DNA of 64,000 nt from a virus. Both the position numbers and the translations under genes were made by a program. Shown here piece after piece: positions 1 through 64,000 of the stretch (positions within the stretch are counted from its first letter, which is position 1; every line of letters begins with the position of its first letter). The stretch lies in the IMG/VR virus record IMGVR_UViG_3300045988_184219. The stretch is one strand, 5' to 3'. Under the pieces are notes generated by a model that did no database searches, had not been told where the DNA came from, and was given only the letters and a program-made list of their open reading frames with translations.

Positions 1-211
1 AATAGGCATTTTCAATCCTCCTAACGACAAACAACAACGACTCATCTGATGTATCTATTATATAACTTTTACAAGACAAAATCTTAAATATTTGATCGAT
101 GGAAGAAATAACATTATCCATTTTTAACAACAAACCGTTTCTTTGGTCTATAAATAAAAAAGCGGATAGCAGTTTTTCTTTCTGCCGTCACGCTTCAAAA
201 CAGACATGGTT

Positions 212-490
212 TCAGAATGACATCACAACAGTTTGATTGACACCATTTCCTACCATATCAGAGGTGTATTGGTCAACAACGCGCCCAACAGGAGCCATCT
301 CAACGATAGCATCACGAACACGCTCTTCTTCTGGATATTGAAAGAATAGCTCAACGCGACCTTTTTCGGCGTTTCGAAACGCGTACTTAGGATGGCGGTC
401 AAGAATGTCCTTGAGCCACTTCGGAACAACTCGCGAAATTCCACAACAATCTTTAACATTGAATGTTTCCAGTGCGCTACCATTCATCAT
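212..490 (-). CDS. hypothetical protein (92 aa)
   Basis: ORF with SD GAAAGGAAAA 7 nt upstream of ATG at 490; cassette promoter box at 533-555. Confidence 0.6.
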   Translation of the reverse strand: MMNGSALETFNVKDCCGISRVVPKWLKDILDRHPKYAFRNAEKGRVELFFQYPEEERVRDAIVEMAPVGRVVDQYTSDMVGNGVNQTVVMSF

Positions 491-634
491 TTTGCTATTT
501 TCCTTTCTCTTTCCAACAACTCAACGATTCCGATAGATTCATTATATAACTTTTCAGCCATGCAATCTGAAAGAAATAGCAGGAACAGTAACTTTTTTGA
601 GTCACCATCTCCAGCCATCCTTTTTTCTTTTGGT

Positions 635-1195
635 CTACCTACTTCCATGTCCAATCGGGTTCATCTCATCGACAACAGCCCCAAGCAACTGAACGGGCGA
701 CGGAACAAATTCCACATACCCATCATCGTCCTCAGAGAGTAACGGAATTGGATTGTACTCCCACCCGTAATGCCACGACCAACGGTAGGCGTGCTCATAT
801 CCACCGAGCGCAATCCACCCACCCCAGTCTTTCTCAAAGGGAGCCTTAAACGGTTCGCCGAGAGAGGTGTATGGGGCAATAATTCCAAACACAGAACTAC
901 AATCCCCAGCGGCGATAAGGTTCGCAATCAGTTCTTCGCGAGAGAAGAAATTGAGAAGTGTTGAGCCAACACCATCCAAATCGCCATTATTGTGGCAGTA
1001 GATAGAATATGTCTTTCCCTTCTTGAGAGTCATAGGACGGCTGTTCTCATACGCCACTTTCAGAGCGTCATCCACCTTCCGACGATCCGAACGCCGACGA
1101 ATCCAGTCATGGATGCGTGCAGGGAGGAGATTTGGATCGAATTGGACTTCAATGTCAAGTGTTGGGATGTACGAAATAAGTGCGCGAGTGCCCAT
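635..1195 (-). CDS. hypothetical protein (186 aa)
   Basis: SD GAAAGGA upstream of ATG at 1195; cassette promoter 1216-1240; no recognisable motifs. Confidence 0.6.
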   Translation of the reverse strand: MGTRALISYIPTLDIEVQFDPNLLPARIHDWIRRRSDRRKVDDALKVAYENSRPMTLKKGKTYSIYCHNNGDLDGVGSTLLNFFSREELIANLIAAGDCSSVFGIIAPYTSLGEPFKAPFEKDWGGWIALGGYEHAYRWSWHYGWEYNPIPLLSEDDDGYVEFVPSPVQLLGAVVDEMNPIGHGSR

Positions 1196-1288
1196 TTACA
1201 GAATCCTTTCTACGAACAAAGCCAATTTTGTTGTATAACTTTTTAGATAAAGAATGGCGGTTTTTATTTCCACCGCCATCCACACATA

Positions 1289-1567
1289 TCAGCACATCTG
1301 CCAGATCCCAGCATCATAACGCTCAATCAGTCCAAACTCCATGTAAGCGTTGAGCGCAAGAAACCCATCACGCGCAACAAGACGACGCAGATAATCCTCA
1401 TCGATCGTCAAACCAAGCTCTTCCGAATGACCGAGAATTGTGTCAATCGCAGCCTCATAGATGTCTTCAGACTCAACGTCACTCGCATAGTCGTGGAAAA
1501 TATACGCGATAGCTTCCTCGCCGAAAACCTTGTGTTCAGAAGGGAAAATCTTAAGCAAGTAAACCAT
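1289..1567 (-). CDS. small acidic protein, paralog family A (92 aa)
   Basis: N-terminus VYLLKIFPSEHKVFGEEAIAYIF matches 19087..19464 and 49239..49514; SD GGAAACGGAGAG before ATG. Confidence 0.65.
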   Translation of the reverse strand: MVYLLKIFPSEHKVFGEEAIAYIFHDYASDVESEDIYEAAIDTILGHSEELGLTIDEDYLRRLVARDGFLALNAYMEFGLIERYDAGIWQMC

Positions 1568-1830
1568 TTTTCACTCTCCGTTTCCTTGTTTAACAACTCT
1601 TTCGATGTATTTATTATATAGCTTTTTACGTAGCGAGACTGAGAAAACCTGCGAGATGGCGGGTTTTCTTTCGTTTTTTGTGGATCGCGACGGGAGAACG
1701 TTTTCCTTTGGTCTATCAACTCCACTCAGTGAGAAAACATAAACTTCATCAAAATTTTTCCTTTGGCGCATAAAAAAGAACCACCTTCCAAGGAAGATGA
1801 TTCTTTTGAGAGAAGACGCTCGCTCAGAAA

Positions 1831-2385
1831 TCAGACCGTAATCTGAACCTCACGCGGGTCAAGGACACGAACACCATAAGAACTCATATCCATCTGAGCC
1901 CCAATTTTGTTCATATGGTCGATTACCTCCTCGGGAACGTAGCGGTACGTCCCACGCCGCATTTCGTTGCGACGCTTCACCTCCTCGATAGGGAGAAAGG
2001 TAAAATCGAGAATAACGACAATAGCACGTCCTTGCGTCTCCTCAAGGACGATACGCTTGATGTCCTTGATTGCGCGACCGTTCATAAACGTCGCGTCAAT
2101 AAAGGTTGCACCTACCGCATTACCGACCTTGCAGGAGAGGCGGGAACGCAAGCACTCATGTGTGAGTTCCCATGCACGCCGTGAGACATTCTGATTAATC
2201 TCGTAAGTAAACTCACCGTCTCTTGTCGTCTCGATAGGAGGTGACAACATAAGGCGAAATGCATCAGGAGAAATCACATAATCATCGCAATTATTGTTGC
2301 GAAGCCATGTGCTCTTTCCAGAACCCGGCAAGCCACGCATGAGGACAACCGTGGCAGAACGGAGAGAAATTGCATGCTTTTTCAT
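1831..2385 (-). CDS. P-loop NTPase, kinase-like (polynucleotide kinase / zeta-toxin-like fold)
   Basis: Walker A GLPGSGKST near N-terminus, ~180 aa single domain; SD GAAAGGATGA before ATG at 2385. Confidence 0.65.
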   Translation of the reverse strand: MKKHAISLRSATVVLMRGLPGSGKSTWLRNNNCDDYVISPDAFRLMLSPPIETTRDGEFTYEINQNVSRRAWELTHECLRSRLSCKVGNAVGATFIDATFMNGRAIKDIKRIVLEETQGRAIVVILDFTFLPIEEVKRRNEMRRGTYRYVPEEVIDHMNKIGAQMDMSSYGVRVLDPREVQITV

Positions 2386-2536
2386 AATAAATCATCCTTT
2401 CTTCGGGCAATACACCTCTTGTATTACCCACCTAAAAACCTACTAAGCCAAAGAGAAAAATTTGGCTTCCAACAATTAAATCATACACCTATTTAACGCG
2501 AAATGGAAATTCTATACACAAAACAAGCAAAAACAA

Positions 2537-2568
2537 AAGGACTACGTTTAACAGTAGTCCTTTTAATA
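2537..2568 (-). terminator. intrinsic terminator hairpin (aaaaggactacg tttaa cagtagtcctttt)
   Basis: perfect 11-bp stem flanked by A/T tracts directly 3' of CDS 2582..2935. Confidence 0.6.
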
Positions 2569-2581
2569 TCAGCCAGTTTTG

Positions 2582-2935
2582 TCACGCCATCCTCACGTTG
2601 TAAACAGGCTTTCCTTCCAGTTCGCGAATCCGCATAATGAGGATGTCCACCAGATCGTCTCTCACATGGACAACGCCGGGCGAGTAGACACCCATACCAG
2701 CGACATCTCCAGTGTAACGCGCATAGCTCCCCTCACTCTCAAGAAGATCGTCATCCATGCGGCGACTGCGACACTCCGCCTGAAAGAGTTTGATGATATG
2801 GTTTGACCTATCTTCAAGGGACGGTTCAACAAACTCAGCATAGTATTTCTGATGTGCAAGGTCACGCTCATACTCAAGGCATTCCTGCTTTGAGTCGAAC
2901 ACAGTTCCGTCAAACGCGGTGTATGTTACCTTCAT
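2582..2935 (-). CDS. paralog family B protein (117 aa)
   Basis: FDGTVFDSKQECLEYERD and VDILIMRIRELEGK motifs shared with 2948..3385 and 3582..3926. Confidence 0.65.
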   Translation of the reverse strand: MKVTYTAFDGTVFDSKQECLEYERDLAHQKYYAEFVEPSLEDRSNHIIKLFQAECRSRRMDDDLLESEGSYARYTGDVAGMGVYSPGVVHVRDDLVDILIMRIRELEGKPVYNVRMA

Positions 2936-2947
2936 GTTACTTCCTCC

Positions 2948-3385
2948 TCAACCTCTCGAACGAGTTCCACAGCGAGTCGAACCTGCACGACCTCGAACGC
3001 TCTTAGGTGTGGTGTCCTCACCGTGCATAATCTTCTGAACCTCGTCCCGATGGCGGGCATTCTCCTCCTCAAGCTCACGGATGCGCTCAATCAGGATGTC
3101 AACCACGTCATCACGGAGGTACATGATTCCTCTGGAGAAATCTCCACAGAAGATTGCCCCACCGTATCGGGTTTCACTTCCTTCGCACTCAAGAGAGTCA
3201 TCACTCATGCGGCGAGCATCACAAGCGTTCTCGAACCATTCAATCATGCGGTTTGCACGATCTTTGAGTTCGCCGCACTGGAAGTCTTTCACATATTTGT
3301 CCAGAGCAATGTCCCTCTCGTAGGTGAGACACTCCTCCTCGGTCGAGAACTCTTTTCCGTCATCTGAAAAGTAGCGTGCTTTCAT
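2948..3385 (-). CDS. paralog family B protein (145 aa)
   Basis: DDGKEFSTEEECLTYERD ... VDILIERIRELEEEN; SD AGAAAGGAAG before ATG 3385. Confidence 0.65.
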   Translation of the reverse strand: MKARYFSDDGKEFSTEEECLTYERDIALDKYVKDFQCGELKDRANRMIEWFENACDARRMSDDSLECEGSETRYGGAIFCGDFSRGIMYLRDDVVDILIERIRELEEENARHRDEVQKIMHGEDTTPKSVRGRAGSTRCGTRSRG

Positions 3386-3581
3386 TTTTTTGTTTCTTCC
3401 TTTCTGTTTAGGTGTCTTTCAAACAACTCATCTGATGTTTATATTATAGTATATTCGATAGGCCAAAGAGAAGAAATTCGTTGAAAACGTTGGTTTTTCT
3501 CTCGATGGTAGGTCACTTGGGAGGAGGAGAGGGTAGACCAAAGGGAATGAGTCATTAAGATTTTCTCTTTGGTCTATAAAC

Positions 3582-3926
3582 TTAGGCGCGAGAGTCTTTC
3601 AGCCGTTCCACCTCAGCCTCTAGGTTGCGAATCCTCTGTACAAGAACATCAACCATATCGTCGCGAAGGTAGATAATCCCGTAGGAAAAATCACCCATAA
3701 TCGGCACACCGCCATCATAACGCATAGGTTTCCCAATCTCTGCCAATGAAAGGTCGTCCATCTGCTTGCGCGAACACTTCTCATCGAACCAGTGGATAAC
3801 CTCGTTTGCACGCGCACGCATCGGTCGGTCAGACTGGGTGTTCTGATAGGTTTCGATTTCGTGCTTGAGACATTCTGCCTCGGAGGAGAATTCTTTGCCA
3901 TCGTTGGCGATAAATTTCGCAATCAT
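3582..3926 (-). CDS. paralog family B protein (114 aa; start moved to internal ATG with SD)
   Basis: NDGKEFSSEAECLKHE ... VDVLVQRIRNLEAE; SD AGAAAGAAGG 7 nt before ATG at 3926. Confidence 0.6.
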   Translation of the reverse strand: MIAKFIANDGKEFSSEAECLKHEIETYQNTQSDRPMRARANEVIHWFDEKCSRKQMDDLSLAEIGKPMRYDGGVPIMGDFSYGIIYLRDDMVDVLVQRIRNLEAEVERLKDSRA

Positions 3927-4166
3927 GTTTTGTCCTTCTTTCTGTTTGAGACAATAACTCAAGCGGCTGTTCTGATGTTTTTATTATATAACAAAATTGA
4001 GGTATGGGCGGGTGTTTTTGGTAGACGACAGGGAGAAATTAAACGGATTAACATAATTAACAGAGAAGAGTTAATTGAGTTAATTGAGTTAATTCCGTTT
4101 CCTTTGGTCTATAAAAAGAAAAGACTGTAAGCCATCGCCCACAATCTTTTCCTTTGGCACATCAGA

Positions 4167-4748
4167 TCAAACGATAAGTGCTCCATTGGCGTCAAACGAA
4201 AGATTCAGCTTCTCAATGTACTTCACAACAGAATCATCATTGTTCATATTGTCTAAGAAAACACGCTTCGTCTTCTCGGCAACCTCCGCACAAGCCGCAT
4301 CAAACCACTGAACGAGTAGCGCCTCAATTTCCTCTTTGGCATACTCCTTACCATCCGCGACAACAATCACACCTTGGTCGAGAACGACAGAAGCACTCGT
4401 TTTATGACTCTTACTCCCGCCCTTAACTTCGATAGAGAGGATAGAATCGAGTCCTTCCTCTACTTCAAAGAAAATGAGATCGAGAAGGTTGTCAATATCG
4501 TCACCATCTTCTGCAAACACATAAAAGCGAGCAATATCTATTCCGCCATCAGGAAGGAAAGTCTTCTCTAACACAGAAGAACAAATATCCTCAACGGGAG
4601 CAAAGTTATCATCATAGGGAACATTCCAATAGTAACGCTCAACAATGTCATTCACATGAGAACGGTAGAACGGTGTCTTACGGACGTTCTCGATAGCGAG
4701 TTTCTGAGCGGATTCGCTCAAATCAGAAAAAGAAAAAGTTGTAGGCAT
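4167..4748 (-). CDS. paralog family C protein (193 aa)
   Basis: N-term FSFSDLSESAQKLAIENV and C-term YIEKLNLSFDANGALIV match the ~14-member family. Confidence 0.65.
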   Translation of the reverse strand: MPTTFSFSDLSESAQKLAIENVRKTPFYRSHVNDIVERYYWNVPYDDNFAPVEDICSSVLEKTFLPDGGIDIARFYVFAEDGDDIDNLLDLIFFEVEEGLDSILSIEVKGGSKSHKTSASVVLDQGVIVVADGKEYAKEEIEALLVQWFDAACAEVAEKTKRVFLDNMNNDDSVVKYIEKLNLSFDANGALIV

Positions 4749-4863
4749 TCATATCATCCCTTCTAAAAAACCGATCTTTGATTACATTTATTATATAACA
4801 CGCGACAAAAAGCCGTTGAGAAAAAAGAAAATTTCTCAAATAAACGTTGAGAAGTTCAACATA

Positions 4864-6141
4864 TTAATCAGCACAATCCACAATCCGTTGAAGCACAAAA
4901 TCTGCACATGCTTGGCACATCCCATTCCCGAGTGCTTTATACCGCGCAGAATCGCTTCCACCTTCTGTCCATCCATCAGGGAGAGCTTGTAAACGTTCAC
5001 ACTCTAAAGGAGTAAGCCGCCTCACGATATTTCCAACCGCCTCAGAAGATAGAGAATCTACCACTAAACTCTCGCTTCCTCCACCATGATTTCCACCTGT
5101 CGCTCGAAGTGCTGCGCATTTATTCTCTGCATACTCACTGAATGACTGTGCGGCAAAAATCTTCGCTACAGCATGGCGGTCTATTGTGTTGAGTGTATAT
5201 GACTTTTCGGACATCACACCTGTACCATTCCCACCATTTTGTATCTGACGCTCTATAGTATTTCCTGCAATACAATAACTCTGAACAAGCGGTACTTGAT
5301 GACCACCTGTACCCATTCTTGCTGCCAAGGTAGGTGTAACCTTATTGCCTGAAACACGAACAACATCATTAGAATGTGCTATATCGTATATGACATCGAC
5401 TGTATCTCTAACTGACGTTTCAGAACCTCCGGAAGCACTCTCCCGCGCTCCTTTGCCCTGCGCAAGATTCCCGCACACGCTTTCGGACTCAAATAATGCT
5501 TTTGCGGCACATCTTCTGTCTTTTCCAAAATCTGCGATAAGGAAGATTCTCTTGCGTCGCTGGGGCACTCCCCAATATTGAGCATCGAGGATTCGCCACG
5601 CAATGTCACAGATTGGCAATTCCACCAATCCCGCGTCTGCCCATCGTGCATTGGGAGGTACTGGAAGCGAGGTTTCTCCGATTTCTTCGAGCACGGTGTG
5701 AAAGTCCATTCCCTTGTTGCTTGAGAAGGCGCCGGGGACGTTTTCCCACACGAAGAAACGAGGGTTTTTCCCGTTTGTCCTTCTTCTAAGTTCTCGAACA
5801 AGCTTAATTGCTTCGAGGAATAACCCACTTCGTACATCCTTTAATCCTCTCCTCTTTCCTGCGGTGGATAGTCCCTGACAAGGCGATCCTGAACACACTA
5901 TATCTACAGGTGGAAGTGTGTCTGGATCTATTTTTGTTATGTCTCCAAGTTGTGTAACATGGGGGAAGTGTTTTCGCGTAATAGACTCAGGAAATGGTTC
6001 TATTTCGCTAGACCAAAGGGGTTCTATACCCGCACGCGTTGAGGCGAGTAACCATCCACCTATTCCATCAAAAAAACTTCCTAGTGTTAAATGTTTTTTC
6101 AATTCTCTACCACCAATCTTTTCTTTTTTTGATTGTACCAT
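4864..6141 (-). CDS. DNA (cytosine-5)-methyltransferase
   Basis: Motif I FFDGIGGW, PCQ motif GSPCQG, ENV motif FVWENVPG, QRRKR, C-terminal LTPLECERLQALPDGWT. Start set at ATG 6141 (MVQSKKEK); longer ORF to 6210 runs into a terminator hairpin. Confidence 0.85.
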   Translation of the reverse strand: MVQSKKEKIGGRELKKHLTLGSFFDGIGGWLLASTRAGIEPLWSSEIEPFPESITRKHFPHVTQLGDITKIDPDTLPPVDIVCSGSPCQGLSTAGKRRGLKDVRSGLFLEAIKLVRELRRRTNGKNPRFFVWENVPGAFSSNKGMDFHTVLEEIGETSLPVPPNARWADAGLVELPICDIAWRILDAQYWGVPQRRKRIFLIADFGKDRRCAAKALFESESVCGNLAQGKGARESASGGSETSVRDTVDVIYDIAHSNDVVRVSGNKVTPTLAARMGTGGHQVPLVQSYCIAGNTIERQIQNGGNGTGVMSEKSYTLNTIDRHAVAKIFAAQSFSEYAENKCAALRATGGNHGGGSESLVVDSLSSEAVGNIVRRLTPLECERLQALPDGWTEGGSDSARYKALGNGMCQACADFVLQRIVDCAD

Positions 6142-6187
6142 TTTAGATAGACCAAAGGAAAAGACGGTAAGGAACTTTTTACCACAT

Positions 6188-6358
6188 ACGAAAAGAGCGC
6201 CCCTAGTCATCAGGACGCTCTCTCCGCGAGTTGTTAGTTGGTTTTAGAAAGGAGGATTCGCAACGGTGTTCCCCCGCCGCCCATTCTGCCACCATATCTA
6301 GCCGCTTGGCGACGGGGCACCGTTTGAGCCGTTCTGGGGTTCCGAACTCCCCTCGGCT
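6188..6358 (-). ncRNA. candidate small ncRNA cassette with 16S-3'-end-like tail (GGGGGAACACCGUUGCGAAUCCUCCUUUCUAAAACC) before terminator
   Basis: ORF-free GC-rich segment bounded by promoter-box variant TTTACTATTATAC (6361-6373) and hairpin+U-tract at 6196-6235; paralog at 32810..33005. Confidence 0.45.
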
Positions 6359-6435
6359 CATTTACTATTATACCTGTTTTGAAAATGTGTGCTGGGAGTT
6401 TTGCGCAACGGACGAGATTTTTTTGATAAACCAAA

Positions 6436-7155
6436 GGAAAAAAGAAAACGCCCCGCGACAAGCACGGGACGCTTTTTTGTCCTACTCCTCGGATGCAACT
6501 CACGCAGCACCCTTCCTGTTTCACCGACTACTTACGCGGGTTGTCCGCGACCTTCATCTCCACAGGCGCAACTTCCCCCACAGCAGGACGTACGGGGTAC
6601 AAACGGCACTCGCTCCACCTCTAGCCACAGGATGCGAGTTATTATCGGCTTCTCGGGGCTCACGCGGCGGGGTCACAGGACACCCTCACCCACCAGTTTC
6701 GCTCGCCACACCATCCGCTAATTTATTCCACCGTGGTTAGCCGTCATGAGGTCTTTGCGACGTAATATTTTCTATGTATCATCGTAGTTTATGGAGATTG
6801 CGCTCCAAATTAGTCCGTCACATCGGACGTTTGCCCGCCATCATAATTGCTTCTCCTCTCTAGGTCTTTGAAAACTTTGTTCAAAGTAGGGCTGTTTCCC
6901 GCATATCCGAATTATCGCGGAGCCATTATATCACCCGCCGCACCCCTCCATCGGAGTGCGTCTAGCACGCGGGGATTTTAACATTGTTTAGGCGGCACAG
7001 GGGATGCAGGGGTCGATTCCTGCGTCCTTGTGAGGGATTTGCTATCAGGAGGCTTATCGTTCCTCGCGTGTGCGCCGCAACATCCGCAGCGCGGGGCGAG
7101 TGTCGTGTCCTCTCTGTTCGATCCGCCCACCAACTTCTCGTCGGTGTCCCTCTCG
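6436..7155 (-). ncRNA. candidate large (~720 nt) structured ncRNA, copy 1
   Basis: No credible ORF, high GC, own promoter box TTTATTATAGCAGG at 7161-7174, intrinsic terminator (cguccc gugcuugucgc ggggcg + U-tract) at 6440-6480; ~85% identical paralog at 36500..37232. Confidence 0.5.
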
Positions 7156-7374
7156 ATGGTTTTATTATAGCAGGTTCGAACGAGGATGTGGAGAGTTTTT
7201 GTTAAACCAAAGATTTTCTTTTTGAAAAACTTTGCGGGCGGGGCGTTTGATGCGTGGGAGATGTGGAACGCGACGAAAGATTTTTACTTTTGGTTTATCG
7301 AATCCAACTGAACTGACAAAATCAACTCAGATTTCCGACTCTCCCGATTCGAATTTCTGACAAAAACGACTACT

Positions 7375-7402
7375 TGACAAGCAACTATTCCGACTACATA
7401 AT
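7375..7402 (+). promoter_or_regulatory. consensus sigma-70 promoter on + strand (TTGACA-16-CATAAT)
   Basis: TTGACA 7375-7380, CATAAT 7397-7402; related copies at 58868 and 37366. Confidence 0.55.
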
Positions 7403-7674
7403 CCACGCTATTTAAGATGCACCATTCCTTTGGTCTACCAATACAGACGCAACCAAAAACAAACATAAGTTCTAATAAACAAAAACAAAAAAACAACACA
7501 CCTGCAAAAGCAAGTGTGCCGTTTTTCTTCTCACCCAACAAGCCGCCCATCGCTCAGACACTCTGGGTTACGTCCCGCAAGGTATGTTACTACCATGCCG
7601 TCTGCAAAACACCCATTGTAAAAATCTTCTGCGCTTTGATGGATTTTCGCAAACAAGTCGAACATTTTGGTCTG

Positions 7675-7706
7675 GTTTCAATCCGCGCACCCGCGTAAGG
7701 TGCGAT
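7675..7706 (-). repeat. solitary CRISPR-like repeat unit (type I-C-like): minus strand ATCGCACCTTACGCGGGTGCGCGGATTGAAAC
   Basis: Close to the I-C repeat consensus GTCGCGCCCCGCACGGGCGCGTGGATTGAAAC, with hairpin plus GGATTGAAAC handle; no adjacent spacer or cas. Confidence 0.55.
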
Positions 7707-8044
7707 GGCAACACATAGCCAGATTCGCCAGTCCCAAGCACTCACCCATCCACTCAGTGTACAAAATCGACATTATTTTGAGAATCCGTTTCCACTTACG
7801 CATCCTTGCGTCCGTCCTCTCCGAGAGAAATGGTGCCGATTTTATGATCACTTGAGGTTCGCACTCGGACCGTTTACTTTGGCATATCTCACCGTCATTT
7901 GTGTTGCGGTTGTAAATTTTCGGTCGCCCCGCCCAACGACCTTCTTTTAGTCTATCGCGTCACCCAACCAAGCGACGGATTCGACCTTGCTAGACAATCA
8001 ATCGCCTCACCGCACCTTTCCTTTGGTCTATCAACAAAACATCA
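7707..8044 (-). other. conserved ~330-nt leader-like element abutting the CRISPR-like repeat (copy 1 of 3)
   Basis: Begins GGCAACACATAG; long near-identical blocks shared with 22093..22433 and 62271..62602. Confidence 0.5.
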
Positions 8045-8097
8045 ATTAAAAAAAAGTGTAGCACATTTTAAAAATATTTTTCTCCAAAAAACGAAAA

Positions 8098-8312
8098 CGC
8101 CTCGCCATATCTGACAGGGCATTTTCAAGGTGAAGGTGATCCAAAGATGGCTTCAGATGGTTACAGAAAAAGCGAGAAAGGTTCGCAAATGCCGAAGCAT
8201 GTCTGGAAGGGACGCTCTGGATGTTTGTCCGTTCTACTCATATTATACAACAAATCAAACATCTTCGAGACCACCTACGACGAACACACTAAAACGCCGC
8301 TGTCCCTTTAAC
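8098..8312 (-). ncRNA. candidate ncRNA cassette E1 (GGATGGTTACAGA...TTCGAGACCACCTACGAC family)
   Basis: ORF-free; promoter-box variant CAATTAAATTTTATCAC at 8313-8335; hairpin CGCCATATCTGACAGGGC at the 3' end; paralogs E3-E5. Confidence 0.4.
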
Positions 8313-8361
8313 AATTAAATTTTATCACAAAAAACAAATTTTGCAACAGCCATCATCTAAA

Positions 8362-8915
8362 ACGAAAACACCCCGCCATTGCTGACGGGGAGTCTTCGCT
8401 ATATGGAGATAGTCCTTCGGATGGTTACGGTGGGTTAAGTAGAGTCATGCACCCCACGACTAAAGCCGGGGTTTGTCCCAGCCGACACGCTTCCGAGCGA
8501 TGCGAGGTTCAGACGGTTGAGAGGGAAAGACCCTCCCGACCTCCCTTCGGTGGGCGGAACATAAGTGGCATGACAGCGCCCCGTGCAACGCAGGTCATGC
8601 CTACGTTGCCACATTTTTCAACGAGTGCCTTTGCGCTAAATTCTGCGCCTACAACGGTTCTCTCGTTGCTTAAATTGTACCGTTTTTCAAGGAGATTTTC
8701 AACAACTTTTAAGAAAACATCCTCGAAAAGTAAAGTTTGACCGCGCCGATTCCTCCACATGCCTGAAGGAAGGGGCTTCCTCGGCGATTGAGGTGAGTTT
8801 GGTAAGTCATCTTCTTCAAGGAGTGTGCCACTATGACGAAATGGGCAAAACCGACCGAGAAGGACGCTCTGTGTACAAGACACAAGAGACCACCCGCGAC
8901 TCAATGGAAAGCCAC
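8362..8915 (-). ncRNA. candidate ncRNA cassette E2 (contains the 77-nt block shared with 46456..46532)
   Basis: GC-rich; terminator CCCCGCCATTGCTGACGGGG + T-tract at 8365-8395; the overlapping ORF 8509..8943 has no SD. Confidence 0.35.
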
Positions 8916-8997
8916 TGTCCCTCTTATACTTTGAGTATAACATAAACGATTATATTTTTCAACATATTTTTCCTCTTGAACAATTAACAAAAGAAAA

Positions 8998-9192
8998 AGA
9001 AACCACCCTAGCCAAATAGACTAAGGTGGTTTTCGAAGGAGAAAACATTTTTTGGATGGTTGCAGAGCGGAAAGTAACGGTCTGGAAGAGATGCTCTTGA
9101 TGTTTTTTTGATGCAATCATGATCTTTGTTTTTTAACATCTTCGAGACCACCAACGACGTATATGGTTAGCAAAACGCCGTTATCTCTTTAA
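8998..9192 (-). ncRNA. candidate ncRNA cassette E3
   Basis: GGATGGTTGCAGAGCGG ... CTTCGAGACCACCAACGAC; promoter-box variant at 9193-9215; hairpin AAACCACC..GGTGGTTTT at 9000-9035. Confidence 0.4.
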
Positions 9193-9237
9193 CAATTAAA
9201 TTTTATCACAAAAAAGGTTGTTTTACAATACATCAAT

Positions 9238-9470
9238 TAACCAAAACAAAAGCGCCCCACCATTTCTGGCAGGACGCGGACGGAGTAGTCCTTTCGGGAT
9301 GGTTGCAGAGAGGGTTATCAATCCGACAAAAGAAGACCTGTCTGGAGGGAACGCTCTGAGCACCTGCTAGGCACAACACGCAGTCACGCCATGATGCTTT
9401 CGAGACCACCCACGACGAATTATGTCAGTCGCCGCTGTTCCCATGACATATAAAGTATATCAAAAACCAC
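9238..9470 (-). ncRNA. candidate ncRNA cassette E4
   Basis: CGCCCCACCATTTCTGGCAGG ... GGATGGTTGCAGAGAGG ... TTTCGAGACCACCCACGAC; ORF-free. Confidence 0.4.
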
Positions 9471-9598
9471 TTTTGTTTTCAACAATTTCTTGTTCTCGCA
9501 AAAAAACAAAATTATCTCTCACAAAAATCTAAAATCACCTTTCCATCCTTGTCAAGATGCCAAATTTTTCCATAGATAAAATTCAAATAGTTCTCCTC

Positions 9599-10189
9599 TT
9601 AATGCGCTTTTTCCCACGTATGTGTCATACGAACGACACACCTGTGGAAAATATCTGCCAGAAGCTTAAGTAACATCTGTTCAAACTCTTTGTAAAATAA
9701 AAGGTCTACAACAGGAACACATTCCTTTGGTATATCCCAATCAATAGCATCCTTAACATCAGAAAAACCTGTGCTCACAGAAGCAGAAAATTCTATACAA
9801 TGACAAGATGGAGCGTATTTGGAAACAAGCTCTACATCGTCATAAACCATATTAAACAATTTTTTAACTTGTCGATCATTTTTTGATTTAAAAGAAGCCT
9901 TAATAAACATTTGTTCATCATCATCATAACGATATTCTACAGAAATTTTACGGCAAAGAGACTCCCCGAACATATCCGCAAGATACCTTTGTGCCGCTCC
10001 AAATGTTTCTCCCCAACAGTGTCTCTTCCACTCTTTTGTACACCTAAAATCACGCAAAATACGTTCTTTATCGATGTCTGGGAGTTGCTTGAATCTACGA
10101 ATCGGTTCCTCTAGTGGAAACTCTTCGGGGAGTTGAAATTGAGGTGTGTATGGGTGTTTGTGTGTTTGGGATGTGTTTTGTGTTGACAT
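9599..10189 (-). CDS. hypothetical protein (196 aa)
   Basis: Long ORF; promoter with TATAAT at 10275-10295; SD GAAAGGA. Confidence 0.55.
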   Translation of the reverse strand: MSTQNTSQTHKHPYTPQFQLPEEFPLEEPIRRFKQLPDIDKERILRDFRCTKEWKRHCWGETFGAAQRYLADMFGESLCRKISVEYRYDDDEQMFIKASFKSKNDRQVKKLFNMVYDDVELVSKYAPSCHCIEFSASVSTGFSDVKDAIDWDIPKECVPVVDLLFYKEFEQMLLKLLADIFHRCVVRMTHTWEKAH

Positions 10190-10329
10190 GGCGGGAGAAG
10201 TCCTTTCAGAGTTGTTGTTTGTGGTATGGGTAGGGGAGGATGAGCCAAAGGGAAAGGTTGACGAAATTTTATTGTTTCGATTATACTAAAATGGTTCTTA
10301 ATTTGTAACGAACTTTTGGAAATTAAAAA

Positions 10330-10698
10330 AACACCCGCCATTTCTGGTAGGTGTTTTTACATCGCCTAGGGGATTACCCCTTTGATTTCACCGCATAGTC
10401 AGCGATTCGTTTTAACGACTTTTTTTTGTCGGCGGGAGATGTAGCGCAATATTCTCGACCCACCCACCTATTAGGAGGAGGGGAGACAGCAGGATTAGGC
10501 GGTTACGGAGGGTGTGGTAAGTTACTTGCATGCCATAAAGGAGTTCCTGCGCTATGGACGGACGCAGGATTTTGTTCGCCGTCCGAGAGAAATGCTCAAT
10601 CGGGCTATGCCGCTGTGCGCCGCCTAGTTAGCCGCGCTGATGCCACTTGTCCGATGTTTGAGACCGCCTACGACCGTCTGGATGGTCGGTGTTTCTCT
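10330..10698 (-). ncRNA. candidate ncRNA cassette E5
   Basis: Hairpin AAAACACCCGCCATTTCTGGTAGGTGTTTTT at 10330-10365; TTTGAGACCGCCTACGAC core; promoter-box variant TATTTATAACTATAAC at 10700-10720; ORF 10426..10728 judged spurious. Confidence 0.35.
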
Positions 10699-10818
10699 TA
10701 TATTTATAACTATAACAAAAATAAATGATTTTGCAAGAGATTTTTACTTTTTAGATAATATTTTTAAAACAAAAGAAAGAAGGTAAGACCACAAACAGTC
10801 AAACCTTCTTCCTTTTGA

Positions 10819-11166
10819 TCAAGCAGCGCCAACCTCATCTGGGTAAACACCCGTCAGAGATTCAACGAACCGACAGAGGAGATCATTCACAATCTCCGCA
10901 TCGCACGCAAGGTAATTGCGCGAGATGCGGTTGAATGACTCGACAAGCTCACGTCTCGGAACGACCGTTCCAAATGGTTCTCCCATTACAACGATGGCGG
11001 TATCAGGTGTAATCTGATACACGTCACCGAGGATGGAGTCCTCATCAACAACAGAACCGAAAGGAATCAAATTACGGAAAAGAGAATCCGCAACATGATT
11101 TTCGACCCCAATGACATTAGCGTACCTATTAAGTACGCCTTCTTTGGAAAGCCACCAAGTTGACAT
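10819..11166 (-). CDS. paralog family D protein (115 aa; start at MSTWW)
   Basis: Strong SD AAAGGAGGAG 5 nt before ATG at 11166; EPFGTVVP motif shared with 11421..11762. Confidence 0.6.
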   Translation of the reverse strand: MSTWWLSKEGVLNRYANVIGVENHVADSLFRNLIPFGSVVDEDSILGDVYQITPDTAIVVMGEPFGTVVPRRELVESFNRISRNYLACDAEIVNDLLCRFVESLTGVYPDEVGAA

Positions 11167-11420
11167 ATTTACTCCTCCTTTTCGCGTCCATAGAGAACGC
11201 CTACATATCAACTAATTAAATTATATAACAGTTTATAGAGGAATAGAAGGAATTAACGACTGGTTTTCTATTGGATTTTAGAGAGATATGCCAAAGGAAA
11301 AGGTAGCAAGGTAGGTGTTCGACAAGACGAAAGTCTTTGTTAAATAGCTAGAATTAAAAGAAAACAAAAGAAAAAAGAAGGAGAGAACAGATGAGTTCAA
11401 ACCTTCTTTTTTTTTGAAAC

Positions 11421-11762
11421 CTAGGCGACGGAATGCGCGTTGATGAGCGGCTCACCCGTCACCAACTCCACAAAGCGACGGAAGTACGCCTTGTGCGCAT
11501 CGCGGGTCTCATATGTGCAGAGATCCCGCGCAATACGCTCTGCATTGGCGACCACACCAGACTTTGGGACGATCGTGCCGAAAGGGTGTTCCGCAATAAC
11601 GATCGCGACAGACGGAGACGCCTCATAGAGCGCCCCGAACTCGCGACCATTACGGGTCGTGCCGACCGCATCCGCCGCCCAGACCAAATGATCAGCGCGA
11701 CGAATTCCGATGACATGCTTGTAGCCAGCCATCACTTCGGACTTATCCTTCATGTTCCACAT
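11421..11762 (-). CDS. paralog family D protein (113 aa)
   Basis: EHPFGTIVPKSGVV similar to the previous gene; SD GGAGG before ATG. Confidence 0.6.
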   Translation of the reverse strand: MWNMKDKSEVMAGYKHVIGIRRADHLVWAADAVGTTRNGREFGALYEASPSVAIVIAEHPFGTIVPKSGVVANAERIARDLCTYETRDAHKAYFRRFVELVTGEPLINAHSVA

Positions 11763-11956
11763 AATAAACCTCCATTTCTGCGGGCTTCCTATAACCCGCC
11801 TACAAAATTAACTAATAATAGTATACATTTCCTACAATCTAAACGCAAAATAAAGCCCCCGACATAAAGCGAGGACTTTATCGTTAGAACAAAAAATTAA
11901 GTTCCAATCATTTTCCTTTGGTCTATCAACAAACATTCAAATCACGCCACTCAAGT

Positions 11957-12664
11957 CTACTTAACGGAATCACACCTACTCTCCACATCCACTTCATATA
12001 AATCCATCTCCTCGCCATCATCGTCATAGTCCACATAACGGTCAGCACCGATGTAAACCACACCATCAGGATTGACATAGAACTCCTGCGCCGCCATGTA
12101 GTCCTCAATCACGGTGTCGGGGTAAGCCTTCACTCGCGACCACTCGTTCTCAAGCCACTCAACAGCGTTTTCAAAGAACGGGCGGAATTGACGGGTGATG
12201 TACTCTTTTACCTCATCCTCGGGAAAACCGTCCACAAAGATGGTTTCTCCTTTTTCTTTTGCTTCCCATACAACAATGATGTCCTCTCCTTCAGGCATAC
12301 CACTTGTAGCGAGGATGGAGATGTAGCCAACTTTTTCATAGTTGATGGGAGAGGTGGAGCGTCGGTCTCCGTAAGTGTAGTCGAGGAGGCGCTTGATTTC
12401 TTCAGGTGCTTCAAATGCGAGATTGAAACCTAGTGTAACCTCGTTGTGTCGGATGAGGTCTACTTCATAGACCAAATAAAAAGGTGTGTTGGGGAACTCC
12501 TCGGGGACGATAGTGTCACCGAAGAACCAACTTAGATATTCCTGCTGCCCGAGAGGGTAGGCGAGGCGTTTCTCAAAATAGGAGCGCACCTTATGTTTCT
12601 GCGTATAGGAGAGCGCGTCAAAAGTCTTTTTTGTGAGAGGTTTTGTCTTAGTCAAGATAATCAT
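11957..12664 (-). CDS. hypothetical protein (235 aa), second gene of a two-gene operon
   Basis: Overlaps the upstream gene by 17 nt with no cassette between them; acidic C-terminus. Confidence 0.6.
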   Translation of the reverse strand: MIILTKTKPLTKKTFDALSYTQKHKVRSYFEKRLAYPLGQQEYLSWFFGDTIVPEEFPNTPFYLVYEVDLIRHNEVTLGFNLAFEAPEEIKRLLDYTYGDRRSTSPINYEKVGYISILATSGMPEGEDIIVVWEAKEKGETIFVDGFPEDEVKEYITRQFRPFFENAVEWLENEWSRVKAYPDTVIEDYMAAQEFYVNPDGVVYIGADRYVDYDDDGEEMDLYEVDVESRCDSVK

Positions 12665-13268
12665 TCCTTTCTGTTTCTTTTTCCTTTGGGATGGCAGGAA
12701 GGAGAACGAGGTCTCCTGTCACAACGAAACTATCCTCCTTAATACGGTCAACAATGACAGATTCGATGTCTGCGTTGATACGTTCGAGGGCGAGCGTGAG
12801 CTCATCGAGGATGTTCCTATAAAACTGCCCAAAGACGCGTGCAATATCCTCTGTCACCTCTGCGCTGAGGAATCGGTCGGCAAAGATGGTTACGCCATCT
12901 TTCGGACAAGGTGTGACGAAAGGATCATCTTCCAAAAGGCTTATCCAAAGACTCTTAAGATTTTTAACGGGGAGGTTTCCTCTTTGATTCGGTGAAATGT
13001 CGGGGTAGACCAAACGGAAAAGCTCTTTAAGTGCCTTCTTGTTGTTCGCCGAGACCGTAACGTAGAGATTGATTTTTCCGTTCTTATCATAAACCTCATA
13101 GGTCATATTAAGGGAAGATTCCTTGCCGAAGAAGTTTCCAACAAGCTCGTCAAAAAGCCAATGGAAGTATCGCCGTCGCCCATCAAAAGAGGTGAGTTCT
13201 TTTCGATAGAAGTCAAGGACTTCATTTTGCTGAAACGGAGTGAGGTCGGCGTAGGATGCGGTGGGCAT
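12648..13268 (-). CDS. hypothetical protein (206 aa)
   Basis: SD AGAAAGGAA 8 nt before ATG 13268; cassette promoter 13305-13325. Confidence 0.6.
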   Translation of the reverse strand: MPTASYADLTPFQQNEVLDFYRKELTSFDGRRRYFHWLFDELVGNFFGKESSLNMTYEVYDKNGKINLYVTVSANNKKALKELFRLVYPDISPNQRGNLPVKNLKSLWISLLEDDPFVTPCPKDGVTIFADRFLSAEVTEDIARVFGQFYRNILDELTLALERINADIESVIVDRIKEDSFVVTGDLVLLPAIPKEKETERNDYLD

Positions 13269-13404
13269 ATGGAAGATTCCTTTCTATGTGATGATTTGGT
13301 GTTTTGATATTTTAATTATATAACTTTTTATTAGACAATGTAGGCATTTTTGAAAGCCAAGTACGGAAATAGACCAAAGGAAGAAGCCACGAGAGATACC
13401 ACAA

Positions 13405-14016
13405 TCAGTGTTCAAGACATAGCTTCAATTCTCCACGCTCATCCAACTCCCATACCTGCGACTCCGCATATTCCGCTAGAGATTCGGAGCCACGAGCTTT
13501 TGTATGTGCGAGGAGAAGCCTGTACACCACATATTTTATGAACCTTTTGTAACCCGCCAGCATCATCTTTTTGAACACATCTGGATCATCTGGGCGACCA
13601 CGTAAAATATGTCCCCAGCAGAGACTAGGACGAATCTCGTAGTCGATAGACACGTTTTTTGGACTCGCAATCACCTTAATAGAGTCAAATGCCCAAACAT
13701 CCCCGCCATAATCATCACCTTTACCAAGAAAGCCAAGGTCAATGAGCATATTCATGGATTCGACATTATCCGCATATAGGGTTAAAGAAAAGTCCATTTT
13801 GTACCCATTATGACGGTTTCCTAGAACATCAAACTTATAATTTAACCCAAACCCGAGCTTGTCACCAAAAGTCTCTTTCAGGATATTCTCAAGCTCGGTT
13901 TCAACACAACGATCACAAAACGAACGCCACGACTTAGAAAGCTCAATTTCGTAGTAAAGAGCGCTTTTTTCTCTTTTAGTCAAATCACTTGTCCCCGTAC
14001 CACACCTTGTCTGCAT
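13405..14016 (-). CDS. hypothetical protein (203 aa)
   Basis: Long ORF; only a short hairpin (no promoter box) separates it from the upstream gene, so likely co-transcribed. Confidence 0.6.
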   Translation of the reverse strand: MQTRCGTGTSDLTKREKSALYYEIELSKSWRSFCDRCVETELENILKETFGDKLGFGLNYKFDVLGNRHNGYKMDFSLTLYADNVESMNMLIDLGFLGKGDDYGGDVWAFDSIKVIASPKNVSIDYEIRPSLCWGHILRGRPDDPDVFKKMMLAGYKRFIKYVVYRLLLAHTKARGSESLAEYAESQVWELDERGELKLCLEH

Positions 14017-14076
14017 AACAACAATCCCTTCTTAGAGAAAATGACGGGAATATCCCGCCATCCACATATTCAACCG

Positions 14077-14568
14077 TTAGTCCATTACGGGACCAAACGC
14101 CTCGCGCTCAAAGGCATCCTCCATTTCATCAAGAACAGCTCGGGCGTAGAGGTCGCTCACTTTATCCCAAAACATCTTGCGACTTCCACTAACATCTTTT
14201 GTGTCAAACACAACATCCTGTGCACCAAACGCATAATCAAGTGCATAATCGAGCGCATAATCGTTTTCAACAACACCGTCCTGCTCAAAGAGGAAGCCAA
14301 TGCGGTTCTCCTCAACGAAATAGAACATCATGATGAGGAGGTCGGGCGAGAAACCGTGAATCAGTTTTGCCTCACCAATCAAACCACCTGTACGCGTCCA
14401 CGCACCAACACCTGTACCATGCGTAATATGTCGAACGATGTCATCCACAGTCGCGTCTGTGATGTAGTTCGCGCCATTCTCATTGCTGTTCTGGAGGGAG
14501 ACGCGCTCCTTGCGAAGAAAGCTCGCCTTGATGTCATCGAATGTGTCGCCAACCTTGAAGTTACCCAT
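14077..14568 (-). CDS. hypothetical protein (163 aa)
   Basis: SD AGAAAGGAAAG before ATG; conserved cassette block 14590-14620. Confidence 0.6.
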   Translation of the reverse strand: MGNFKVGDTFDDIKASFLRKERVSLQNSNENGANYITDATVDDIVRHITHGTGVGAWTRTGGLIGEAKLIHGFSPDLLIMMFYFVEENRIGFLFEQDGVVENDYALDYALDYAFGAQDVVFDTKDVSGSRKMFWDKVSDLYARAVLDEMEDAFEREAFGPVMD

Positions 14569-14589
14569 TTTTTTCTTTCCTTTCTGTTC

Positions 14590-14620
14590 AACAACTCTTG
14601 ATGGATTTATTATATAATAA
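14590..14620 (-). promoter_or_regulatory. representative cassette promoter / 5'-UTR block (CAACAACTCTTGATGGATTTATTATATAATAA on +)
   Basis: Block recurs with minor variation upstream of >40 minus-strand genes; contains TATAAT on the minus strand. Confidence 0.6.
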
Positions 14621-14628
14621 ATCGAATA

Positions 14629-15108
14629 TCAGTGCAGGAAAAACTCGAAAACCTTGTTGCTTGTTTTCGGGAAAGCTCCGTCAACCGATGTACGAATGAA
14701 CGCCTCAACTTTCTCACACACCACGCCAACCGTAGCAGTTGCCGAAAAGATACTGTCTCCCTTGTAGAAACACGCAACGTCCACAACATCTTGGCTTAGA
14801 AGGCGAAACGTCATAAGAGCGTCGCCACACCCGACCGAGTAGACAGGAGAGGGGGCGAAGACCTGCCCACGGAAGACAACATCATGTCCTTTGACAGTCT
14901 CTCGAATTGTCCAGTCCATGTAGTTCGCCGACATCACCTCTGTAATCTTAAGTCCAATCCAGTCGATGATTGCGACGGGGATAGAGTTCTCAAAATCGAG
15001 GTCGAGAATCTTTTTGTTTGGTTTATTCATCTCACCGACCTCAACCTCAAGGTGGGAGGTGTGGAGGAGGGAGACTTTCGAGTGGAGGGCCTGAAGAAGA
15101 GTGTGCAT
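14629..15108 (-). CDS. paralog family E protein (159 aa)
   Basis: Tandem family member; shares (N/H)GxxhxhRxFxFxxxxxxYxVxxxG pattern with 15178-18850 genes. Confidence 0.6.
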   Translation of the reverse strand: MHTLLQALHSKVSLLHTSHLEVEVGEMNKPNKKILDLDFENSIPVAIIDWIGLKITEVMSANYMDWTIRETVKGHDVVFRGQVFAPSPVYSVGCGDALMTFRLLSQDVVDVACFYKGDSIFSATATVGVVCEKVEAFIRTSVDGAFPKTSNKVFEFFLH

Positions 15109-15177
15109 TTTGTGTTCCTTTCTTTTGTTAAACCAGTTAACTCGTTCCGATAGATTTATTATATAACAAATTTTGTT

Positions 15178-15663
15178 CTACGATGCGAAAAACTCCTCGA
15201 TGGAGCCATATTTCACATAAAGTGAACCATCCACAAGAGCGTCAATAAACCGTTCCGCCCACTCACAAGCCGTCTCAACAGAAACCGTTCTCTCAAAAAC
15301 AGGCGAATCCATGCCTTTGAATGCGGAAAAGCGTAACATTCCATCATCTACAACACCTAATCCAACCGCTACGTCATAATCATCAGCGACAAGAAAAGAA
15401 ACAGCACCATCGGGAAACACAAACCCACGAACGATGAGATTCTGCCCGGTAATAACCTCCTTAACAACCCAGTCTTCCGAAACAGAGTGTGTTGCCTTGA
15501 GGAGGAAGTCTTTTTCCTTTGGCATATCAGAGACAGGAGTCTTCTCGATGTTTGTATTAATGAGTTCATCATATAGTTGTTGGTTGCCTCCATATGCGAT
15601 TTCGATGTGGTCTGTAGGGAGGTTGAGGAGTTTCTTTTGGAGGAGAGAGAGAATTTGAGACAT
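15178..15663 (-). CDS. paralog family E protein (161 aa)
   Basis: NLIVRGFVFPDGAVSFLV ... similar to neighbours. Confidence 0.6.
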   Translation of the reverse strand: MSQILSLLQKKLLNLPTDHIEIAYGGNQQLYDELINTNIEKTPVSDMPKEKDFLLKATHSVSEDWVVKEVITGQNLIVRGFVFPDGAVSFLVADDYDVAVGLGVVDDGMLRFSAFKGMDSPVFERTVSVETACEWAERFIDALVDGSLYVKYGSIEEFFAS

Positions 15664-15770
15664 TTTGTTTATGTCCTTTCTTCAATGTCGATTGCTAATA
15701 CTTAATGGTTTAATTATAAGCCAAAAGAAGCGGTCAGAGAGGATGTTTCCACTCCAACCGCCCATTTTTT

Positions 15771-16286
15771 TCACATAAAGTCAAGTCGGCGCAACAGACC
15801 TTCTTTTCGGTTGTTTTCGTCACCCGCAATCGGCGAATTTCCCATCGCGAGGACGGCGCGAGCGAACCGATTGATGTACATAGGAGCACTCTCCTCCGTC
15901 ACGGTGTCTGAGAACTTCGTCTCTGAGCCGCACATCATCTTAACCTGCGCAGTACCGTCTCCAAATACCTTTGCGCTCATCATCGAGCCACCTAGGAAGA
16001 CCGCATAGGTGACAGGATTGTCGAACTGGAATACACGGAGCGTGAGTGAGATACCATTGACCTCAAGATGGACGAGAACATCCGAAATCGCATTTTTGAG
16101 TGTTTGAACAGCAAGCGTCCGCACATCGTCGAGATTGTCACCATTCTCCGTGTTACCCAACTGTGTATAACAGAAGTTTCGCGCCGCAGCACTCAACTCC
16201 ATACTCTCAGCAGGGAGAGTTTCGAGGAGCTTAATAAAAGCGTTGCGTACCGCATCGAGGGTGTTTGTGGAGGTGTTTTCTGTCAT
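15771..16286 (-). CDS. paralog family E protein (171 aa; start at MTENTST with SD)
   Basis: SD AGAAAGGACAC 9 nt before ATG 16286; VNGISLTLRVFQFDNPVTYAVFLGG. Confidence 0.6.
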   Translation of the reverse strand: MTENTSTNTLDAVRNAFIKLLETLPAESMELSAAARNFCYTQLGNTENGDNLDDVRTLAVQTLKNAISDVLVHLEVNGISLTLRVFQFDNPVTYAVFLGGSMMSAKVFGDGTAQVKMMCGSETKFSDTVTEESAPMYINRFARAVLAMGNSPIAGDENNRKEGLLRRLDFM

Positions 16287-16465
16287 TGTGGGTGTGTCCT
16301 TTCTGTTTCTACGCCTACATTTTTTGAACAATTAAATTATATAACTTTTTATCTAACAATGTAGGTGTTTTTATGTTGAAATGGTTTTTATCGACCAAAA
16401 GAAAACGGATGGGAGCGACTTTTTCTCCTTCGTCACAACACATATTAACAGATGCGCCCATTGGT

Positions 16466-16891
16466 CTATTTAAACACATTTATAGACAAAAAACGAGAAA
16501 TGCAAACAGAAGCATCACACAACGGAATAACTCGCAACCAAACAGATTTCAACCCCTTCGACACCTCAACTGCAACATCATCACTATCGAAAACACGAAG
16601 CGAAAGAAGGCTATCGTCAACCTCAACACTGTAAGTCAAAACGTCTCCAACAACAGGAAAGGTGCGAAAACGAATATTTTTTCCACCAACCAAAACGTTA
16701 ACTACACACTCAGTAAGCTCATCAGAGATAGCGACAATAGTTTTTTGAACCGCAGAGGAAACGGATTCTTTATCACATTCTGCTCTTGCAATTTCAACAT
16801 AATTCCCTCCTGTTCGGCAACCGCAAGAAACGATTTTTTCAATAGAAAGTCCTTTGAGTTGATTGATGATTTCATTTTTGATTATATCCAT
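16466..16891 (-). CDS. paralog family E protein (141 aa; start at MDIIKNE with SD)
   Basis: SD AGAAAGAAGG before ATG 16891; GGKNIRFRTFPVVGDVLTYSVEV. Confidence 0.6.
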   Translation of the reverse strand: MDIIKNEIINQLKGLSIEKIVSCGCRTGGNYVEIARAECDKESVSSAVQKTIVAISDELTECVVNVLVGGKNIRFRTFPVVGDVLTYSVEVDDSLLSLRVFDSDDVAVEVSKGLKSVWLRVIPLCDASVCISRFLSINVFK

Positions 16892-17129
16892 TATTTTCAA
16901 CCTTCTTTCTAAGCAACAATACATTTAATCAATCCTCACAACAAAATGCCGAGGAATCCCCGTCCTTTAGACGTGGGGTATGTGACCAAAGCCATCTTTT
17001 CTTAGCTCAACCAACTGACAATTAAATTATATAACTTTTAGCAACAACACGAGCCATTTTCCACCACAAAACAAAACAATCGGTTTCAAATATCACTGTT
17101 TTGAAACCGATTGTTTTCATTTGGCTTAT

Positions 17130-17639
17130 TCAGCACTTCACAGCACCGACCACACGATTTCGTACAACACCATCGCTCTCGCCACCGTCAAGAGAAATAA
17201 TCGAATTAACGAAACGGTCAATCATTGCAATCGCATCTCGCACAGGAATCTTCTTCGAGAAGGATCGTCGCCCAAGACAATCCATCTCCACAAGTACATT
17301 CCCGTCCTTCACGATTCGAGCACTTACACCAACACCACCTGCAACGAAACGGTAGGACTGAAGATTGTCTTCAAGAGAGGTACGAAACGTAATCACGCGC
17401 CCATTGACAACAAAAGCGGCGATTGCCTCGTAAGAAGCGTCCTCAAAAACACCTAACACGGTCTGGATTGCAGATTGAACGTCGCCATCATGATCGTCGT
17501 CAACAAGGCAGATGTTTTTCTCGCCCTTGCGCCCAGCATAAGCCGTCAAATCACTACAAGGGATATTCTCGATTTGAGAACAGATTGCTTCACGAATTGC
17601 GTCCATTGTTTTCCTCCATTCTTCCATTGAACAACTCAA
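17130..17639 (-). CDS. paralog family E protein (169 aa)
   Basis: VNGRVITFRTSLEDNLQSYRFVAGG. Confidence 0.6.
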   Translation of the reverse strand: MSCSMEEWRKTMDAIREAICSQIENIPCSDLTAYAGRKGEKNICLVDDDHDGDVQSAIQTVLGVFEDASYEAIAAFVVNGRVITFRTSLEDNLQSYRFVAGGVGVSARIVKDGNVLVEMDCLGRRSFSKKIPVRDAIAMIDRFVNSIISLDGGESDGVVRNRVVGAVKC

Positions 17640-17782
17640 CCGATGTGTTTATTATACAGCTTTTTATGGGATGATGAACATATTTTCACTACAAACGCAA
17701 AAGAAAATAAGCGGTACAACCATGTGTATTGAGTGCACCTCTGCTCGCTATTCTTTCCATTTGGTCTATCAAAACACTTAAA

Positions 17783-18256
17783 TCATTTAAAAACCCCTTT
17801 GATGCTATCAATATCCATATAAAACACACGAACAACCATGTCCTCCACAAAAGCCTTTATCCACCTAGCAACTTTTTCTGCTGGCACATTGGAACCAGCA
17901 AAAAATACATCTGTGTCTTTTGCGACATCAACATTTGCGACATCATTACCCTGTGGTTGAATGGACATGTGGATTCCTTTACAGGAAACCGTATACGTTT
18001 CAGACACATTAAAAACAAACCGTCGAAGCGTTACAGATCGCCCATTGACATCAAGAGTTACCATCCACTCAAAACCATCGTCAGAGAGGATTTCTGTCGC
18101 CTTTTCAAGATAGTCAGAAAGAGAGACATTTTCGTTTCGTGTGTTGATGATAGGAGTCATCATCTTATCCCTCCGCGCCGCAAAGATAGACGCAGAATTA
18201 AATGGGAGATGTGTGGCTTGAGCAAGGATCATGTTATGGATAGCGTTTTTGTACAT
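17783..18256 (-). CDS. paralog family E protein (157 aa)
   Basis: VNGRSVTLRRFVFNVSETYTVSCKG. Confidence 0.6.
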   Translation of the reverse strand: MYKNAIHNMILAQATHLPFNSASIFAARRDKMMTPIINTRNENVSLSDYLEKATEILSDDGFEWMVTLDVNGRSVTLRRFVFNVSETYTVSCKGIHMSIQPQGNDVANVDVAKDTDVFFAGSNVPAEKVARWIKAFVEDMVVRVFYMDIDSIKGVFK

Positions 18257-18349
18257 AGGAGAATCATCCTTTCTATAACTCCTCTTTAATTATAACGAAA
18301 AGCACAAGAAAAGGTGGTACATTTCTGCACCACCCAAAATAAAATATAT

Positions 18350-18850
18350 TTAATCGAAAAGTTTAGCAATCGCTTCAATGTCTTTGAAATCGCCACTTTG
18401 ACGTATTTCTTGAAGAAAACTACTCAGCAGTACACTTGCGTATTGCTCTGGCATGATGGCGGTACGAAGAGGGTCAATATTGTCGATAATATCCTTAATT
18501 TCGATAACACCCTCTTTGTTAAACAAAGAAACAAGTGCTTTACCATCGTCGTGAGGTTGAATAAGGAGATAAATAGACTTGCACGAGATCAAGAAAGATT
18601 CAGGTACGCGGAAGTGAAGATGTTGGAAAGAAACAGTGTTTTTATTATCTGTGATTGCAACAAGCCACTCAAGATCTTTGTTTGAGACTGTTTTTAAAAC
18701 TTTCTCGATAAATTCTGTCGCTTTAAGAGATTCAGGATAACCAGTAACAACGGGCTCAATCATTCCATCAATAGGACAAGAAAAGACGGCGAGGAGGTCA
18801 AAGGGAGACTGAGAGATGATGTTGTAGGTGGTCTGGTAGATAGGAGACAT
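18350..18850 (-). CDS. paralog family E protein (166 aa)
   Basis: DNKNTVSFQHLHFRVPESFLISCKS. Confidence 0.6.
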   Translation of the reverse strand: MSPIYQTTYNIISQSPFDLLAVFSCPIDGMIEPVVTGYPESLKATEFIEKVLKTVSNKDLEWLVAITDNKNTVSFQHLHFRVPESFLISCKSIYLLIQPHDDGKALVSLFNKEGVIEIKDIIDNIDPLRTAIMPEQYASVLLSSFLQEIRQSGDFKDIEAIAKLFD

Positions 18851-18968
18851 GGTTGTAATTCCTTTCTTTTATAGTTTTTTTTAATTATAACACAGTGTTG
18901 GAAACGAGTCGATAATTTGACCAAAAGAAAAACGACTCAGGTTTGTGTGTCGCCTTTTAATTGAACTA

Positions 18969-19004
18969 CCCACGACTGAAGTCACGGGAGTGCGCGGGGA
19001 TTTT
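18969..19004. repeat. GC-rich 35-nt element CCACGACTGAAGTCACGGGAGTGCGCGGGGATTTT (copy 1)
   Basis: Near-identical copy at 24726..24760 in the TnpB 5' leader; GCGCGGGGATTTT core also in the large ncRNAs (6965, 37065, 46430). Confidence 0.5.
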
Positions 19005-19086
19005 ATTCAACGCAAGGTGAGCAAGGCGTTTTCCATTACAACATAAAACGAAGTTCAAGTTAAGAACTTCGTTCCTAAAAATAATG

Positions 19087-19464
19087 TTATTCTTTATTTT
19101 TCAACTTTCGCATCGCATTTACATATTTTTCCCATGAAGCCCCACTAAACACACGATCAGGGTGTTCAATCCACCCACCATTAGTGGAGTAACATTCGAT
19201 CACAGCCTTATCCATGTGATAATTAAGCTCGTAAAACCCTTCGTTCTTCCGAATTTCAAGAGCCTCCTCCTTCGAACAAGTAAACCCGACCTCATCATTA
19301 TGAGCAAAGAGATCACTAATTGCGTCGTTCTCAAACCACTCTTGATCATCATCCTCCGCCCACTCAGGATCTTCACGTTGGGGAGAAAATACATAAGCAA
19401 TTCGCTCAGTACCAAGAATCTTCTCACTTGTAGGAAAAACCTTTATAACATAAATCTTCGCCAT
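19087..19464 (-). CDS. paralog family A protein (125 aa)
   Basis: IYVIKVFPTSEKILGTERIAYVF matches 1289..1567 and 49239..49514. Confidence 0.6.
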   Translation of the reverse strand: MAKIYVIKVFPTSEKILGTERIAYVFSPQREDPEWAEDDDQEWFENDAISDLFAHNDEVGFTCSKEEALEIRKNEGFYELNYHMDKAVIECYSTNGGWIEHPDRVFSGASWEKYVNAMRKLKNKE

Positions 19465-19759
19465 TGTGAACCGACCTTTCTAACCACGTAAAACAACCAA
19501 CCACCAATTACGGGAAATCAACCTTTTGTAGTTTTATTATATAACTTTATTTAGACATAGGGGGAGTTTTCTCTGGAAAAGCAAAATTATTTTTTCGAAA
19601 AGAAGAAACGCTTTAACATTTTCCTTTTGGCACATCAACATCTTAAACGCCACACGCATGAAATCTATTGTCTCAAAGAAGGGGTTGTTAATAAATTGTT
19701 TCTACAACACAAACAAAAAAGACCTGTCACAAAGCAACAGGTCTTGAAAACGAATCAAC

Positions 19760-20656
19760 TTAGCTCTGAGAATAAGGAATCGTCTCATCACTGACAACAA
19801 ACGTCAGTTCATCTCCATCCGCATAAGTGCGGTTGATAACATAGCCGTTCAAAATTCTTCCTGAACTACCATCTGTGTGGTTCACAAAAGAGATCTCGTT
19901 GGGAGCTTTGTCATCATACGAGAACGAAAGGTTTGTAAAATCGGTTGGTGACTTAGCCCCACACATACGCGCTACCCACGCATTGTTAACCGCATCAGGG
20001 ACAAGTTCACCATAGTAGTCCTCACGAAGATCAGGGTACGGCTCAAGCTCAGGGCGAACCTTTCCGCCGACATAACTCATCTCATCGCGCATAGCATACG
20101 GGGACGGGTACTTGAATACCTTAGAGCCGTCCGCAGACACATAACTCTCAATCCCAGTCACACACTTAGCGACCGTGCCACCGTTCTCATCCTCACTCAC
20201 GTCGAGATCAAAGTTGCAAATCTCTCGCGGATCAGTCACAACAAGGTTGTCATGAGAGGCAAGATCGAGATGAAGGTCAAACTTGCAGAACGACTCCTTA
20301 TTGCCAGCGGCGAGACACTTGGAGGTAGTTTCCGCAACATTGGAGCACTTTCCATTCTCGCATACTTTCACATCGCCGAATGCAACGACTTCCATGTCTG
20401 CATCAGCCTTCTTCATCTTGTCCTTGTAACTCTGGCTAATGCGGTCAGCGGAATACTCACACGTTCCATCACAAACGTAAGGCTTTGCGTTCTTCGCGGG
20501 GCGCTTGTACTTTCCGTTGATATGATGTTCAACCTCAAGTTCAGCCGCCTTTTCAAAAGCGGTATCTGTGGATGTGCCAGAGGAGGCAAAGCTCACACTT
20601 GTTCCACCAATAACGATAAGACTTGCTACGGCGAAAGACTTCATAATGTTTTTCAT
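19760..20656 (-). CDS. secreted cysteine-rich protein (299 aa, signal peptide)
   Basis: N-term MKNIMKSFAVASLIVIGGTSVSFASSG after SD AAAGAAAGGAAG; multiple Cys pairs; hairpin terminator 19720-19755. Confidence 0.6.
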   Translation of the reverse strand: MKNIMKSFAVASLIVIGGTSVSFASSGTSTDTAFEKAAELEVEHHINGKYKRPAKNAKPYVCDGTCEYSADRISQSYKDKMKKADADMEVVAFGDVKVCENGKCSNVAETTSKCLAAGNKESFCKFDLHLDLASHDNLVVTDPREICNFDLDVSEDENGGTVAKCVTGIESYVSADGSKVFKYPSPYAMRDEMSYVGGKVRPELEPYPDLREDYYGELVPDAVNNAWVARMCGAKSPTDFTNLSFSYDDKAPNEISFVNHTDGSSGRILNGYVINRTYADGDELTFVVSDETIPYSQS

Positions 20657-20731
20657 CTTGAGCATCTTCCTTTCTTTTAACAGCTCGTTCAACATGATAA
20701 GTATAGCACTTTTTAGAGAAACGTGTTTGAT

Positions 20732-21187
20732 TTAAGCATCTGTCAGCATATTTTTAAGAGCGTTACGAAACAAAATGACGTTTTCAGGCTTCATAATGTT
20801 AATACGTGTTGATGATGTTCCACAAAACACATGCATCTCACAAAATGAATCAGAATAAACCAAGACAATCCTTTGGCTTATTCCTAGGGATACGATCATC
20901 TCTCGTTTTTCAGTAGAACCGTCAACAGAAAGATCTTGAACGGCCAAACGATTTTTTCCAAACAGACCTTTAGGAAGATATGGAATCGTAAGTGTTAATT
21001 TGAAATCACAATCATACCGCTGGACAAGCTCTTTCAACAGAGCTATGTGTTTTTCGAGAATGTCATCACAACGATTATTTTTCTCGACAAAACTAGACTT
21101 TATACCACCACCACAAAAAGAATATCCAGAGAAAGCAATCCCCAAAACAACATCCAAAAGGAATGTTCGCATGATCTGTTTTTCCAT
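20732..21187 (-). CDS. hypothetical protein with N-terminal hydrophobic segment (151 aa)
   Basis: LLDVVLGIAFSGYSFCGGG possible signal/lipobox-like region. Confidence 0.5.
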   Translation of the reverse strand: MEKQIMRTFLLDVVLGIAFSGYSFCGGGIKSSFVEKNNRCDDILEKHIALLKELVQRYDCDFKLTLTIPYLPKGLFGKNRLAVQDLSVDGSTEKREMIVSLGISQRIVLVYSDSFCEMHVFCGTSSTRINIMKPENVILFRNALKNMLTDA

Positions 21188-21190
21188 AGA

Positions 21191-21670
21191 TTAAACTCCT
21201 CCCTTCAAATCTTGAATCATAATCGTAATCGCATTTCGGAACGGAACAAGATGTTCCACGCCATTCATTTCAAGTGCTTTATATTCATCATTCGTATAAC
21301 GCACAATCATATCGGCGTCGGTGTCTGTATAACGCAACGTGATTTTACGGTTAATACTTGCCGCATAGATGGTTAGTTTTCTTGCATTTATGCCAAGAAT
21401 CGCCTCATCATGCAGATGTACTTCATTGGTATAAAGTGCATCATTATGTCTTCCAGCAATAGTCCACAGCATTTGAAAAGAAGATGTATTATGTCTTATC
21501 GCATATTCAAGACGCTCAAAACGCTTTGCTCGCTCCACACCACGTAGAGCCTCATCATTTCGAAAATGTGACTCTCTGCCACCACCTGAGTATTCCCACG
21601 TTGCAAAATCGGCTGAGAGCAAAATATCATTGATGTGATCGCGGATGGTTTTGTTAGTTTTATTATCCAT
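21191..21670 (-). CDS. hypothetical protein (159 aa)
   Basis: 4 nt from the downstream gene, so an operon; promoter-box variant at 21675-21700. Confidence 0.55.
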   Translation of the reverse strand: MDNKTNKTIRDHINDILLSADFATWEYSGGGRESHFRNDEALRGVERAKRFERLEYAIRHNTSSFQMLWTIAGRHNDALYTNEVHLHDEAILGINARKLTIYAASINRKITLRYTDTDADMIVRYTNDEYKALEMNGVEHLVPFRNAITIMIQDLKGGV

Positions 21671-21719
21671 AATCTAGTCTTTCTTTCTAAACCAAGATTT
21701 TATATAAGCTAAAGGAAAA

Positions 21720-22076
21720 TTACTTGCGATGGGAATGAGAGATTACCTCATCCAACATAATTACAAGCCAGTCAGGTTTGTTCGTCAGCCTATTGGTCAA
21801 GTGTTCAAGAGAGGCCACTTGTTGCGGGGAGGAAAGTGTGTGATGTTTAACAATCAGAGTTAGCCCACGAACGAGAGCTGTGAGACGTTCGTGGGGAGGC
21901 TTATGCGATTGGACGTTATTGATAAGTGTATCAATTTGCTCGTTGACAAGTTTTTGTTGTTCAACCTGCCAAGTCGCAACCTCTCGTTGAGCGTCAGCAA
22001 GATGACGGCTTTTGGATATGTTTGGGGTTTTCAAAGAGAACACCTTCTTTTTGGCGATGGGTTTCAATCCGCGCAC
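21720..22076 (-). CDS. doubtful ORF (118 aa, no ATG start, no SD), runs into the CRISPR-like repeat
   Basis: Only a GTG start inside the repeat; no cassette. Confidence 0.2.
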   Translation of the reverse strand: MRGLKPIAKKKVFSLKTPNISKSRHLADAQREVATWQVEQQKLVNEQIDTLINNVQSHKPPHERLTALVRGLTLIVKHHTLSSPQQVASLEHLTNRLTNKPDWLVIMLDEVISHSHRK

Positions 22077-22092
22077 CTACAATAGGTACGAT
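22061..22092 (-). repeat. solitary CRISPR-like repeat unit (type I-C-like): minus strand ATCGTACCTATTGTAGGTGCGCGGATTGAAAC
   Basis: Same GCGGATTGAAAC handle and a compensated hairpin as at 7675 and 62075-62270. Confidence 0.5.
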
Positions 22093-22433
22093 GGCAACAC
22101 ATAGAAAGATTCGCCCGTTCCGAGTGCCTTCCACTCCACACAGATCACAAAATCGACGTATTTTAGGGAATCTATTCCCACTATCGCATCCTTGCGACCC
22201 TTCTCGATGAGAGGAAACGAGTCGATTTTATGTTCACTTGAGGTTCACACTCAGACGTTTTCTTTGGCATATCCAACGATTATTTGTGTCGCGGTTGTAA
22301 ATTTTCGGTCGTCCGCGCAAAACGACCTTCTTTTGACCAAATTCACGTCACCCAACCAAACGCCGGGTTCGACCTTACCACACAATCAATCCTCTCACCA
22401 CACCTTTCCTTTAGGCTATCAACAAGACTTCAT
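22093..22433 (-). other. conserved ~330-nt leader-like element (copy 2 of 3)
   Basis: GGCAACACATAG ... CGCATCCTTGCGACC ... GCGGTTGTAAATTTTCGGTCG ... shared with 7707..8044 and 62271..62602. Confidence 0.5.
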
Positions 22434-22529
22434 TTACAGAAAGTGTAACACATATTAAAAATTATTGTTCTGCAAAAAGAAAAACACCTGTCAAGCAAGT
22501 GTTTTTCAAGGAAGAGATTTGAGAAAGAA

Positions 22530-22994
22530 TTAAGCCTTTGCAATCAAGCTGAAAAATTCCCCCCAAACCTCATCCTGTGTCAATGCTGCAACCCAACCAA
22601 AGTCGAGCGCACCACCTCCATAGAGGAGATGCCCCTTAAGATCGTAACCGAAACGGTACGACCGCCGTCCCCTTACGTTACGACCAAGGAGAGAGAAAAT
22701 GAACTCTCCGATGTTATCATCATCGACATCACGACGATACGAAACACTAAGAGACGAGTCTTCACCACTGGAAAGAACAAGCGTCCAGTGATGTTCTGTG
22801 TCACTCATCGCCACAAGCAACACACGACTCAAAAGTTCACGCGGCAGGAGAGGATTCCCCTCATCATCAGCAGCGAGCTCGAAATCAATGCTCGCATCCC
22901 ACTTCTTGAAGTGAGCCGACGAAAATTCAACAGCATCAAGCAACATTTCCACAATGTGCTTGTGTGTCTCCTCAAAAAGATTAGCCGTTTTCAT
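22530..22994 (-). CDS. hypothetical protein (154 aa; start at MKTANLF with SD)
   Basis: SD AAGAAAGGGTGG before ATG 22994; terminator hairpin 22460-22490. Confidence 0.55.
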   Translation of the reverse strand: MKTANLFEETHKHIVEMLLDAVEFSSAHFKKWDASIDFELAADDEGNPLLPRELLSRVLLVAMSDTEHHWTLVLSSGEDSSLSVSYRRDVDDDNIGEFIFSLLGRNVRGRRSYRFGYDLKGHLLYGGGALDFGWVAALTQDEVWGEFFSLIAKA

Positions 22995-23099
22995 AAAACC
23001 ACCCTTTCTTAAAAACACGTTGAATACGTGTTTTATAAAAAACCAACAATACCTTAACAACTTAATTATAATTTCTTTCTATTAAAAAGACAAAAGAAA

Positions 23100-23520
23100 A
23101 CCCACTCATTATTATAAAGGTGAGCTATCTTTCCGTTTCATTAATCAAGCTGTTTTATATCAACCAACCATCCTTTTCGTCTTTCCAAGTTCATCATACT
23201 GCTCCACCCAATTCTTCAAATGAGCATCCGCAACAGAGAGAGACACGGACGGATAGCGACGAATACAGTTGCCATTCTTATAATATCGCACTTGAACTCC
23301 CCACGACTCTCATCGCGGGATTCTCGGGTCGTTCGCAACTTAGACACCTTCTCACCGCAAATGAGACGTTGATCCAGTGCCCAGAGGTCGCGAAAAATTA
23401 CCGAGCTATCCCCGTCGTCCCAACGGTTCGGTAAGGCGAAAAGTTCGTTGATAAGCCAAAGGATTAGGCGGATTTGTCGCGAAACTTTTCATCGAGTTCT
23501 ACGAGGAGCCGAAGCCCTTC
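23100..23520 (-). ncRNA. candidate TnpB guide RNA (omega/reRNA) region: 3' end of tnpB plus downstream right end
   Basis: ~400 nt ORF-poor segment downstream of tnpB where IS605-family elements encode their guide RNA; not verified structurally. Confidence 0.3.
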
Positions 23521-24621
23521 GCAGAGAATATTCTGTGCCGCGTTGAGGTCGCGGTCGTGATGATGCCCACACTTCGGGCAGATCCACTCACGCACGCTGA
23601 GTTCCTTGACGGCGGGGTTTTTGAAGCCGCAATTTCCGCAGGTCTGCGAGGAGGCGTAGAACCTGTCCACAGTGAGGAGAACGCGTCCGCGCCAGAGAGA
23701 CTTGTATTCGAGCTGTCGTCTAAGTTCACCCCACGAGGAATCCGCGATGTGACGGGCGAGACAGTGATTCTTTATCATCCCGCTCACGTTGAGGTCTTCA
23801 ATGAAGATAACCCCGTACTTTTTTGTGACAAAGTTCGTTAATTTATGAAGGTAGTCCTCTCGTTGTGCCGCAATTTTTGCGTTCAGCCGTGCCACCTTGA
23901 CCCGAGCCTTCTCGCGACGCGCACTCGACTTTGATTTTCGGTCGAACGAGCGTTGCAGAAATTTCAGGCGATTTAAGGAGGTATTGAGCGGCTTGAGCGC
24001 GTCAAACTGCGTGCCATCGGAGAGGATTGCGAGGTCTTTGATGCCAAGGTCGATGCCGACAGGATCTTCATTGTGCTCCAACACAGGCGCAGGAACGTCG
24101 GTTGCGCAGATCGAAATGTAGTACCGCCCGTCTGGTTCGATACGCACGGTCGCACTGAGGATTCTGCCCTCTGGAATGAGGTTCTTCCCTCCGCGAATCC
24201 GCACCCTGCCGAGCTTCGGAAGCTTGATATGCGTCCCCTCAAACGCGATGTTGTTATTCGTGAAATTCGTCCGATAACTCTGATAGTTGTCGCGTTTGGA
24301 CTTGAAGCGTGGATAACCAAACTTCCTCTTGCGCGACGAGTTGACCGTTCCAAAGAAATTATCATAGGCTTTATCGAGATCGCGAAGGGCGTTCTGTAAC
24401 GCACATTTATCGGGTTCGAGGAGGAACGGGAGTTCACGTTTGAGGTCGGTCAGCCGTTTGCTACACGCGTTGTAACCGAGCGTTTTCTTCGTTTCCGCGT
24501 ATGTGTCGATTCGGAGTCGAAGAAAATAATTGTAAATAAATCGTTTACACCCGAACGTCTTTTTAATCAAGTCACGTTGCTTTGCGTTCGGGTAGGCACG
24601 GTACACGTACCCCTTTTCCAT
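23464..24621 (-). CDS. tnpB: IS200/IS605-family TnpB (RNA-guided RuvC nuclease, OrfB)
   Basis: RuvC-I GIDLGIKD, RuvC-II IFIEDLN, zinc finger CGNCG...CPKCG, RuvC-III RDLNAAQNI; 385 aa; no tnpA. Confidence 0.85.
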   Translation of the reverse strand: MEKGYVYRAYPNAKQRDLIKKTFGCKRFIYNYFLRLRIDTYAETKKTLGYNACSKRLTDLKRELPFLLEPDKCALQNALRDLDKAYDNFFGTVNSSRKRKFGYPRFKSKRDNYQSYRTNFTNNNIAFEGTHIKLPKLGRVRIRGGKNLIPEGRILSATVRIEPDGRYYISICATDVPAPVLEHNEDPVGIDLGIKDLAILSDGTQFDALKPLNTSLNRLKFLQRSFDRKSKSSARREKARVKVARLNAKIAAQREDYLHKLTNFVTKKYGVIFIEDLNVSGMIKNHCLARHIADSSWGELRRQLEYKSLWRGRVLLTVDRFYASSQTCGNCGFKNPAVKELSVREWICPKCGHHHDRDLNAAQNILCEGLRLLVELDEKFRDKSA

Positions 24622-24725
24622 TTGGTCAATCCACCTCCTTTTATCTCAAAACTTCATTGTTATTATAACATTTTCTCTATCGAAAATCTACCGATTTTCG
24701 AAGACTTTCCTTTTTACCCGCTATC

Positions 24726-24760
24726 CAACGACTGAGGTCACGGGTGTGCGCGGGGGATTT
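24726..24760. repeat. GC-rich 35-nt element (copy 2) in the tnpB 5' leader
   Basis: CAACGACTGAGGTCACGGGTGTGCGCGGGGGATTT, near-identical to 18969..19004. Confidence 0.5.
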
Positions 24761-24810
24761 AATCAAAGGTATACAGCTTACTTGTGTGTTTATTATATAG
24801 CTTTTTAAGT

Positions 24811-24896
24811 GAGCCAAAGAGAAAATCGGAGGTAACGGTAGTTTTCCTTTCTGTCGTCACACTCCGACTACTCGACACCTTTTCTTTGGTCTACTC
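24811..24896 (-). terminator. cassette terminator with both inverted arms (GAGCCAAAGAGAAAA ... hairpin ... TTTTCTTTGGTCTAC)
   Basis: Representative of the inverted CCAAAGG/CCTTTGG arms flanking a GC hairpin. Confidence 0.5.
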
Positions 24897-25328
24897 AACC
24901 ACACCAAAACAAGCAAGGAAGTCGTATTTTAATTTATTGCAAACTGTTTTGATAGGGAGGAGAATTCTTTTTGTTTTCTTCCCATTCTCATAACCTTCAA
25001 CCTCACACCACTTACTCGTAGTTGGACGAATAAGAATAGAGTTAGTGCGGTTATTCGTCACTTTACGAAGTGAAACAAAAACGGAATCATCGCTTGCAAA
25101 ACGCTCAATCATTAGTTTGTCACCAGAACAAAAGAGTTCGATGGTGCTCTCTAAGTCCCATTTAGAAATGGAACTTAAAAGAATCTCTCGCGACTCCTCA
25201 TCCACATAGCCGCCACAAAACGATTTTTCGAGAACCAACTCACAATTCAAGTAAATTGTTGCTTGGTTAAACGAAACGTTTTTGCACCAGTCATAGATAA
25301 TTTGTTGAATCTTATCCAACAGAATCAC
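24891..25328 (-). CDS. paralog family F protein (145 aa)
   Basis: ILLDKIQQIIYDW ... WDLESTIELFCSGDKLMIERF shared with next two genes. Confidence 0.55.
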   Translation of the reverse strand: MILLDKIQQIIYDWCKNVSFNQATIYLNCELVLEKSFCGGYVDEESREILLSSISKWDLESTIELFCSGDKLMIERFASDDSVFVSLRKVTNNRTNSILIRPTTSKWCEVEGYENGKKTKRILLPIKTVCNKLKYDFLACFGVVE

Positions 25329-25385
25329 ACCTTCCTCAAATCACAAAAACTACAAAAAATCACAAAAACTACAAACTTGCATCCA

Positions 25386-25826
25386 TTACGTTCCAAAATT
25401 CGACAAGACACAATTTTCAAGTTCTGCACAAGCAACTCGTATATTTGACAATAAGAGGTCAATAGTCGCACCGTTGGAAAGGTGTCTAACGATACAATCA
25501 TGAGATCTTCTACGAACCATAATACCAGTGCTATGTTCACACATAGACTTTTCAAGGATAAGAATGAAAGAATTATCATAAACCAATCTTTCTATCATGA
25601 TTTTGTCGCCAGCTCGAAAAAGCTCAACAATCCAATCAACATCTTCGCGAGCAACAACACTTAAAATATAATTTCTCGACACATCATCAATATCATTATT
25701 TAAGAATTCCTGTTCAAAAACAGTTTTATAATTAAGCTGAACTATTGCGCGATCAACGGGGGAATCCGCAACAAAATCATAGATTGCTTTTTGAATTTTG
25801 TTCAAAATAAAACCTCCAAATCTCAA
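25386..25826 (-). CDS. paralog family F protein (~140 aa; true start probably the TTG after SD GGAGG)
   Basis: ILNKIQKAIYDF ... VDWIVELFRAGDKIMIERL. Confidence 0.55.
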   Translation of the reverse strand: MRFGGFILNKIQKAIYDFVADSPVDRAIVQLNYKTVFEQEFLNNDIDDVSRNYILSVVAREDVDWIVELFRAGDKIMIERLVYDNSFILILEKSMCEHSTGIMVRRRSHDCIVRHLSNGATIDLLLSNIRVACAELENCVLSNFGT

Positions 25827-26257
25827 AACTCAGCATATAAAAGACGTTTGATAGTTGCCATTGCCGACCGAATCGCACAAAACCGCTCCTCTATCAAGTC
25901 CGCGCCCTCATAACGCTCCAACCTGCACCCATTCTTTAGGTACTCAACAAAATAGGAATCGTTACGCTTGTTTTGCTCATCCCGCACAACCGAAACAAGA
26001 TAACCCTTTCCATCGCTATCGGTTTCTGCATAGTATTTGGCAACGAGCATCTTTCCACTGCCAATAGCTTCAACCCACCAATCCTTATCACAGCTTGCAA
26101 TCATGTCAAGCACTTTGTTTTGAGCCACAATATTGGGACGAAGGTCAAGACAGCGCATATCTTCGGCAACAACAAGTTTTCCGTTTTTGCGAGCCGTGAT
26201 AAACCCAAAGTCGATGTTGCGGAGAGCGTAGTAGATTGTCGATTGAATTATATCCAT
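25823..26257 (-). CDS. paralog family F protein (144 aa; start at MDIIQSTIYY)
   Basis: SD AAGAAAGAGAG before ATG 26257; DWWVEAIGSGKMLVAKY. Confidence 0.55.
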   Translation of the reverse strand: MDIIQSTIYYALRNIDFGFITARKNGKLVVAEDMRCLDLRPNIVAQNKVLDMIASCDKDWWVEAIGSGKMLVAKYYAETDSDGKGYLVSVVRDEQNKRNDSYFVEYLKNGCRLERYEGADLIEERFCAIRSAMATIKRLLYAEF

Positions 26258-26424
26258 AGTTACTCTCTTTCTTGTTTGTTTTGATGGTTTTATTATATAA
26301 CAAAATGTAAGTTGAAAAAGCATTTTTTCGTTGTAAGAGATGGTTAATAGACCAAAGAAAAGACAGGGTTGGAAAACAGTTTTTTGCATCCACTCTGCCT
26401 ATTTTTTGGCCTATAAAATTGATC

Positions 26425-26934
26425 TCAAAACCGCTTGATTACCTTATGGGTGCAACCAATCGCGGCAATCATAGATCTCAAGTGTTTACGAACAAGAGTG
26501 TTTGTCATCTCTGCTCCGCACACCTTGTGGTGTTCATCAACAAAAGGTGCATTGACATCCCACCTATCGCCGTAGAACCCACCATTATTATTTTTTACCG
26601 CGCTAACTCGCAGAACAAGTGGTTTAGGATTGGATGCTAAGGAGAAAACAATGCAGAAAGACTGAGTTCCTTTGCGCCAATCGACTCGAACATTCTCATT
26701 CTTTCTTCCGACGAGCTCAAAAGACCAATCTCGATCAAGCGAACCTGCGGGAGAATGTTTGAGGAATGCTCCAAAATCCTTAATTGGATTGTCTTTTGGG
26801 GAGAATGCGAGCGCTCCAACATGTTCCGCATAAGCATCAGCGTCAGCCCCGATAAACGAGCCACTGAACTTATCTGGCATGAGGGATGGAACAGCAAGGA
26901 GATTGTAGATCGTTTTCTGGAATTTTCTCATCAA
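26425..26934 (-). CDS. hypothetical protein (169 aa)
   Basis: ORF overlapping the upstream gene by 4 nt (operon). Confidence 0.55.
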   Translation of the reverse strand: MMRKFQKTIYNLLAVPSLMPDKFSGSFIGADADAYAEHVGALAFSPKDNPIKDFGAFLKHSPAGSLDRDWSFELVGRKNENVRVDWRKGTQSFCIVFSLASNPKPLVLRVSAVKNNNGGFYGDRWDVNAPFVDEHHKVCGAEMTNTLVRKHLRSMIAAIGCTHKVIKRF

Positions 26935-27422
26935 ATACCAACCTTTCTATCTTCCATAAGCTGAACATTTTCCGAAACAAAGTTCCGAAAATATTCGATG
27001 GCGTTATCTCCATCCCGGAAAGAGAATGTACGCTTATCGCCAAAACTCTTCGTGACATCAACCCAATCTTTATGGACGACAAGACGAATTTTCCGCTCCG
27101 TACTCGGACATTCAACAGCAACGTCGTAGTAACCCAAAAAGTTGGGATGGATTGCGATCTGGACAGCCTTTGCGTACTTTGCATGACCTTCATTTGAAAA
27201 GAAAATTGTCACACCAAAGTGTTTGTTATTAAATGCAGCCATAAGCTGTCCGCGCAATTTGTGGAACTTCTCGCTCACATCCTCGCCACGCTCGATCTCA
27301 GCAAAACTAACATTAAGTGCTGTATCACTACCGTGGACGCGGAACGCAGGGAAGTCGAGCTCCATAATCGCGTCAATGATGTAAGGTGCGATGCGAGAAG
27401 GATGGATGTGTTCTTTGTTCAT
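26931..27422 (-). CDS. hypothetical protein (163 aa)
   Basis: SD AGAAAGGAAAACAT before ATG; cassette block 27455-27495. Confidence 0.55.
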   Translation of the reverse strand: MNKEHIHPSRIAPYIIDAIMELDFPAFRVHGSDTALNVSFAEIERGEDVSEKFHKLRGQLMAAFNNKHFGVTIFFSNEGHAKYAKAVQIAIHPNFLGYYDVAVECPSTERKIRLVVHKDWVDVTKSFGDKRTFSFRDGDNAIEYFRNFVSENVQLMEDRKVGI

Positions 27423-27680
27423 GATATGTTTTCCTTTCTGTTTTTGTCTTGATGTTGACGATCAACAACTTTTGATGGATTTATTATATAATAAAATGTA
27501 GAGCAGGGATAGAGTTTTTTGGTTGGTCGAGTTTGTTTGTTGAGTTGTTGTTGGTGTTGGACGGCGGTTTTCTTGATAGATCAAAGGAAAAATGTCGTTG
27601 GATTGAGGGGTTCTAATTCCAAACGGCACATATTTTTTCCTTTTGGCTAATTGTCAGAAAACGAATCTACGCATCGTAGG

Positions 27681-27709
27681 TTGATATTTTCTAGTAAAAT
27701 CAATATGAT
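27681..27709 (+). promoter_or_regulatory. sigma-70 promoter for the + strand module (TTGATA-17-TATGAT)
   Basis: Ideal spacing, 27 nt upstream of SD AAAGGAGGA / ATG 27736. Confidence 0.6.
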
Positions 27710-27735
27710 TTTTGTAAAGGAGGATAAATATTAAA

Positions 27736-28359
27736 ATGGAAGATGGCACAAACAAAACAACAGTTTTAACAAAAGAAGAATGTATAAAACTTAGAAAAGA
27801 ATTGCTAGGGGAAGAAGAAATAAATTTTCAAACATTTATTAAAAGCCGTTTAACCGAATTAAACCTACAACAAAAACACCTAGCAGATATGTGCAACGTA
27901 AGCGATAAGACAATTTCTAAGTGGTGTTCTGGAAGGGGGCTTCCCGACATAATGATGATTCCTGTTTTGGCAGAGACATTAGATGTTTCAATACATGCGA
28001 TTACAAACTCCATTTTTGGAATTCGAGATTATTATACGGTTGATGATTTAACTTCGAGAGCTATTTTAGATGGAGTGATAAAAGAAAAGAACGAATTTCC
28101 TGATGCAGATTGTATAGCGGGAGCTTTTATTGGAAAAAGTGAATATAACCTATATTTACTCTTAAAACACATATATAAAACAAATGGTGTAGAATATACG
28201 ATTAACGATTTTCTCAAAAGTGATGAGTTTCGTCGGATTTGTTCAATTAAGCGTATAGCAGTATTGCAAAAGGTGTTCATGTGGTTCCAGAACGTCAAGA
28301 TCTATAATTGGGATAAAGAAAGAGATTTTGAGTTTAGAAAAGAGGTTAAAGTAAAATGA
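27736..28359 (+). CDS. XRE-family helix-turn-helix transcriptional regulator (207 aa)
   Basis: HTH LTELNLQQKHLADMCNVSDKTISKWCSG; low-GC codon usage unlike its neighbours; opposite strand. Confidence 0.7.
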   Translation: MEDGTNKTTVLTKEECIKLRKELLGEEEINFQTFIKSRLTELNLQQKHLADMCNVSDKTISKWCSGRGLPDIMMIPVLAETLDVSIHAITNSIFGIRDYYTVDDLTSRAILDGVIKEKNEFPDADCIAGAFIGKSEYNLYLLLKHIYKTNGVEYTINDFLKSDEFRRICSIKRIAVLQKVFMWFQNVKIYNWDKERDFEFRKEVKVK

Positions 28360-28667
28360 AGTTAGTAGGAAATGAACAAGACGTTCTTTTTTTACAAGAC
28401 GTACATCAGTTATTGTTATCAAAACATAAAGACGATATAGAAAAATTATTATTTATAAGTGGCTGGAAAGAAACACAGATAAAAGTATTTCTTTATTTGT
28501 TAAAGTCTATTTGTTTCGAGATAAATGAAAAAGAGTTGTCTTTACTATTTGGTGTATATGATAGAAGATCAGGGGGAGCACTATCCTTTCGAGGTGACAA
28601 CGGGGGGTATCATTGGGATGTCATGTCTCAAGAAAATGTAAAAAGTTGTTTAACTAAATTGATGTGA
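28356..28667 (+). CDS. hypothetical protein (103 aa), co-transcribed with the XRE regulator
   Basis: 4-nt overlap with upstream stop; same low-GC composition. Confidence 0.55.
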   Translation: MKLVGNEQDVLFLQDVHQLLLSKHKDDIEKLLFISGWKETQIKVFLYLLKSICFEINEKELSLLFGVYDRRSGGALSFRGDNGGYHWDVMSQENVKSCLTKLM

Positions 28668-28668
28668 T

Positions 28669-28698
28669 AAAAACCACCTAATATATTAGGTGGTTTTT
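28669..28698. terminator. bidirectional intrinsic terminator AAAAACCACCTAATATATTAGGTGGTTTTT
   Basis: Perfect 9-bp stem with A/T tracts on both sides, between convergent genes. Confidence 0.7.
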
Positions 28699-28716
28699 AC
28701 TGACACTACAAAATTT

Positions 28717-29136
28717 TTAACTAAGCATATCAAACACCTCTCTCATCTCCTTAGTCATCGGAGGAAACGGTGGCAACTCATATCCACTATTCCGCTCCTT
28801 CACATCGTTGTAAATCATTCGATAGCACAAATCCGCCCACACATAAATCTTCGCATAGTATTCCTTCTCCTCCGTAGAAATCTCACAACATCTAGAAATC
28901 TCATTCGACAACTTCCTCAATAAGTACCAGTGTTCAAAAGCTCCACGAGACACATCGTTTGGGTCAGGAAGATTGACCAAAAGACGGTGTATAATCATCT
29001 CGTTTTCTACAAGTACATAGCACTTATCTGAAGGAATCATTTCCTTCTTTTTGTAATAATAGTTTCGGTTTATATTGTACTCGCTACTACGATGAGCAGA
29101 CTTCTTGTTTCTGTTTTTGTTGCGATTGTTAGCCAT
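28717..29136 (-). CDS. hypothetical basic protein (139 aa; start at MANNRNKNRNKK)
   Basis: SD AAGAAAGGAAAATC before ATG 29136. Confidence 0.55.
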   Translation of the reverse strand: MANNRNKNRNKKSAHRSSEYNINRNYYYKKKEMIPSDKCYVLVENEMIIHRLLVNLPDPNDVSRGAFEHWYLLRKLSNEISRCCEISTEEKEYYAKIYVWADLCYRMIYNDVKERNSGYELPPFPPMTKEMREVFDMLS

Positions 29137-29302
29137 GATGATTTTCCTTTCTTGAAAAACATTATAAAAATTTTTCAACTCCTTCCATACACGGGAAGCA
29201 GTTTTCAAAGCACCACTTCCCGCATCAGGAAGGTTGAGAGAGGAGAGAATTAGAAAAATGGAATTAAACTAATTGGTTGTCTTATGTTTTGGGAAAGTAA
29301 GA

Positions 29303-29644
29303 TTATAGATATGGGAACATATCCAAATCTTCCTCGGAATACCCACAAGTTTTAAGAGACGTGTAGATGTCATAATAGAGCCAAGACTCCTCAGCATAAA
29401 TCTTCAAAAGTTGAAGCCGTTTCAGTTCAGAAAACCCTTCATACCGATAAAGGGAACCAGCCTCGTTTCGCATTTGCAGGTGATGGAGAAGAGAGTCGAT
29501 TGAGTAAAGCTCTTGCGGAGCTTCTTTTAATTTCTTATCCAATTCTGCGGCGCGATTGTAATGTTCAAGATTATTTTCACGCTCAGACTTGTGAATAATT
29601 TTAACTTCTTGACCGTTCTCATAGATTGTTGTTTCGTTTGTCAT
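29303..29644 (-). CDS. hypothetical protein (113 aa)
   Basis: SD AAAAGAAAGGCAAAGG before ATG 29644. Confidence 0.55.
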   Translation of the reverse strand: MTNETTIYENGQEVKIIHKSERENNLEHYNRAAELDKKLKEAPQELYSIDSLLHHLQMRNEAGSLYRYEGFSELKRLQLLKIYAEESWLYYDIYTSLKTCGYSEEDLDMFPYL

Positions 29645-29689
29645 AGTTGTACCTTTGCCTTTCTTTTGCAGAAAAATTTTCTCGGAGAT

Positions 29690-30160
29690 AATCTCTCCCT
29701 CTCAATAGAGAGCGGACACAAAACCGCGTTTTGGTCACTCTTTTTAAATTAGAAGTTAATTAAGATTTTTCTCGTCATTAACACCTTCTTTTTGATACCA
29801 AACTTTAACTGATTAGTTTCTATCCCCCTTTCAATAGAGTGCAGATAGATAAGTCGGTTTTGGTCACTCTTTTTTGATGAAAGTTCGATTAGGTTTTTGA
29901 ATGACCACGTTTTTAATAACTTTTTCCTCCTTTCAATAGATGTAGACATTAACAAGCGTTTTGGTCACTCCATTTCAAAAAAATTTTTTAAAAGTTCTTT
30001 TGATAGACCAAAGGGAAATCTGTAAGTGGATTCTCCTTCCTATAATAAAGAGGACATTGATAGGTGGTTTGGACACCTGTTTTTGAAAATTTTTCTATAA
30101 AAATTTCCCCTCTACTATTGAAAGGACAGAAATCATCAATCTTAGCGGATTTTTTGCAAT
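29690..30160. repeat. tandem array of 4-5 imperfect ~110-bp direct repeats (CTTTCAATAGAG...GTTTTGGTCACTC + T-tract)
   Basis: Units starting ~29697, 29825, 29928, 30036, plus an inverted-looking unit ~30105; each contains 2-3 small hairpins; no ORF. Confidence 0.55.
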
Positions 30161-30222
30161 TTATTTTTGGAAACAAAAAAAGAAGCCCTAAACAGGACTT
30201 CTTTTTCTTTTGTATCATCCGA

Positions 30223-30699
30223 TTAGTAGAGACACATCTGTTCCGCAGACTCCACCTTCTCAGACTCAACCGCCACCTTGTCAGGGTTCTCCCCACGTAG
30301 CTCGGCACGAACACGCATGAGGATCTTCCCCAACATATTCTTTCCGTAACCTTTGTAGACCCCCCAGTAGATGTCACCCCAATCGTTTCCCTCAACGAGC
30401 TCCTCATCGCCTGTAGCGAGAAGTTTCTGAGCGAGGTCGGGGTGTTGATCAAATTTTGCTCGCACAACATCAAGCATCACTTGATCTTTAACCTGCTCCC
30501 AGTCAGAACGCAACCGCACTCGCCGACCGAGCCTCTTTGCCTCAGATGGGTTCAATTTCGTGAACTCACCTGAGCGGACGGGGCACTTCTCGGAGTGGAA
30601 GGCCGCCTCTGTGTTTGTGAATGTGAGAAACCCGTGCTTGACAGGTACGGAATAGAAGTTGGAAAGGAAATAATACTTTCCTCGAAATTCGTTGATCAT
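30223..30699 (-). CDS. NADAR (YbiA/DUF1768) family protein
   Basis: Hallmarks YYFLSNFY, EAAFHSEKC, DWGDIYWGV, GKNMLGKILMRVRAEL; 158 aa. Confidence 0.75.
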   Translation of the reverse strand: MINEFRGKYYFLSNFYSVPVKHGFLTFTNTEAAFHSEKCPVRSGEFTKLNPSEAKRLGRRVRLRSDWEQVKDQVMLDVVRAKFDQHPDLAQKLLATGDEELVEGNDWGDIYWGVYKGYGKNMLGKILMRVRAELRGENPDKVAVESEKVESAEQMCLY

Positions 30700-31384
30700 A
30701 AAACCATCCTTTCTGAATCAAGAAAACGAACTCGATATATTTATTATATAACAAGGATGGATAGAAAGAAAGATAAACGCCTAGAGGAAGCGAGAAGAAA
30801 AGGGAGGAAGAGAGGAAAAACAGATGTTAAAGAAAACAAAAACTGCGCACCGTTATTTATCGGTACGCAGTTTTCGCGAGTTGGTTTATGTTCCTCGTCA
30901 TTTGACAAGGTAGAAAGGAGGCTTATTTATGCGGAGGGGTCGCTAACAGAAAGGATACGAAACCGTAACAACCAGTTCTCCGCCTGTACCATCGTGCCAT
31001 TACGACCACATGCGCAACTGCTCGGTACAGTTTCTATTATAATCATTGAAAGAGAAGGTATTTGGAGTTTTAATTTTAGATGTGTTTTTTGTTTTCAAAA
31101 CGAAAAAACGCCCCGTGACCATTCGGGACGTTTTTTCTGAGTTGTGTCAACCTATTGCCCACTATGAGCAAGCAGAAAGGAGGATCGAGAAGAGCGGCCA
31201 TTGCCCATCTCGATACACATATATTCTACCACAAACAAAAAAGTTTGTGGAGATATTTTCACAAGACAAGCAAAATTTTCTTTTATATCCGACAAAAACG
31301 ACACCAAACGAGAAAGCCTCAACCTCACGCTAGATGCCGCCGTTTCCTTTGGTTTATCAAATAAGATTAATTCATAAAAGAAAC

Positions 31385-32338
31385 TTACTTAATCAAATCA
31401 GCTCCAACGATAATCCCATTACCACCAACAATCTTAGGAAGCTCACCATTCCACTTTTCAATTCGTCTCTGCTCAATAACGCTCTGTGTCAAAGACTGTT
31501 GTAGCTTATAGTTCGCGGCCGACTGACCGTCAGCCTGAATGATAAGCGCATCCGACTCACCTTTTGCCTTAATCCGCGCAGTCTCAGCTTCAACTTCTGC
31601 CCGCTCCTTCTCGATCTTCGAGCGTTCAAGTTCATTTTGTGCGTTGACAACATTTTGAATTGCCTGAGCCGTCGCCTCGTCAGGGACAACATCCGAGAGG
31701 TTGAACGTCTCAATCACGATTCCGTAAGGCAATAAACTATCACGAAATTTTTCAAAGATTTTTGTATTAACATCAGGACGCTTATCTCCAACAAGTTCCA
31801 TAAGAGAATATTGAGATGTCACGTTGTTGACAGCCTCATACATTGAGTTTTTCATATACCCCGATTCAATCAACTCTATTTTCTGTCCTCGGAACTTCTC
31901 AAACACACGCGGGAGTGTTTCTACATCCATGTGATACGAGTAAGTGATAGAGACGTTGACCTGCTTACCATCTTTGGTGTTGACGTTAATCGAGCGATCT
32001 GTTTTCTCTGTCTCATTCCCCTTGGTATAGTAGACGGTCTCTGTCGAAATCGGATAGGAGGTTACGTGCTTCCAAGGCGCAACAAGGTGAAATCCCTGCG
32101 CCAAAGTTTCTCCCTCAATCCCTCCATCCATGTTGTACACAACTCCTGCGTAACCGGGGTTGATACGACACGTACAAGTGAACAAGACTATTACACCTAG
32201 GAGTAGGGCGACAGTCACACCTATGATTCCTGCCGCACGAGACTTCAACGCTACGATTTCAGTAGAGAGATGTTCTTTAGAGTTTGATGGAGTGAAATTA
32301 GAGTTATTTTTGTTACCGAATATCATCTTGAATATCAT
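31385..32338 (-). CDS. SPFH/band-7 (prohibitin/HflK-like) membrane protein (318 aa; start at MIFKMIFG)
   Basis: N-terminal TM IIGVTVALLLGVIVLF, SPFH core, Ala/Glu-rich coiled coil ERAEVEAETARIKAKGESDALIIQADGQSAANYK. Confidence 0.7.
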   Translation of the reverse strand: MIFKMIFGNKNNSNFTPSNSKEHLSTEIVALKSRAAGIIGVTVALLLGVIVLFTCTCRINPGYAGVVYNMDGGIEGETLAQGFHLVAPWKHVTSYPISTETVYYTKGNETEKTDRSINVNTKDGKQVNVSITYSYHMDVETLPRVFEKFRGQKIELIESGYMKNSMYEAVNNVTSQYSLMELVGDKRPDVNTKIFEKFRDSLLPYGIVIETFNLSDVVPDEATAQAIQNVVNAQNELERSKIEKERAEVEAETARIKAKGESDALIIQADGQSAANYKLQQSLTQSVIEQRRIEKWNGELPKIVGGNGIIVGADLIK

Positions 32339-32461
32339 TCCTTCCAATGAATTTGTTAAACGTTTTTTGAATGAAAAGTGTTGCGGATTTTCCATAGCGA
32401 ATACATAAGTAGACCCATAAGACAAACAATGTAACAACGAGGATGATAGCAAAGCCTCGCA
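32312..32461 (-). CDS. possible small membrane peptide (49 aa, MRGFAIILVVTLFVLWVYLCIRYGK...) upstream of the SPFH gene
   Basis: ATG 32461 preceded by strong SD AGAAAGGAAG; one TM helix; below the ORF-track size cutoff. Confidence 0.35.
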
Positions 32462-32809
32462 TAGTGCAATCTTCCTTTCTTTGAGAGATTTTTTATTTTG
32501 AAAGATATTTCTATGATAGCACTTTTTAGTGTGATTTTGGAGGTAAAAATTGTAGGCATTTGTTAGATGCAAAAAGAACGCCCAATTAAGGACGCTCCGT
32601 TTGCAGATTGTTTTTTAGAAAGGAGGCGATGCTTTCAATCACCCTAAACCAACAAGAATTTTACGTGTCAGCTTGGTCAAGCATCGTAGGGTGTTTCCTG
32701 ACTTCTTTGACAGTATAACTGATAGTTAAGTTCCACGATGAAGTTTTTGTTTTTACGTGGATTTTTTTTGATAAGCCAAAGAAAAGGTTGCAAGGAACGT
32801 TTCGGTGCA

Positions 32810-33005
32810 TACGAAAAGAGCGCCCTTAGCCATCAGGACGCTCTCTCCGCGAGTTGTTAGTTGGTTAGTTGCTATCTTTCGATAGCCAGTCAGAAAGGAG
32901 GATTCGTAACGGTGTCCCCCGCGGCCCATTCTGCCGCATATCTAGCCGCTTGGCGACGGGGCACCGTTTGAGCCGTTCTGGGGGCTACGCTCGCTCCCTC
33001 GGCTC
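32810..33005 (-). ncRNA. candidate small ncRNA cassette with 16S-3'-end-like tail (paralog of 6188..6358)
   Basis: Near-identical promoter-proximal 150 nt to 6210-6365, with an extra GCTATCTTTCGATAGC hairpin inserted; ORF 32869..33342 shares only the nt-identical part. Confidence 0.45.
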
Positions 33006-33214
33006 ATTTACTATTATACCTATTTTGAAAATGTGTGCTGGGAGTTTTGCGCAATGGACGATTTTTCTTTTTCTATTTTCTTTTTTCCACCCTCACACAC
33101 AAAAAACCGACAACAATAAAACAAACACTTATTCCCGCAAAGAAACACAAAAGAAAAGACCATTGGAAGATGAAAGAGTTTCTTCCTTTGATCTATGTCC
33201 TTTCGACAAAACGG

Positions 33215-33559
33215 TTATGTGGTCTGAGCTAACTTCGCCATTTCAAGATACGATAACACAGTCGTCATCACCTGTTTTGAGGAATCCTCGGCGACCGAGA
33301 ACGGCGACCCTGCCCAATAATCCTCGTTTAAGGCTTGATTAAGGGCGAAATGCGCAAGCTTCTTTCCATGACGGAGCTTTCGGAAGTCCGAGATTCTCCA
33401 TACATAGACGATCAACCCAGCCCGGATGCGCTCTAACTTCTTTTTGTAGAGTCCGCGCATTTGCTCGTTGTCGTAATTGTTGATGTACTTACGCTTTTCT
33501 GAGTGGTAGCGCGTCAACCACATATCGAACTCCTCAAAACTATCAATCAAAACATCCAT
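33215..33559 (-). CDS. paralog family G protein (114 aa)
   Basis: KKKLERIRAGLIVYVWRISDF matches KKLARIRAEIVIYVWRVLGF in 45210..45567. Confidence 0.6.
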   Translation of the reverse strand: MDVLIDSFEEFDMWLTRYHSEKRKYINNYDNEQMRGLYKKKLERIRAGLIVYVWRISDFRKLRHGKKLAHFALNQALNEDYWAGSPFSVAEDSSKQVMTTVLSYLEMAKLAQTT

Positions 33560-33683
33560 CTCAAAACCTCCATTTCGAAAACAAAAATTATAAACTCGAT
33601 AGCTTTATTATATAGCTTTCCTCCAACACAAACCACAAAAAGCGACACACCTACCAAATAAGTGTGTCGCCACATTGTTTTTG

Positions 33684-34013
33684 TTAAACCTTACCTTTTT
33701 TAGATACCATCGCATTCTTGATACACAACGCCACAAAATCCTCCCACGCATCCTTGTCTTCGACCTCACCAATACGACCCATAATCACGATCTCGCACAG
33801 AGCGTCGGTAACGCCATCACGAAGAACATCAACCTCACCGCCGTGAAATTTGAAGTCAGGGTGTTCATCTAAATAGGCAACAACAGTGTCAAGAGTATGC
33901 TTATAAGAAATAAGTTCCTCCACATCTCCAGAACCACACAGCATTGCTTCGTTCCAAAACTCCTCAAAAGCATCACGAGCAGGGAACTCATCGTTTTTCC
34001 ACATAGCCGTCAT
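33684..34013 (-). CDS. paralog family H protein (109 aa)
   Basis: Similar size and acidic/aromatic pattern to 34070..34429 and 34446..34757. Confidence 0.5.
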   Translation of the reverse strand: MTAMWKNDEFPARDAFEEFWNEAMLCGSGDVEELISYKHTLDTVVAYLDEHPDFKFHGGEVDVLRDGVTDALCEIVIMGRIGEVEDKDAWEDFVALCIKNAMVSKKGKV

Positions 34014-34069
34014 CTTCTCACCGCACCGTTCTTTTGGTCAACTTACCACACAATAAATAACCCAAACAA

Positions 34070-34429
34070 CTACTCCTCGCCATAGAACTCCGCCTCCGTC
34101 CTCCAAAATAACGGGAGATTGCGAAGGTTGTTTGCCTGAACAAGAACAATTCTAGAAAACGCATCAAACGAACCATCTCCTGAAAAACGAGGAACAGCCA
34201 TAATCGCAAGGGCAGTCTTAACGATCACGCAAATTAACTCTCTATCGCCGTTAAGGAACGCGAAGTCAGAATCCTGTTCGATGTAATCTGCAAGAATACC
34301 ACGATAGCGACCAATATCATAGATTCGCGACATTGCATTGTCATGATCCCAATCACCTGAGTTATGGATTTTCTTCCAACGCTCAAATGCGTCGCGAGCA
34401 TCTTTTTCGACCTTAGTTATTTTAGCCAA
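34070..34429 (-). CDS. paralog family H protein (119 aa)
   Basis: ORF with SD; tandem position. Confidence 0.5.
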   Translation of the reverse strand: MAKITKVEKDARDAFERWKKIHNSGDWDHDNAMSRIYDIGRYRGILADYIEQDSDFAFLNGDRELICVIVKTALAIMAVPRFSGDGSFDAFSRIVLVQANNLRNLPLFWRTEAEFYGEE

Positions 34430-34445
34430 AATGTAGACCTTCTTC

Positions 34446-34757
34446 CTATTTATACGTCAACACATCCTCTGGAACAATCAGCGACATATACTTAGCCGTT
34501 TCAACCATAAACCGCTCAGGTGTAGTCTTATTAGAATCTCCGACCTTCACAAAGGTATCGAGAGCGTTCTTGGTTGCAATCTGGAGGATTTCATCCTTAC
34601 CACTGAAATGGAAGTGTCGATAGTTCCACTGAACATAGCGCAGAATCCCGTCAAACAGAAAGTTCCCGTCAAACTCCATTTCACCCGTCTTTCGAGCAAG
34701 CGCGAGGAAACCACTTAGATCAATCTTGAAATCATCGAATCGAACCATAGTTTTCAA
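34446..34757 (-). CDS. paralog family H protein (103 aa)
   Basis: ORF, 4-nt overlap with the upstream gene. Confidence 0.5.
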   Translation of the reverse strand: MKTMVRFDDFKIDLSGFLALARKTGEMEFDGNFLFDGILRYVQWNYRHFHFSGKDEILQIATKNALDTFVKVGDSNKTTPERFMVETAKYMSLIVPEDVLTYK

Positions 34758-35194
34758 TACCCCCTCCGCGTATTTCGATCAAGCTCCGTCATTCCATCGT
34801 TTTTGTAAAGGTCAACGAGAAAACGGCTCAAAGCAACAAACAGTCCATTAGACTCTTTCCCGCTATTGTGTTGATAGAGGAGAACAAACTCTCGCGACGA
34901 GAATGGAACCACCATCTTAACCGTCTCTCCGTCAAAGAAAGTCGCCTCAATTACATCATCCCGCTCACCGAGGATTGCAGAGCGAGGGGAAAACACAAGG
35001 TTGACACGAGAAATTCCTTCAGGACTATCAGGGAACGGAATTATGCCAAGGGAAAACCGTCCACTCCCAATCGGCTCAAATCCATGTTCCTCTTTGAGGG
35101 GAGTCTCCCAGTAAAGGAATCCACAAAGCTTCTTGAACATAAAAGGAGAGAGTCTTTTCGAATTGGAGATGATTTCTGCGATTGTGCGTGCCAT
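34754..35194 (-). CDS. hypothetical protein (146 aa; start at MARTIAEII)
   Basis: SD GGAGGAAAATCAAT before ATG 35194. Confidence 0.55.
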   Translation of the reverse strand: MARTIAEIISNSKRLSPFMFKKLCGFLYWETPLKEEHGFEPIGSGRFSLGIIPFPDSPEGISRVNLVFSPRSAILGERDDVIEATFFDGETVKMVVPFSSREFVLLYQHNSGKESNGLFVALSRFLVDLYKNDGMTELDRNTRRGY

Positions 35195-35207
35195 ATTGAT
35201 TTTCCTC

Positions 35208-35438
35208 CTACCCGACGACCTTAAACGAGTCCACACTGGGAATCAGGCTTAATGTTGAACCTGTCTCCCAACGCATCATTAACTGACCTGAATCATCCAC
35301 AGCAATAACCGTTCCGATTGTACCCGGAGGAGGGTTCTTTTCCTCATCCATTTCAATTAACTCGATTTTTGTTCCTTCAGGGTATCGCTCTCTGAGGGCT
35401 GCGACCTGTTCTCTGCTTGGAAATCTCATGTTAGGCAT
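35208..35438 (-). CDS. hypothetical small protein (76 aa)
   Basis: SD AAGAAAGGATC before ATG; cassette block 35455-35480. Confidence 0.5.
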   Translation of the reverse strand: MPNMRFPSREQVAALRERYPEGTKIELIEMDEEKNPPPGTIGTVIAVDDSGQLMMRWETGSTLSLIPSVDSFKVVG

Positions 35439-35580
35439 TTTAGATCCTTTCTTTTTTCTTCCAACAACTTTTGTATCTTTATTATATAACTTTTCGCTAG
35501 ACCAAAAGAGAAAAACGGCACAACCGTGAGTTTTCTTTCTCGACGGGATGTGTCGTTTTTGAGTTAAGTGTCCCTTTAGG

Positions 35581-35910
35581 TTATTTCAATTTGGCAAACG
35601 AGAGGTAGAAATCCTCATAGTCATCAACGAGGTCAATCATCGCCACAGAATCCAAATCACCATCATGTGCATGAAGGCAACAATGTTCATAAGCAAGCTT
35701 GAATGCTCGTTCAAGAACCTCAACGTTCTGCGTTTTGGAGTCCAAAAGGAGAAGGTCGATGATTCTATTTAGTCTTTCACGGCGAGCATGTTCGTACCGA
35801 CTAACTTCATCAGGATAGTTCGGACGCACCCCCCAACGGAGCACATCACTATAGCAACGAAGGCAGTGGTCGAATTTGCGGGCATTTTCTTCTTGCTCAA
35901 TCTTTCTCAC
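35581..35910 (-). CDS. hypothetical protein (109 aa)
   Basis: ORF with SD AAGAAGGTTTC. Confidence 0.5.
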   Translation of the reverse strand: MRKIEQEENARKFDHCLRCYSDVLRWGVRPNYPDEVSRYEHARRERLNRIIDLLLLDSKTQNVEVLERAFKLAYEHCCLHAHDGDLDSVAMIDLVDDYEDFYLSFAKLK

Positions 35911-35942
35911 AATGAAACCTTCTTTCTTTGTCCGCGCACAAA

Positions 35943-36293
35943 TTAGTCAAGTCCCGCCGCCATCCGAGCGACATCGAGGTAGGACTCAGCCTCAGAGCAA
36001 AAACGACGATAGATTTCAAGCATAGAATCATCCACGTCATCATCAAGAGAAACCTCACGGTTCTCATTACACTCAACAGCTTCCCAAACGCGGTCAAAGA
36101 TGCGACGACCATTCGGGAGTTCAGCAAACGCAGAATTTCCGAACACATTGTCACGCGCACAAGCCATTTCGTAGCACTGACGATCAGTCATCTCGCGCAG
36201 AGAGATTCCACTACGACGGATTTCCTCAACCTTCTCATCGACGAAAATCATAATATCTTCCACATCGCGAACCATAACATTCTTCTTGCTCAT
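35943..36293 (-). CDS. hypothetical protein (116 aa)
   Basis: SD AAGAAAGCGGAGGAA before ATG 36293. Confidence 0.55.
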   Translation of the reverse strand: MSKKNVMVRDVEDIMIFVDEKVEEIRRSGISLREMTDRQCYEMACARDNVFGNSAFAELPNGRRIFDRVWEAVECNENREVSLDDDVDDSMLEIYRRFCSEAESYLDVARMAAGLD

Positions 36294-36399
36294 TTTTAAT
36301 TCCTCCGCTTTCTTTCGTAGATCAACAAATCATTTCGATAGTTTTATTATATAACAAAATTGATGGATGAGCTGAGGTTTTTCGTTGGGAAAGAGGATT

Positions 36400-36480
36400 T
36401 AATTGGATTAACTCAATTAACAGAGTCTTGTTAATTGAGTTAATCGAGTCAACAAGGTCAACAAGGTCAACAAGGTCAAC
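36400..36480. repeat. AT-rich 17-bp-arm palindrome (GATTAACTCAATTAACA..TGTTAATTGAGTTAATC) followed by GTCAACAAG x4
   Basis: Occupies the position normally taken by the GC hairpin terminator; related TTAATTGAG tandem at 4040-4095. Confidence 0.5.
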
Positions 36481-36499
36481 AATCTTCCCCTTTGGGCTA

Positions 36500-37232
36500 T
36501 AAAAAATGAAAACGCCCTGCGACAAGCACAGGACGTTCTCTCGAACACTTTCCACACAATAAGTCACGGGATCATCCCCCTCGGGATTCAACGGCAACTC
36601 ATTGTACTGCAACCACCGATGTTCACACGGCTGGTATCATCATCCTCGCGCCCCACAACGAGGAAACCACAAGATTTTGGGGCAATATTTGACGGCACTC
36701 GCACCACCTCTAGCCACGCGTGATTTGCAGTTACGAGCGACTTGTCGGGACGTATCTTCGCGGCGGGGTCAACGGGTGTTATGCCCTCTCCCACCATCCA
36801 GTCCACCATCCACTCCTCTTGTGCGTGGTTAGCCGTCATGAGGTCTTTGCGACGTAATGTATGTTATCAGCCGTAGTTTAGGGAGATTGCACTCCGAATC
36901 AGTCTATCACATCGGACGTTTACCCGCCATCATGGTTGCTTCTCCTCTCTAGGTCTTTCAAGCTCTTTTTTCAAAGTAGGGCTGTTTCCCGCTTATCCGA
37001 ATTCTCGCGAAGCCCTTATATCACCCGCCGCACCCCACCATCGGAGTACGTCTAGCACGCGGGGATTTTAACATTGTTTAGGCGGTCGAGGTTGCTCGCG
37101 GAGGTCGATTTCCACGTCCTCGGGAGAGACTCTCAACAGGTGTCTAGCGTTCCTCATGTGCGCCGCTTTAGCTGCGCGGAGTTGCGTCAACCTGCCTGAG
37201 CCGCCTACCAACTTTTCGTCGGTGTCCCTCTC
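36500..37232 (-). ncRNA. candidate large (~730 nt) structured ncRNA, copy 2
   Basis: Paralog of 6436..7155: shared blocks GGTTAGCCGTCATGAGGTCTTTGCGACGTAAT and GTCTAGCACGCGGGGATTTTAACATTGTTTAGGCGG; promoter box 37238-37250; terminator 36510-36545. Confidence 0.5.
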
Positions 37233-37365
37233 GATGGTTTTATTATAGCAGGTTCAAACGAGAATGTGGAGAATTTTTGTTGAGTCGAAGGTTTTTCTTT
37301 TTCGAGAGAGGTGGGAGGTGTCGGGAACCAGTTTCTTTGGCTTATCCTATCCGACTTAACCGACT

Positions 37366-37394
37366 ATGACGGGCGACTTTCCAGACTACATAAT
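37366..37394 (+). promoter_or_regulatory. sigma-70-like promoter on + strand (TATGAC-18-CATAAT)
   Basis: Related to 7375 and 58868; downstream ~85 nt conserved with the 58897 region. Confidence 0.45.
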
Positions 37395-37825
37395 CCACAC
37401 CATCTCAGACAAACCTTTCCCTTGGTCTATCCACAAAAAAACGGCGCACCTGCCACATAACGAGCACGCCGAAATAGTTTCAAAACCCATACACAAATGT
37501 GACAAGGTTAAGTTTGCAGAGCACCGAACGCTTGACTGAGGAGCGCCCGAAGGTTCTCCACGCGTTCACGAACGGGTCATACTGGCGCAACTACGACGCC
37601 CCTACACGCGCACTTTCTTACGTTTCTGCACGCTTACTTTTGCGAGTTTTTATACTCCGACTTTTCTCGTTTGTCGCGCATACCGTCCCATCCTTCTTTT
37701 CGACAAGGCGAACTCGCTTGCGTTTAGTATAACAAAACTTTGCTCGTTTGTCAATAAAAATTTACGTTTGTTTAATGGTTAAGTGAAGTTTTACAATACG
37801 CCTAACAACAAACAATCCCCTTGGT

Positions 37826-38419
37826 TTATCCATTCCGCTCATCCACTTCGTAAATCATTCGTCCATCTTCCGTATAGTCCATGTCCAACTCCTCAAGGTG
37901 CGCCCGAATAGATTCGTCCGAGAAATATTCTTTTGCCTTCTCCTTTACATATCCTTCTGCAAAGTGACCAATAAGGCTCATAATACCCGACACAACATCT
38001 TCCAGTGCGACCAAATCAATCTCTTTCATAGTAAGAGAACATTCGATTCGTCCAGAAGAAAAACCATCCATGTAGATAGCGTCTAAACCAAGAACGTCTC
38101 TCTCATCAAAACTGAACTGCACACGATCCTTGAGTTGCGAGCGAACAAAGTCCTTGAGATCATCTTCGTCTGTACTCTGCAACCGAACCATGACGGAAGG
38201 AATCGGATAATCGTCTTCAATCGACCAGCGGAACGCACTGAACATAGGTTCGATACGAAGAACACTGTATAAGAGTCGGAATCGCTCACATATCGCATCC
38301 TTCACATCAAGACTGATCTTATCAAGTACAGTATCAAGATACCAAACGGAGCGAAACGCTTCCATAATCGCCGTTTTCTGGGCGTCAGGAGAAAGATTTG
38401 TAAAGCTGATTTTCTGCAT
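37826..38419 (-). CDS. paralog family C protein (197 aa; start at MQKISFTNLS)
   Basis: SD GAAAGGAAGGAAAATC; N-term FTNLSPDAQKTAIMEAF; C-term HLEELDMDYTEDGRMIYEV. Confidence 0.65.
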   Translation of the reverse strand: MQKISFTNLSPDAQKTAIMEAFRSVWYLDTVLDKISLDVKDAICERFRLLYSVLRIEPMFSAFRWSIEDDYPIPSVMVRLQSTDEDDLKDFVRSQLKDRVQFSFDERDVLGLDAIYMDGFSSGRIECSLTMKEIDLVALEDVVSGIMSLIGHFAEGYVKEKAKEYFSDESIRAHLEELDMDYTEDGRMIYEVDERNG

Positions 38420-38481
38420 GATTTTCCTTCCTTTCAAAGAGAAAACGGCATATTTTCTTCTATATGCCGTTTCTCATAACC

Positions 38482-39054
38482 TCAAATTTCTTCTTCCGCA
38501 ATCATCCCATCTTCGTAGCACTCAAGATCATTGTTCGCAAGCCAACGTCCGACCTCATAATCAGAGAAATAGTGGTTGATTGCCCCCTGCGCCGCCCTCT
38601 GTGCGTGCTCGCCGATGCGTTTTATAATATGCACAAGTTCTGTTTCCATACGCTCAATAGTTGTGTCCGAGAGACCAGCATAAGCCGTAACCTCAACACC
38701 AACAACCCCGTCGATGTAGCGTATTTTGAGGCGTTGAACGAGCTTGAGTTCGGTCTCCGTAGGAACACCAAAGGAGTCCTTACGAAGTGAAACACCGAGC
38801 CACTGTGCGACGTTCGAGGAGTCGATAGTGACGTTTGCAATAACAAGCGGGTTGCCTTCTGCATCATAACCATCGAACATAGGGCGAACCGAGCTTGAAC
38901 CTTCAGGGAGGCAGAAGGTTTCGTCGATGTCGAGCTCTGCGTCTTGCCGTGCGCTGTCGAGACTCATATTAAGATACTCTGTGCGGTTGCGGAGAGAGTT
39001 CCATGCGATGATGCGCTCATTTGCGCCGAGTTCGCTGTAATTTACTACTTCCAT
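38482..39054 (-). CDS. paralog family C protein (190 aa)
   Basis: C-term WLANNDLECYEDGMIAEEEI. Confidence 0.65.
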   Translation of the reverse strand: MEVVNYSELGANERIIAWNSLRNRTEYLNMSLDSARQDAELDIDETFCLPEGSSSVRPMFDGYDAEGNPLVIANVTIDSSNVAQWLGVSLRKDSFGVPTETELKLVQRLKIRYIDGVVGVEVTAYAGLSDTTIERMETELVHIIKRIGEHAQRAAQGAINHYFSDYEVGRWLANNDLECYEDGMIAEEEI

Positions 39055-39259
39055 TTTTTGTGTCCTTTCTGTTTGTCATTTGCTTAACCAACTCTTGATG
39101 GGTTTATTATATAACTTTTGAAACGATAGTGTATGTGTTTTTGTGTGGAGTGCGTAGAATATGCCAAAGGAAAAAATGGCGGTTGTCGATAGGTTTTGTT
39201 CCTGCCGAAGTGTACCGCCATCCGTTTTGTTCCTTTGGTTTATCTATTCGCTCAACAAA

Positions 39260-39838
39260 TTAAAGGACAATATTGCCATTCTTATCAAACTTTACACCAA
39301 CATGTAAGATGTAGTTCACAACCTCTTTATATGACATCAACTTTGCGTTCAGTTGAGCACTCTCGACATAGATTCGCGACACAACGGCAAGCATCCAATG
39401 CTTAATCATTCCCGCCAGTACCCCAAACGACACATCTCCAGCATCCTCGATTGCCAATTCTGCATAAAGATCACAATATACACCTTTTTTGTTGTAACCA
39501 AACGAGATTTTGTCGATAGCACCCGCATCAATAACGCAAGTGACACCTGTCAGAGCTGTAAGGCACTCAAGAAACTTTTCGATGTCATCATAATCCTCCA
39601 AAATGCCGTCAATAGATTGTGCGAAATATCCCCCCGTCATCTCCTCGCGGTCAAAAAACGCCTCAACAAGAGCAACATCTAAACCACGGAGAGATTTCTC
39701 ATATAGAACCTCGTCCACATAATCGCGAACCTTGTCACGCACAATCGCCTGATAGAAAGGTGTCTCTCTGACGTTCTTGACAGCGACTCCTTGAATGTCT
39801 GCTCGAAGGTCATTAAAATTAAAGACTTCTTTTTCCAT
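39260..39838 (-). CDS. paralog family C protein (192 aa)
   Basis: N-term FNFNDLRADIQGVAVKNV, C-term YILHVGVKFDKNGNIVL. Confidence 0.65.
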   Translation of the reverse strand: MEKEVFNFNDLRADIQGVAVKNVRETPFYQAIVRDKVRDYVDEVLYEKSLRGLDVALVEAFFDREEMTGGYFAQSIDGILEDYDDIEKFLECLTALTGVTCVIDAGAIDKISFGYNKKGVYCDLYAELAIEDAGDVSFGVLAGMIKHWMLAVVSRIYVESAQLNAKLMSYKEVVNYILHVGVKFDKNGNIVL

Positions 39839-39847
39839 TCTTATACC

Positions 39848-40393
39848 TCACTCAAATTCTTTCTTATCGAAAATTCGCCCTCGTCGCGTAAACACAATAT
39901 CGTGTTTTTTACAAAATCCAGAAACGCCTTCTTCACTACGCTCAAACTGAACAACTTTCAAAAGTCGAGCGCGAATACGGTCAATAACCTTGCTCAACCA
40001 AGTGCTAACATGTTCATGGAAACGCTCATTTTCATTCGTCGCGCCAAAAATTCCTTGTTCGCTATAACGCAACTCAATGGGAACAGAGGAAAACGAATCT
40101 TCTTCTCCATACTCAGAAATCTGTCTTAGAGCTGCAAGTTTCGACGGGTTTTTTGTACGGAAGATGCAAACGATAACAGGAATGTTCCATTCGTCTATAT
40201 CAGCACACAAACTCGCACAATTTGCAAGATCTTCTCCAACTTCTTCAGCGAACAGCCTCTCAAACAACTCGCCAAGATTTTCACTGACTTCTCGCTTCCA
40301 AAGATCATATCTCGCCACACTTTCTACCGCACAAGCACGCGGCAACTCGTCTAATTCCTCAAACAAGAAAACTCTAACGACAACTTCTCGCAT
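39848..40393 (-). CDS. paralog family C protein (181 aa)
   Basis: C-term FCKKHDIVFTRRGRIFD; 9-nt gap to the upstream gene. Confidence 0.6.
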   Translation of the reverse strand: MREVVVRVFLFEELDELPRACAVESVARYDLWKREVSENLGELFERLFAEEVGEDLANCASLCADIDEWNIPVIVCIFRTKNPSKLAALRQISEYGEEDSFSSVPIELRYSEQGIFGATNENERFHEHVSTWLSKVIDRIRARLLKVVQFERSEEGVSGFCKKHDIVFTRRGRIFDKKEFE

Positions 40394-40546
40394 TTCTTAA
40401 CCTTCTTTCCGAACAAAGATATATTTATATTATATAACTTTTTCACAAACACAAAACACAAAAAAACGAAGCGCGACAGCACTTTCTTCTATGCCACAAC
40501 GCTCCGTCTTAAACGACCTTTCCATTGGTCTATCTATTATTCCGAC

Positions 40547-41086
40547 TTATCCACATAAGCCAGAAATCATTTTTCCATTATTATTAAATCCAATATCATT
40601 CAAATAACAATATGATTCGATTTGTGAATCCTCCAACCTCCAAACAAAATCTCTCATAACTCGTGCTCGAATCAAATTCGCGGCATCGAGCAACCAATCA
40701 CCGACATATTCCCCGAACCTACTATTAGACAAAAGTTGCTCTGCGACAGGATCGGTACTTACAGAGATGGAAAGGTGGGTATTGGGTTCGACATATCCGC
40801 CATATCCAGTTATGCGACGAAGTTCTTTAATGTCGTTTTCTGTCTTTGCGTCCAAGATGAACGAAACGGCGATGTTGTTCAAATGAATTCGTTGAATATG
40901 TAGAGAAAGGAACGTTAGAGAATGACATCCTGTAACCTGTTCAAAAGCAATTTTCTCCAAAGAAGAAAGAGACTTGTCGAGAGAATCGAGGAAACTATGT
41001 GTTCCGAGAATTGTCTGACGTGCCTTTGCGCGTGCATATTCTGAGAGTTCGGAGAATGTGTAGAGCGTGGTTAAAACGGTTTGCAT
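40547..41086 (-). CDS. paralog family C protein (179 aa)
   Basis: N-term YTFSELSEYARAKARQTI, C-term YCYLNDIGFNNNGKMI. Confidence 0.65.
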   Translation of the reverse strand: MQTVLTTLYTFSELSEYARAKARQTILGTHSFLDSLDKSLSSLEKIAFEQVTGCHSLTFLSLHIQRIHLNNIAVSFILDAKTENDIKELRRITGYGGYVEPNTHLSISVSTDPVAEQLLSNSRFGEYVGDWLLDAANLIRARVMRDFVWRLEDSQIESYCYLNDIGFNNNGKMISGLCG

Positions 41087-41279
41087 GATTGTACTTCCTT
41101 TCTTTTTAATTAAGAACGAACAAGATTAAACGAGTTAATTATACGATAAAAAGAAATTATTTGCATTAGAAAAATAAAAAATAATTCAAAAGGAAGATTA
41201 TTTTACTCTGGAAAAACTTTGAACAAAAAAGACAACACACATTAAGTGTATTGTCTTTTTCTTGGAGCGTCAGGAAATA

Positions 41280-41813
41280 TCACAGATTCTTCCGCATCAT
41301 CCCGTCAGTTTCAAACTCAATGTCGTGAGTTAAGCAATAATCTGCCAACCCATCATCCGACAGATAACGTTCGAGATCCTCAACAACCCTATCTTTCACA
41401 GACCACGCAACATTGTCGAGATAGCGAGCGATCTGGGTCGAGCACTCGTCATCTGGAAACAAATGTGGGAGCATCGAGTCTGTAGCGACACGGATGTCAA
41501 TATCGCCAAAAAGCTCAACATTTTTGCCCCATCCAGAGACTTCTGCAAAACGCTGAAGCAGTGTCTTTGTGCCGATATGAGCGCGAAGATCAACCGATAC
41601 GCAGTCTCCTCCATAATAGAGACTCTGTACAGTCATCGCCTCCACGATCTCAGTAGGAACGACCCTACGGAGATGTGACTCCACTCTAACGTCAACAAAA
41701 CTGTTGGTGTTGATGACAAAATCTCTGTCATCAAGGATAGCCCTACGCGCTCGCGAACGATGCTTGTCGTCGAGCTCGTTGAACCGAAATAGAGAAATCG
41801 AAATAACACGCAT
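41280..41813 (-). CDS. paralog family C protein (177 aa; start at MRVISISLF)
   Basis: SD GGAAAGGAGAAAATACT; C-term YCLTHDIEFETDGMM. Confidence 0.65.
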   Translation of the reverse strand: MRVISISLFRFNELDDKHRSRARRAILDDRDFVINTNSFVDVRVESHLRRVVPTEIVEAMTVQSLYYGGDCVSVDLRAHIGTKTLLQRFAEVSGWGKNVELFGDIDIRVATDSMLPHLFPDDECSTQIARYLDNVAWSVKDRVVEDLERYLSDDGLADYCLTHDIEFETDGMMRKNL

Positions 41814-41947
41814 AGTATTTTCTCCTTTCCAATGAGAAAACCAATTAAAAAACTCTAGTAAAAGAATAACACATTTCACAAACCAACAAAAGAAAAAGAC
41901 GGTCAATCAACCGCCTTTTCTTAAACACTAACCTCTATTTCAATATG

Positions 41948-42622
41948 TCACATAGAGCACGACAACCAATCCTTAATCATCATCCGACAATTCTTGTCAT
42001 CTACTTGCGGGAGAATATTAGAGCGAAGGCGCATAACACCCGCGAGCATCTCATAGACAACATCATCGTCATCAGAGGTCAAAACTCCCTTTGAAAGTCG
42101 CTGTTCGATTTCCTCACTCAGCGAACGAATATGCCCGAGTATGTCCACATTTTCCTCGCGGTGTGTCTCAAAATCAAACGAACACTCCTCCTTACCAGTA
42201 AGGAACTCGTTTTCAGTGATCTCACCGTCAAGAATCATACGAACAATCGTGTGCTCAAACTCATTAAGAATGTCATACACAATCTTGTCACGAAGCTCCT
42301 CTGTAGTCAGACCAGACGTTGTAAGAAGCGCCTCAACACCATTATCCAAAATTGACTTGGCGATTTTATTCGTGTAAGTGAAGAATCCAAGTTCAAGCGT
42401 CTTGTTATGGAGGAGGAAAACTTCGACACGACGACGCTGAACACCATTTCGGAGCTTTGTGTAGTCCTCAAGTGTAATATCGCCGATGTAGACCTTTGCC
42501 GCTGCGTCTACTTTGTCGATAGGTGGCGGGGCGGTGAGAGCGTCACGGAGTCCAGAAATTGTAAATGTGGATTCCGCCGAAATGTCTGCATTCCAAAGGG
42601 CTGTGTGGATGGATTGGATCAT
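41948..42622 (-). CDS. hypothetical protein related to family I (224 aa)
   Basis: RMILDGEITENEFLTGKE resembles EAMLDGYLTEDEFF in 58987/59744 genes. Confidence 0.55.
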   Translation of the reverse strand: MIQSIHTALWNADISAESTFTISGLRDALTAPPPIDKVDAAAKVYIGDITLEDYTKLRNGVQRRRVEVFLLHNKTLELGFFTYTNKIAKSILDNGVEALLTTSGLTTEELRDKIVYDILNEFEHTIVRMILDGEITENEFLTGKEECSFDFETHREENVDILGHIRSLSEEIEQRLSKGVLTSDDDDVVYEMLAGVMRLRSNILPQVDDKNCRMMIKDWLSCSM

Positions 42623-42764
42623 GTTGACTGTCCTTTCTTTGATAGGTGTTTAACATTTTTAATAGAATAACATAGTTTTTAATGTTTTGCAGAGTGTTTT
42701 GATAAACCAAAGAAAAAGATGTGTCGATAGGACTTCTTACCTATCGACACACTCACTTACCCCA

Positions 42765-43409
42765 TCATCTCGTAGCCTTTCCCCACGAGTGACGCAAAGC
42801 CGTAATGACCATGTTCTCGTAATAACTGTACCATGACGAAAACTCCTCAAAGTCCCAGTGGTTGCACATCACATTGTCAACACTCTCAACCACATGATCG
42901 TGCAACTTCTTTCCATAGGAGATTTCCGTGAAACGTGAGTTGTTGTAAAGCATCGAAAGAAACTTCTTGGCGTTCTCAACCTTACTCCATCCTTCTTCGC
43001 ACTCACTGAACTCAGCGATAACGTGGTAGGGGATGTTCATAGTGTAAGTGCCAATGTCATCTGGAAAGCCCTTCCCAGCAGAAATTCCAAGCGCGACCGA
43101 AACAAGATCTTCAAACTCGCAGAACCACTCATACACATCGATCCAACTGCACATATCGCCAGCTTCGTCGATAGCGCACGAGAATACATTTTCGAAAATC
43201 TCGCGCCCATGCTCCTCATAACGGAAGTCAGAGTTCTCAAAGATAAGATCCTTCACCTCGTCTTGAATCGCATCCAGCTTATTGAGGTATTCCTTCAATG
43301 CCGACTCACGCTCAGGCGAGCCAAATGGGAAATCTTCGGAGATGAACTGAACTTCGTCTTCGCGGGCATCAAATGTGCGGAGAATGTCATTTGAAATAGG
43401 ATTATGCAT
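42765..43409 (-). CDS. hypothetical acidic protein (214 aa)
   Basis: SD AGAAAGGAAAATGTAGC before ATG 43409. Confidence 0.55.
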   Translation of the reverse strand: MHNPISNDILRTFDAREDEVQFISEDFPFGSPERESALKEYLNKLDAIQDEVKDLIFENSDFRYEEHGREIFENVFSCAIDEAGDMCSWIDVYEWFCEFEDLVSVALGISAGKGFPDDIGTYTMNIPYHVIAEFSECEEGWSKVENAKKFLSMLYNNSRFTEISYGKKLHDHVVESVDNVMCNHWDFEEFSSWYSYYENMVITALRHSWGKATR

Positions 43410-43476
43410 GCTACATTTTCCTTTCTAATTCATAAAATCATTAAAGATTTTAATAAAAAACGGTAAATTTCATTAT

Positions 43477-44823
43477 TCACGCGGACTCCCGACGAGGCGA
43501 GTCTGTTGGACGAGCAGCCAAACCAGCACAGGCGATCCTTGTCGGCGCTACCATAATCGGGCGTAGCACAACGCCCTCTATCCCGTCGGCAAACGCGTTC
43601 GGGACTACTTTTTTCACGATCTGCAACGCTCCGTTTACGTCCGCATTCACGCGTGTTCCGTCGTTTGAACGGAATAATCCTCGATGAATACGACGCTTTT
43701 TGTTGTAAAATTCGCGTGTCGGGGGCTCTCCGTCCAGAAATGATGTACCGCTCGTATAGCTTTCTTCTGTTACGACAACAGCTATACCATGTTCATACGC
43801 TTTGTACTCGATCATTTCTATCAATCGGGCGAACGGGAGTCCTACAAAATGCTGGTTCTCCTTCGCCGTGAACGGGGTGCGCTCCTTCCAGTCGCGGTTT
43901 AGACCAATGATAAGTGTCGGAATATTCTGTGCGACGAGGCGATCTACGATGAGGCGCGAGGTCTTGTGCAGGTAATCCTTGAGTTTTGCGTTCCTTTTGT
44001 CAATCAGGCGTTGGATTCTCCGCGTCACTTTCCTCCCATTGAGGTGCTCCGACATCTCACGGAGAGACGCCAAACGCTTGTTGTAGAACTGGTTGATCGA
44101 CTTCGGGATGCGACCGTTTACGATGATCGGAGCGTCCCCCGTGGAGAACGCCATCGTAACGAAGTTGTTTACGCCGAGGTCAATTCCTGCGTATCTCCCG
44201 TTGGGCTTTCTCTGAGGAACTTCCTTGATTCTGTAAACGATTTCAAGGGTGATGAACCCTCCGTGCGGGACAAATCGAACCTGTTGAAACGACTTTATTT
44301 CACGAGGGCTGTTAGTGTCCTCGCGGATGAACTGCGGCTCAACCGTGAACCCCTTGAAAACTTTTGGAAACACGATTTTTCCATCCCGAATTTTACACTC
44401 TTGACTCGTTAAAGTTAGAACGTGCTTTCCATCCTTCTTTAGAAAATGAGGCGGTTTCGGACGACCCTTATACTTTTCAGGGTGCTTTTTCCAATCTTTA
44501 AGTTCTTCCCAAAAACTTTTCCAGTCTGTCACGAGCAAGCGTAAATTCTGCTGTGCGCTCTGTGCCGTCGGCATGTTCCGATAGTCGGGAAAGTCCGTTT
44601 TCGACTTCAGGATTTTGTCAAGTTGTTCATAACTCGACTGTTTCTCGTGCGCGAAAAACTGTTGCCGAAGTAGATAATTCCCTTGATTATAAAGGTTTTT
44701 TGACATGTGACAAAACTCCGCGAGCATTTCATACGCGGGGTGAGTCTCCTTGATGATGTGTTGCTCCACGCGAACAAAGGGATCTTTCTTTTTCTTCGTT
44801 TTTGGCTTTTCTTCCGTTTTCAC
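43477..44823 (-). CDS. TnpB-derived protein lacking zinc finger and RuvC-II Glu (possible nuclease-dead, TldR-like)
   Basis: RuvC-I GIDLGVNN present, DYLHK block aligns with the intact TnpB, RuvC-II position reads IIGLN (no Glu), YTSGTSFLDG replaces the CxxC zinc finger, NADVNGALQI retained; ~200 aa N-terminal extension; standard cassette promoter at 44878-44900; only 67 nt to the next gene. Confidence 0.6.
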   Translation of the reverse strand: MKTEEKPKTKKKKDPFVRVEQHIIKETHPAYEMLAEFCHMSKNLYNQGNYLLRQQFFAHEKQSSYEQLDKILKSKTDFPDYRNMPTAQSAQQNLRLLVTDWKSFWEELKDWKKHPEKYKGRPKPPHFLKKDGKHVLTLTSQECKIRDGKIVFPKVFKGFTVEPQFIREDTNSPREIKSFQQVRFVPHGGFITLEIVYRIKEVPQRKPNGRYAGIDLGVNNFVTMAFSTGDAPIIVNGRIPKSINQFYNKRLASLREMSEHLNGRKVTRRIQRLIDKRNAKLKDYLHKTSRLIVDRLVAQNIPTLIIGLNRDWKERTPFTAKENQHFVGLPFARLIEMIEYKAYEHGIAVVVTEESYTSGTSFLDGEPPTREFYNKKRRIHRGLFRSNDGTRVNADVNGALQIVKKVVPNAFADGIEGVVLRPIMVAPTRIACAGLAARPTDSPRRESA

Positions 44824-45209
44824 TGGGACGTTCCTCCTTTCCAGTGTTCTCTTTGGTCTATTTAAGACGCAATCTCGATGTATTTATTATATAACTTTTC
44901 GACAGACCAAAAGGAGAAATCGGCACGTATCGCAAGTTTTCTTTTTTAACAATACATGCCAACTTCGACCGATTCCTCCACACGCCTAAAGACGGGGGCT
45001 TTCTCGGCGTTTGTGGTGATGTTTTCGGTAGGGTAGCGCATAATCGGCATTATTCTTCCTCCTTGTAGAAGACAATGTTTTCGACAGGATGTCGTTTGAT
45101 GTGTTTATTATATAGCTTTATAGATGAAGATGTGCGGGTTTTATGTTTTTTGGAATAAGAAAAATAGACCAAGAGGATTAGTTACAACATTTCCTTTGGT
45201 CTATTTTTA

Positions 45210-45567
45210 TCAGGCAGCCTTCTCAGCGAACGCCGCATCCTGCGCCATCACCATAAGTCGCTCTATGGTAATGACACGCTTCAAAAACTCTTCCGCACCA
45301 ATCTCATCGCCATCATAATTCACCCCGAATAAGAAATACTTGCTAAGAACGGAGCCAACCGCCTTATAAGCCAAAAACTTCCCTCTCGCGAGAGAGTGAA
45401 ATCCAAGAACTCGCCAGACATAAATGACTATCTCTGCACGAATACGGGCGAGCTTCTTCTCATAGATAGCCACAACCGAATTATCGGTGATATGGTTAAT
45501 CAACTCTCTCTGGTTTATCCAGTAGGAGGAAAGAGCCGACTGAAGATCCTCATAGTTACCAATCATA
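45210..45567 (-). CDS. paralog family G protein (119 aa; start at MIGNYEDLQ)
   Basis: SD AAGGAAAGGATGG before ATG 45567. Confidence 0.6.
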
Positions 45568-45697
45568 GAAAACCATCCTTTCCTTAGAAACAAACAACTC
45601 AATTTATGTATTTATTATATAACATTTTCGATAACTAGAAAGAGAAAACGAGTGTTGCAACAGTTTTTCTTTTTGCTCCCAAACTTATTCAAAACGC

Positions 45698-46189
45698 TTA
45701 AACTTTTCCGTAGTTGTTGACGATCTTCTCCACCTTATTTTGAATCTGCACCATCATCTTGAGCAATCCACAGTAGATGTAGTCATGCGCCTTCACCAAG
45801 TCTGTATCATCAACATCCGCCTCAACCTCTACCATCACGCTCCCGTTCGAGTAGATGGCAAAAACATCCTTTACGTTCTCTAACACATAAACAGGAAGAG
45901 GAATGTTCGTGTACTTGCGGACACCATAAAGAACCGAACGAGCACATTCCTCCTCAAACTCCGTGTTGATATGAATTGCGAGGCTGATGTTATCCATCGA
46001 ATTCCAAAGACCATCCAAACTCTGCCACTTAAGGCTGTTCTTCCACCCGAGGTGAACCTCTATCTCGTCTTCGGTGAGAGAAGGGAAAACTCCCGCAAGA
46101 ACCTTCTCGATGTACTTGTGCCCCTCACAAAGCGCCGCCTCAAGCTGCGTGCAATCACGGAATTCACCATAATTTTCCATTTTGTACAA
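45698..46189 (-). CDS. hypothetical protein (163 aa)
   Basis: SD AAAAGAAAGG before ATG; cassette block 46215-46240. Confidence 0.55.
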   Translation of the reverse strand: MYKMENYGEFRDCTQLEAALCEGHKYIEKVLAGVFPSLTEDEIEVHLGWKNSLKWQSLDGLWNSMDNISLAIHINTEFEEECARSVLYGVRKYTNIPLPVYVLENVKDVFAIYSNGSVMVEVEADVDDTDLVKAHDYIYCGLLKMMVQIQNKVEKIVNNYGKV

Positions 46190-46274
46190 ACCTTTCTTTT
46201 AAAACCGACTAAACTCCATTGATATATTTATTATATAACTTTTGCATACGAAGATAAGAAAAACGAGCAGACTC

Positions 46275-46690
46275 AGCGCTTTCTTTACGCTGTTTTTGCT
46301 CGTTTTCCTTTGGCTTACAACGCCGATTTTGTAACTCCCAAGTCCATTATGGCAAGGGAGATAGCACCTCGCGCTTCCGAATTGTCGCGAGAGCCGATTA
46401 TTTCCACCCGCCCGCACCTTTCGGCACGATCTAGCGCGCGGGGGATTTACTTAGTCATGCACCCCACGACTAAAGCTAGGGGCTTGTCCCAGCCGACACG
46501 CTTCCGAGCGATGCGAGGTTCAGACGGTTGAGAAGGAGAACGGGGCTCAATTTGCGAGTTGGTTTAGAAAGGAGGCTTTTCCCCGCACACAGTAAAAGCG
46601 GGAATTCATGGAAACCGAGGCTGTGCCCCGCCGAGCCGACATGCCGACGGAAGCCACCCCTAGCTGACAGCCGCATTCTTCGCAGCTACT
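46275..46690 (-). ncRNA. candidate mosaic ncRNA cassette (shares 77-nt block with 8447-8523, GCGCGGGGGATTT module and CCUCCUUUCUAAACC tail)
   Basis: ORF-free GC-rich; promoter-box variant CACATTATAGCGCAAC ~46715; hairpin + T-tract terminator 46270-46305. Confidence 0.4.
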
Positions 46691-46849
46691 TGAGCACCAT
46701 CGTCCGTGCCATCAGCTATGTTCACATTATAGCGCAACAGGAAGGTGCGTGGGGAGAAAAAGAGAAAACGGTAGAAAAGTTTTTTGATTTTCAACAAAAG
46801 CCCCTTCCCAATAACGGAAGTCTTTTCCTTTGGCATATTTTACAAAAGA

Positions 46850-48121
46850 TTAAACAGGTAGCAATCTTCTTCCTCCATACGCTTTTAACTGTGGATAGAC
46901 AGGCTTAGACAAGAAACAATTTTTCAAACGCCACTCAGACTCGCCGTCTTTGAGTACCAAACGGGTTCGACCAGATAAAAACGTCTCAGAATTATATCCC
47001 TCTACAGAAGGGAGCCCCTCAATAAATAACTCAAAATCGGAACCTTTAAACTTCTTATCCCGAACCAAGGAACAAAACAAAAGTTCAGCCTCCACATAAT
47101 AGTGCGTAGAAAGAAGATCCTTATTACGTTCAAAAAACTCAGCAGAGAATGCACGCCACCCATCACAATTCCGCAAACGGTGAACCGTTGCTTGACTGCA
47201 TAAAGTTCCGTAACTCAACCCAAAATCTTTTGCAAAGACAGGGAGCTCCATTACGGGAATTTTACGACCATCCTCATGTATCAACACCCAACGGCAAGAA
47301 CGCTCTTTTTTCTTCTTTGTAATGCGTTTAACAAAGTGACAAGATTCAAGCCCCCACTCAGAGCCTTTTTCTTTCAAGGAAAGTTTAATCTTTTTACGGA
47401 AGAAGGAGTCATCATATCCTTCGATTTTACGAAAATCACGAATAAAAGCACCAACCTGCGACCATTCGGGAGAACGATTTTTCATCCTGCGCCATAAAGC
47501 GTAAACAGTAGAATAAAGGTATCGGCGCAAACGACCATTTTTCCAAGCCTTAAAGTCTTCTGGATATTCTTTATTTTGATAGATAGAATCATCAAGACCA
47601 ATTTCCCCAAAATCTTCGTAAAGCTCATAAAGCCTGTAAACGAAATCCATACCGACATTCAGTGGATTTTTCATTCGCGTATATATCAAGTTACTGTCAA
47701 TATAATCCATAACGATTGCAAGACGTTCTTCTTTTGTCGTTTCTATCGCATCTCTCGCCTGTTTGCGTGGAAAATCTTGAAAACTACTTCGCTTCATATA
47801 ACGAACCCATGCACGAAGGGTTTCTACACGAGAAATATGATGTTTTTTGCACACATCACTCAAACTCATGCCAGAAAGGACATCCTCTACCGCACACTTT
47901 TTCTCATCAAAAGAAAATCGGGCGCGTGAAGGATAGAGAAATTCCTCATCGCTCTCACACAACTCATAAATCTTAATCCAAGACTGAATTTGTTGATAAC
48001 GAATTCCATGTTCTTGAGCAAAAGAAGATAAAGATTGTTTTCTTTTCTTTGCTTCGAGGATAATTTTTAACTTGTACTCATTAGAAACGCGCATCCTCTT
48101 TTTTTGAACTTTATCAGACAT
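46850..48121 (-). CDS. HTH-domain protein with transposase-OrfA-like N-terminus and large unknown C-terminal region (423 aa)
   Basis: Two HTH-like segments (LSSFAQEHGIRYQQIQSWIK; LSDVCKKHHISRVETLRAWVR); SD AGAGGTG before ATG 48121. Confidence 0.5.
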   Translation of the reverse strand: MSDKVQKKRMRVSNEYKLKIILEAKKRKQSLSSFAQEHGIRYQQIQSWIKIYELCESDEEFLYPSRARFSFDEKKCAVEDVLSGMSLSDVCKKHHISRVETLRAWVRYMKRSSFQDFPRKQARDAIETTKEERLAIVMDYIDSNLIYTRMKNPLNVGMDFVYRLYELYEDFGEIGLDDSIYQNKEYPEDFKAWKNGRLRRYLYSTVYALWRRMKNRSPEWSQVGAFIRDFRKIEGYDDSFFRKKIKLSLKEKGSEWGLESCHFVKRITKKKKERSCRWVLIHEDGRKIPVMELPVFAKDFGLSYGTLCSQATVHRLRNCDGWRAFSAEFFERNKDLLSTHYYVEAELLFCSLVRDKKFKGSDFELFIEGLPSVEGYNSETFLSGRTRLVLKDGESEWRLKNCFLSKPVYPQLKAYGGRRLLPV

Positions 48122-48141
48122 AATCAATACACCTCTGAACC

Positions 48142-48402
48142 CTACCGCCGCCACCCACTGACGACAATAGCACCATCCTCCACATCCACAATATACCCAT
48201 GCGCCAAGAGCGTCTTTCGGATAGTCGGAATGTTTTTTGACGCAACACCGACTCGCACAGAGTCTTTGGGTGTACTTAGAATCAGACCCGCTATCTGGTT
48301 GAGGATTTTCTGCCGTTTGTCTTGTGTCTGCACCTGCTTAATATGCGGAAAATAGGGTTTCTGCGAGGTGTTGCTTTTGTTTGCTTTTCCAGATTCAGTC
48401 AT
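48142..48402 (-). CDS. hypothetical small protein (86 aa), upstream partner of 46850..48121
   Basis: SD AGGAAGGAAAAC before ATG; 20-nt gap to the downstream gene. Confidence 0.5.
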   Translation of the reverse strand: MTESGKANKSNTSQKPYFPHIKQVQTQDKRQKILNQIAGLILSTPKDSVRVGVASKNIPTIRKTLLAHGYIVDVEDGAIVVSGWRR

Positions 48403-48424
48403 GACATGTTTTCCTTCCTATTTC

Positions 48425-49045
48425 TCAATCATCAACAATCTCTCCATCCTCGCAACACATAACGTTGCGCTCAACAAGGTACGCGTGTATGGTAGCACGG
48501 TAGTACGAATCGAGCACAAAATCCTCAGAAACCTTCTGTGCGATGACATCAATCTTTCTAGCATATCCCGTCAGGATATTCTGTATCTCTGCGATTGTTT
48601 CGTCCTCCAACCCAGCACATGCTTCAACCTTAGCGATACACACACCACCGATTGCGCGGATTGTAACAGACCGAATGAGTTTGAGTTCGAATTCGTTGCG
48701 AACTCCCAAAAAGCGAAACTGCGAAAGAAAGTTCACAATCGCATCCTCTTGGTCTATTGAGATTGCGAGGGAAGAAATGACATGCGGGATATTATATCGG
48801 TCAAACTCCTCAAAAAGCACCTTAGATCGCACGAAAGACTCATTGATGGAACAACGAGAAACGATTGCGTTTGCGACGCATTCAGCCGCATTTTTGAGTT
48901 GTTCTTGTAGGTAGTCCAGACTCTCGCGCAAATTGTACTGCGCCATAATTTGTGCATCCTCCGATAGTTGTGTGTAGGGCACGATAACATCGTCCTCGGG
49001 CATCCAGTTTTCGTCGTCTGTGTATTTGTCTGTCATACCTATCAT
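48425..49045 (-). CDS. paralog family C protein (206 aa)
   Basis: N-term YTQLSEDAQIMAQYNL, C-term YLVERNVMCCEDGEIVDD. Confidence 0.65.
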   Translation of the reverse strand: MIGMTDKYTDDENWMPEDDVIVPYTQLSEDAQIMAQYNLRESLDYLQEQLKNAAECVANAIVSRCSINESFVRSKVLFEEFDRYNIPHVISSLAISIDQEDAIVNFLSQFRFLGVRNEFELKLIRSVTIRAIGGVCIAKVEACAGLEDETIAEIQNILTGYARKIDVIAQKVSEDFVLDSYYRATIHAYLVERNVMCCEDGEIVDD

Positions 49046-49116
49046 CCTTTCTTGTTATAGCAAAGAGATTGTTTGCTTTATTGTATAACATTTTGGCAGT
49101 AGAAACTTGCTTTTTA

Positions 49117-49180
49117 GATAGACCAAAGGAAAAACGGCACAAATCGTGAGGTTTTCTCCTCAACGATATGTGCCGTTCTT
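49117..49180 (-). terminator. representative cassette terminator: GATAGACCAAAGGAAAA + hairpin AACGGCAC(A)...GTGCCGTT + T-tract
   Basis: 8-bp outer stem with an inner CGTGAGG/CCTCA(A)CG stem; on the minus transcript the hairpin is followed by UUUUUCCUUUGGUCUAUC. Confidence 0.55.
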
Positions 49181-49238
49181 GTGTTGTGTGGTTGGATTGG
49201 ACGGGATGTTGGGGCAGGTGGTTTGTTTTTCGTGATCT

Positions 49239-49514
49239 TCAGTCTTTGTACCAAACATCGTCATATAGCATCTCGATGTTTGCATAGTCCATATATCTAT
49301 TGAGGGCGCAAATACCGCGACTCCGCACAACCTCACGAGCGTAATCATCGTCCACAAGCAGACCGACCCGATCTCTGTGATCGAGAATCTGACAAAGAGC
49401 ATCGTCAAAAACATCGCCAGAATCGTCTGCGCGTACGTCCGAGAAAGCGTATGCGATGCGCTCCTCACCGTGGATTTTGTGTTCCAATGGGAAGATTTTT
49501 ACAAGATAAATCAT
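49239..49514 (-). CDS. paralog family A protein (91 aa; start at MIYLVKIFPLEH)
   Basis: SD AAAAGGAAAGG before ATG 49514. Confidence 0.6.
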   Translation of the reverse strand: MIYLVKIFPLEHKIHGEERIAYAFSDVRADDSGDVFDDALCQILDHRDRVGLLVDDDYAREVVRSRGICALNRYMDYANIEMLYDDVWYKD

Positions 49515-49659
49515 TTTTCTCAACCTTTCCTTTTCTGCGTTAATCAACTCACTTGATATGTTTATTATATAACACTTTCGCCCATAATAAAGAGAAAATC
49601 GGCACATATCGTAAGTTTTTTCCTTTAACAATACGTGCCAACCTAGACCGTTTCCTTGG

Positions 49660-50028
49660 TCAACGCTCCATAATCTTTATTGATGTTGTCAGAATTTCTT
49701 CGAGAAATGCAAACTCGTTGTATGCGTCCACAAATGTTCCTACGACACCAATATCGACCTCATCCTCTGCTCGCGACCAAAGGAAGTTGAATAAATCTCG
49801 ACCATTCGGCACATCCGTCAAAGAGGAAGCCAAAAAGACGGCGTTCTGAACCTCCTCGTTCAACGCGTCTGCCGCCTCTTGAAATCGCGCCTCAGCAACA
49901 TCGAACTTATGCCCATTCAAATCATAATAATCGCGACCTTCATTGAGAGCGGTCATTCGCTTTTCGCAAGACTCAAGAAAATCCACATCAACAACTCCAC
50001 GCATTTGTAATCCAACCTTTCTTAACAA
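49660..50028 (-). CDS. hypothetical acidic protein (122 aa)
   Basis: SD AAGAAAGGTTGG before ATG. Confidence 0.55.
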   Translation of the reverse strand: MLRKVGLQMRGVVDVDFLESCEKRMTALNEGRDYYDLNGHKFDVAEARFQEAADALNEEVQNAVFLASSLTDVPNGRDLFNFLWSRAEDEVDIGVVGTFVDAYNEFAFLEEILTTSIKIMER

Positions 50029-50183
50029 CCATTAACAATAAATCTTACCAGATTTATTATATAACTTTTTATCAACGCAAGAGAGAAAAACGGCACGCAC
50101 AGCAAGTTTTCTTTTTCGACAATGTGTGCCTCCACCCGTGCTTTTTCTTTGGTCTATTCAACAGACATGCCAACGAAACCAGC

Positions 50184-50276
50184 CCTTCAGAACGCCTTGT
50201 CGCAAACATCGACATCATATTTGTCGAGGATGTCGCAGTAGCGGCGCTCATAATTGCAAAGGATGTCATATTTCAT
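50184..50276 (-). CDS. possible small Cys-rich peptide (30 aa, MKYDILCNYERRYCDILDKYDVDVCDKAF)
   Basis: Strong SD GGAGGAAAGACT before ATG 50276; 4 Cys; below ORF-track cutoff. Confidence 0.3.
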
Positions 50277-50299
50277 AGTCTTTCCTCCCTCTACGAGCC

Positions 50300-50680
50300 T
50301 TAATAGTTCTCCACCACCAACCTTAACACGGATGACGGGATGTCCTTCGTGTAGATGAACGAGTAAATATCTTCGCTACCATCAAAAACAATATTTGGAT
50401 CAGCTTGAAGAATACTTTTGTCAATAGCATCCACATCCACCTCAAACACACAGATTCCACTCTCAAGCACACACTCGTCCACAAGATCAGCACACTCCGC
50501 AAACGAACCCGCTACGTCAACATCATCAGCGAGATAGATAACGCCACAACAATCCATCCCATTCCAATTCGGATTTCTACCAGTTTTCAGACCTTCCGAA
50601 AGGATGGAGTTTTTGTATACATCGTAGGAGGCGTGATAGAGCTTTTTGATGTGGGAAGGGAGGAAGGACTTTATAGACAT
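50300..50680 (-). CDS. hypothetical protein (126 aa), N-terminus weakly reminiscent of DarT/ART-like LYH[AF][ST]..N..SIL..GL
   Basis: KLYHASYDVYKNSILSEGLKTG; SD AAGAAGGGAATAATCC. Confidence 0.5.
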   Translation of the reverse strand: MSIKSFLPSHIKKLYHASYDVYKNSILSEGLKTGRNPNWNGMDCCGVIYLADDVDVAGSFAECADLVDECVLESGICVFEVDVDAIDKSILQADPNIVFDGSEDIYSFIYTKDIPSSVLRLVVENY

Positions 50681-50974
50681 TGGATTATTCCCTTCTTATG
50701 GGTGGTGGAGTATTTCGATAGATTTATTATATAACTTTTTAGAATCGCAGGTGGGTAATTCAGATTTAATTGGCGCAGATTTCCTCTGAAAGTCATTGTT
50801 TTCCTTTGGGCTATAAAAAGCAAAAGCGACACGCCGTCGTCCAAAAGCGTGTCGCCCGAAAGGAGTGTGCAAAACTAGAGTTAGTTCAGCGCAAATCAAT
50901 TATAACAAATTTTAAGAGCAGAAAACTCAAAAAGAGAAGATGGAAAATCCACCTTCTCCTTTTTTTAGACGAGA

Positions 50975-51352
50975 TTAACTCAAATGGAATCCGTTCTTCT
51001 CGTCATCCTTATAGAGCGAAAGAAGAATCGCCGCATCACGCGACTGGCGCTTAATAAGGCTCTTAATGTACGACGCGTCTTTGTACTCGTAGTCAAAGAA
51101 CTCATCGAAACACGCCCAACACGCACCCCTAAGACCAACAGACTCAATCCAAGCGTTGATTCCAAGCTCAACCATCTCGGGGATAGAATCCATTCCCTCA
51201 TCCAGACGGTCGGCTTCAATCGCCTCAGCCGCCATCCCGCGCACCACATCCAAAAGGGAGTAGCCGTGGGACATCAACCAGTCGAGCTGATAGAGCTCAT
51301 AGATTCGCTGACGAACCTGTTCGATTGTTTTGTAATGCGCTTTACTGTTCAT
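50975..51352 (-). CDS. hypothetical protein (125 aa; start at MNSKAHYK)
   Basis: SD AGGAGAAAAATAAAA before ATG 51352. Confidence 0.55.
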   Translation of the reverse strand: MNSKAHYKTIEQVRQRIYELYQLDWLMSHGYSLLDVVRGMAAEAIEADRLDEGMDSIPEMVELGINAWIESVGLRGACWACFDEFFDYEYKDASYIKSLIKRQSRDAAILLSLYKDDEKNGFHLS

Positions 51353-51369
51353 TTTTATTTTTCTCCTAA

Positions 51370-51792
51370 TCAAATATCATAGAATGCAAACTCACGCCGC
51401 ACATACGGAGCGGCTTCGTAGGGGAGCATATTGTCAAGCTCGCCGATTCCTCCATAGTCTACACGATTCTCGAAAGTTTCCTGATCTTCTATGTCATCCA
51501 ATCCAAGAACTGTAATTTTGTAGGGGCGCAGACCATCGTCGTATTCGTTCTCTTTGTCGCCGTTCAGGAAGCGCATCAGAATGCCAGCCCACGCATCTTC
51601 GGATTCAGGACGCCAATAACATTCGTCGCGAAATAGAGTAACAGTCTTAACCCCTCGAACATCCGATGGCGACTCAGAATCGAAATTGAACTCCCCCTGC
51701 GTGTATTCGTCCTTGATGGTTTTCACGAATTCGCGAAGCTCATCCAAGTCTTTCTGTAACATAGTGATAGCGACATTACAACGATAACCCAT
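51370..51792 (-). CDS. hypothetical protein (140 aa; start at MGYRCNVAI)
   Basis: SD AAAGAAAGGTTGG before ATG 51792; operon with 50975..51352. Confidence 0.55.
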   Translation of the reverse strand: MGYRCNVAITMLQKDLDELREFVKTIKDEYTQGEFNFDSESPSDVRGVKTVTLFRDECYWRPESEDAWAGILMRFLNGDKENEYDDGLRPYKITVLGLDDIEDQETFENRVDYGGIGELDNMLPYEAAPYVRREFAFYDI

Positions 51793-51970
51793 TTTACAAC
51801 CAACCTTTCTTTTTAACAAATTTTTATTGGTCAACCCTGACCGTATTTTTATTATATAACTTTTTATTGTAACGGCAGGGAATTTTCGGGATAGACCAAA
51901 GAAAAAATAAACGGCATATCTGATAGTTTTTATACTATCAGACACGCCGTTGTTTTCCTATTGGAGAATC

Positions 51971-52297
51971 TTAAGCCAGACAAGCCTCGTTAATAAATCT
52001 TGAGAGAATATTCCATCGAGTAAAGCTATCACGAGGATAACCATTATCGACAGCATCTTTCGCCTCACGCTCATATTTATCTACGAGTTCTCGTGGCACA
52101 CTCTTCCCAAAAGGACGAACGCCACAAACGATAGCCACACCATCCATAGAATAAACGTGAGCATTTACACCATAGACTCCTTCTGTGTGAGCCCACTCAT
52201 CCAAACAGGAAAGCAAATTTGCTCCCTGCCCAGAAAGCAACCGAAGGGTTGCTCCATGTGTAGACATAACCGCTTTCTTTGTCATTTTAACCGACAT
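51971..52297 (-). CDS. hypothetical protein (108 aa; start at MSVKMTKK)
   Basis: SD AGGAGGATTTCAA before ATG 52297. Confidence 0.55.
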   Translation of the reverse strand: MSVKMTKKAVMSTHGATLRLLSGQGANLLSCLDEWAHTEGVYGVNAHVYSMDGVAIVCGVRPFGKSVPRELVDKYEREAKDAVDNGYPRDSFTRWNILSRFINEACLA

Positions 52298-52459
52298 TTG
52301 AAATCCTCCTGTTCTCAAAAACAACAAAACTCTTTTTCTATTATAAGTATTTTCTCTTTCTCCATCAACACAAACCAACAACCATCCACACACTTTCTCA
52401 AAAAAAAAGAAAAGACCATTAAAAGCAATAACTTCCTTTGGTCTATCAACAATTTCAAC

Positions 52460-54193
52460 TCAAAACAACACATTGTTGTCAGAAACGAAATCTTCTTTCT
52501 TCTTCCCACCATTCCCTTTCTTCTTCGTTCTCACAGCCCCCAACGCAGGAGAAAGGAACTCTACCATCTTATCCAGAATCTTATCGCCTTGCTCCACATC
52601 AACACCTTCAATCGCCTCTTTGGTCGCTCCCGATTTAATATCAATCAACGCGGCAATCTCAACATCAATCGTATCTTTTGCGAGTAAGTACCACACATTA
52701 ACCGCATTACGTTGTCCAATACGGTATACACGATCTTCTGCCTGTTGCATATCAGCGGGGGTCCAGCCAAGCTCCAAAAACGCCACATTAGATGCCGCCG
52801 TAAGCGTAATTCCAGTAGAAGCAGCCTTTAGACCAAGAACCGCAAGCCTTACGTTCTCATCGTTTTGGAACTTCTCAACCACTCGTTGACGCTCCTCAGC
52901 GGAGGTTTCACCGGTGATGGACACAGCATCAGGGAACGCTTCGCAAAGCGATTCAATGACCTCAAGATGTGTCGCAAAGACAACGAGTTTTTCTCCACTT
53001 TCGAGAAACGTCGAAACCCACTCTTTCGCATCATCGAGCTTCTGCTTCGCGACGAGATTTTTTAAGACCTCAATCCGTACAAGCATCTCAGCCTTCATCG
53101 ACTTCTTAATCTCACGCTCGTCCTTTTGGAGATTCTCGCGGAGATAATCTTCAAGCTGTTTCTTTGCCTTCTCGTATTCTTTCATTTGAGGTTTTGTGAG
53201 TTCAAAGAACACCTGCGAGCGTGTTTTGTCAGGAAGGTCTTGAAGGACGGCTTTCTTGTCATGACGGATGTAACATAGCTCACGAAGCCGCGTGTTGAGT
53301 TCTTTGAGGTTCGCACTTCCAGAGATGTCCCATCCCCACGGCTTACGCTTTTTCGCACAATAACGATCGGTAAACCGATTCCACCCACCAAACTCATCGA
53401 ATCGAGAGATAACACGAAGCTGTTCAATGAGTTCTGCGGGACGGGAAAGGAGGGGTGTGCCTGAGAGGAGGAGAACGTAGTCGATTTCTTTGGCAAACGC
53501 CTTAACAATTTTAGTGCGTTTAGCGGTTCCGTTTTTGACATAGTGCGATTCGTCCAAAATCATAAAGCGGAACTTGATTTCGACAAGGTTCTTCGAGAGC
53601 TTCGTAAAAAGATCGTATGTAAGGACGACAACATCTGCGTTCACCGCATCGTTGACACTCTTTGCGTCCTTAATCACAACCACACGCACATCGTTCGGAA
53701 GCCACCTTTCCGCCTCTACCGCCCAATTATACTTAACAACCGCAGGGCAGATAATAATGGCAGGATAGTGCTGTGTCGCGTGGAGTGTTGCAAGAGCCTG
53801 TACCGTTTTACCGAGTCCCATCTCGTCGGCGAAAAAGAGGTGCTTCTTTTCGAGCGCATACGCAACAGACTCTCTCTGGAAGGGCATAAGTGTGCCATTG
53901 AGTGTGTCAAGGCGTTCCATCATTTTATTGATAGACGCGTTAGAGATTTTTGCTCGTTTTTCGGGTTTATCGAGCGTACGGGATTTGTTTATGTATTTCG
54001 AGAGTCCGAACTGTTTGTATGCGGTAGGAAAGACTTTTTTAATATTTTCTAGGACGGTGAGGGAGAACTCGTACTGCCAGCACTTGAGGTCGGGATTCCA
54101 ACGGCGTGTCGGGATGGACTTACAAGCGTCTTTATCAACATACTCCCCGTAGATACGGATTCCGAGTTTTGTAACTTCGATGTTTTTTATCAT
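52460..54193 (-). CDS. SNF2-family DNA/RNA helicase (577 aa)
   Basis: Motif I DEMGLGKT, motif II DESHYVKN, LLSGTP, helicase-C block GITLTAASNVAFLELGWTPADMQQAEDRVYRIGQ. Confidence 0.85.
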   Translation of the reverse strand: MIKNIEVTKLGIRIYGEYVDKDACKSIPTRRWNPDLKCWQYEFSLTVLENIKKVFPTAYKQFGLSKYINKSRTLDKPEKRAKISNASINKMMERLDTLNGTLMPFQRESVAYALEKKHLFFADEMGLGKTVQALATLHATQHYPAIIICPAVVKYNWAVEAERWLPNDVRVVVIKDAKSVNDAVNADVVVLTYDLFTKLSKNLVEIKFRFMILDESHYVKNGTAKRTKIVKAFAKEIDYVLLLSGTPLLSRPAELIEQLRVISRFDEFGGWNRFTDRYCAKKRKPWGWDISGSANLKELNTRLRELCYIRHDKKAVLQDLPDKTRSQVFFELTKPQMKEYEKAKKQLEDYLRENLQKDEREIKKSMKAEMLVRIEVLKNLVAKQKLDDAKEWVSTFLESGEKLVVFATHLEVIESLCEAFPDAVSITGETSAEERQRVVEKFQNDENVRLAVLGLKAASTGITLTAASNVAFLELGWTPADMQQAEDRVYRIGQRNAVNVWYLLAKDTIDVEIAALIDIKSGATKEAIEGVDVEQGDKILDKMVEFLSPALGAVRTKKKGNGGKKKEDFVSDNNVLF

Positions 54194-54452
54194 GTGGAGA
54201 ACGGGTCCCCTTTCTATTTTAATTGATGTATTTATTATATAACTTTTTTCGTCGTTTCGTTAAAATTTCTTGATATGCCAAAGAAAAAGGTTGGCGAGGA
54301 GGCGTTCTGTTTCAAGAGTGATTGGATGGCGGTGAGGAAGATTTTCCTTTGGTCTATCAAAAAACAAAAAAGAAAATGCGCCAAGTTGTCCCAAGCGCAC
54401 AATTTTGTCCAATACTCTGTCCTATTTATCCTAGGAAAGAACTATATATGTC

Positions 54453-55064
54453 CTACACACCCATCCCTACGTTTCGTTTCAGTTCGTCCACATTCGACAA
54501 CAGTTTTCCAAACCGCTTTTCAGCACTCTCATCATCATTCATAGCGAGATCGAGAGATAAGTCGCAAGCGTAGACTTTAACACCTTGCAGAAGTTCAAAA
54601 TTCTCATCATACTTTTGTCCGAATGACAACGGTTTCGATCTCCACAAAAACTCATCTTCTTTGAGTTCCCCATAATGGATAGCAAGGGCGACAACTTTGC
54701 AAAAACGGTCAACAACCCGTGAGAGAAACACATTATATTGAGCTTCGAGAGTCTTTCGTTTTAGCCCCATCAGATCAAAGCGAGAAAAATGATTGATGCA
54801 ATTCCCTCGAAGCTTTTTGGAATCGTGCACAAAAGAAAGCTCTACATGATTATCCCTTTTACAATGGAAAACCTCAACAGAGCGGTCTTTAGAACAATTT
54901 CCGACAAGAATGATTTTTCCATAAGATTTAAGTTGATTTCCGACGTAACCGTCATATGTAATAACGCTATTTTCAATAAGCTCATTGAGTTTATTAGGCG
55001 TAAACGTACTTTCAAGAGAGACTTTTTGTCCCATAAGTGAGCCAGCAATTTCTTTTGTTCGCAT
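54453..55064 (-). CDS. hypothetical protein (203 aa)
   Basis: SD GGAGGAACTTGTAA before ATG 55064. Confidence 0.55.
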   Translation of the reverse strand: MRTKEIAGSLMGQKVSLESTFTPNKLNELIENSVITYDGYVGNQLKSYGKIILVGNCSKDRSVEVFHCKRDNHVELSFVHDSKKLRGNCINHFSRFDLMGLKRKTLEAQYNVFLSRVVDRFCKVVALAIHYGELKEDEFLWRSKPLSFGQKYDENFELLQGVKVYACDLSLDLAMNDDESAEKRFGKLLSNVDELKRNVGMGV

Positions 55065-55215
55065 TTACAAGTTCCTCCATTTTCGCGCTGACAGAATATT
55101 TGAAAAGGCGTGTGTTTTTAACACAAAGATATTGTAAAAGAAGGAGGAGCGAAAGGTCAAACTTAACCAAAAAGAAAAAGCCAACGAAAATCGTTGACTT
55201 TGTTAATGTGTCGAT

Positions 55216-55638
55216 TTAATATGTCGCTCCAAACTCCTCAGCCAATATCTCAACCAAAGAAGTATCCTTTCGTGGCTTTCCGCTAAGTTGTCCTACAACC
55301 AAAACAGATTCATACCGCGCACCACGCTTACCACGAAACTCCTGCTCAACCTTACCGTGAGAACGCGAATCAGACCACACCTTGTCACCGTACCAGCACC
55401 CACGTAGAGCTCGATAACAGGCGGGATAAGCCTGAGAGTCCCAAAGGACAGTGGCGAGCCAGATTGTGCCAGACGAGTAAACAATGACAACCGAGCCAGA
55501 TAAGATCGGATTACCACGCATATCTGTGTAGCCCGTGTCTACGCCGAGCTCACTCTCACGACGATCACGAGCCACATACTTTTCCTTCCGTACGCGTAGG
55601 TTACGGTACTTTTTGTTATCTGTACGACGCATCAACAA
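55216..55638 (-). CDS. hypothetical protein (140 aa)
   Basis: SD GAAAGGAAG before ATG; terminator AAGCCAACGAAAATCGTTGACTTT at 55185-55208. Confidence 0.55.
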   Translation of the reverse strand: MLMRRTDNKKYRNLRVRKEKYVARDRRESELGVDTGYTDMRGNPILSGSVVIVYSSGTIWLATVLWDSQAYPACYRALRGCWYGDKVWSDSRSHGKVEQEFRGKRGARYESVLVVGQLSGKPRKDTSLVEILAEEFGATY

Positions 55639-55896
55639 AACTTCCTTTCACATCAAGATGTTGGATGTATTTATTATATAATTTTTTCGAGAACTGGTTT
55701 TAAAAAAAAGAAAAAAACAATGAAAACCGTTGATCTTTTTGCAAATTTTTGTTCTAACCAACACTCATTTCGCTTTCAAGGTTTCAATCCGCACCCTCCA
55801 AATAAAGAGCGATAACAACATTCAGACTTGTCAAACATAAAACTAACAGAACTTAAAACAAAAGCGACAACCTAGAAAGGTCGCCGCCAATGTAAC

Positions 55897-56433
55897 TTAA
55901 CCGACAATAGATCCGTTTTCAGTGAAAACCGTATCGAACTCTTGGAAGTAGTCGATCACACATTCATCAGAGTACAACTCCTCAAACCACTTAGGCAAGA
56001 GCTCTGTGTTAAGTTTGTTGATGAAACTCTCAAAAACCGCAAAAACCCGTCTTTCGATTTCCTTTGTGTCGCCATTGTCACAACGCACAGAAATCTCTAC
56101 GCGCCCGTTCTCACGAAACTCGAACTCAATATCCCGAACATTAAGGCTCTTTCGCCAGTCACCGCCAACGAGATCATAAATCTCGCGGTAGTCACTTATA
56201 GACGTTGCACTCCCCTTGAGATGTCGAACGTGAACACGAGGAACACCACCAACAAACTCTGGTTCAGAGAGAGCGAAATCGAATAGACGACGTGAGATTG
56301 GAGACTCCTCAAACACTCGTTCACGTACCATATCGCGAGAGCGTCGGTAGTAGAAGCCACCAGCCTTCATATTGTCAAGAACACGACGTTGAATATCGGG
56401 TGAGAGTCCCGAAAACGAAACAAGATTTTCCAT
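55897..56433 (-). CDS. paralog family C protein (178 aa; start at MENLVSFSGLS)
   Basis: SD GGAGGATGTTTT before ATG 56433; C-term FQEFDTVFTENGSIVG. Confidence 0.65.
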   Translation of the reverse strand: MENLVSFSGLSPDIQRRVLDNMKAGGFYYRRSRDMVRERVFEESPISRRLFDFALSEPEFVGGVPRVHVRHLKGSATSISDYREIYDLVGGDWRKSLNVRDIEFEFRENGRVEISVRCDNGDTKEIERRVFAVFESFINKLNTELLPKWFEELYSDECVIDYFQEFDTVFTENGSIVG

Positions 56434-56548
56434 AAAACATCCTCCATTCAAAACCAAGAAAACAAATCTCTACAACGATTATACAACAAACCAACACATA
56501 GAAAAACAAAAACGGCGACTTTCCAATGCCGCCGTAATCGTTCACAAC

Positions 56549-57148
56549 TCAGATTTTGCAAACCCCACAAAATCCGTCCAACTCGGGCAAAACGAAGCAC
56601 ATCGGATTCCGCTCTGAAAGATAGGAGTCAACCTCACTATCATAGAACATCTTTCCTAAATACTCACGTCCTCGAAACGCCACATCCGAAAACATCTTCT
56701 GCGCAGGATCGGTCATCCAGTGGATAACGTCCTCAATATCCTCGTCGTCCAATCTCCACTCCCCACCACACTTAAACAGAATCTCCGTCATGGCATAGGA
56801 GAGATCAAAATCACCCATCAGGTCACGAGTGTCATCAGGAATCTTGTCCTCATCAGGCACAAGGGCATCCACAACCTGACGTGCCGCCACTTTGTTACCA
56901 ATCGTCACAACACGAAAATCAATAGAGATGTCGTGCGACACCCGACCATCTGCGAGAGTTGTCATATTGCGCCATGTGACATAGGCGTTCGTGCCGTTGC
57001 GTGGCATTCCCATCTTGCAGAGTTGTCGCTCGCAGTATTCGCGAGTCTTTTCAAGAGCGTAAGCGAGATAATTGGCGTTTCGCTTTGTGGCAGAGATGAC
57101 TTTCTGGCGAGAGATCATGCCAAGTTCGTTGTAGTTGTAGGTTTCCAT
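56549..57148 (-). CDS. paralog family C protein (199 aa)
   Basis: N-term YNYNELGMISRQKVISATK, C-term YLSERNPMCFVLPELDG. Confidence 0.6.
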   Translation of the reverse strand: METYNYNELGMISRQKVISATKRNANYLAYALEKTREYCERQLCKMGMPRNGTNAYVTWRNMTTLADGRVSHDISIDFRVVTIGNKVAARQVVDALVPDEDKIPDDTRDLMGDFDLSYAMTEILFKCGGEWRLDDEDIEDVIHWMTDPAQKMFSDVAFRGREYLGKMFYDSEVDSYLSERNPMCFVLPELDGFCGVCKI

Positions 57149-57324
57149 TTGAGTCCTTCCTTTCTGTGCGGGGAGAGTGCTTCGTTCAACTCATCTTGCA
57201 TATTTATTATATAACTTTTTAGATGAGCCCAAATGGAAAACGGAGCGGACGGGAGATTTTCTTTTTGCCGTCACGCCCCCGATCTCTCAGGACATCTCCT
57301 TTGGTTTATTCTCTTAACAACTCA

Positions 57325-57945
57325 CTAATTCCGCGCAGGAAGATCGTAGACAAGAGAACCATCCGCATCAAACAGATACCCCAATCCATCCTCGATCCAA
57401 GACATAATCGCACCATCCGTGTAGTATTCATCAATCATCTCAGATAGAGCCACATTTTCAGAGCGAACATACTTCTGCAACTCAACGAGAATATCCGTCT
57501 CAATTCGCCCGACCTCAATCTCGTCACCACCAAGAGCAACGACAGCGACCATTTCGCGGTTGTAATCCTGACCAACAACACCGACAATACTCGTCACATT
57601 GAGGTAATCATAGACAACATCCAAACCGAGCTCCTTTAGGAGATCCCACACAGAGTCGGGAGTATGTGCGGAAACAACCATTCTCTCAATGCGATAATTC
57701 GGAGTTCCATCGGGAGCATAACGATCAACCGATTCATCCATCGTACCGAGGCAGAGTGAGAAATCAACACCACAATCGGCAACAAGAAAGCCTTCTTTGA
57801 GGCGACGAACGAGATCGGGGTAGACGTAACCGTGGTAGAGGTACTTGTTCTTTCCACTGCGGAACGATTCAATGACCTCCCGCCGCACAGCGGGAGAGAG
57901 TACGCCGAACTTGATAGGGTTGGAGATGCGTTTGATTTCTGTCAT
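57325..57945 (-). CDS. paralog family C-like protein (206 aa; start at MTEIKRISN)
   Basis: SD AGAAAGGAAAATCAAC before ATG 57945; C-term WIEDGLGYLFDADGSLVYDL. Confidence 0.6.
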   Translation of the reverse strand: MTEIKRISNPIKFGVLSPAVRREVIESFRSGKNKYLYHGYVYPDLVRRLKEGFLVADCGVDFSLCLGTMDESVDRYAPDGTPNYRIERMVVSAHTPDSVWDLLKELGLDVVYDYLNVTSIVGVVGQDYNREMVAVVALGGDEIEVGRIETDILVELQKYVRSENVALSEMIDEYYTDGAIMSWIEDGLGYLFDADGSLVYDLPARN

Positions 57946-58073
57946 GTTGATTTTCCTTTCTGATGTCATTAACTAACTTTGTGTATTTATTATATAACTT
58001 TATTATGTTTTGTGTGGAGTGTTTTCGATAGACCAAAGGAAAAGCGCACCCAATTTGAGTGCGCCATTTTTCC

Positions 58074-58652
58074 TTAGTCGATGTCCTGCCCGTCCGACCA
58101 ATATAGGTCGTTCTTCCCAACCAGATAAGCGTCCACGGTGATGTCCCAGTACGCTTCCGAAAGAAGTTGGAGGACGTTGAGTCGAACCTTGGAACAGAGA
58201 ACATAGAGCGCGTCCCTTGCCCACATACCAGCTTTAAAGAAATCATCGTTTCCGATCTTTGCGTCCGTGTCAACATCACTGAAAACTCTGTCGTTGACGC
58301 AAACCGCGTTGATTTCCGCGAGTGTTTCGATAACACCGTCACAAATCGGATAGGTGGAGAGATTGCGAATTTTCCCGACGAACTTCTGAGTCGCCTCTTT
58401 ATTGTAGATTCCAAAATCCACACTCACAACCGCGCCGTACGGACGACCCTCCTTGTCCAGATCACCCTCCCAACCGACGTGGATCTCAACGTCGTTCTTA
58501 GTGAGTCCGAACTCATTGTAGAGCGTACTCTCTGCGTTCAGTCGCGCCGCTTCGATTGCGTGGGCGAGATAGGCGAGGCTTGCCTTTGTACGCGCCATAA
58601 CACGATCTTTTGCGACTGGGTGGAGGTCAACGTAGCACTCTTTTGTTTCCAT
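58074..58652 (-). CDS. paralog family C protein (192 aa)
   Basis: C-term YLVGKNDLYWSDGQDID; cassette block 58671-58707. Confidence 0.6.
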   Translation of the reverse strand: METKECYVDLHPVAKDRVMARTKASLAYLAHAIEAARLNAESTLYNEFGLTKNDVEIHVGWEGDLDKEGRPYGAVVSVDFGIYNKEATQKFVGKIRNLSTYPICDGVIETLAEINAVCVNDRVFSDVDTDAKIGNDDFFKAGMWARDALYVLCSKVRLNVLQLLSEAYWDITVDAYLVGKNDLYWSDGQDID

Positions 58653-58867
58653 AATTTTTCTTCCTTTCTTTTCAACAACTCTTGATGTATTTATTATATA
58701 ACTTTTCTTAGAAGGATGAGCGTATTTTCAGTAGGGAAAGTTTTTTTTGAAAAGAAATGTTGTCTGAGATGTGTCCTTTAGTCTATTCGCTCAAACCTTT
58801 CCGACAAAAGCGACTAATCCGACTCAGATTTCCGACTCATCCGACTTTCTCGACAAAACCGACTACT

Positions 58868-58896
58868 TGACGGGCAACCTTCCAGACTACATAATC
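58868..58896 (+). promoter_or_regulatory. sigma-70 promoter on + strand (TTGACG-17-CATAAT), antisense to gene 58987..59592
   Basis: Third copy of the CGACTACTTGAC...GACTACATAATCCAC module; conserved ~85-nt downstream region shared with 37395-37480. Confidence 0.5.
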
Positions 58897-58986
58897 CACA
58901 CACTCTCAGTCACACTTTTCCCTTGGTCTATCCACACAAAAACAGCGCACCCGCCACATAACGAGTACGCCGAATATCGCTCTAAA

Positions 58987-59592
58987 TCACTTTTCAGACG
59001 AAACAAGGATGTTTTTCTTGATTCCACTAATCGCTTCAAACAAGCGATCAAACGCTGCCTCTGTATCACCATCTAACCGATCTGTATGTCGAACCGAATA
59101 ATCGTCCAAAAGCACATTAGCGGCATCCAGAGCGACACAAAGAAAGTGTTCCGTCTCTCCACGATTGTTGTGCAACTGGTAGCGCGGAGCATAACTGTGG
59201 AACTCTGCCTCGGTCAGAATACCATCCAGAATCGCCTCGATAATTGCACGCTCAACGATGTCCTTGACATATTCGACCAAAGCACATCTCAGTTCCTCCT
59301 GACGGCATTTTCGTAGAGAGTCGAGTTGTGCCGAGAAAAGGTGGTACGGATCGTTTTCGCTCGTCAGAAGCTTTCCGTTGTGGGCAACATGAACTTCAAC
59401 AACATTGTCTTTGTCGTCTTTTACGAGGCGTGCGACGGTGGGGTTGTGGTTGTCCCCATAAAAAGTAATTGTGCCACATTCAAAACTGTGTTCCGAGACA
59501 GGCGAGCCAACGAGCATATTGATGATGTCGCCCTCAGAAATTCCTTTAGTATTTTGTGCGTCAAGAACGGTACGGATACTTTCAATAATCAT
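58987..59592 (-). CDS. paralog family I protein (201 aa)
   Basis: IIESIRTVLDAQ ... IEAILDGILTEAEF matches 59744..60361. Confidence 0.6.
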   Translation of the reverse strand: MIIESIRTVLDAQNTKGISEGDIINMLVGSPVSEHSFECGTITFYGDNHNPTVARLVKDDKDNVVEVHVAHNGKLLTSENDPYHLFSAQLDSLRKCRQEELRCALVEYVKDIVERAIIEAILDGILTEAEFHSYAPRYQLHNNRGETEHFLCVALDAANVLLDDYSVRHTDRLDGDTEAAFDRLFEAISGIKKNILVSSEK

Positions 59593-59743
59593 GTTGTTTT
59601 TCCTTTCTGATTGTTCAACAACTCAACCGATGGTTTTATTATATAACTTTTTTAGATAAGCCAAAGGGAGAAAATGACGGGAGAGTGGTTTTTCTTTCCA
59701 CCGACACATCCCGCCATCCGTTTGTTTCCTTTGGGCTATCAGC

Positions 59744-60361
59744 TTAATATCCTCTATCCGTGTGCTCCTTCAGAGCCTCCACAGACGCAACAACCTCGTC
59801 CATCCAGATCTCCATGTTCCGTTTATTCGCTCCGCCGTTCTCCATCGCCTCTTTCAGACTGGTTGAAACAGCGCAGAGGGTGCGGAGCGTACCGATGATG
59901 CTTTCGTTTTTAGACGCAAAGTCATACTTGACGGGAGGGGCAAAAAACTCATCCTCTGTCAGATAACCGTCAAGCATCGCCTCAACGACAGCTCGCTCCA
60001 TCAGTTCGACAACCTTGCCGATAAATGCGCCCCAACGGTCTGCGTCATTCAACTTCTGAAAGAAACGGAAGTCACCCTCATTGATAATGTGATGGCGGTC
60101 TCCTCTCTGAATGAGTGCGCCATTGACAACGAAGATGAGGTCGAGGTGGCGGGCGTGGCGGTCATAAATAAACTTAACCATGCGGTCAGAATGTCCATTT
60201 CCGTGAAACAGCAGATTCCCTATGTTATCACGAGCGTATTCAGCCGACTCATAGAGAATATTGCCCATCACCTGATTCAGTTTCTCGCGGTCGAACTTGA
60301 CCTCGCCAAAGCCGTCAACGCGCTGTGCGGAGATTGATTCGTTGATTTCCTTGATAATCAT
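59744..60361 (-). CDS. paralog family I protein (205 aa)
   Basis: IIKEINESISAQ ... VEAMLDGYLTEDEF. Confidence 0.6.
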   Translation of the reverse strand: MIIKEINESISAQRVDGFGEVKFDREKLNQVMGNILYESAEYARDNIGNLLFHGNGHSDRMVKFIYDRHARHLDLIFVVNGALIQRGDRHHIINEGDFRFFQKLNDADRWGAFIGKVVELMERAVVEAMLDGYLTEDEFFAPPVKYDFASKNESIIGTLRTLCAVSTSLKEAMENGGANKRNMEIWMDEVVASVEALKEHTDRGY

Positions 60362-60513
60362 TTGTTTTCTTCCTTTCTTCTAACAACCATTTCTTATTTT
60401 CATTATATAACTTTTTGCACACACAAAAACAAAAAATGACACTAACGGCAGTTTTCTTTCTACCGCCTGAGCCGCAATATTTCGCTTAATAGTTCCTTTG
60501 GTTCACTACTTTT

Positions 60514-60984
60514 CTACTTATACCCCTCCATTGTTTGTACAGCCTCCATAATAGCCAACTCGTCGCGCTCAAAACGACTTAAAACTTCAAAAAGCGTCCC
60601 CGCAATCCCATGCACGCTTTCAGACTTAATCCAACCACTAATCGACCGTTCATAGACACCATCAAACACCTTATTCCCATTCGCCAAACTAGGAAGTTCA
60701 GAATTGAAATAGAAAGCGTCCCGCAGGTCAGACTCCTCAACGATTTTTACGCGCTTACTAAAATAACGCTCTTTCAGGTAATCAGCATAATCTTCATCTG
60801 CCTTTTCCTTTACAGCCGCGACCTCAGCACACAATTCAGTATAAGTACCAACCACACCCTTTCCCACCCACTCTGCGACACACCATTCAGCATAGGTATT
60901 GCGGTCAAGAACAGGAACGGCGGCAAGTTTCTTATTGATGAGATTGATCTCTGCCTCGATTGCTTCGCGATTTTCTTTTGTCAT
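60514..60984 (-). CDS. hypothetical protein (156 aa; start at MTKENREAIE)
   Basis: SD AGAAAGGAAAACAAA before ATG 60984; first gene of a three-gene operon. Confidence 0.55.
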   Translation of the reverse strand: MTKENREAIEAEINLINKKLAAVPVLDRNTYAEWCVAEWVGKGVVGTYTELCAEVAAVKEKADEDYADYLKERYFSKRVKIVEESDLRDAFYFNSELPSLANGNKVFDGVYERSISGWIKSESVHGIAGTLFEVLSRFERDELAIMEAVQTMEGYK

Positions 60985-61013
60985 TTTGTTTTCCTTTCTG
61001 TTTAATCCACAAA

Positions 61014-61481
61014 TTAAGCCACTAATGCGACACTCGCGCACTGTACGCAAGCGCGAAGAAAACGGTCAGCCTCAACGAGTCCCATACTCTCCTGAGAGAT
61101 GATAAATCCATTGAGAGCAAAGACAACTTCAACTCGTTTCCCCGTAACGTGCAACAGCACATCACTCACATCAACCATCTCTGTGGTAGAACGGTCGATT
61201 CGGACGGAGTAAGAGGGATAGGGCTTAGTTTGAGCAGAAGGATAGTGTTCGACGATCTGAATAAAATTCTGGTAGACCGACGTGACACTCCACTCATTCT
61301 TCTCATCCGCAACGACCTCAGAGATGGTTTTGTAGACAGTATGATTTTGAAGAGTTCCGCCGATGTCGCCATTATAGAAAGGCTTATGTGTCTTATTGTC
61401 AGGCGTTCCGTGCCAACCGTAGATGTGGGTTGCGCCGTTGGTCTTAGCGAGTGTGCCGAGGGTTTTCTGGATGATGTTCAT
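61014..61481 (-). CDS. hypothetical protein (155 aa; start at MNIIQKTLG)
   Basis: SD GAAAGGAGAAAAACA before ATG 61481. Confidence 0.55.
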   Translation of the reverse strand: MNIIQKTLGTLAKTNGATHIYGWHGTPDNKTHKPFYNGDIGGTLQNHTVYKTISEVVADEKNEWSVTSVYQNFIQIVEHYPSAQTKPYPSYSVRIDRSTTEMVDVSDVLLHVTGKRVEVVFALNGFIISQESMGLVEADRFLRACVQCASVALVA

Positions 61482-61494
61482 TGTTTTTCTCCTT

Positions 61495-61947
61495 TCAAGC
61501 AAGCGCGATAATACAGAATCGCTGGAACAACTCAATAGCTTTATCTTCTTTGACAACATTTAAATCGTCAGAGATAAGAAAACCTTCTGTCCGAACCTCG
61601 ATTTCTTCCGAACCTGCGATGGGGGTGAGTTCTATAACCTCAAGACTAGGGCGGTTAATATCAGGAGAGATCTCAACACGGAATCCGTGCTCGAAAACAC
61701 TGTATTGGACACGAACAATTCCTTTGAGTGTTTTAATGCCGATACGCCAAGAGTAGCGTTCCTCCTTGATCGCACGAAGGAATGAAGCGAGAGAAGGTGT
61801 GCCGTTGAGTATTTCTCCGCGAGGAGCCTCATCTTCGAGTACGCCACGCTCATAATCGGGCTGGTGAGGTAGGCGGTGGTCGTAGATGTACTTAATGATG
61901 TCCAAAGAGGAGATGAATGAGTGGATGGCGGAGTGAAGTTTTGTCAT
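61495..61947 (-). CDS. hypothetical protein (150 aa)
   Basis: SD AGAAAGGATAG before ATG 61947; cassette block 61975-62005. Confidence 0.55.
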   Translation of the reverse strand: MTKLHSAIHSFISSLDIIKYIYDHRLPHQPDYERGVLEDEAPRGEILNGTPSLASFLRAIKEERYSWRIGIKTLKGIVRVQYSVFEHGFRVEISPDINRPSLEVIELTPIAGSEEIEVRTEGFLISDDLNVVKEDKAIELFQRFCIIALA

Positions 61948-62074
61948 TTTTTTCTATCCTTTCTGTGAGAGATCTTTTAACAACTCTTGATAGATTTATT
62001 ATATAGCTTTTTACTAGACCAAAAGAGAAAAACGACACGCGAACAAGATTTTGTTTCTTGTAGGTGTGTCGTTT

Positions 62075-62270
62075 GTTTCAATCCGCGCACTCCATACAGA
62101 GTGCGATTTTGCGCTCAATGGCTTTATTGTCTCTCAGGTTTCAATCCGCGCACCCACGAAGGGTGCGATGGGCATAATTTCAACCCACACTACCTATACG
62201 GGTAGTGTTCTCTTTACACTGAGCACAATAGAATCGGGTTTCAATCCGCACGCCCTATACGGGGCGTGAT
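62075..62270 (-). CRISPR. mini CRISPR-like array, type I-C-like repeats: R1 62075-62107, spacer 62108-62137 (30 nt), R2 62138-62169, degenerate repeat ~62178-62207, spacer ~62208-62237, R3 62238-62270 (leader-proximal)
   Basis: Minus-strand repeats ATCGCACTCTGTATGGAGTGCGCGGATTGAAAC / ATCGCACCCTTCGTGGGTGCGCGGATTGAAAC / ATCACGCCCCGTATAGGGCGTGCGGATTGAAAC; constant GCGGATTGAAAC handle, hairpin stems kept by compensatory changes; no cas genes in the window. Confidence 0.55.
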
Positions 62271-62602
62271 GGCAACACATAGCAAAATTAACCAAATCCG
62301 CGCACTCACTACTCCACTCACCCATCAAAATCGACGTAATTTAGGAAATCCATTCCCGATCACGCATCCTTGCGTCGATCCTCTCCGAGAGAAACGTGTC
62401 GATTTTATGTTCGTTTAGGATTCGCACTAAAACTGTCCTTTGGCTAATCCAACCGTCATTTTTGTGTTGCGGTTGCAAGATTTCGGTCGCCACCGCCAAA
62501 CGACCTTCTTTTGGTCAAATTCACGTCGCCCAACCAAGCGACGGGTTCGACCTTGCTAGACAATCAACGGTCTCACCGAACCTTTCCCATTGGTCTATTA
62601 AC
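62271..62602 (-). other. conserved ~330-nt leader-like element (copy 3 of 3) adjacent to the mini-array
   Basis: GGCAACACATAG ... CGCATCCTTGCGTCGATCCTCTCCGAGAGAAA ... GCGGTTGCAAGATTTCGGTCGCC ... shared with copies at 7707 and 22093. Confidence 0.5.
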
Positions 62603-62702
62603 AAAACATCATTTACAGAGAGTGTAGCACAGATTCAAAAGAGTTTCCTGCAAAAAAGAAAAACCAACACATGATTTTTAAAATATGTGTTGGTTCTCGA
62701 CA

Positions 62703-63032
62703 TCAATCCGAAAGAGCAATCTTGAGGACGGAAACTGTCAGGGTCTCAAGGCTGATGAAGTGGTTGTATACCTCGTGGTATCCAGCATCATGCCCAGACT
62801 CCCACGCTTCGGCGAAAACTTCGTCGAAGATGGCGCGACCTCTCTCCATGCCAGCGAACTCGGAGTTCTTAAACACCAATGTCTTAAACTCCTCGTAGAC
62901 CTCACCAAGCCTACGGTTGTAGTCCCGATGAACGCCCGTAATCCCTTCGGTTGGAATGAGGCTTTTGTCCATATGGATAGTCCCAGCCTTAACCTCAAGC
63001 ACTCTCACCTCATCATAGATGTCTTTCTTCAT
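62703..63032 (-). CDS. hypothetical protein (109 aa)
   Basis: SD GAAAGGAGCG before ATG 63032. Confidence 0.55.
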   Translation of the reverse strand: MKKDIYDEVRVLEVKAGTIHMDKSLIPTEGITGVHRDYNRRLGEVYEEFKTLVFKNSEFAGMERGRAIFDEVFAEAWESGHDAGYHEVYNHFISLETLTVSVLKIALSD

Positions 63033-63106
63033 TTGTGAACGCTCCTTTCAAAATCAAAAACCAAACATCTTCTTAAATTATAACACTACAGCACACTCCA
63101 AACAAA

Positions 63107-63481
63107 TCAAACAAACGAATAATCCTTCGCTAGAGAAACATATCGCTCCAATTCCCCGCCAATCTCACGGAGAGCGGCGACAACATCATCACGCACCAGA
63201 AAATCGATCCCATTTTCCTCGATCCACTCACGGACATCGCTCGTGTTATCCTCATAATCCACGCGAACATCAATGGGATTCGCGACCTCGAACGAGACAC
63301 AAAAGTTGGCGTACTTCTTGTTCCCCAACTTATTATAACCAGTGTAGAGCGTATACGCCCGAACACGATGATGGTCCACAAGAACCGTCCAATCATCATA
63401 ACTATCTCCCGTCGGGAGCGCCTTTTCAACAAGATATTCCACTTTGTCTTGCTCTTTAAGATCCAGCGCAACTCGCATCAT
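63107..63481 (-). CDS. hypothetical protein (124 aa)
   Basis: Long ORF; cassette block 63525-63550. Confidence 0.55.
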   Translation of the reverse strand: MMRVALDLKEQDKVEYLVEKALPTGDSYDDWTVLVDHHRVRAYTLYTGYNKLGNKKYANFCVSFEVANPIDVRVDYEDNTSDVREWIEENGIDFLVRDDVVAALREIGGELERYVSLAKDYSFV

Positions 63482-63663
63482 ATTTTATCAAACTCGCTTT
63501 CCAAATCAACATTCAACAATTTAACTTACATTTTTATTATATAACTTTATTAAGCGACAAACACGCAAAAACACGGTAGGGCGCAAACTTTCTTTTTGTC
63601 AGCGCACCACCGCTAACCGTTCCGTTCCTTTGGTCTATCTAAAATAACAATCCAACCAAAGCC

Positions 63664-63981
63664 TTACTTGATTTCGATAATCATGCCCTTACTGTCTAGA
63701 ACAACACTTTCCCCTCTCAAAAACTCCAACAAAAACGCCTCATCATAATATCCATTAAACGCAACAAGAGATACCCGATGCACATTTTTCCCAACATCGG
63801 AAAGCCACTCCCGCACAGCCTTCTCTACCTGTAAAATTAACGACTCTGATTCCCTCAAATCCCCACTAACCTTAACACCACACCCGTTGAGGGAGTATAC
63901 GCCTGTAATCCTCAGTTTCTCGGGATAAGACAGCGGAAGATCCTCCACATTCGAGAACGAGAGAATCTGCTCAATTTCCAA
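63664..63981 (-). CDS. hypothetical protein (105 aa), close to the window edge
   Basis: ORF to 63981; upstream region truncated by the window. Confidence 0.45.
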   Translation of the reverse strand: MEIEQILSFSNVEDLPLSYPEKLRITGVYSLNGCGVKVSGDLRESESLILQVEKAVREWLSDVGKNVHRVSLVAFNGYYDEAFLLEFLRGESVVLDSKGMIIEIK

Positions 63982-64000
63982 GAGCGTGTTGGTTTTTAAT

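Follow-up and report, generated by a model that had tools for sequence, protein, structure and literature searches.

An orphan gene whose product is assigned by profile match to the NADAR superfamily lies in a 64,000-nucleotide stretch of DNA (hereafter, the window) that carries about 90 genes. Nearly all of these genes are on the minus strand and most are ORFans; Pfam matches exist for only about a dozen, and ~85% match nothing known. The NADAR gene shares the window with a cytosine-5 (C5) DNA methyltransferase gene and a gene for a small protein with an ADP-ribosyltransferase (ART) fold, and the original prediction had grouped the three as one anti-defence set. The main features are collected in Table 1. 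The other Pfam-matched genes encode two TnpB proteins, an XRE-type HTH regulator (on the plus strand), a DUF4314 protein and an HTH-transposase-like protein, and the window contains at least 11 groups of paralogues, two of which have seven members each. The SNF2-family helicase named in the same prediction is indeed present, and it scored far below the cutoffs of all defence-system models in PADLOC and NCBIfam.

Table 1 Features of the window and the evidence for each.
Feature	Position	Strand	Evidence or remark
AAA_33/PNK-like kinase	1831..2385		Pfam and PHROG annotation
Orphan C5 DNA methyltransferase, 412 aa from TTG 6102 (alternative ATG 6141)	4864..6102	−	PF00145
Likely terminator, hairpin AGAAGTCC..GGGCTTCT and T-run after the NADAR stop codon	30172..30203 (approximate)	−	Read from the sequence
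Orphan NADAR gene, YbiA-type, 158 aa	30223..30699	−	PF08719 profile match
Promoter-like box GTTATATAATAAA, followed by RBS GAAAGGA	30740..30752	−	41 nt 5' of the NADAR ATG; 1 of 41 same-strand copies
SPFH/Band-7 gene, upstream neighbour of the NADAR gene	31385..32326	−	PF01145, E = 8.1e-28
Minimal ART-fold protein, 126 aa, resembling the Tpt1/KptA NAD+ lobe	50300..50680	−	Fold and family profile
Promoter-like box, same as that of the NADAR gene	50723..50735	−	43 nt 5' of the ART-like ATG
SNF2-family helicase	52460..54193	−	PF00176, 7.4e-36, and Helicase_C; phrog_62, 2.6e-110
Example intergenic module: GATAGCCCAAAGGAAA, GC-rich hairpin, TTTTCTCCCTTTGGCTTATC, then AAAAAAGTTATATAATAAA box	59593..59743	−	DNA fold

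The genes of the window are punctuated by a promoter-like box of the pattern AAAAAGTTATATAATAAA..ATCAAGAGTTGTTGAA..GAAAGGA..ATG, which occurs in 41 copies on the gene strand versus 8 on the opposite strand, and most copies lie 9–60 nt 5' of start codons. The NADAR and ART-like genes each stand behind their own copy of this near-identical box, which is shared by ~40 genes. The boxes have no canonical −35 element and were missed by a sigma-70 scan. About half of them are preceded by a stem-loop with a T-tract. A 16-mer, TTTCCTTTGGTCTATC, was found 58 times versus 0.86 expected; in the gene sense it lies just 5' of the box and in antisense just past stop codons, and two such arms flank GC-rich hairpins with a T-tract. 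We considered the 16-mer inverted repeats as single-stranded-DNA promoters or attC-like elements and set this aside, as the arms bracket ordinary T-tract hairpins directly 5' of the box. The regions 5' of the boxes, taken as a class, did not exceed random 70-mers in stability (p = 0.58). The dispersed repeats of the window are promoter and terminator modules, not the mini-CRISPR or solitary repeats that had been suggested: no CRISPR-like array was found in the window, and Tandem Repeats Finder gave tiny repeats only. The hairpin 3' of the NADAR gene is absent from the listing of our consensus scan and was seen by direct reading of the sequence.

The array runs on past both ends of the window, and related contigs show how its genes come and go. 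In contig L007 the ART-like gene is missing from between flanking genes that are 97% and 78% identical to those of the window, and the indel lies between a terminator and a promoter box that are both shared. The ART-like gene is, in other words, a strain-variable cassette. A related 256-kb contig, L002, carries both the NADAR and ART-like genes, and a relative in IMG/VR has the ART-like gene. The idea of one set of three genes did not hold up: they span 46 kb, at distances of 20–46 kb (20 kb from NADAR to the ART-like gene), the NADAR and ART-like genes have separate boxes, and the ART-like gene varies independently between strains.

The NADAR open reading frame was exactly as first proposed, and a profile check bore out its family: the product matched Pfam PF08719 with E = 5.3e-27 (95.5 bits; cutoff, 35.1) and phrog_1017 with 1.5e-45. 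Its best solved relative was E. coli YbiA (2B3W, 2.7e-18), and the second was the NADAR of Phytophthora nicotianae (8BAU, 4.3e-09), whose catalytic residues are Glu43, Lys50 and Glu125 (PMC11543638). In the alignment to 8BAU, E31 and K38 align with the catalytic Glu43 and Lys50, and E103, within LVEGND, aligns with Glu125 and also with the LVE of YbiA. In the 120 closest relatives E103 is kept throughout (120/120), and every one of those that cover the N-terminus keeps E31 and K38 (113/113). The third catalytic residue is Glu in the YbiA subfamily, which it defines, Asp in DarT1-linked NADARs and His in T4-like phage NADARs (PMC11125620); judged by its aligned Glu, the protein of the window belongs to the YbiA subfamily. 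It ends in an acidic C-terminal tail of 20 aa. Its score against the NCBIfam model for a NADAR family anti-phage protein was far below the cutoff (51.6 versus 240).

No ART gene adjoins the NADAR gene, and the ART family profile found one open reading frame only in the 64-kb window. The NADAR gene is thus an orphan with its own promoter box and hairpin and without an ART neighbour. The SPFH/Band-7 gene lies 685 nt upstream of it; related contigs L001 and L002 keep this gene order, and in L002 an inserted TnpB gene separates the pair.

NADAR enzymes had been expected to reverse DarT-type DNA ADP-ribosylation, and this is correct for guanine, as modified by DarT1 and ScARP, and incorrect for thymine, as modified by DarT2 (PMC11543638, PMC11125620). 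All NADAR branches tested, including YbiA, hydrolyse guanine ADP-ribose in vitro; E. coli YbiA does so too, yet it did not rescue cells from DarT1 or YarT (PMC11125620). Orphan phage NADARs neutralise DarTG1, and the YbiA-type branch is seen mainly as a housekeeping group (PMC11825919).

The methyltransferase had been placed at 4864..6141 and called Dcm-type. It is a C5 enzyme as predicted: the long open reading frame, 4864..6210(−), matched PF00145 with 5.9e-44, and the protein scored 145.9 against TIGR00675 (cutoff, 100.65). The Dcm label was wrong, and a Dcm orthologue (CCWGG; NF007772/PRK10458) is ruled out by a score of 26.4 bits versus a cutoff of 710. The best PADLOC model was "orphan methyltransferase" (1.2e-86) and the closest solved enzyme was M.HhaI (7e-23). 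Motifs I, IV (PCQ), VI (ENV), VIII (QRR) and X (GNG) are intact, and domain annotation found no nuclease domain in the neighbouring genes; by these features the methylase is a generic, intact orphan C5 enzyme. Its start is likely TTG 6102, which is preceded by GGAGGG and gives a 412-aa product equal in length to the 412-aa homologue called in the related contig L086; ATG 6141 is possible. The N-terminal extension of the long open reading frame is translated intergenic repeat.

The third protein had drawn attention by an N-terminus resembling the DarT/ART signature, with the reservation that 126 aa is short for an ART fold. The N-terminus is as quoted and the ART fold is real, in that the predicted structure has the split β-sheet that marks this fold, and the size is no obstacle because the Arr chain has 140 aa. 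The resemblance to DarT did not survive. A check against DarT/DUF4433 (PF14487) gave no match of the protein at E ≤ 1, one of 81 relatives matched at 0.067, and the profile match to DarT1 in the PDB had E = 0.7; the nearest relation is instead the NAD+ lobe of Tpt1/KptA. A DarT-type operon is ruled out as well, the NADAR gene being 20 kb away with its own promoter box.

The protein itself has no Pfam match at E ≤ 1 and none in PHROG, PADLOC or NCBIfam. Only 19 close relatives were found, all metagenomic and none with a Pfam domain; a profile built from these 20 close sequences found nothing in the PDB, and structure prediction from them gave a pLDDT of 36. A usable model came with 81 diverse relatives supplied by profile search. 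The wider family, in a profile search of 1.84 billion representatives, comprises 582 proteins at E ≤ 0.001. Most members are stand-alone proteins of 105–150 aa, and some are fused, within proteins of 250–1660 aa, to partners that include a zeta-toxin-like kinase and an IrrE-like peptidase. The weak, convergent Pfam matches among the 81 relatives were to Tpt1/KptA (23/81), PARP (11), DUF7002 (7), exotoxin A (5), ART-PolyVal (2) and DarT (1). In a profile search of the PDB, the family profile matched the start of the Tpt1 NAD+ lobe, LYHGT..SI..GL, at ~1e-3, and the protein aligned with Tpt1 chain residues from ~93 onward, which is the NAD+ lobe only. A full Tpt1/KptA (PF01885) was considered and ruled out: the two-lobe architecture is absent and the N-terminal RNA lobe is missing. 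In Tpt1 this lobe carries Arg-His-Arg, three of the four essential residues, and recognises phosphate (PMC6333775). The protein is an ART-fold NAD+ lobe and is neither Tpt1 nor DarT.

The invariant or nearly invariant positions of the family are Y15, H16, A17, T18, I26, G30, L31, A57, E62, I76, D94, N96 and Y110. H16, the His on β-1, is kept in 81/81 relatives, and position 49, the β-2 aromatic, is Tyr in 65 and Phe in 8 of the 81 (90% aromatic). The candidate acidic residues are E80 (34/81, 42%), E62 (73/81) and D94 (80/81). The conservation of H16, E62, D94, N96 and Y110 argues for a conserved ligand or active site, and the protein probably binds NAD+. Since E80 is kept in only 42% of relatives and the RNA lobe essential to Tpt1 is missing, the ART-fold protein may be a binder and not an enzyme.

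Relatives of the ART-fold protein point to mobile elements. Its matches in BFVD are small uncharacterised proteins of large or jumbo phages, including PaBG, PBS1, phage G (seven paralogues), nt-1 and phiRSL1; the PaBG protein has 121 aa and is annotated "putative RNA 2'-phosphotransferase". No database model covers the family, and one JGI record labels a member "TPT1/KptA family". A tblastn search of the protein against the phage collection gave no match, and a scan of GTDB species-representative genomes with the family found nothing. We looked at five genomic contexts of distant members: a contig carrying T4 Gp23, a position directly 3' of a C5 methylase and near DpnD-PcfM, a position 30 nt downstream of an RlaP nucleotidyltransferase, a phage contig with a clamp loader, and a cluster of small genes without annotation. 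In the contexts examined, the relatives sit in phage-like and conjugative-element-like regions of small genes.

Proteins of the window occur only in metagenome assemblies, on contigs that cluster at 317–323 kb and reach 393–423 kb, and a relative is present in IMG/VR, in which a search for the exact DNA of the window found no copy. Loci that carry genes of the array, including those beyond the window ends, showed neither virion genes (capsid, terminase) nor conjugation genes (relaxase, T4SS). Neither megablast of 24 kb nor tblastn of 14 concatenated ORFan proteins gave a match in the phage and plasmid collections. A scan of GTDB species representatives with TnpB reached at most 54% identity, in Clostridia and other taxa, which is a weak hint at the host. 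The only replication-type locus found lies on contigs of 120–256 kb and encodes a DnaE-like polymerase, SbcCD, ThyA and NrdD; at 40–45% identity, "Bacteriophage sp." records from the gut are its best relatives. This locus cannot be tied to the element of the window because it shares with the window only insertion sequences (88% nucleotide identity) and has a lower GC content (0.39 versus 0.44). A mobile-element origin of the NADAR-bearing window is likely, and our best guess at its type is a probable jumbo phage that infects a Bacillota host.

The explanation that we consider best, and to which we give an even chance of being right, is that three independent cassettes in a one-directional accessory array act on nucleic-acid modification. 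On this reading a large mobile element of the human gut, as yet uncultivated, carries small accessory genes in one very long array of a single direction, and the window is a section of that array. The NADAR protein, with Glu31, Lys38 and Glu103 intact, would, like phage AdfN, hydrolyse ADP-ribose off guanine bases and thereby repair DNA of the element that a host DNA ADP-ribosyltransferase such as DarT1 has attacked. The methylase would modify the DNA of the element itself so that host restriction enzymes are blocked from cutting, and the ART-fold protein would bind NAD+ and transfer or hold ADP-ribose on some target. Protective anti-defence roles are plausible for the methylase and, on the AdfN precedent, for the NADAR protein; the ART-fold protein may have such a role. 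Because its putative active site is intact and the gene is an orphan, AdfN-like removal of guanine ADP-ribose from the DNA of the element is the most likely function of the NADAR protein.

Its YbiA-type identity also keeps alive a housekeeping-type or auxiliary metabolic role, in which the NADAR protein would act as an N-glycosidase that detoxifies reactive intermediates of the riboflavin pathway, or on another small molecule, and have nothing to do with defence. YbiA-like NADARs are taken as housekeeping (PMC11825919), E. coli YbiA is the best solved relative, the JGI annotation reads "ribA/ribD-fused uncharacterized protein", and the NCBIfam model TIGR02464, "riboflavin biosynthesis intermediates N-glycosidase", is passed with 74.9 bits. 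That pass is marginal, however, with the cutoff at 73.7; moreover, domain annotation found no riboflavin genes in the window, the gene stands alone in a mobile-element accessory array, and the in vitro hydrolysis of guanine ADP-ribose extends to every branch tested (PMC11125620). We judge this role unlikely. Still less probable, and in our estimate very unlikely, is that the two ADP-ribose-related genes form a split YarT-YbiA system, in which the ART-fold protein puts ADP-ribose on DNA or RNA of the host, or on DNA of the element, and the NADAR protein serves in trans as eraser or antitoxin. A small ART with an H-Y-E motif and a YbiA-family NADAR have been shown experimentally to be a toxin-antitoxin pair (PMC11125620), both genes are present here and in L002, and they share the type of promoter box. 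But the genes are never adjacent, lying 20 kb apart in the window and 7 kb apart in L002; the ART cassette is missing from an otherwise syntenic strain; the IMG/VR relative has no NADAR in the 31 kb covered; and none of the five contexts of distant members has a NADAR or macrodomain neighbour. The pairing is attractive, but we disfavour it because the genes lie 7–20 kb apart, the cassettes behave independently and no such neighbours are seen elsewhere.

For the ART-fold protein alone, a role outside anti-defence, either in host takeover by ADP-ribosylating host RNA polymerase or the translation machinery, like T4 Alt, ModA and ModB, or in RNA repair by a Tpt1-like action on phosphate ends of RNA or DNA, seems to us rather doubtful. 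In fold the protein is nearest to the NAD+ lobe of Tpt1/KptA, and nucleic acids with 5'-phosphate ends are ADP-ribosylated at these ends by KptA (PMC12678800). A distant relative follows an RlaP gene by 30 nt, RlaP genes recur in the array of the element as well, and a PNK-like AAA_33 kinase is encoded in the window. On the other hand, the protein is without the phosphate-recognising Arg-His-Arg lobe of Tpt1 (PMC6333775), the window yielded no RNA ligase, and adjacency to RlaP was seen in one of the five contexts. The protein might also be catalytically inert, a binder of NAD+ or an ADP-ribose derivative, a sponge or a decoy, which we consider improbable. The canonical position of the catalytic Glu, E80, is kept in 34 of the 81 relatives and the bare NAD+ lobe has no target-recognition domain; yet the strict conservation of H16 and the near-strict conservation of E62, D94, N96 and Y110 suit a catalytic as well as a binding site. 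A broader proposal, which we hold to be quite unlikely, is that NAD+-lobe-only relatives of Tpt1/KptA are a new class of NAD+-dependent mobile-element effectors, and that in this element such a protein works with the YbiA-type NADAR as a dispersed writer-eraser system; such effectors could ADP-ribosylate nucleic-acid ends or a component of host immunity, or could be a sponge for ADP-ribose-derived immune signals.

The NADAR protein, the methylase and the ART-fold protein each belong to an already known kind; what most deserves further study is the unnamed NAD+-lobe-only family, together with the very large PeSL-like array. Orphan NADARs were only recently shown to be phage counter-defence enzymes, and a YbiA-type example from a gut element would extend this role to the supposed housekeeping branch. 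The minimal ART-fold family is sizeable, stands outside Pfam models and is present in jumbo phages and other mobile elements; none of its members is characterised, and hundreds of genes would gain an annotation from the first biochemical assignment. The array would provide a natural library of strain-variable accessory genes for anti-defence screens.

Among known systems, the methylase compares with orphan C5 methyltransferases of phages and plasmids, from which it shows no notable difference: its C5 motifs are complete, it is without a cognate nuclease, and its best match is the PADLOC orphan-methyltransferase model. The ART-fold protein has the NAD+-lobe fold and the LYHGT..SI..GL motif of Tpt1/KptA (9LD3, 6E3A; PMC6333775) but not the winged-helix RNA lobe, which holds three of the four residues Arg-His-Arg-Arg, and the protein itself falls below the Pfam threshold. 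It is ~80 aa shorter than DarT1/DarT2, with no DarT Pfam match and no adjoining DarG or NADAR partner; no relation to the Arr rifampin ADP-ribosyltransferase was detected at the sequence level, and there is no antibiotic-resistance context. The presence on one replicon of a small ARTD-type ART-fold protein and a YbiA-family NADAR recalls the YarT-YbiA pair (PMC11125620), but here the genes are neither adjacent nor in one operon, and the ART fold is nearest to Tpt1 and not to the HYD1/Rhs clade.

The NADAR protein resembles E. coli YbiA (2B3W) and TIGR02464 in being a bare YbiA domain of ~150 aa with the Glu-Lys-Glu set, and differs in its acidic tail and in its place on an accessory array and not in a chromosomal, LexA-controlled or riboflavin context. 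With AdfN (T4 gp30.3, Bas32 and Bas60; PMC11825919) it shares a stand-alone position without a cognate toxin among small accessory genes of what is likely a mobile element, the lack of the DarG1 N-terminal extension, and the kept catalytic Glu and Lys; it departs from AdfN in the third residue, for which T4-like AdfN proteins have His and DarT1-linked enzymes Asp (PMC11125620). One phage NADAR only was found to be distantly related to the YbiA group (PMC11125620).

The array itself is closest to the composite promoter-terminator modules known as PeSL from hyperplastic regions of T4-type phages (PMC2839356, PMC4122927). It is far larger, with 41 boxes in 64 kb, its motif differs, and the element is not established as a T4-type phage; but in both cases a repeated module of stem-loop and early-type promoter, here a putative one, lies between small ORFans, and gene-sized strain indels are bounded by such modules. 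The gene-cassette behaviour of the ART-like gene is in keeping with these PeSL-like modules.

The ORFan genes of the array included two paralogue families with seven members each, which encode proteins of ~160-200 aa, and in one of these families the seven genes stood as a tandem run. Several other paralogue groups had in common an N-terminal motif of the type F.F.EL...A...A. None of the paralogue groups had a Pfam match, and those that were searched in phage or plasmid collections were found in none. The Cys-rich protein, which is predicted to be the sole obviously exported product of the window, also matched no family.

Features of the window and of related arrays (L-numbers denote loci on other metagenome contigs)
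Feature	Coordinates	Strand	Remarks
PNK-like AAA_33 kinase	window 1831-2385
GC-rich ORF-free segment, ~440 nt	6725-7165 and 36815-37250	-	two copies, ~90% identity
Non-coding element, ~330-380 nt	7660-8060, 22046-22448, 62250-62626	-	three copies, 72-83% identical
Paralogue-family regions	14629-18850; 37826-39054, 45698-46189, 48425-49045, 55897-58652
Cys-rich protein, 311 aa (298 aa in relatives)	19760-20695	-	signal or transmembrane segment at N-terminus
TnpB (IS605-family OrfB) genes	23291-24767 and 43477-44823(-)		both without TnpA
XRE/RstR-like HTH regulator (207 aa) and overlapping 103-aa ORF	27736-28667	+
Box/16-mer/hairpin pattern, example sites	59593-59743, 54194-54452, 30705-30760
RlaP-family nucleotidyltransferases	L080 4928-6330; L008 3092-4093; L098 12096-13097; L010 7538-8593
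Protein of 673 aa, related array	L098 18050-20071		weak RE_NgoFVII (restriction endonuclease) match

Two kinds of non-coding segment were repeated among these genes. Each copy of the ~440-nt segment was preceded by its own TATAAT box, and the predicted RNA fold reached -149.7 kcal/mol (z=-4.3), a stability equalled by 0/100 shuffles; the segment had no match in Rfam, and we regard it as a candidate structured non-coding RNA. For the ~330-380-nt element, which likewise had no Rfam match, a structure of 110 pairs common to the three copies was predicted, and most of these pairs were retained through one-sided changes, with only 3 compensatory ones.

The first TnpB element is ~1.48 kb in size. 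Other gut contigs (L090) hold a copy with 88% nucleotide identity, there surrounded by different genes, and up to three copies were present within 20 kb of array on related contigs (L098). The same IS family was also present in a replication-type locus (L089-L091, contigs of 40-256 kb) that encodes a DnaE-like Pol III alpha, an SbcCD-like pair, ThyA, NrdD, a T2SSE ATPase and a cysteine desulfurase, and the best relatives of its polymerase were human-faeces ‘Bacteriophage sp.’ records at 40-45% identity. The link of this locus to the element of the window is unproven, because its GC content is 0.39 vs 0.44 for the array.

On one unrelated contig, an RlaP-family gene preceded the gene of a distant ART-fold family member by 30 nt. 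Taken together, this adjacency, the recurrence of RlaP genes in related arrays and the PNK-like kinase hint at an RNA-end-processing theme. Judging from the weak RE_NgoFVII match, the arrays may also carry nuclease genes among their cargo.

The regulator and its overlapping ORF were the sole clear plus-strand genes of the window; they lie directly downstream of the NADAR block, in the region of lowest GC (0.35), and may act as a regulatory switch or have been inserted recently. Throughout the window, near-identical copies of a promoter/leader box (AAAAAGTTATATAATAAA..ATCAAGAGTTGTTGAA..GAAAGGA) were found upstream of 41 genes, and the 16-mer TTTCCTTTGGTCTATC occurred 58 times in both orientations, against 0.86 occurrences expected. 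Copies of this 16-mer flanked hairpins on both sides, and in many of the bracketed hairpins the loop AAAGAAAAC was conserved while the stems varied. This pattern of box, 16-mer and hairpin looks like a very large hyperplastic region of the PeSL type, the promoter and stem-loop cassettes known from T4-type phages.

Follow-up and report, generated by a model that had tools for sequence, protein, structure and literature searches.

A motif-less, multicopy branch of the phage and plasmid family PHROG 5162/10310 in a giant mobile element of the human microbiome

Introduction

ArdA/Ocr-type DNA mimics are small, acidic, stand-alone proteins carried on first-entering plasmid or phage DNA. A different arrangement is found in ASFV MGF360/505, where many old, diverged paralogs are clustered in strain-variable regions of a very large virus. 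A third system, the family PHROG 5162/10310, is widespread in phages and plasmids and uncharacterised; it has no Pfam model, NCBIfam model, solved structure or assigned function.

Here we describe a multigene family found in 64,000 nucleotides of IMG/VR record IMGVR_UViG_3300045988_184219; this whole stretch is referred to as the window. The carrier is a mobile element of 145–409 kb, classed as viral by IMG/VR, from human-associated metagenomes. The family resembles ArdA/Ocr in that its members are small, acidic and stand-alone, and in that relatives adjoin ArdC-like, DUF932 and RadC genes; its net charge of -5 to -20 per ~190 aa, however, is the less extreme of the two. No Pfam match to ArdA or to any other antirestriction model was found, and no ArdA/Ocr protein was among the PDB fold neighbours. 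The likeness to ASFV MGF360/505 is by analogy only and would concern the multigene layout, since the two families have no sequence or structural relationship. Homology does exist with PHROG 5162/10310, of which the window copies are a motif-less, divergent offshoot.

Results

Tandem and dispersed copies of one family

An earlier, sequence-only reading of this DNA had proposed a single family with six genes in a row. All 12 of the coordinates that it named correspond to minus-strand ORFs of 177–206 aa, which find each other when the 190 window ORFs are searched iteratively with an HMM, and six of them do lie in tandem on the minus strand at 37826–41813. Four further copies form a second cluster at 55897–58652 (minus strand). 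The members, the doubtful candidates and an example of the associated promoter-like motif are as follows.

41280..41813, minus strand: member A, opening the six-gene array; 177 aa; reading frame continues to 41906, with a ribosome-binding site at the ATG at 41813
40547..41086, minus strand: member B; 179 aa; missing from the related IMG/VR contig L012
39848..40393, minus strand: member C; 181 aa; missing from related contigs L003 and L004; own promoter-like motif at 40425–40440
39260..39838, minus strand: member D; 192 aa; starts 9 nt past C; missing from L003 and L004
38482..39054, minus strand: member E, the modelled copy; 190 aa; promoter-like motif at 39102–39117
37826..38419, minus strand: member F, closing the array; 197 aa when read from the ATG at 38419; no promoter motif of its own
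4167..4748, minus strand: dispersed member; 193 aa; adjoins a C5 DNA methylase gene
48425..49036, minus strand: dispersed member; 203 aa; nearest paralog of member E (26% identity)
55897..56433, minus strand: member, second cluster; 178 aa
56549..57148, minus strand: member, second cluster; 199 aa
57325..57945, minus strand: member, second cluster; 206 aa
58074..58652, minus strand: member, second cluster; 192 aa
63664..64000, minus strand: member truncated by the window end; its L017 ortholog is full length (183 aa) and has the N-terminal motif
9599..10189, minus strand: degenerate candidate; external HMM E 2.8e-6 over profile positions 11–159 only; lacks the C-terminal motif
45698..46180, minus strand: weak candidate with neither terminal motif; leave-one-out E 2.4e-4; no external HMM match
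7531..7665, minus strand: 44-aa remnant of the C-terminal motif, probably a pseudogene, within an ORF-poor, repeat-rich stretch
39102..39117, minus strand: promoter-like 16-mer AAGTTATATAATAAAT, example copy upstream of member E

The window thus holds at least 13 copies, two candidates that are degenerate and one probable pseudogene remnant, and two more members lie immediately past its end in contigs L016–L019. The starts listed by the ORF-calling tool are probably too far upstream for four ORFs, in which ATGs preceded by a GAAAGGA-type ribosome-binding site give 38419, 49036, 57945 and 46180. Members C and D are probably co-transcribed, because D starts so soon after C.

Membership was examined with profiles built in two ways. 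When each of the 14 recruited ORFs was left out in turn, 12 came back at E<=1e-6, accompanied by hardly any outsiders; ORF 45698 was recovered weakly and ORF 57325 failed. An HMM made from non-window relatives only gave full-length matches to 13 window ORFs (E 6e-19 to 1e-7), and these include ORF 57325 (E 1.8e-10), despite its leave-one-out failure. This external HMM matched none of the control sequences, 1,200 shuffled and 12 reversed versions of members, so the similarity is not compositional, which the sequence-only reading had named as one way in which the family might dissolve. The other way, that its members come from unrelated known families, is likewise contradicted, as they form one family that branches from PHROG 5162/10310.

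A divergent offshoot of PHROG 5162/10310

Searches of the family against Pfam, NCBIfam and PADLOC gave no matches. The profile search proposed earlier yielded nothing from Pfam but hundreds of relatives elsewhere, which belong to the wider family PHROG 5162/10310. Among 93 wider relatives, 72 match phrog_5162 (best E 6.7e-52) and 53 match phrog_10310. The window proteins themselves, when scanned directly with hmmscan, reach the PHROG models only marginally (E 0.008 and 0.001). Alignment of profiles with hhalign joins the window alignment (A1) to that of the canonical family (A3) at 97.8% probability and E 7e-13 over 171 columns. An exhaustive search of the wider family gave 259 clusters at 50% identity, and relatives are present in 235 records of phages and 90 of plasmids.

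The two groups share homology over the full length of the profile, a size of ~190–200 aa, acidity and a matching predicted order of helices and strands. The terminal motifs of the PHROG family, YxFxELSxxAxxxAI (N) and SDExhxxxhxxNxxEFxxDG (C), match those of the window copies, hxFxELSxxAQxxAI (N) and SDxxhxxYLxxNDhxFxxDG (C), and in both the window and the wider sets the elements (Y/h)xFxELS...A and NxxEFxxDG supply most of the best-conserved columns. They differ in what lies between. In the canonical alignment L14 of the N-terminal motif is invariant, as are G61, F62, Q65, G66, D67 and G68, and Trp35 and Y114-x-H116 are nearly so; the window copies, in contrast, lack the GFxSQGDGAxF loop, the conserved Trp and the YxH motif. 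All but two of the 113 canonical proteins contain xQGDG (111 of 113). The element is missing from all 41 proteins closely related to the window copies, and the HMM alignment shows it in none of the window members themselves. In the same alignment the members have no conserved Trp or His at the Trp35 and H116 columns, although the Tyr column is partly kept. Copy number also differs, with at least 13 copies per 64 kb in the window against one or two places per record for the PHROG family among the listed phage hits, where the second place, if annotated, is within a terminal repeat (for example H19). Plasmid relatives occupy 95 places in the 90 records.

Other resources were less informative. A sequence profile search of the PDB with the family returned only noise, a BFVD search returned only uncharacterised phage proteins, and a literature search with the family's database labels, PHROG identifier and motif string found nothing relevant.

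Conserved termini, a diverged centre and the predicted fold

Mean BLOSUM62 column scores among the window paralogs bear out the description of conserved ends and a strongly diverged remainder: the N-terminal and C-terminal segments score 0.78 and 0.94 and are the sole conserved segments, all those between scoring <=0. Identity to the first sequence of the window alignment is 12–28%, and even the closest pair of paralogs reaches at most ~29%. Per-site variability of member A (20 sequences: 19 relatives and the window copy) is evenly distributed along the protein and is little informative.

Structure prediction, which had been suggested for these proteins, gave a confident AF2 model for member E (pLDDT 88.9, pTM 0.82), and a canonical-family copy was modelled with a pLDDT of 96.9. 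These two models have an identical order of helices and strands and identical weak PDB neighbours. Judging from the secondary-structure strings of the AF2 models, the N- and C-terminal strands would pair. The conserved termini are probably structural, the strand and helix of the N-terminal motif and the helix and strand of the C-terminal one together closing the fold. The centre of the protein, which in the parent family holds the invariant GFxSQGDGAxF loop and YxH, would then be free to diversify.

It may be asked whether the copies are merely very diverged and retain the ancestral PHROG 5162 activity, for example that of an enzyme or small-molecule binder at the SQGDG/YxH site. The full-length homology and matching helix/strand order are compatible with this, and the canonical G61, F62, Q65, G66, D67 and G68, with the near-invariant H116, suggest that the parent family does have a functional site. 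This putative site is nevertheless what the window copies and all 41 close relatives have lost: xQGDG is absent, the YxH position is unconserved and the central columns score no better than zero among paralogs, which makes retention of the activity improbable. No catalytic motif is recognisable in the window copies, as had been noted before.

Net charge ranges from -5 to -20 per window copy, against a canonical median of -19. Acidity is not distinctive in the window, because 80 minus-strand ORFs of >=110 aa, some overlapping shadow ORFs included, have a median pI of 5.4.

Purifying selection and strain variation

Selection was measured on orthologs, since synonymous sites are saturated between paralogs that share less than 30% identity. 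Twelve comparisons between related elements gave dN/dS values of 0.07–0.30, with a median of 0.12; neighbouring genes have a median of 0.13 (Mann–Whitney against the family, p=0.58). Each paralog is under purifying selection, and whole-gene dN/dS gives no sign of an arms race. No pair is closer than ~29% identity: the paralogs are old, individually conserved duplicates rather than a recently exploding array. The window region encodes real, selectively maintained paralogs of an acidic alpha/beta protein of ~190 aa.

What does change is the set of copies. Related elements carry 2, 4, 5 or 6 copies in the array, and the presence or absence of copies varies among relatives with 82–92% nucleotide identity, which supports a variable accessory multigene family. 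Of the interpretation offered earlier, the tandem arrangement and the strong divergence outside the termini are supported; the rapid divergence that it also assumed is not, the family evolving no differently from its neighbours.

Such gain and loss could also be expected if the copies were near-neutral baggage, each without a function, spread by recombination between the repeated promoter/leader sequences of a very large, gene-rich element. The dozens of near-identical repeats could drive unequal recombination, at least eight other small families in the window have expanded into paralogs, inter-strain gain and loss are frequent, and one remnant and two degenerate copies exist. Against this, each intact copy has a dN/dS of ~0.1 between strains, reading frames are intact and have ribosome-binding sites, and the paralogs, though ancient, have been maintained; we give the baggage explanation little credence.

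Genomic setting of the relatives

Plasmid relatives are located in leading or anti-restriction regions of alphaproteobacterial plasmids, where their neighbours are SSB, ArdC-like zincin, ParB-N, DUF932, RadC and strawberry-notch genes. The wider family also occurs in large and jumbo phages, and two phage lineages, PBECO4-like/Asteriusvirus-like and phiCbK-like, hold relatives within direct terminal repeats. An accessory or conflict-related role fits this placement beside ArdC-like, DUF932 and RadC genes and in terminal repeats.

RefSeq gives some plasmid and phage relatives the label ‘antitoxin of toxin-antitoxin stability system’ and others that of ‘YeeU-like antitoxin’, and one plasmid copy adjoins a Phd/YefM gene while another adjoins an AbiEii-type toxin gene. 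These labels and neighbours would suit antitoxins or immunity proteins. No HMM or fold match was found, however, between the family and CbeA/YeeU or Phd/StbD antitoxins. The window copies have no adjacent toxin gene, their neighbours being each other or unannotated small ORFs, and none of the 70 other window ORFs scanned matches a toxin family in Pfam. An antitoxin role is the least probable of the alternatives considered here.

Paralogous internal or ejected proteins are common in large phages, and a variable middle between conserved ends would suit a targeting signal. The copies might accordingly be virion-associated or injected proteins whose termini serve as packaging or processing signals instead of fold elements. 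That seems to us very unlikely, given that no structural genes are nearby, that the family is also found on conjugative plasmids, which have no virion, and that both termini are predicted with high confidence to lie within the globular fold.

Discussion

A candidate role in host takeover

The best explanation that we can offer, tentatively, is that the window proteins are a motif-less PHROG 5162/10310 offshoot with structural termini whose members are made early and bind host factors, the mechanism being assigned by guilt by association. They would act as non-enzymatic, stoichiometric binders produced soon after the DNA enters the cell. Each old paralog may be specialised for a separate host target—a component of a defence system or another target of host takeover—and the element would thereby hold a strain-variable repertoire of binders. 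As plasmids and jumbo phages carry the wider family in the DNA that enters the cell first, the copies are reasonable candidates for host-takeover or anti-defence proteins; in the carrier itself, early entry and early expression are conjectural, as the 64-kb window contains no phage hallmark or transfer gene.

A bolder version, which we consider rather unlikely as a whole, is that of a giant phage with a strain-variable library of 15–20 or more old paralogs on one ‘terminal-clasp’ scaffold, in which the ancestral loop has been replaced by diversified surfaces, each neutralising a separate host immunity or takeover target. If true, this would be the equivalent, in a virus of bacteria, of the multigene families known from large eukaryotic DNA viruses, and it would offer a first approach to the function of the widespread PHROG 5162 family. 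The parent family occupies genomic positions typical of anti-restriction and other establishment genes, and the window paralogs are a compact candidate panel for anti-defence or host-takeover screens. A scaffold multiplied into more than 12 conserved copies, with its invariant motif discarded, is also a natural experiment which separates fold-building from function-bearing parts. Even with another role, an almost wholly unannotated giant element of the human microbiome is shown to contain a multigene family and promoters of very regular architecture.

Organisation of the carrier element

Inocles, which have a GC content of 24–32% (PMC12340149), were rejected as the identity of the element, the window having ~44%. 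Window positions 37001–45000 gave no nucleotide match in a phage collection, and one window member gave no match by tblastn. The window also encodes an orphan C5 DNA methylase, a NADAR-domain protein and an SNF2 helicase. With the last of these as query, GTDB species genomes returned only matches of 27–30% identity and no close relative, and the family is absent from the 41-kb region round the best helicase match, which is located in an uncultured phage of 484 kb. An Rfam search of the window found nothing, and an IMG/VR scan for the promoter and terminator motifs yielded little beyond chance matches.

Nearly all genes of the carrier are on one strand, and at least eight further small paralog families are present within the window. 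The majority of small genes are individually equipped with a conserved -10-type promoter motif, and their ribosome-binding sites are strong; ribosome-binding sites also precede the family genes. The 16-mer AAGTTATATAATAAAT occurs 29 times, always on the coding strand, against 0.08 occurrences expected; copies also lie upstream of members 4167, 39848, 45698, 56549, 57325 and 58074. Promoter and leader repeats exist in dozens of near-identical copies. Terminator-like hairpins of the carrier genes are documented less well than the promoters and ribosome-binding sites; immediately upstream of member F, a hairpin followed by a T-run can be read by eye.

Family membership in the window

Six consecutive genes, members A–F of a family of ~190-aa acidic paralogs, fill the interval 37826-41813; the remaining members are named here by their start coordinates.

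Members of the tandem array
41280-41813, minus strand, member A
40547-41086, minus strand, member B
39848-40393, minus strand, member C
39260-39838, minus strand, member D
38482-39054, minus strand, member E
37826-38419, minus strand, member F

An iterative HMM search from a four-member seed converges on 14 of the 190 window ORFs. When each of the 14 is left out of the profile in turn, 12 still come back at E≤1e-6; the other two are ORF 45698, with a weak score (E 2.4e-4), and ORF 57325, which is not recovered. A profile HMM made from non-window relatives alone matches 13 window ORFs end to end (E 6e-19 to 1e-7), ORF 57325 among them. It also picks up a degenerate candidate at 9599-10189 (E 2.8e-6), but not one of the 1,212 control sequences, which were shuffled or reversed. 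The sequence-only reading had placed members at twelve coordinates, all of which are confirmed, and its count of about 14 is fair. Six-frame scanning also brought out a C-terminal remnant of 44 aa at 7531-7665. In the same scan the copy at 63664 proved to be truncated by the window end; its ortholog in the related contig L017 is full length (183 aa), and related contigs hold two more members just past the window end. Refined member starts are preceded by GAAAGGA-type ribosome-binding sites. This is a real, clean family that lends itself to experiments, and it bears on a widespread uncharacterised one.

Divergence and predicted fold

Window paralogs show 12–28% identity to the first sequence of their alignment, and no pair exceeds ~29%. 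Members A, B and C form one sub-group, as expected from local duplication. The closest paralog of E is the distant copy at 48425 and that of D the copy at 4167, so copies have changed position as well. All members are acidic (pI 4.3–5.5, net charge -5 to -20), as are most other window proteins.

Conservation among the paralogs is confined to both ends, with a mean BLOSUM62 column score of 0.78 in the N-terminal segment, 0.94 in the C-terminal segment and ≤0 between. Member E was modelled by AF2 with confidence (pLDDT 88.9, pTM 0.82); the predicted chain runs from a short N-terminal strand through two helices, a beta-hairpin, two short helices and a second hairpin to a long helix, a short helix and a C-terminal strand. 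The two conserved motifs correspond to the first strand and helix and to the last helix and strand of this model; since they coincide with these terminal elements, we infer that they probably close the fold.

Relation to catalogued families

The window copies have no match in Pfam, NCBIfam or PADLOC, and only marginal matches in PHROGs. Searching 1.84 billion representative proteins exhaustively with a profile gave 259 clusters at E≤1e-3, for the most part full-length proteins of ~200 aa. In an alignment of 93 sequences (92 relatives from this search plus member E), 72 match phrog_5162 (best E 6.7e-52) and 53 match phrog_10310, both of unknown function. Pfam gives no credible assignment for any of the 93: ten unrelated models hit one sequence apiece (best E 1.3e-4). 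Set against the profile of 117 canonical members, the PHROG 5162/10310 relatives, the window profile aligns across 171 columns with a probability of 97.8% (E 7e-13), and the homology is real.

The canonical proteins have invariant residues L14, G61, F62, Q65, G66, D67 and G68, the last six being the core of a GFxSQGDGAxF loop, and near-invariant W35 and Y114-x-H116. In the HMM alignment the loop, W35 and Y114-x-H116 are all missing from the window copies. The xQGDG motif is present in 111 of 113 canonical proteins versus none of 41 close relatives of the window copies, and is absent from 75 of the 130 best full-length matches to the window-type profile. With xQGDG lost from its members and their close relatives, the window family stands as a branch without the motif inside a larger family. 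The parent family is already catalogued in PHROGs, uncharacterised; what is new is this branch and its expansion to 13–16 or more copies in one element.

A tentative reading, possible rather than probable, is that the window paralogs are non-enzymatic binding proteins. Their production would start soon after entry, and every paralog would have a host target of its own, be it a defence component or another takeover target, with the conserved termini holding the scaffold together. Retention of the ancestral activity by the window copies is given lower weight than this binding role.

Where relatives occur

A canonical query matches 235 phage records, including PBECO4-type Escherichia and Salmonella jumbo phages, RaK2, K64-1 and rV5-like phages, and phages of Campylobacter, Acinetobacter, Bacillus and Caulobacter. 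In PBECO4-like and phiCbK-like phages the family gene lies within the annotated terminal repeats. The same query matches 90 plasmid records, mostly alphaproteobacterial. In the three plasmids examined the gene sits in a conserved block together with genes for an SSB or ArdC-like zincin, ParB-N, DUF932, RadC, DUF6878, a strawberry-notch or methylase-helicase protein and a toprim protein. Such a block is of the kind marking leading or establishment regions. Among explanations for the window copies, virion or injected proteins are considered less likely than early-made binding proteins.

Some relatives bear antitoxin names in RefSeq, and in five that were tested neither Pfam nor NCBIfam supports such a name. 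Three of the five are plasmid proteins that carry the name "antitoxin of toxin-antitoxin stability system", one is a K64-1 protein labelled "YeeU-like antitoxin" and one an E. coli plasmid protein annotated as hypothetical only. That the window copies are antitoxins is likewise weighted below host-target binding.

A canonical SQGDG-bearing member (E 5.9e-56) was also found at 9998-10639 of L141, a chromosomal 8.6-Mb bacterial contig, near a tyrosine integrase, an HNH nuclease and a PDDEXK nuclease. This member is likely to belong to an integrated mobile element, which would give the parent family a third type of carrier.

Window composition

GC content is ~44% across the window, and no tRNA genes were found in it. 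Almost all credible genes are on the minus strand, and GC skew is negative in 30 of 32 2-kb bins, the two exceptions lying at 26001-30000.

Recognisable genes
1831-2385, minus strand, AAA_33 kinase-like gene
4864-6210, minus strand, orphan C5 cytosine DNA methylase
23464-24621, 43477-44823 and 46850-48154, minus strand, two TnpB (OrfB_IS605 / Cas12f-like TNB) genes and one HTH transposase-like gene
27736-28359, plus strand, HTH_3 (Xre/cI-type) regulator
30223-30699, minus strand, NADAR-domain protein
31385-32572, minus strand, SPFH/Band-7 protein
52460-54193, minus strand, SNF2 helicase

Several of these gene types (methylase, NADAR, AAA_33, SNF2, SPFH) are associated with countering host defences. 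The HTH_3 gene is the only clear plus-strand gene; its surroundings (26000-30000) form an AT-rich dip (GC 0.35–0.40) where GC skew briefly flips sign, and may be a regulatory switch or module boundary. The TnpB and HTH transposase genes are interspersed among the paralog families and placed elsewhere in related contigs; they may contribute to rearrangements.

At least eight further small paralog families, all unannotated, lie on the same strand, and the entire window is a mosaic of multigene families.

Other paralog families (all minus strand)
1289-1567, 19087-19464 and 49239-49631
2582-3962
10819-11762
14629-18850, seven tandem members at 14.6–18.9 kb
24891-25826
33215-33559 and 45210-45602
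41948-42622, 54453-55064, 58987-59592 and 59744-60361
42765-43409, 35943-36293, 49660-50028 and 62703-63032

Among 50 other small window ORFs scanned, one has a Pfam match and four or five have PHROG matches (five families matched one ORF each, two of them the same ORF), all to PHROGs of unknown function. Non-coding repeats of 90–200 nt (62–94% identity) are common to ORF-poor stretches at 6850-8060, 22060-22442, 36965-37473, 58852-58974 and 62263-62620. Three copies adjoin family members or the family remnant. The repeats have no match in Rfam, and could be recombination sites, mobile-element remnants or uncharacterised RNAs.

Promoter-like motif and transcription units

With ≤2 mismatches allowed, the window has 29 occurrences of the 16-mer AAGTTATATAATAAAT, every one on the coding strand; chance alone would give 0.08. 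Many small genes have it upstream, among them members 4167, 38482, 39848, 45698, 56549, 57325 and 58074.

Example sites of the 16-mer
44882-44897, minus strand
46226-46241, minus strand
50052-50067, minus strand
54230-54245, minus strand
57202-57217, minus strand
58689-58704, minus strand

Downstream follow a conserved leader (..ATCRAnnGAGTTGTT..) and a strong GAAAGGA ribosome-binding site; upstream there is often a terminator-like hairpin with a TTTCCTTTGGyCTATC motif. The 16-mer is a -10-type promoter-like motif without a -35 element, and a generic sigma-70 scan misses its copies in the array region for that reason. The motif seems to define a single promoter class, specific to this element, from which dozens of single-gene units are transcribed. 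In a formal scan, terminator-like sites in the array region show no excess over shuffles (5 versus 3.8 expected). Most copies have their own promoter-like motif and, with motif, leader and ribosome-binding site before many of them, most members are thus transcribed as separate units. Within the array, D comes directly after C, and a hairpin lies between E and F.

Strain variation, selection and the carrier element

Copy number varies by strain. Related contigs (82–92% nucleotide identity) have unequal array content: all six members are present in the window, C and D are missing from L003 and L004, B is missing from the IMG/VR contig L012, and E and F alone remain in a 406-kb NCBI contig. L017, as far as sequenced, is without everything between window 58.9 kb and ~36.3 kb, a region of ~22 kb with the second cluster (four family copies at 55897-58652), the SNF2 helicase, transposases and the six-gene array. 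At the junction (L017 12962-18000 versus window 58987-36300) a 201-aa gene is followed by ~1.2 kb of unmatched sequence with two small ORFs and then by genes near window 36 kb, which shows large-scale plasticity of the region. Two further contigs of the same lineage (L139 and L140; 44.4% GC) have the same promoter motif and members not in the window.

Between strains, paralog dN/dS is 0.07–0.30 (median 0.12, 12 ortholog comparisons) and the median for neighbouring genes is 0.13 (35 comparisons; p=0.58). Every intact paralog is under purifying selection between strains; near-neutral baggage is accorded less weight than a binding role. Member A is unusually polymorphic (62–98% identity among 20 sequences, 19 relatives and the window copy), with no indels and with variation spread evenly along the protein. 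Rapid divergence, as suggested by the sequence-only reading, is not borne out by these medians. Its arms-race framing has partial support from the genomic context and from gain and loss of copies, but none from substitution rates. Overall, the paralogs look ancient and constrained one by one, with copies entering and leaving a hypervariable accessory region, and not like the product of recent duplication and fast divergence.

The carrier element is read as a huge phage. The best phage match of the SNF2 helicase is in a 484-kb uncultured phage (40% identity), with no family member found near that match. No phage hallmark gene was seen among the window genes, and the carrier may instead be a megaplasmid or phage-plasmid. 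Identity with Inocles was rejected, their GC content being 24–32% (PMC12340149) versus ~44% in the window. Exact or near-exact copies of window proteins occur in metagenome assemblies only, on contigs reaching 393–409 kb, with one of 145 kb in IMG/VR; several record names of these contigs point to Human Microbiome Project samples.

Follow-up and report, generated by a model that had tools for sequence, protein, structure and literature searches.

The window analyzed here, a stretch of 64,000 nt from the IMG/VR virus record IMGVR_UViG_3300045988_184219, carries about 60 copies of an asymmetric motif 13-17 bases in length, GATA-NN-CCAAAGG-AAAA, which is placed in a fixed orientation beside intergenic stem-loops. 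We propose, tentatively, that this motif may be the recognition site of a DNA-binding protein that is encoded by the element itself and acts at the boundaries of its gene cassettes. That such a DNA-bound protein reads the motif, what it would do on the DNA and what its role would be are suggested by the enrichment of the motif, its location, the rule governing its orientation, its conservation and the lack of covariation between its paired copies. The motif is best described as belonging among known kinds of phage element, namely the PeSLs, the stoperators and the SPBRE, rather than as a new category.

To place the motif in context we prepared a simple gene call based on codon usage and ribosome-binding sites, which yielded about 85 genes averaging roughly 150 aa in length, almost all of them on the - strand. 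Their ribosome-binding sites are strong and of the AGAAAGGA type, which suggests a host of the Firmicutes type (Bacillota). Most of the 85 proteins lack a match in Pfam; the 18 families that were recovered include SNF2 helicase, C5-methylase, two TnpB, SPFH, NADAR, AAA_33, DUF4314 and HTH proteins, along with a weak kinase match, and a search of PHROGs adds RNA-ligase and polynucleotide-kinase families. No tRNAs were found in the window, and Rfam 15 gave no matches at the gathering score over its whole length. Close relatives were recovered only from metagenome assemblies (contigs of 179, 252, 305 and 356 kb) and as one 145-kb IMG/VR viral contig, and the element is therefore very large and uncultivated. 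IMG/VR flags it as viral. The best explanation for the window is that it represents the hyperplastic region of a huge, uncultivated phage-like element, in which each gene constitutes its own transcription unit.

A search with GATAGACCAAAGG allowing up to two mismatches recovered 56 matches on the two strands of the window, as against 1.44 +/- 1.21 in shuffled sequences, in agreement with the initial annotation, which had counted more than 40 copies in both orientations. Likewise, N-ATA-NN-CCAAAGG with at most one mismatch recovered 65 matches, with 3.7 expected. Because the excess over chance persists to three mismatches (30 observed versus 18 expected), the family appears to have about 70 members. 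The sequence logo of the motif reaches TTTT-CCTTTGGTCTATC-N-A, and positions 5-6 of GATAGACC are free to vary (GA, AG, TG, AA and GC), indicating that the motif is bipartite, i.e. GATA-NN-CCAAAGG. This asymmetric, bipartite organization contradicts the earlier description of a palindromic site suited to a dimeric protein. Far from being equally frequent inside genes, the motif has only 5-6 copies within coding sequence, which makes up about 68% of the window; some 90% of the copies are intergenic, and their density in spacers is about 18 times that in coding sequence. Read on the coding strand, 43 sites have what we term the A orientation (GATAGACCAAAGG) and 22 the B orientation (CCTTTGGTCTATC), a bias of about 2:1, and in every case the CCAAAGG end points to the stem-loop. 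Folding energy averages -11.5 kcal/mol over the 60 nt that adjoin the motif on its T-rich side, which is the more structured one, versus -5.8 on the other side, with a background of -9.5, and the AAAGGAAAA / TTTTCCTTT portion of the motif constitutes the A-tract / U-tract of a bidirectional terminator. Sites anchored solely on an exact CCAAAGG retain the distal block in both orientations (G60 A84 T96 A84 in one versus G71 A65 T76 A82 in the other), and this like conservation of GATA is more easily reconciled with a site in duplex DNA than with an RNA element, of which a single strand is read.

The motif is also found away from terminators, just 3' of promoters, in the 5' UTR of tnpB, in CRISPR leaders and in a promoter repeat of the + strand; the CRISPR spacers themselves show no relation to it. 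The initial annotation had further connected it, through a shared TTTGGTC core, with a tandem array at 29690-30160 and with + strand promoters. TRF finds no tandem array in this region, which contains GAGTGACCAAAAC..CTATTGAAAGGRGG three times at intervals of about 100 nt, with only the 7-mer in common with the motif. On the + strand a promoter-like TTGACG-17-CATAAT is indeed present at 58867-58895, 25 nt before a motif at 58920, and is repeated at 37419 and 7427. This part of the claim stands, while the wider links to 29690-30160 and to the + strand promoters come down to the 7-mer and a separate three-copy repeat.

The site at 49117-49180, where the motif was originally flagged, is to be read in the - sense, since the genes are nearly all on that strand. 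In this direction the stop codon of gene 49239-49514 is followed, after 60 nt, by a terminator stem-loop, AACGGCACATATCGTTGAGGAGAAAACCTCACGATTTGTGCCGTT with a trailing TTT (49131..49178; dG of -25.9 and -28.1 in two folding estimates), and then by a perfect arm in the B orientation, CCTTTGGTCTATC (49117..49129), which begins 3-4 nt past the hairpin and its U-run. A further 27 nt lead to the promoter core GTTATACAATAAA (49077..49089, one of the 41 copies of GTTATATAATAAA), a ribosome-binding site of the AGAAAGGA type and the ATG of gene 48425-49036, which this promoter is predicted to drive. Viewed on the + strand, positions 49117-49129 are GATAGACCAAAGG, succeeded by AAAAA and by the 48-nt imperfect hairpin of 49131-49178. 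The site had been described as a hairpin flanked by inverted arms; it in fact comprises a single arm and a single hairpin, with no second arm on the other side of the hairpin.

Taken over the whole window, the cassette has the order stop codon, arm A (GATAGACCAAAGG-AAAA), stem-loop, U-tract, arm B (CCTTTGGTCTATC), promoter GTTATATAATAAA, Shine-Dalgarno sequence and start codon, a layout that bears out the previously noted tie between the motif and hairpins. The promoter, AAAA-GTTATATAATAAA-tacATCaagAGTTGTTgaa, is present in 41 sense-strand copies, nearly every gene has its own promoter, and across these 41 copies no consistent -35 box was detected upstream of GTTATATAAT. The sequences upstream of the 41 promoters align as one family. 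In order, this family consists of (G/A)ATAGACCAAAGGAAAA, a variable 5' stem and a purine-rich loop, (G)AAAGAAAAC, followed by a variable 3' stem, GTTTTTCTC, TTTGGTCTATC, (g/t)AAAA and GTTATATAAT. The A arms begin 4-30 nt past the upstream stop codon in the sense direction, and in three cases (627, 16458 and 37818) the TAG of the motif is itself the stop codon; the B arms come after the U-run. The distance from arm B to the -10 box ranges from 5 to 47 nt without helical phasing, so that the position of the arms is fixed relative to the stem-loop and not the promoter, which points to a terminator-linked role. Arm B was also considered as a -35 element and rejected on account of this variable distance and because TTGGTC leaves a 13-nt spacer. 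With a stable stem-loop, a U-run directly 3' of it and an A-run upstream that serves the opposite direction, these units have the makeup of intrinsic bidirectional terminators. Our own terminator finder was too permissive (134 calls) and served only for reading examples.

In its sequence organization the cassette closely resembles the PeSLs, which are composite terminator/promoter cassettes of the hyperplastic regions of T4-type phages (PMC2839356, PMC4122927). In both there is about one cassette per small orphan gene, in which a terminator of the stem-loop type is combined with a strong sigma-70-like promoter and with a Shine-Dalgarno sequence, and in both the cassettes are repeated and concentrated in a plastic region. 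Insertions and deletions between close relatives, which break in the PeSLs, may do so in the present cassettes as well. In contrast to the PeSLs, the stem-loop here precedes the promoter and has at its flanks a 13-17-nt inverted motif that has not been described for them, and the promoter is an invariant extended -10 box lacking a -35 box, whereas that of the PeSLs has both boxes. Moreover, the window does not appear to derive from a T4-type myovirus: a blastn search of 8 kb against phage and plasmid collections returned no DNA match, and no T4 core genes were seen.

Individual sites, all of them given here in the - sense, illustrate the range of arrangements. The best two-armed cassette (59655..59740) has an arm A GATAGCCCAAAGG at 59728-59740, a 60-nt stem-loop with a GAAAGAAAAAC loop and an arm B CCTTTGGCTTATC at 59655-59667, with the promoter beginning 7 nt past B. 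Another, at 39158..39244, combines an arm A GATAAACCAAAGG, a 61-nt stem-loop and an arm B CCTTTGGCATATT. The perfect or near-perfect inverted pairs reported earlier are thus recovered at 59655/59728 and 39158/39232, while those at 57228/57298 and 24811/24878 are weaker, and the description does not hold for the motif in general: about 12 modules in the window are credibly two-armed, and most of these have one good arm and another with 3-4 mismatches. In the cassette at 16389..16470, gene 16466-16891 ends with the TAG that forms part of arm A (AATAGACC), and at 35496..35585 a decayed A arm (4 mismatches) precedes a stem-loop and an arm B CTTTTGGTCTAGC located 5 nt before GTTATATAAT. The center of the unit is variable. 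At 54272..54358 a perfect A arm and an arm B TCTTTGGCATATC enclose a 61-nt C-rich, unstructured spacer (inner dG -0.4), and comparison of the window with its relative L029 shows that the arms and promoter have been kept while this spacer has diverged. At 4020..4113 an AT-rich inverted/tandem repeat (GAGTTAATT x3) replaces the GC hairpin between the A and B arms; at 3532..3578 the two arms are 21 nt apart and themselves make a 10-bp hairpin; and at 45163..45205 they are 17 nt apart, directly 3' of the stop codon of gene 45210-45566.

Single perfect A arms occur at 1705..1717, at 11915..11927 (30 nt past a stop codon) and at 52435..52447 (13 nt past the stop codon of the SNF2 helicase), and the perfect A arm at 63627..63639 lies 25 nt past a stop codon and is followed by a stem-loop, a U-tract and a promoter, with a decayed B. 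Perfect B arms are found at 58027..58039, right past a terminator and 33 nt before a promoter (conserved at 13/13 positions in L029 and 12/13 in L112, another relative), and at 6146..6158, past a hairpin, with 8 nt between the arm and the TACAAT -10 box that precedes the C5-methylase gene; a further perfect copy in the B orientation (30002..30014) marks the edge of the AT-rich spacer 29645-30222. Among the promoter-proximal copies, a perfect A arm at 8020..8032 lies about 20 nt into a conserved mini-CRISPR leader, and the same leader position holds the motif at 22408 and 62587. Another copy in the A orientation (44850..44862) is in the 5' UTR of tnpB (43477-44823), 20 nt past the promoter, and the tnpB homologue of the relative L032 has the same arrangement. 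The junction of a tnpB insertion falls within an A-like copy, and tnpB genes bear A upstream and B past the stop codon. A combination of TnpB target-adjacent motif and transposon end was considered as a possible identity for the motif; it would account for 2-3 copies only.

We then compared the arms with their surroundings in 19 globally aligned orthologous spacers of the window and the relatives L029, L025 and L112. In this set the arms are 86.1% identical (n=208) and the remaining spacer sequence 72.3% (n=2899), with the promoter core at 99.4% and the ribosome-binding site at 92.9%. In BLAST-aligned blocks the motif is 90.6% identical, versus 84.9% for intergenic and 85.2% for coding sequence. 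The A arm past the helicase stop codon is kept in the window, L029 and L032, with different sequence beyond it; in L032, whose helicase is 68% identical at the protein level, the TAG of the motif is the stop codon of the gene. Upstream of the helicase, the arms and promoter likewise form islands of identity within a diverged spacer. On the available evidence from these alignments the arms appear to be functional, and each is conserved independently. Shared ancestry of the cassettes, in combination with gene conversion, could make the arms seem more conserved than they are.

The motif is present at 0.6-1.0 copies per kb in every close relative (L029-L032, L025 and L114-L117) and is absent from more distant helicase relatives (54-58% protein identity), whose terminators are ordinary, perfect bidirectional ones of the form AAAAAGAGAGC-loop-GCTCTCTTTTT. 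A search for the exact 17-mer in 185,579 GTDB species genomes gave 66 single matches, which equals the chance expectation, and the motif is therefore not a word of host genomes. A scan of IMG/VR with the exact 16-mer returned single matches only, one of them being a true relative, and a helicase search of IMG/VR recovered distant relatives only; the SNF2 protein itself is absent from the contig index. Judged by this sequence distribution, the motif is an innovation of this group of elements.

These features agree with the earlier suggestion that the motif is a good candidate for the site of a DNA-binding protein. We envisage a 13-17-bp asymmetric site in duplex DNA, GATA-NN-CCAAAGG(AAAA), on one or both sides of the stem-loop, for a sequence-specific protein of the element's own, which would contact it as a monomer or via two linked domains. 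The bound protein might serve as a polar insulator or global silencer at cassette boundaries by blocking polymerases that exit the stem-loop region; alternatively, it might occlude the promoter where arm B sits at about -34 to -22. Such a protein would have parallels in the systems of the mycobacteriophage stoperators and of SPBRE and MrpR in SPbeta. Stoperators are dispersed asymmetric sites of cluster A mycobacteriophages, where a repressor of the L5 gp71 type, a monomer with two DNA-binding domains, reads an asymmetric 13-mer (PMC9283540). The motif shares with them its asymmetry, its length of about 13 bp, its tens of copies and its placement in short spacers. It differs in that its sequence is unrelated, its orientation is biased 2:1 rather than uniform, and its sites flank stem-loops, often as inverted pairs; furthermore, the stoperators have their repressor, whereas here there is a candidate protein only. 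The SPBRE is a repeated 15-bp element of the Bacillus prophage SPbeta that is bound by the master repressor MrpR and was found in silico long before its binding protein (PMC10516654). It too is short, conserved and repeated in intergenic or promoter regions, and belongs to a large phage whose host is Gram-positive; however, it has about 10 copies, all at promoters, as opposed to the approximately 60 copies of the present motif, which are mainly tied to terminators, and no MrpR-like gene was seen in the window.

As the candidate reader of the motif we point to the 207-aa protein encoded on the + strand at 27736..28359, which is the only well-supported + strand gene with a recognizable domain, an N-terminal HTH_3 (Pfam). 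Its C-terminal stretch, VFMWFQNVKIYNW, has a weak homeodomain-like WFQN match, with E-values of 0.2-0.9 in PDB, and members of its family occur in the present group of elements only. A cassette with a near-perfect motif (27575..27651, - strand) precedes the gene by about 150 nt and is located in the divergent control region that this gene shares with gene 26931-27422 of the - strand and that is 92% conserved across four relatives. In L116 and L117 a copy in the A orientation follows the stop codon of the HTH gene itself on the + strand. The AlphaFold model of the protein (pLDDT 47.6) is too poor for a fold search, and the assignment is a lead and nothing more. Several observations run against the reading of the motif as a protein site. 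Its orientation relative to transcription is only biased (43 versus 22), unlike that of the uniform stoperators, the arms keep their position relative to the stem-loop and not the promoter, part of the motif coincides with the terminator tracts, and the purine-rich, strand-specific loop GAAAGAAAAC, found in about half of the cassettes, hints at recognition at the RNA level.

Of the alternatives, we first consider that the arms, along with other short blocks of the cassette, might be homology patches that permit the swapping of unrelated single-gene units, as the PeSLs do in T4-type phages (PMC2839356, PMC4122927). Such linkers would drive a very high turnover of genes and would need no dedicated binding factor. 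Relatives with 85-90% DNA identity to the window indeed differ from it by many single-gene insertions and deletions, the helicase included, and 31 of the 46 breakpoints of homology fall in the intergenic 32% of the window. Certain junctions coincide closely with the parts of the cassette: one is between the U-tract and arm B, another (J4) coincides precisely with the 3' end of A, on either side of the inserted gene, those of L112 at 9933 and 9353 are at the 5' edge of A and 6 nt past A, and one lies within the conserved loop. However, the vicinity of the motif shows no excess of breakpoints (within 10 nt, 3 of 31 versus 2.3 expected, p=0.42), nor does that of the promoter, a 13-nt patch is short for homologous exchange, and the strict orientation of the motif to the stem-loop and its bipartite conservation are left unexplained. 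Shuffling at the level of cassettes is clear, a special role of the arms in it is not, and we regard the linker as an unlikely account of the motif.

Rather unlikely in our assessment is an element of the nascent RNA comparable to nut or RAT sites, in which GAUAGACCAAAGGAAAA, 2-6 nt ahead of a hairpin whose purine-rich loop is conserved, would be bound by an RNA-binding anti-terminator or termination-promoting factor controlling read-through at every cassette. The preponderance of the A orientation, which accounts for two thirds of the sites on the coding strand, is in line with this idea, as are the hairpin directly 3' of A in terminators, the tnpB 5' UTR and CRISPR leaders alike, the above-mentioned loop GAAAGAAAAC, which is strand-specific and shared by 22 of the 41 promoter-linked cassettes, and the setting of the arms by the hairpin rather than the promoter. 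The B arms would in this case have to serve antisense transcripts or be relics. Yet the motif is retained in full, down to the distal TATC, at B sites no less than at A sites, perfect B sites occur without an A partner (49117 and 6146), the inner hairpins fold alike on both strands, and no RNA-binding protein was found.

The initial annotation had favored a structural function, with the arms pairing in the transcript to extend the terminator stem by about 17 bp; in general form, the arms would add 13-17 bp to the stem for stronger termination or RNA stability. To examine this we assembled 16 modules with two arms, taken from the window and from four related loci. Their inner regions fold with -17.1 kcal/mol in sense and -16.8 in antisense, compared to -8.9 for shuffles, and are hence genuine hairpins. 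The paired arms add another -9.9 kcal/mol versus -4.6 for shuffled arms, a gain over shuffled controls that speaks for the extended stem, as does the identity of the inner parts of the arms with the A-tract and U-tract of bidirectional terminators. The arms can pair, yet they are not kept for pairing. Cognate arms are 79.3% paired versus 81.3% when the 3' partners are shuffled among modules, with 488 of 500 shuffles reaching the observed value, and the covariation score lies under the mean of the shuffles. An independent count gave 10.05 pairs for cognate and 10.31 for non-cognate arms, a comparison that the selection of pairs biases downward. Variant arms within one module, such as GATAAACC and GGCATATT, do not compensate for each other, and in over half of the modules no pair forms at positions 5-6. 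RNAalifold on a MAFFT alignment of the 16 modules produced no consensus structure, because the stems are out of register. Furthermore, a recognizable partner is present at only about 12 of roughly 60 sites and is lacking at the flagged site itself, and arm B begins beyond the U-tract, so that it would be transcribed only on read-through and terminated transcripts would be devoid of it. Nor does a terminator mechanism account for the flank. The units share with bidirectional intrinsic terminators a GC stem-loop, symmetric A- and U-tracts and folding on either strand, and differ in the conserved GATA-NN-CC beyond the tracts, of which the distal block is kept even without a partner; to our knowledge, this extension is part of no terminator model. 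We accordingly consider stem extension decidedly improbable.

Finally, the units of arm, stem-loop and arm could be recombination sites of a new, integron-like platform for gene cassettes in a huge phage-like element, at which a recombinase encoded outside the window would insert and excise single promoter-gene units. This would explain the start of the units at stop codons, the free variation of their center and the dozens of single-gene cassette differences between relatives of 85-90% identity, and, like the attC sites of integrons, the units have imperfect inverted arms around a variable center directly 3' of short cassette genes on one strand. The attC core sites are RYYYAAC (R'') and GTTRRRY (R'), and integron cassettes are mostly promoter-less. 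In contrast, the arm consensus GATAGAC / GTCTATC does not fit these core sites, extrahelical bases are absent since the consensus arms are fully complementary, most sites have one arm, the cassettes bear their own promoters, and no integron integrase is present among the 85 proteins; we hold this proposal to be very doubtful. Barely credible is the related notion that the units are miniature transposons with terminal inverted repeats, or attC-like sites in the strict sense: inverted arms do enclose diverse centers (GC hairpins, AT-rich repeats, spacers without structure and, in L032, tnpB), A starts no more than a few nt from the stop codon, and the genes are short and all on one strand, but in place of target-site duplications there are flanking direct repeats of 0-3 nt, mostly 0, the interiors are not mutually homologous as those of MITEs would be, and the 85 proteins include no integrase, resolvase or DDE domain besides TnpB.

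If the motif is indeed a protein site, one factor could insulate or silence some 60 or more orphan-gene units, each independent of the others, in an element whose size is at least 356 kb, and this would represent a stoperator-like global control in a very different and uncultivated phage lineage. The cassettes show in what way a mobile element of huge size keeps and trades its accessory genes, which number in the hundreds and probably function in counter-defense; those of the window include genes for a NADAR-domain protein, polynucleotide kinase, RNA ligase, methylases and TnpB, along with mini-CRISPR arrays. The motif and the invariant promoter are also of practical use, as markers with which this lineage can be detected in metagenomes and the limits of its gene cassettes drawn.

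The promoter core of the cassettes, GTTATATAATAAA, was found at 41 sites on the - strand of the window (e.g. 49077-49089 and 59635-59647) and is not accompanied by a consistent -35 box. Orthologous copies of this core are 99.4% identical, a level of conservation which suggests that it has a role beyond that of a plain -10 box for the host sigma-A. On the + strand, a repeat present in three copies (7300-7440, 37300-37431 and 58790-58932) contains a near-consensus promoter of the form TTGACR-17-CATAAT, with a copy of the GATA-NN-CCAAAGG motif 25 nt downstream and several AGTCGG repeats; this unit could encode an antisense RNA or serve as an array of protein-binding sites.

Some cassettes carry short tandem 9-mers and AT-rich inverted repeats between the two motif arms instead of the GC hairpin, with GAGTTAATT repeated 3 times at 4068-4094 and GTCAACAAG repeated 3.9 times at 36448-36482. 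The motif is also present in the conserved leader, about 420 nt long, in front of each mini-CRISPR array or solitary repeat (window 61990-62663, 21990-22485, 7620-8097 and about 55750-55781; 1022-1704, 4811-5303 and 19727-20408 in the related locus L029). The repeat itself is type I-C-like (ATCGCACCCTTCGYGGGTGCGCGGATTGAAAC), and two of the arrays in L029 comprise five repeats, with spacers of 32-34 nt.

Comparison of window positions 43410-44862 with two related loci (L029 13990-14050 and L112 11093-11143) showed that, relative to both, tnpB (43477-44823) has been inserted, with the left junction located after ...CTTAAATAG, within an A-like copy of the motif. Large non-coding regions at 36810-37310, 46181-46849 and about 6500-7200 share the sequence AAATCCCCGCGYGCTAGA...GGTGCGGCGGGTG, and short pieces of the same type occur near 18930-19000 and 24700-24760. 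The ends of these regions resemble TnpB guide-RNA scaffolds (...CCCGTGACTTCAGTCGTGGG...); the regions possibly encode stand-alone guide RNAs or are what is left of IS elements. No convincing genes were discerned in the 3.4 kb between 6211 and 9598, where several repeated units each combine a promoter with a structured RNA (GGGACAGCGGCG...GGTGGTCTCGAA...) and a terminal terminator; Rfam returned no matches for these units.

The window's only + strand genes adjoin a 580-nt AT-rich spacer (29645-30222; GC about 0.35), which contains three copies of GAGTGACCAAAAC-N20-CTATTGAAAGGRGG spaced about 100 nt apart and is located where the GC skew changes sign (26-30 kb). This spacer may be an origin or iteron region. 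Repeats of the TTAACTCAATTAACTC type are the commonest words in two distant relatives, L033 and L034. Both loci code for an SSB, a dUTPase and a Y1 transposase with TnpB, and L034 additionally codes for a plasmid-type replication initiator, Rep_3; given this gene content, the wider family may include plasmid-like replicons.
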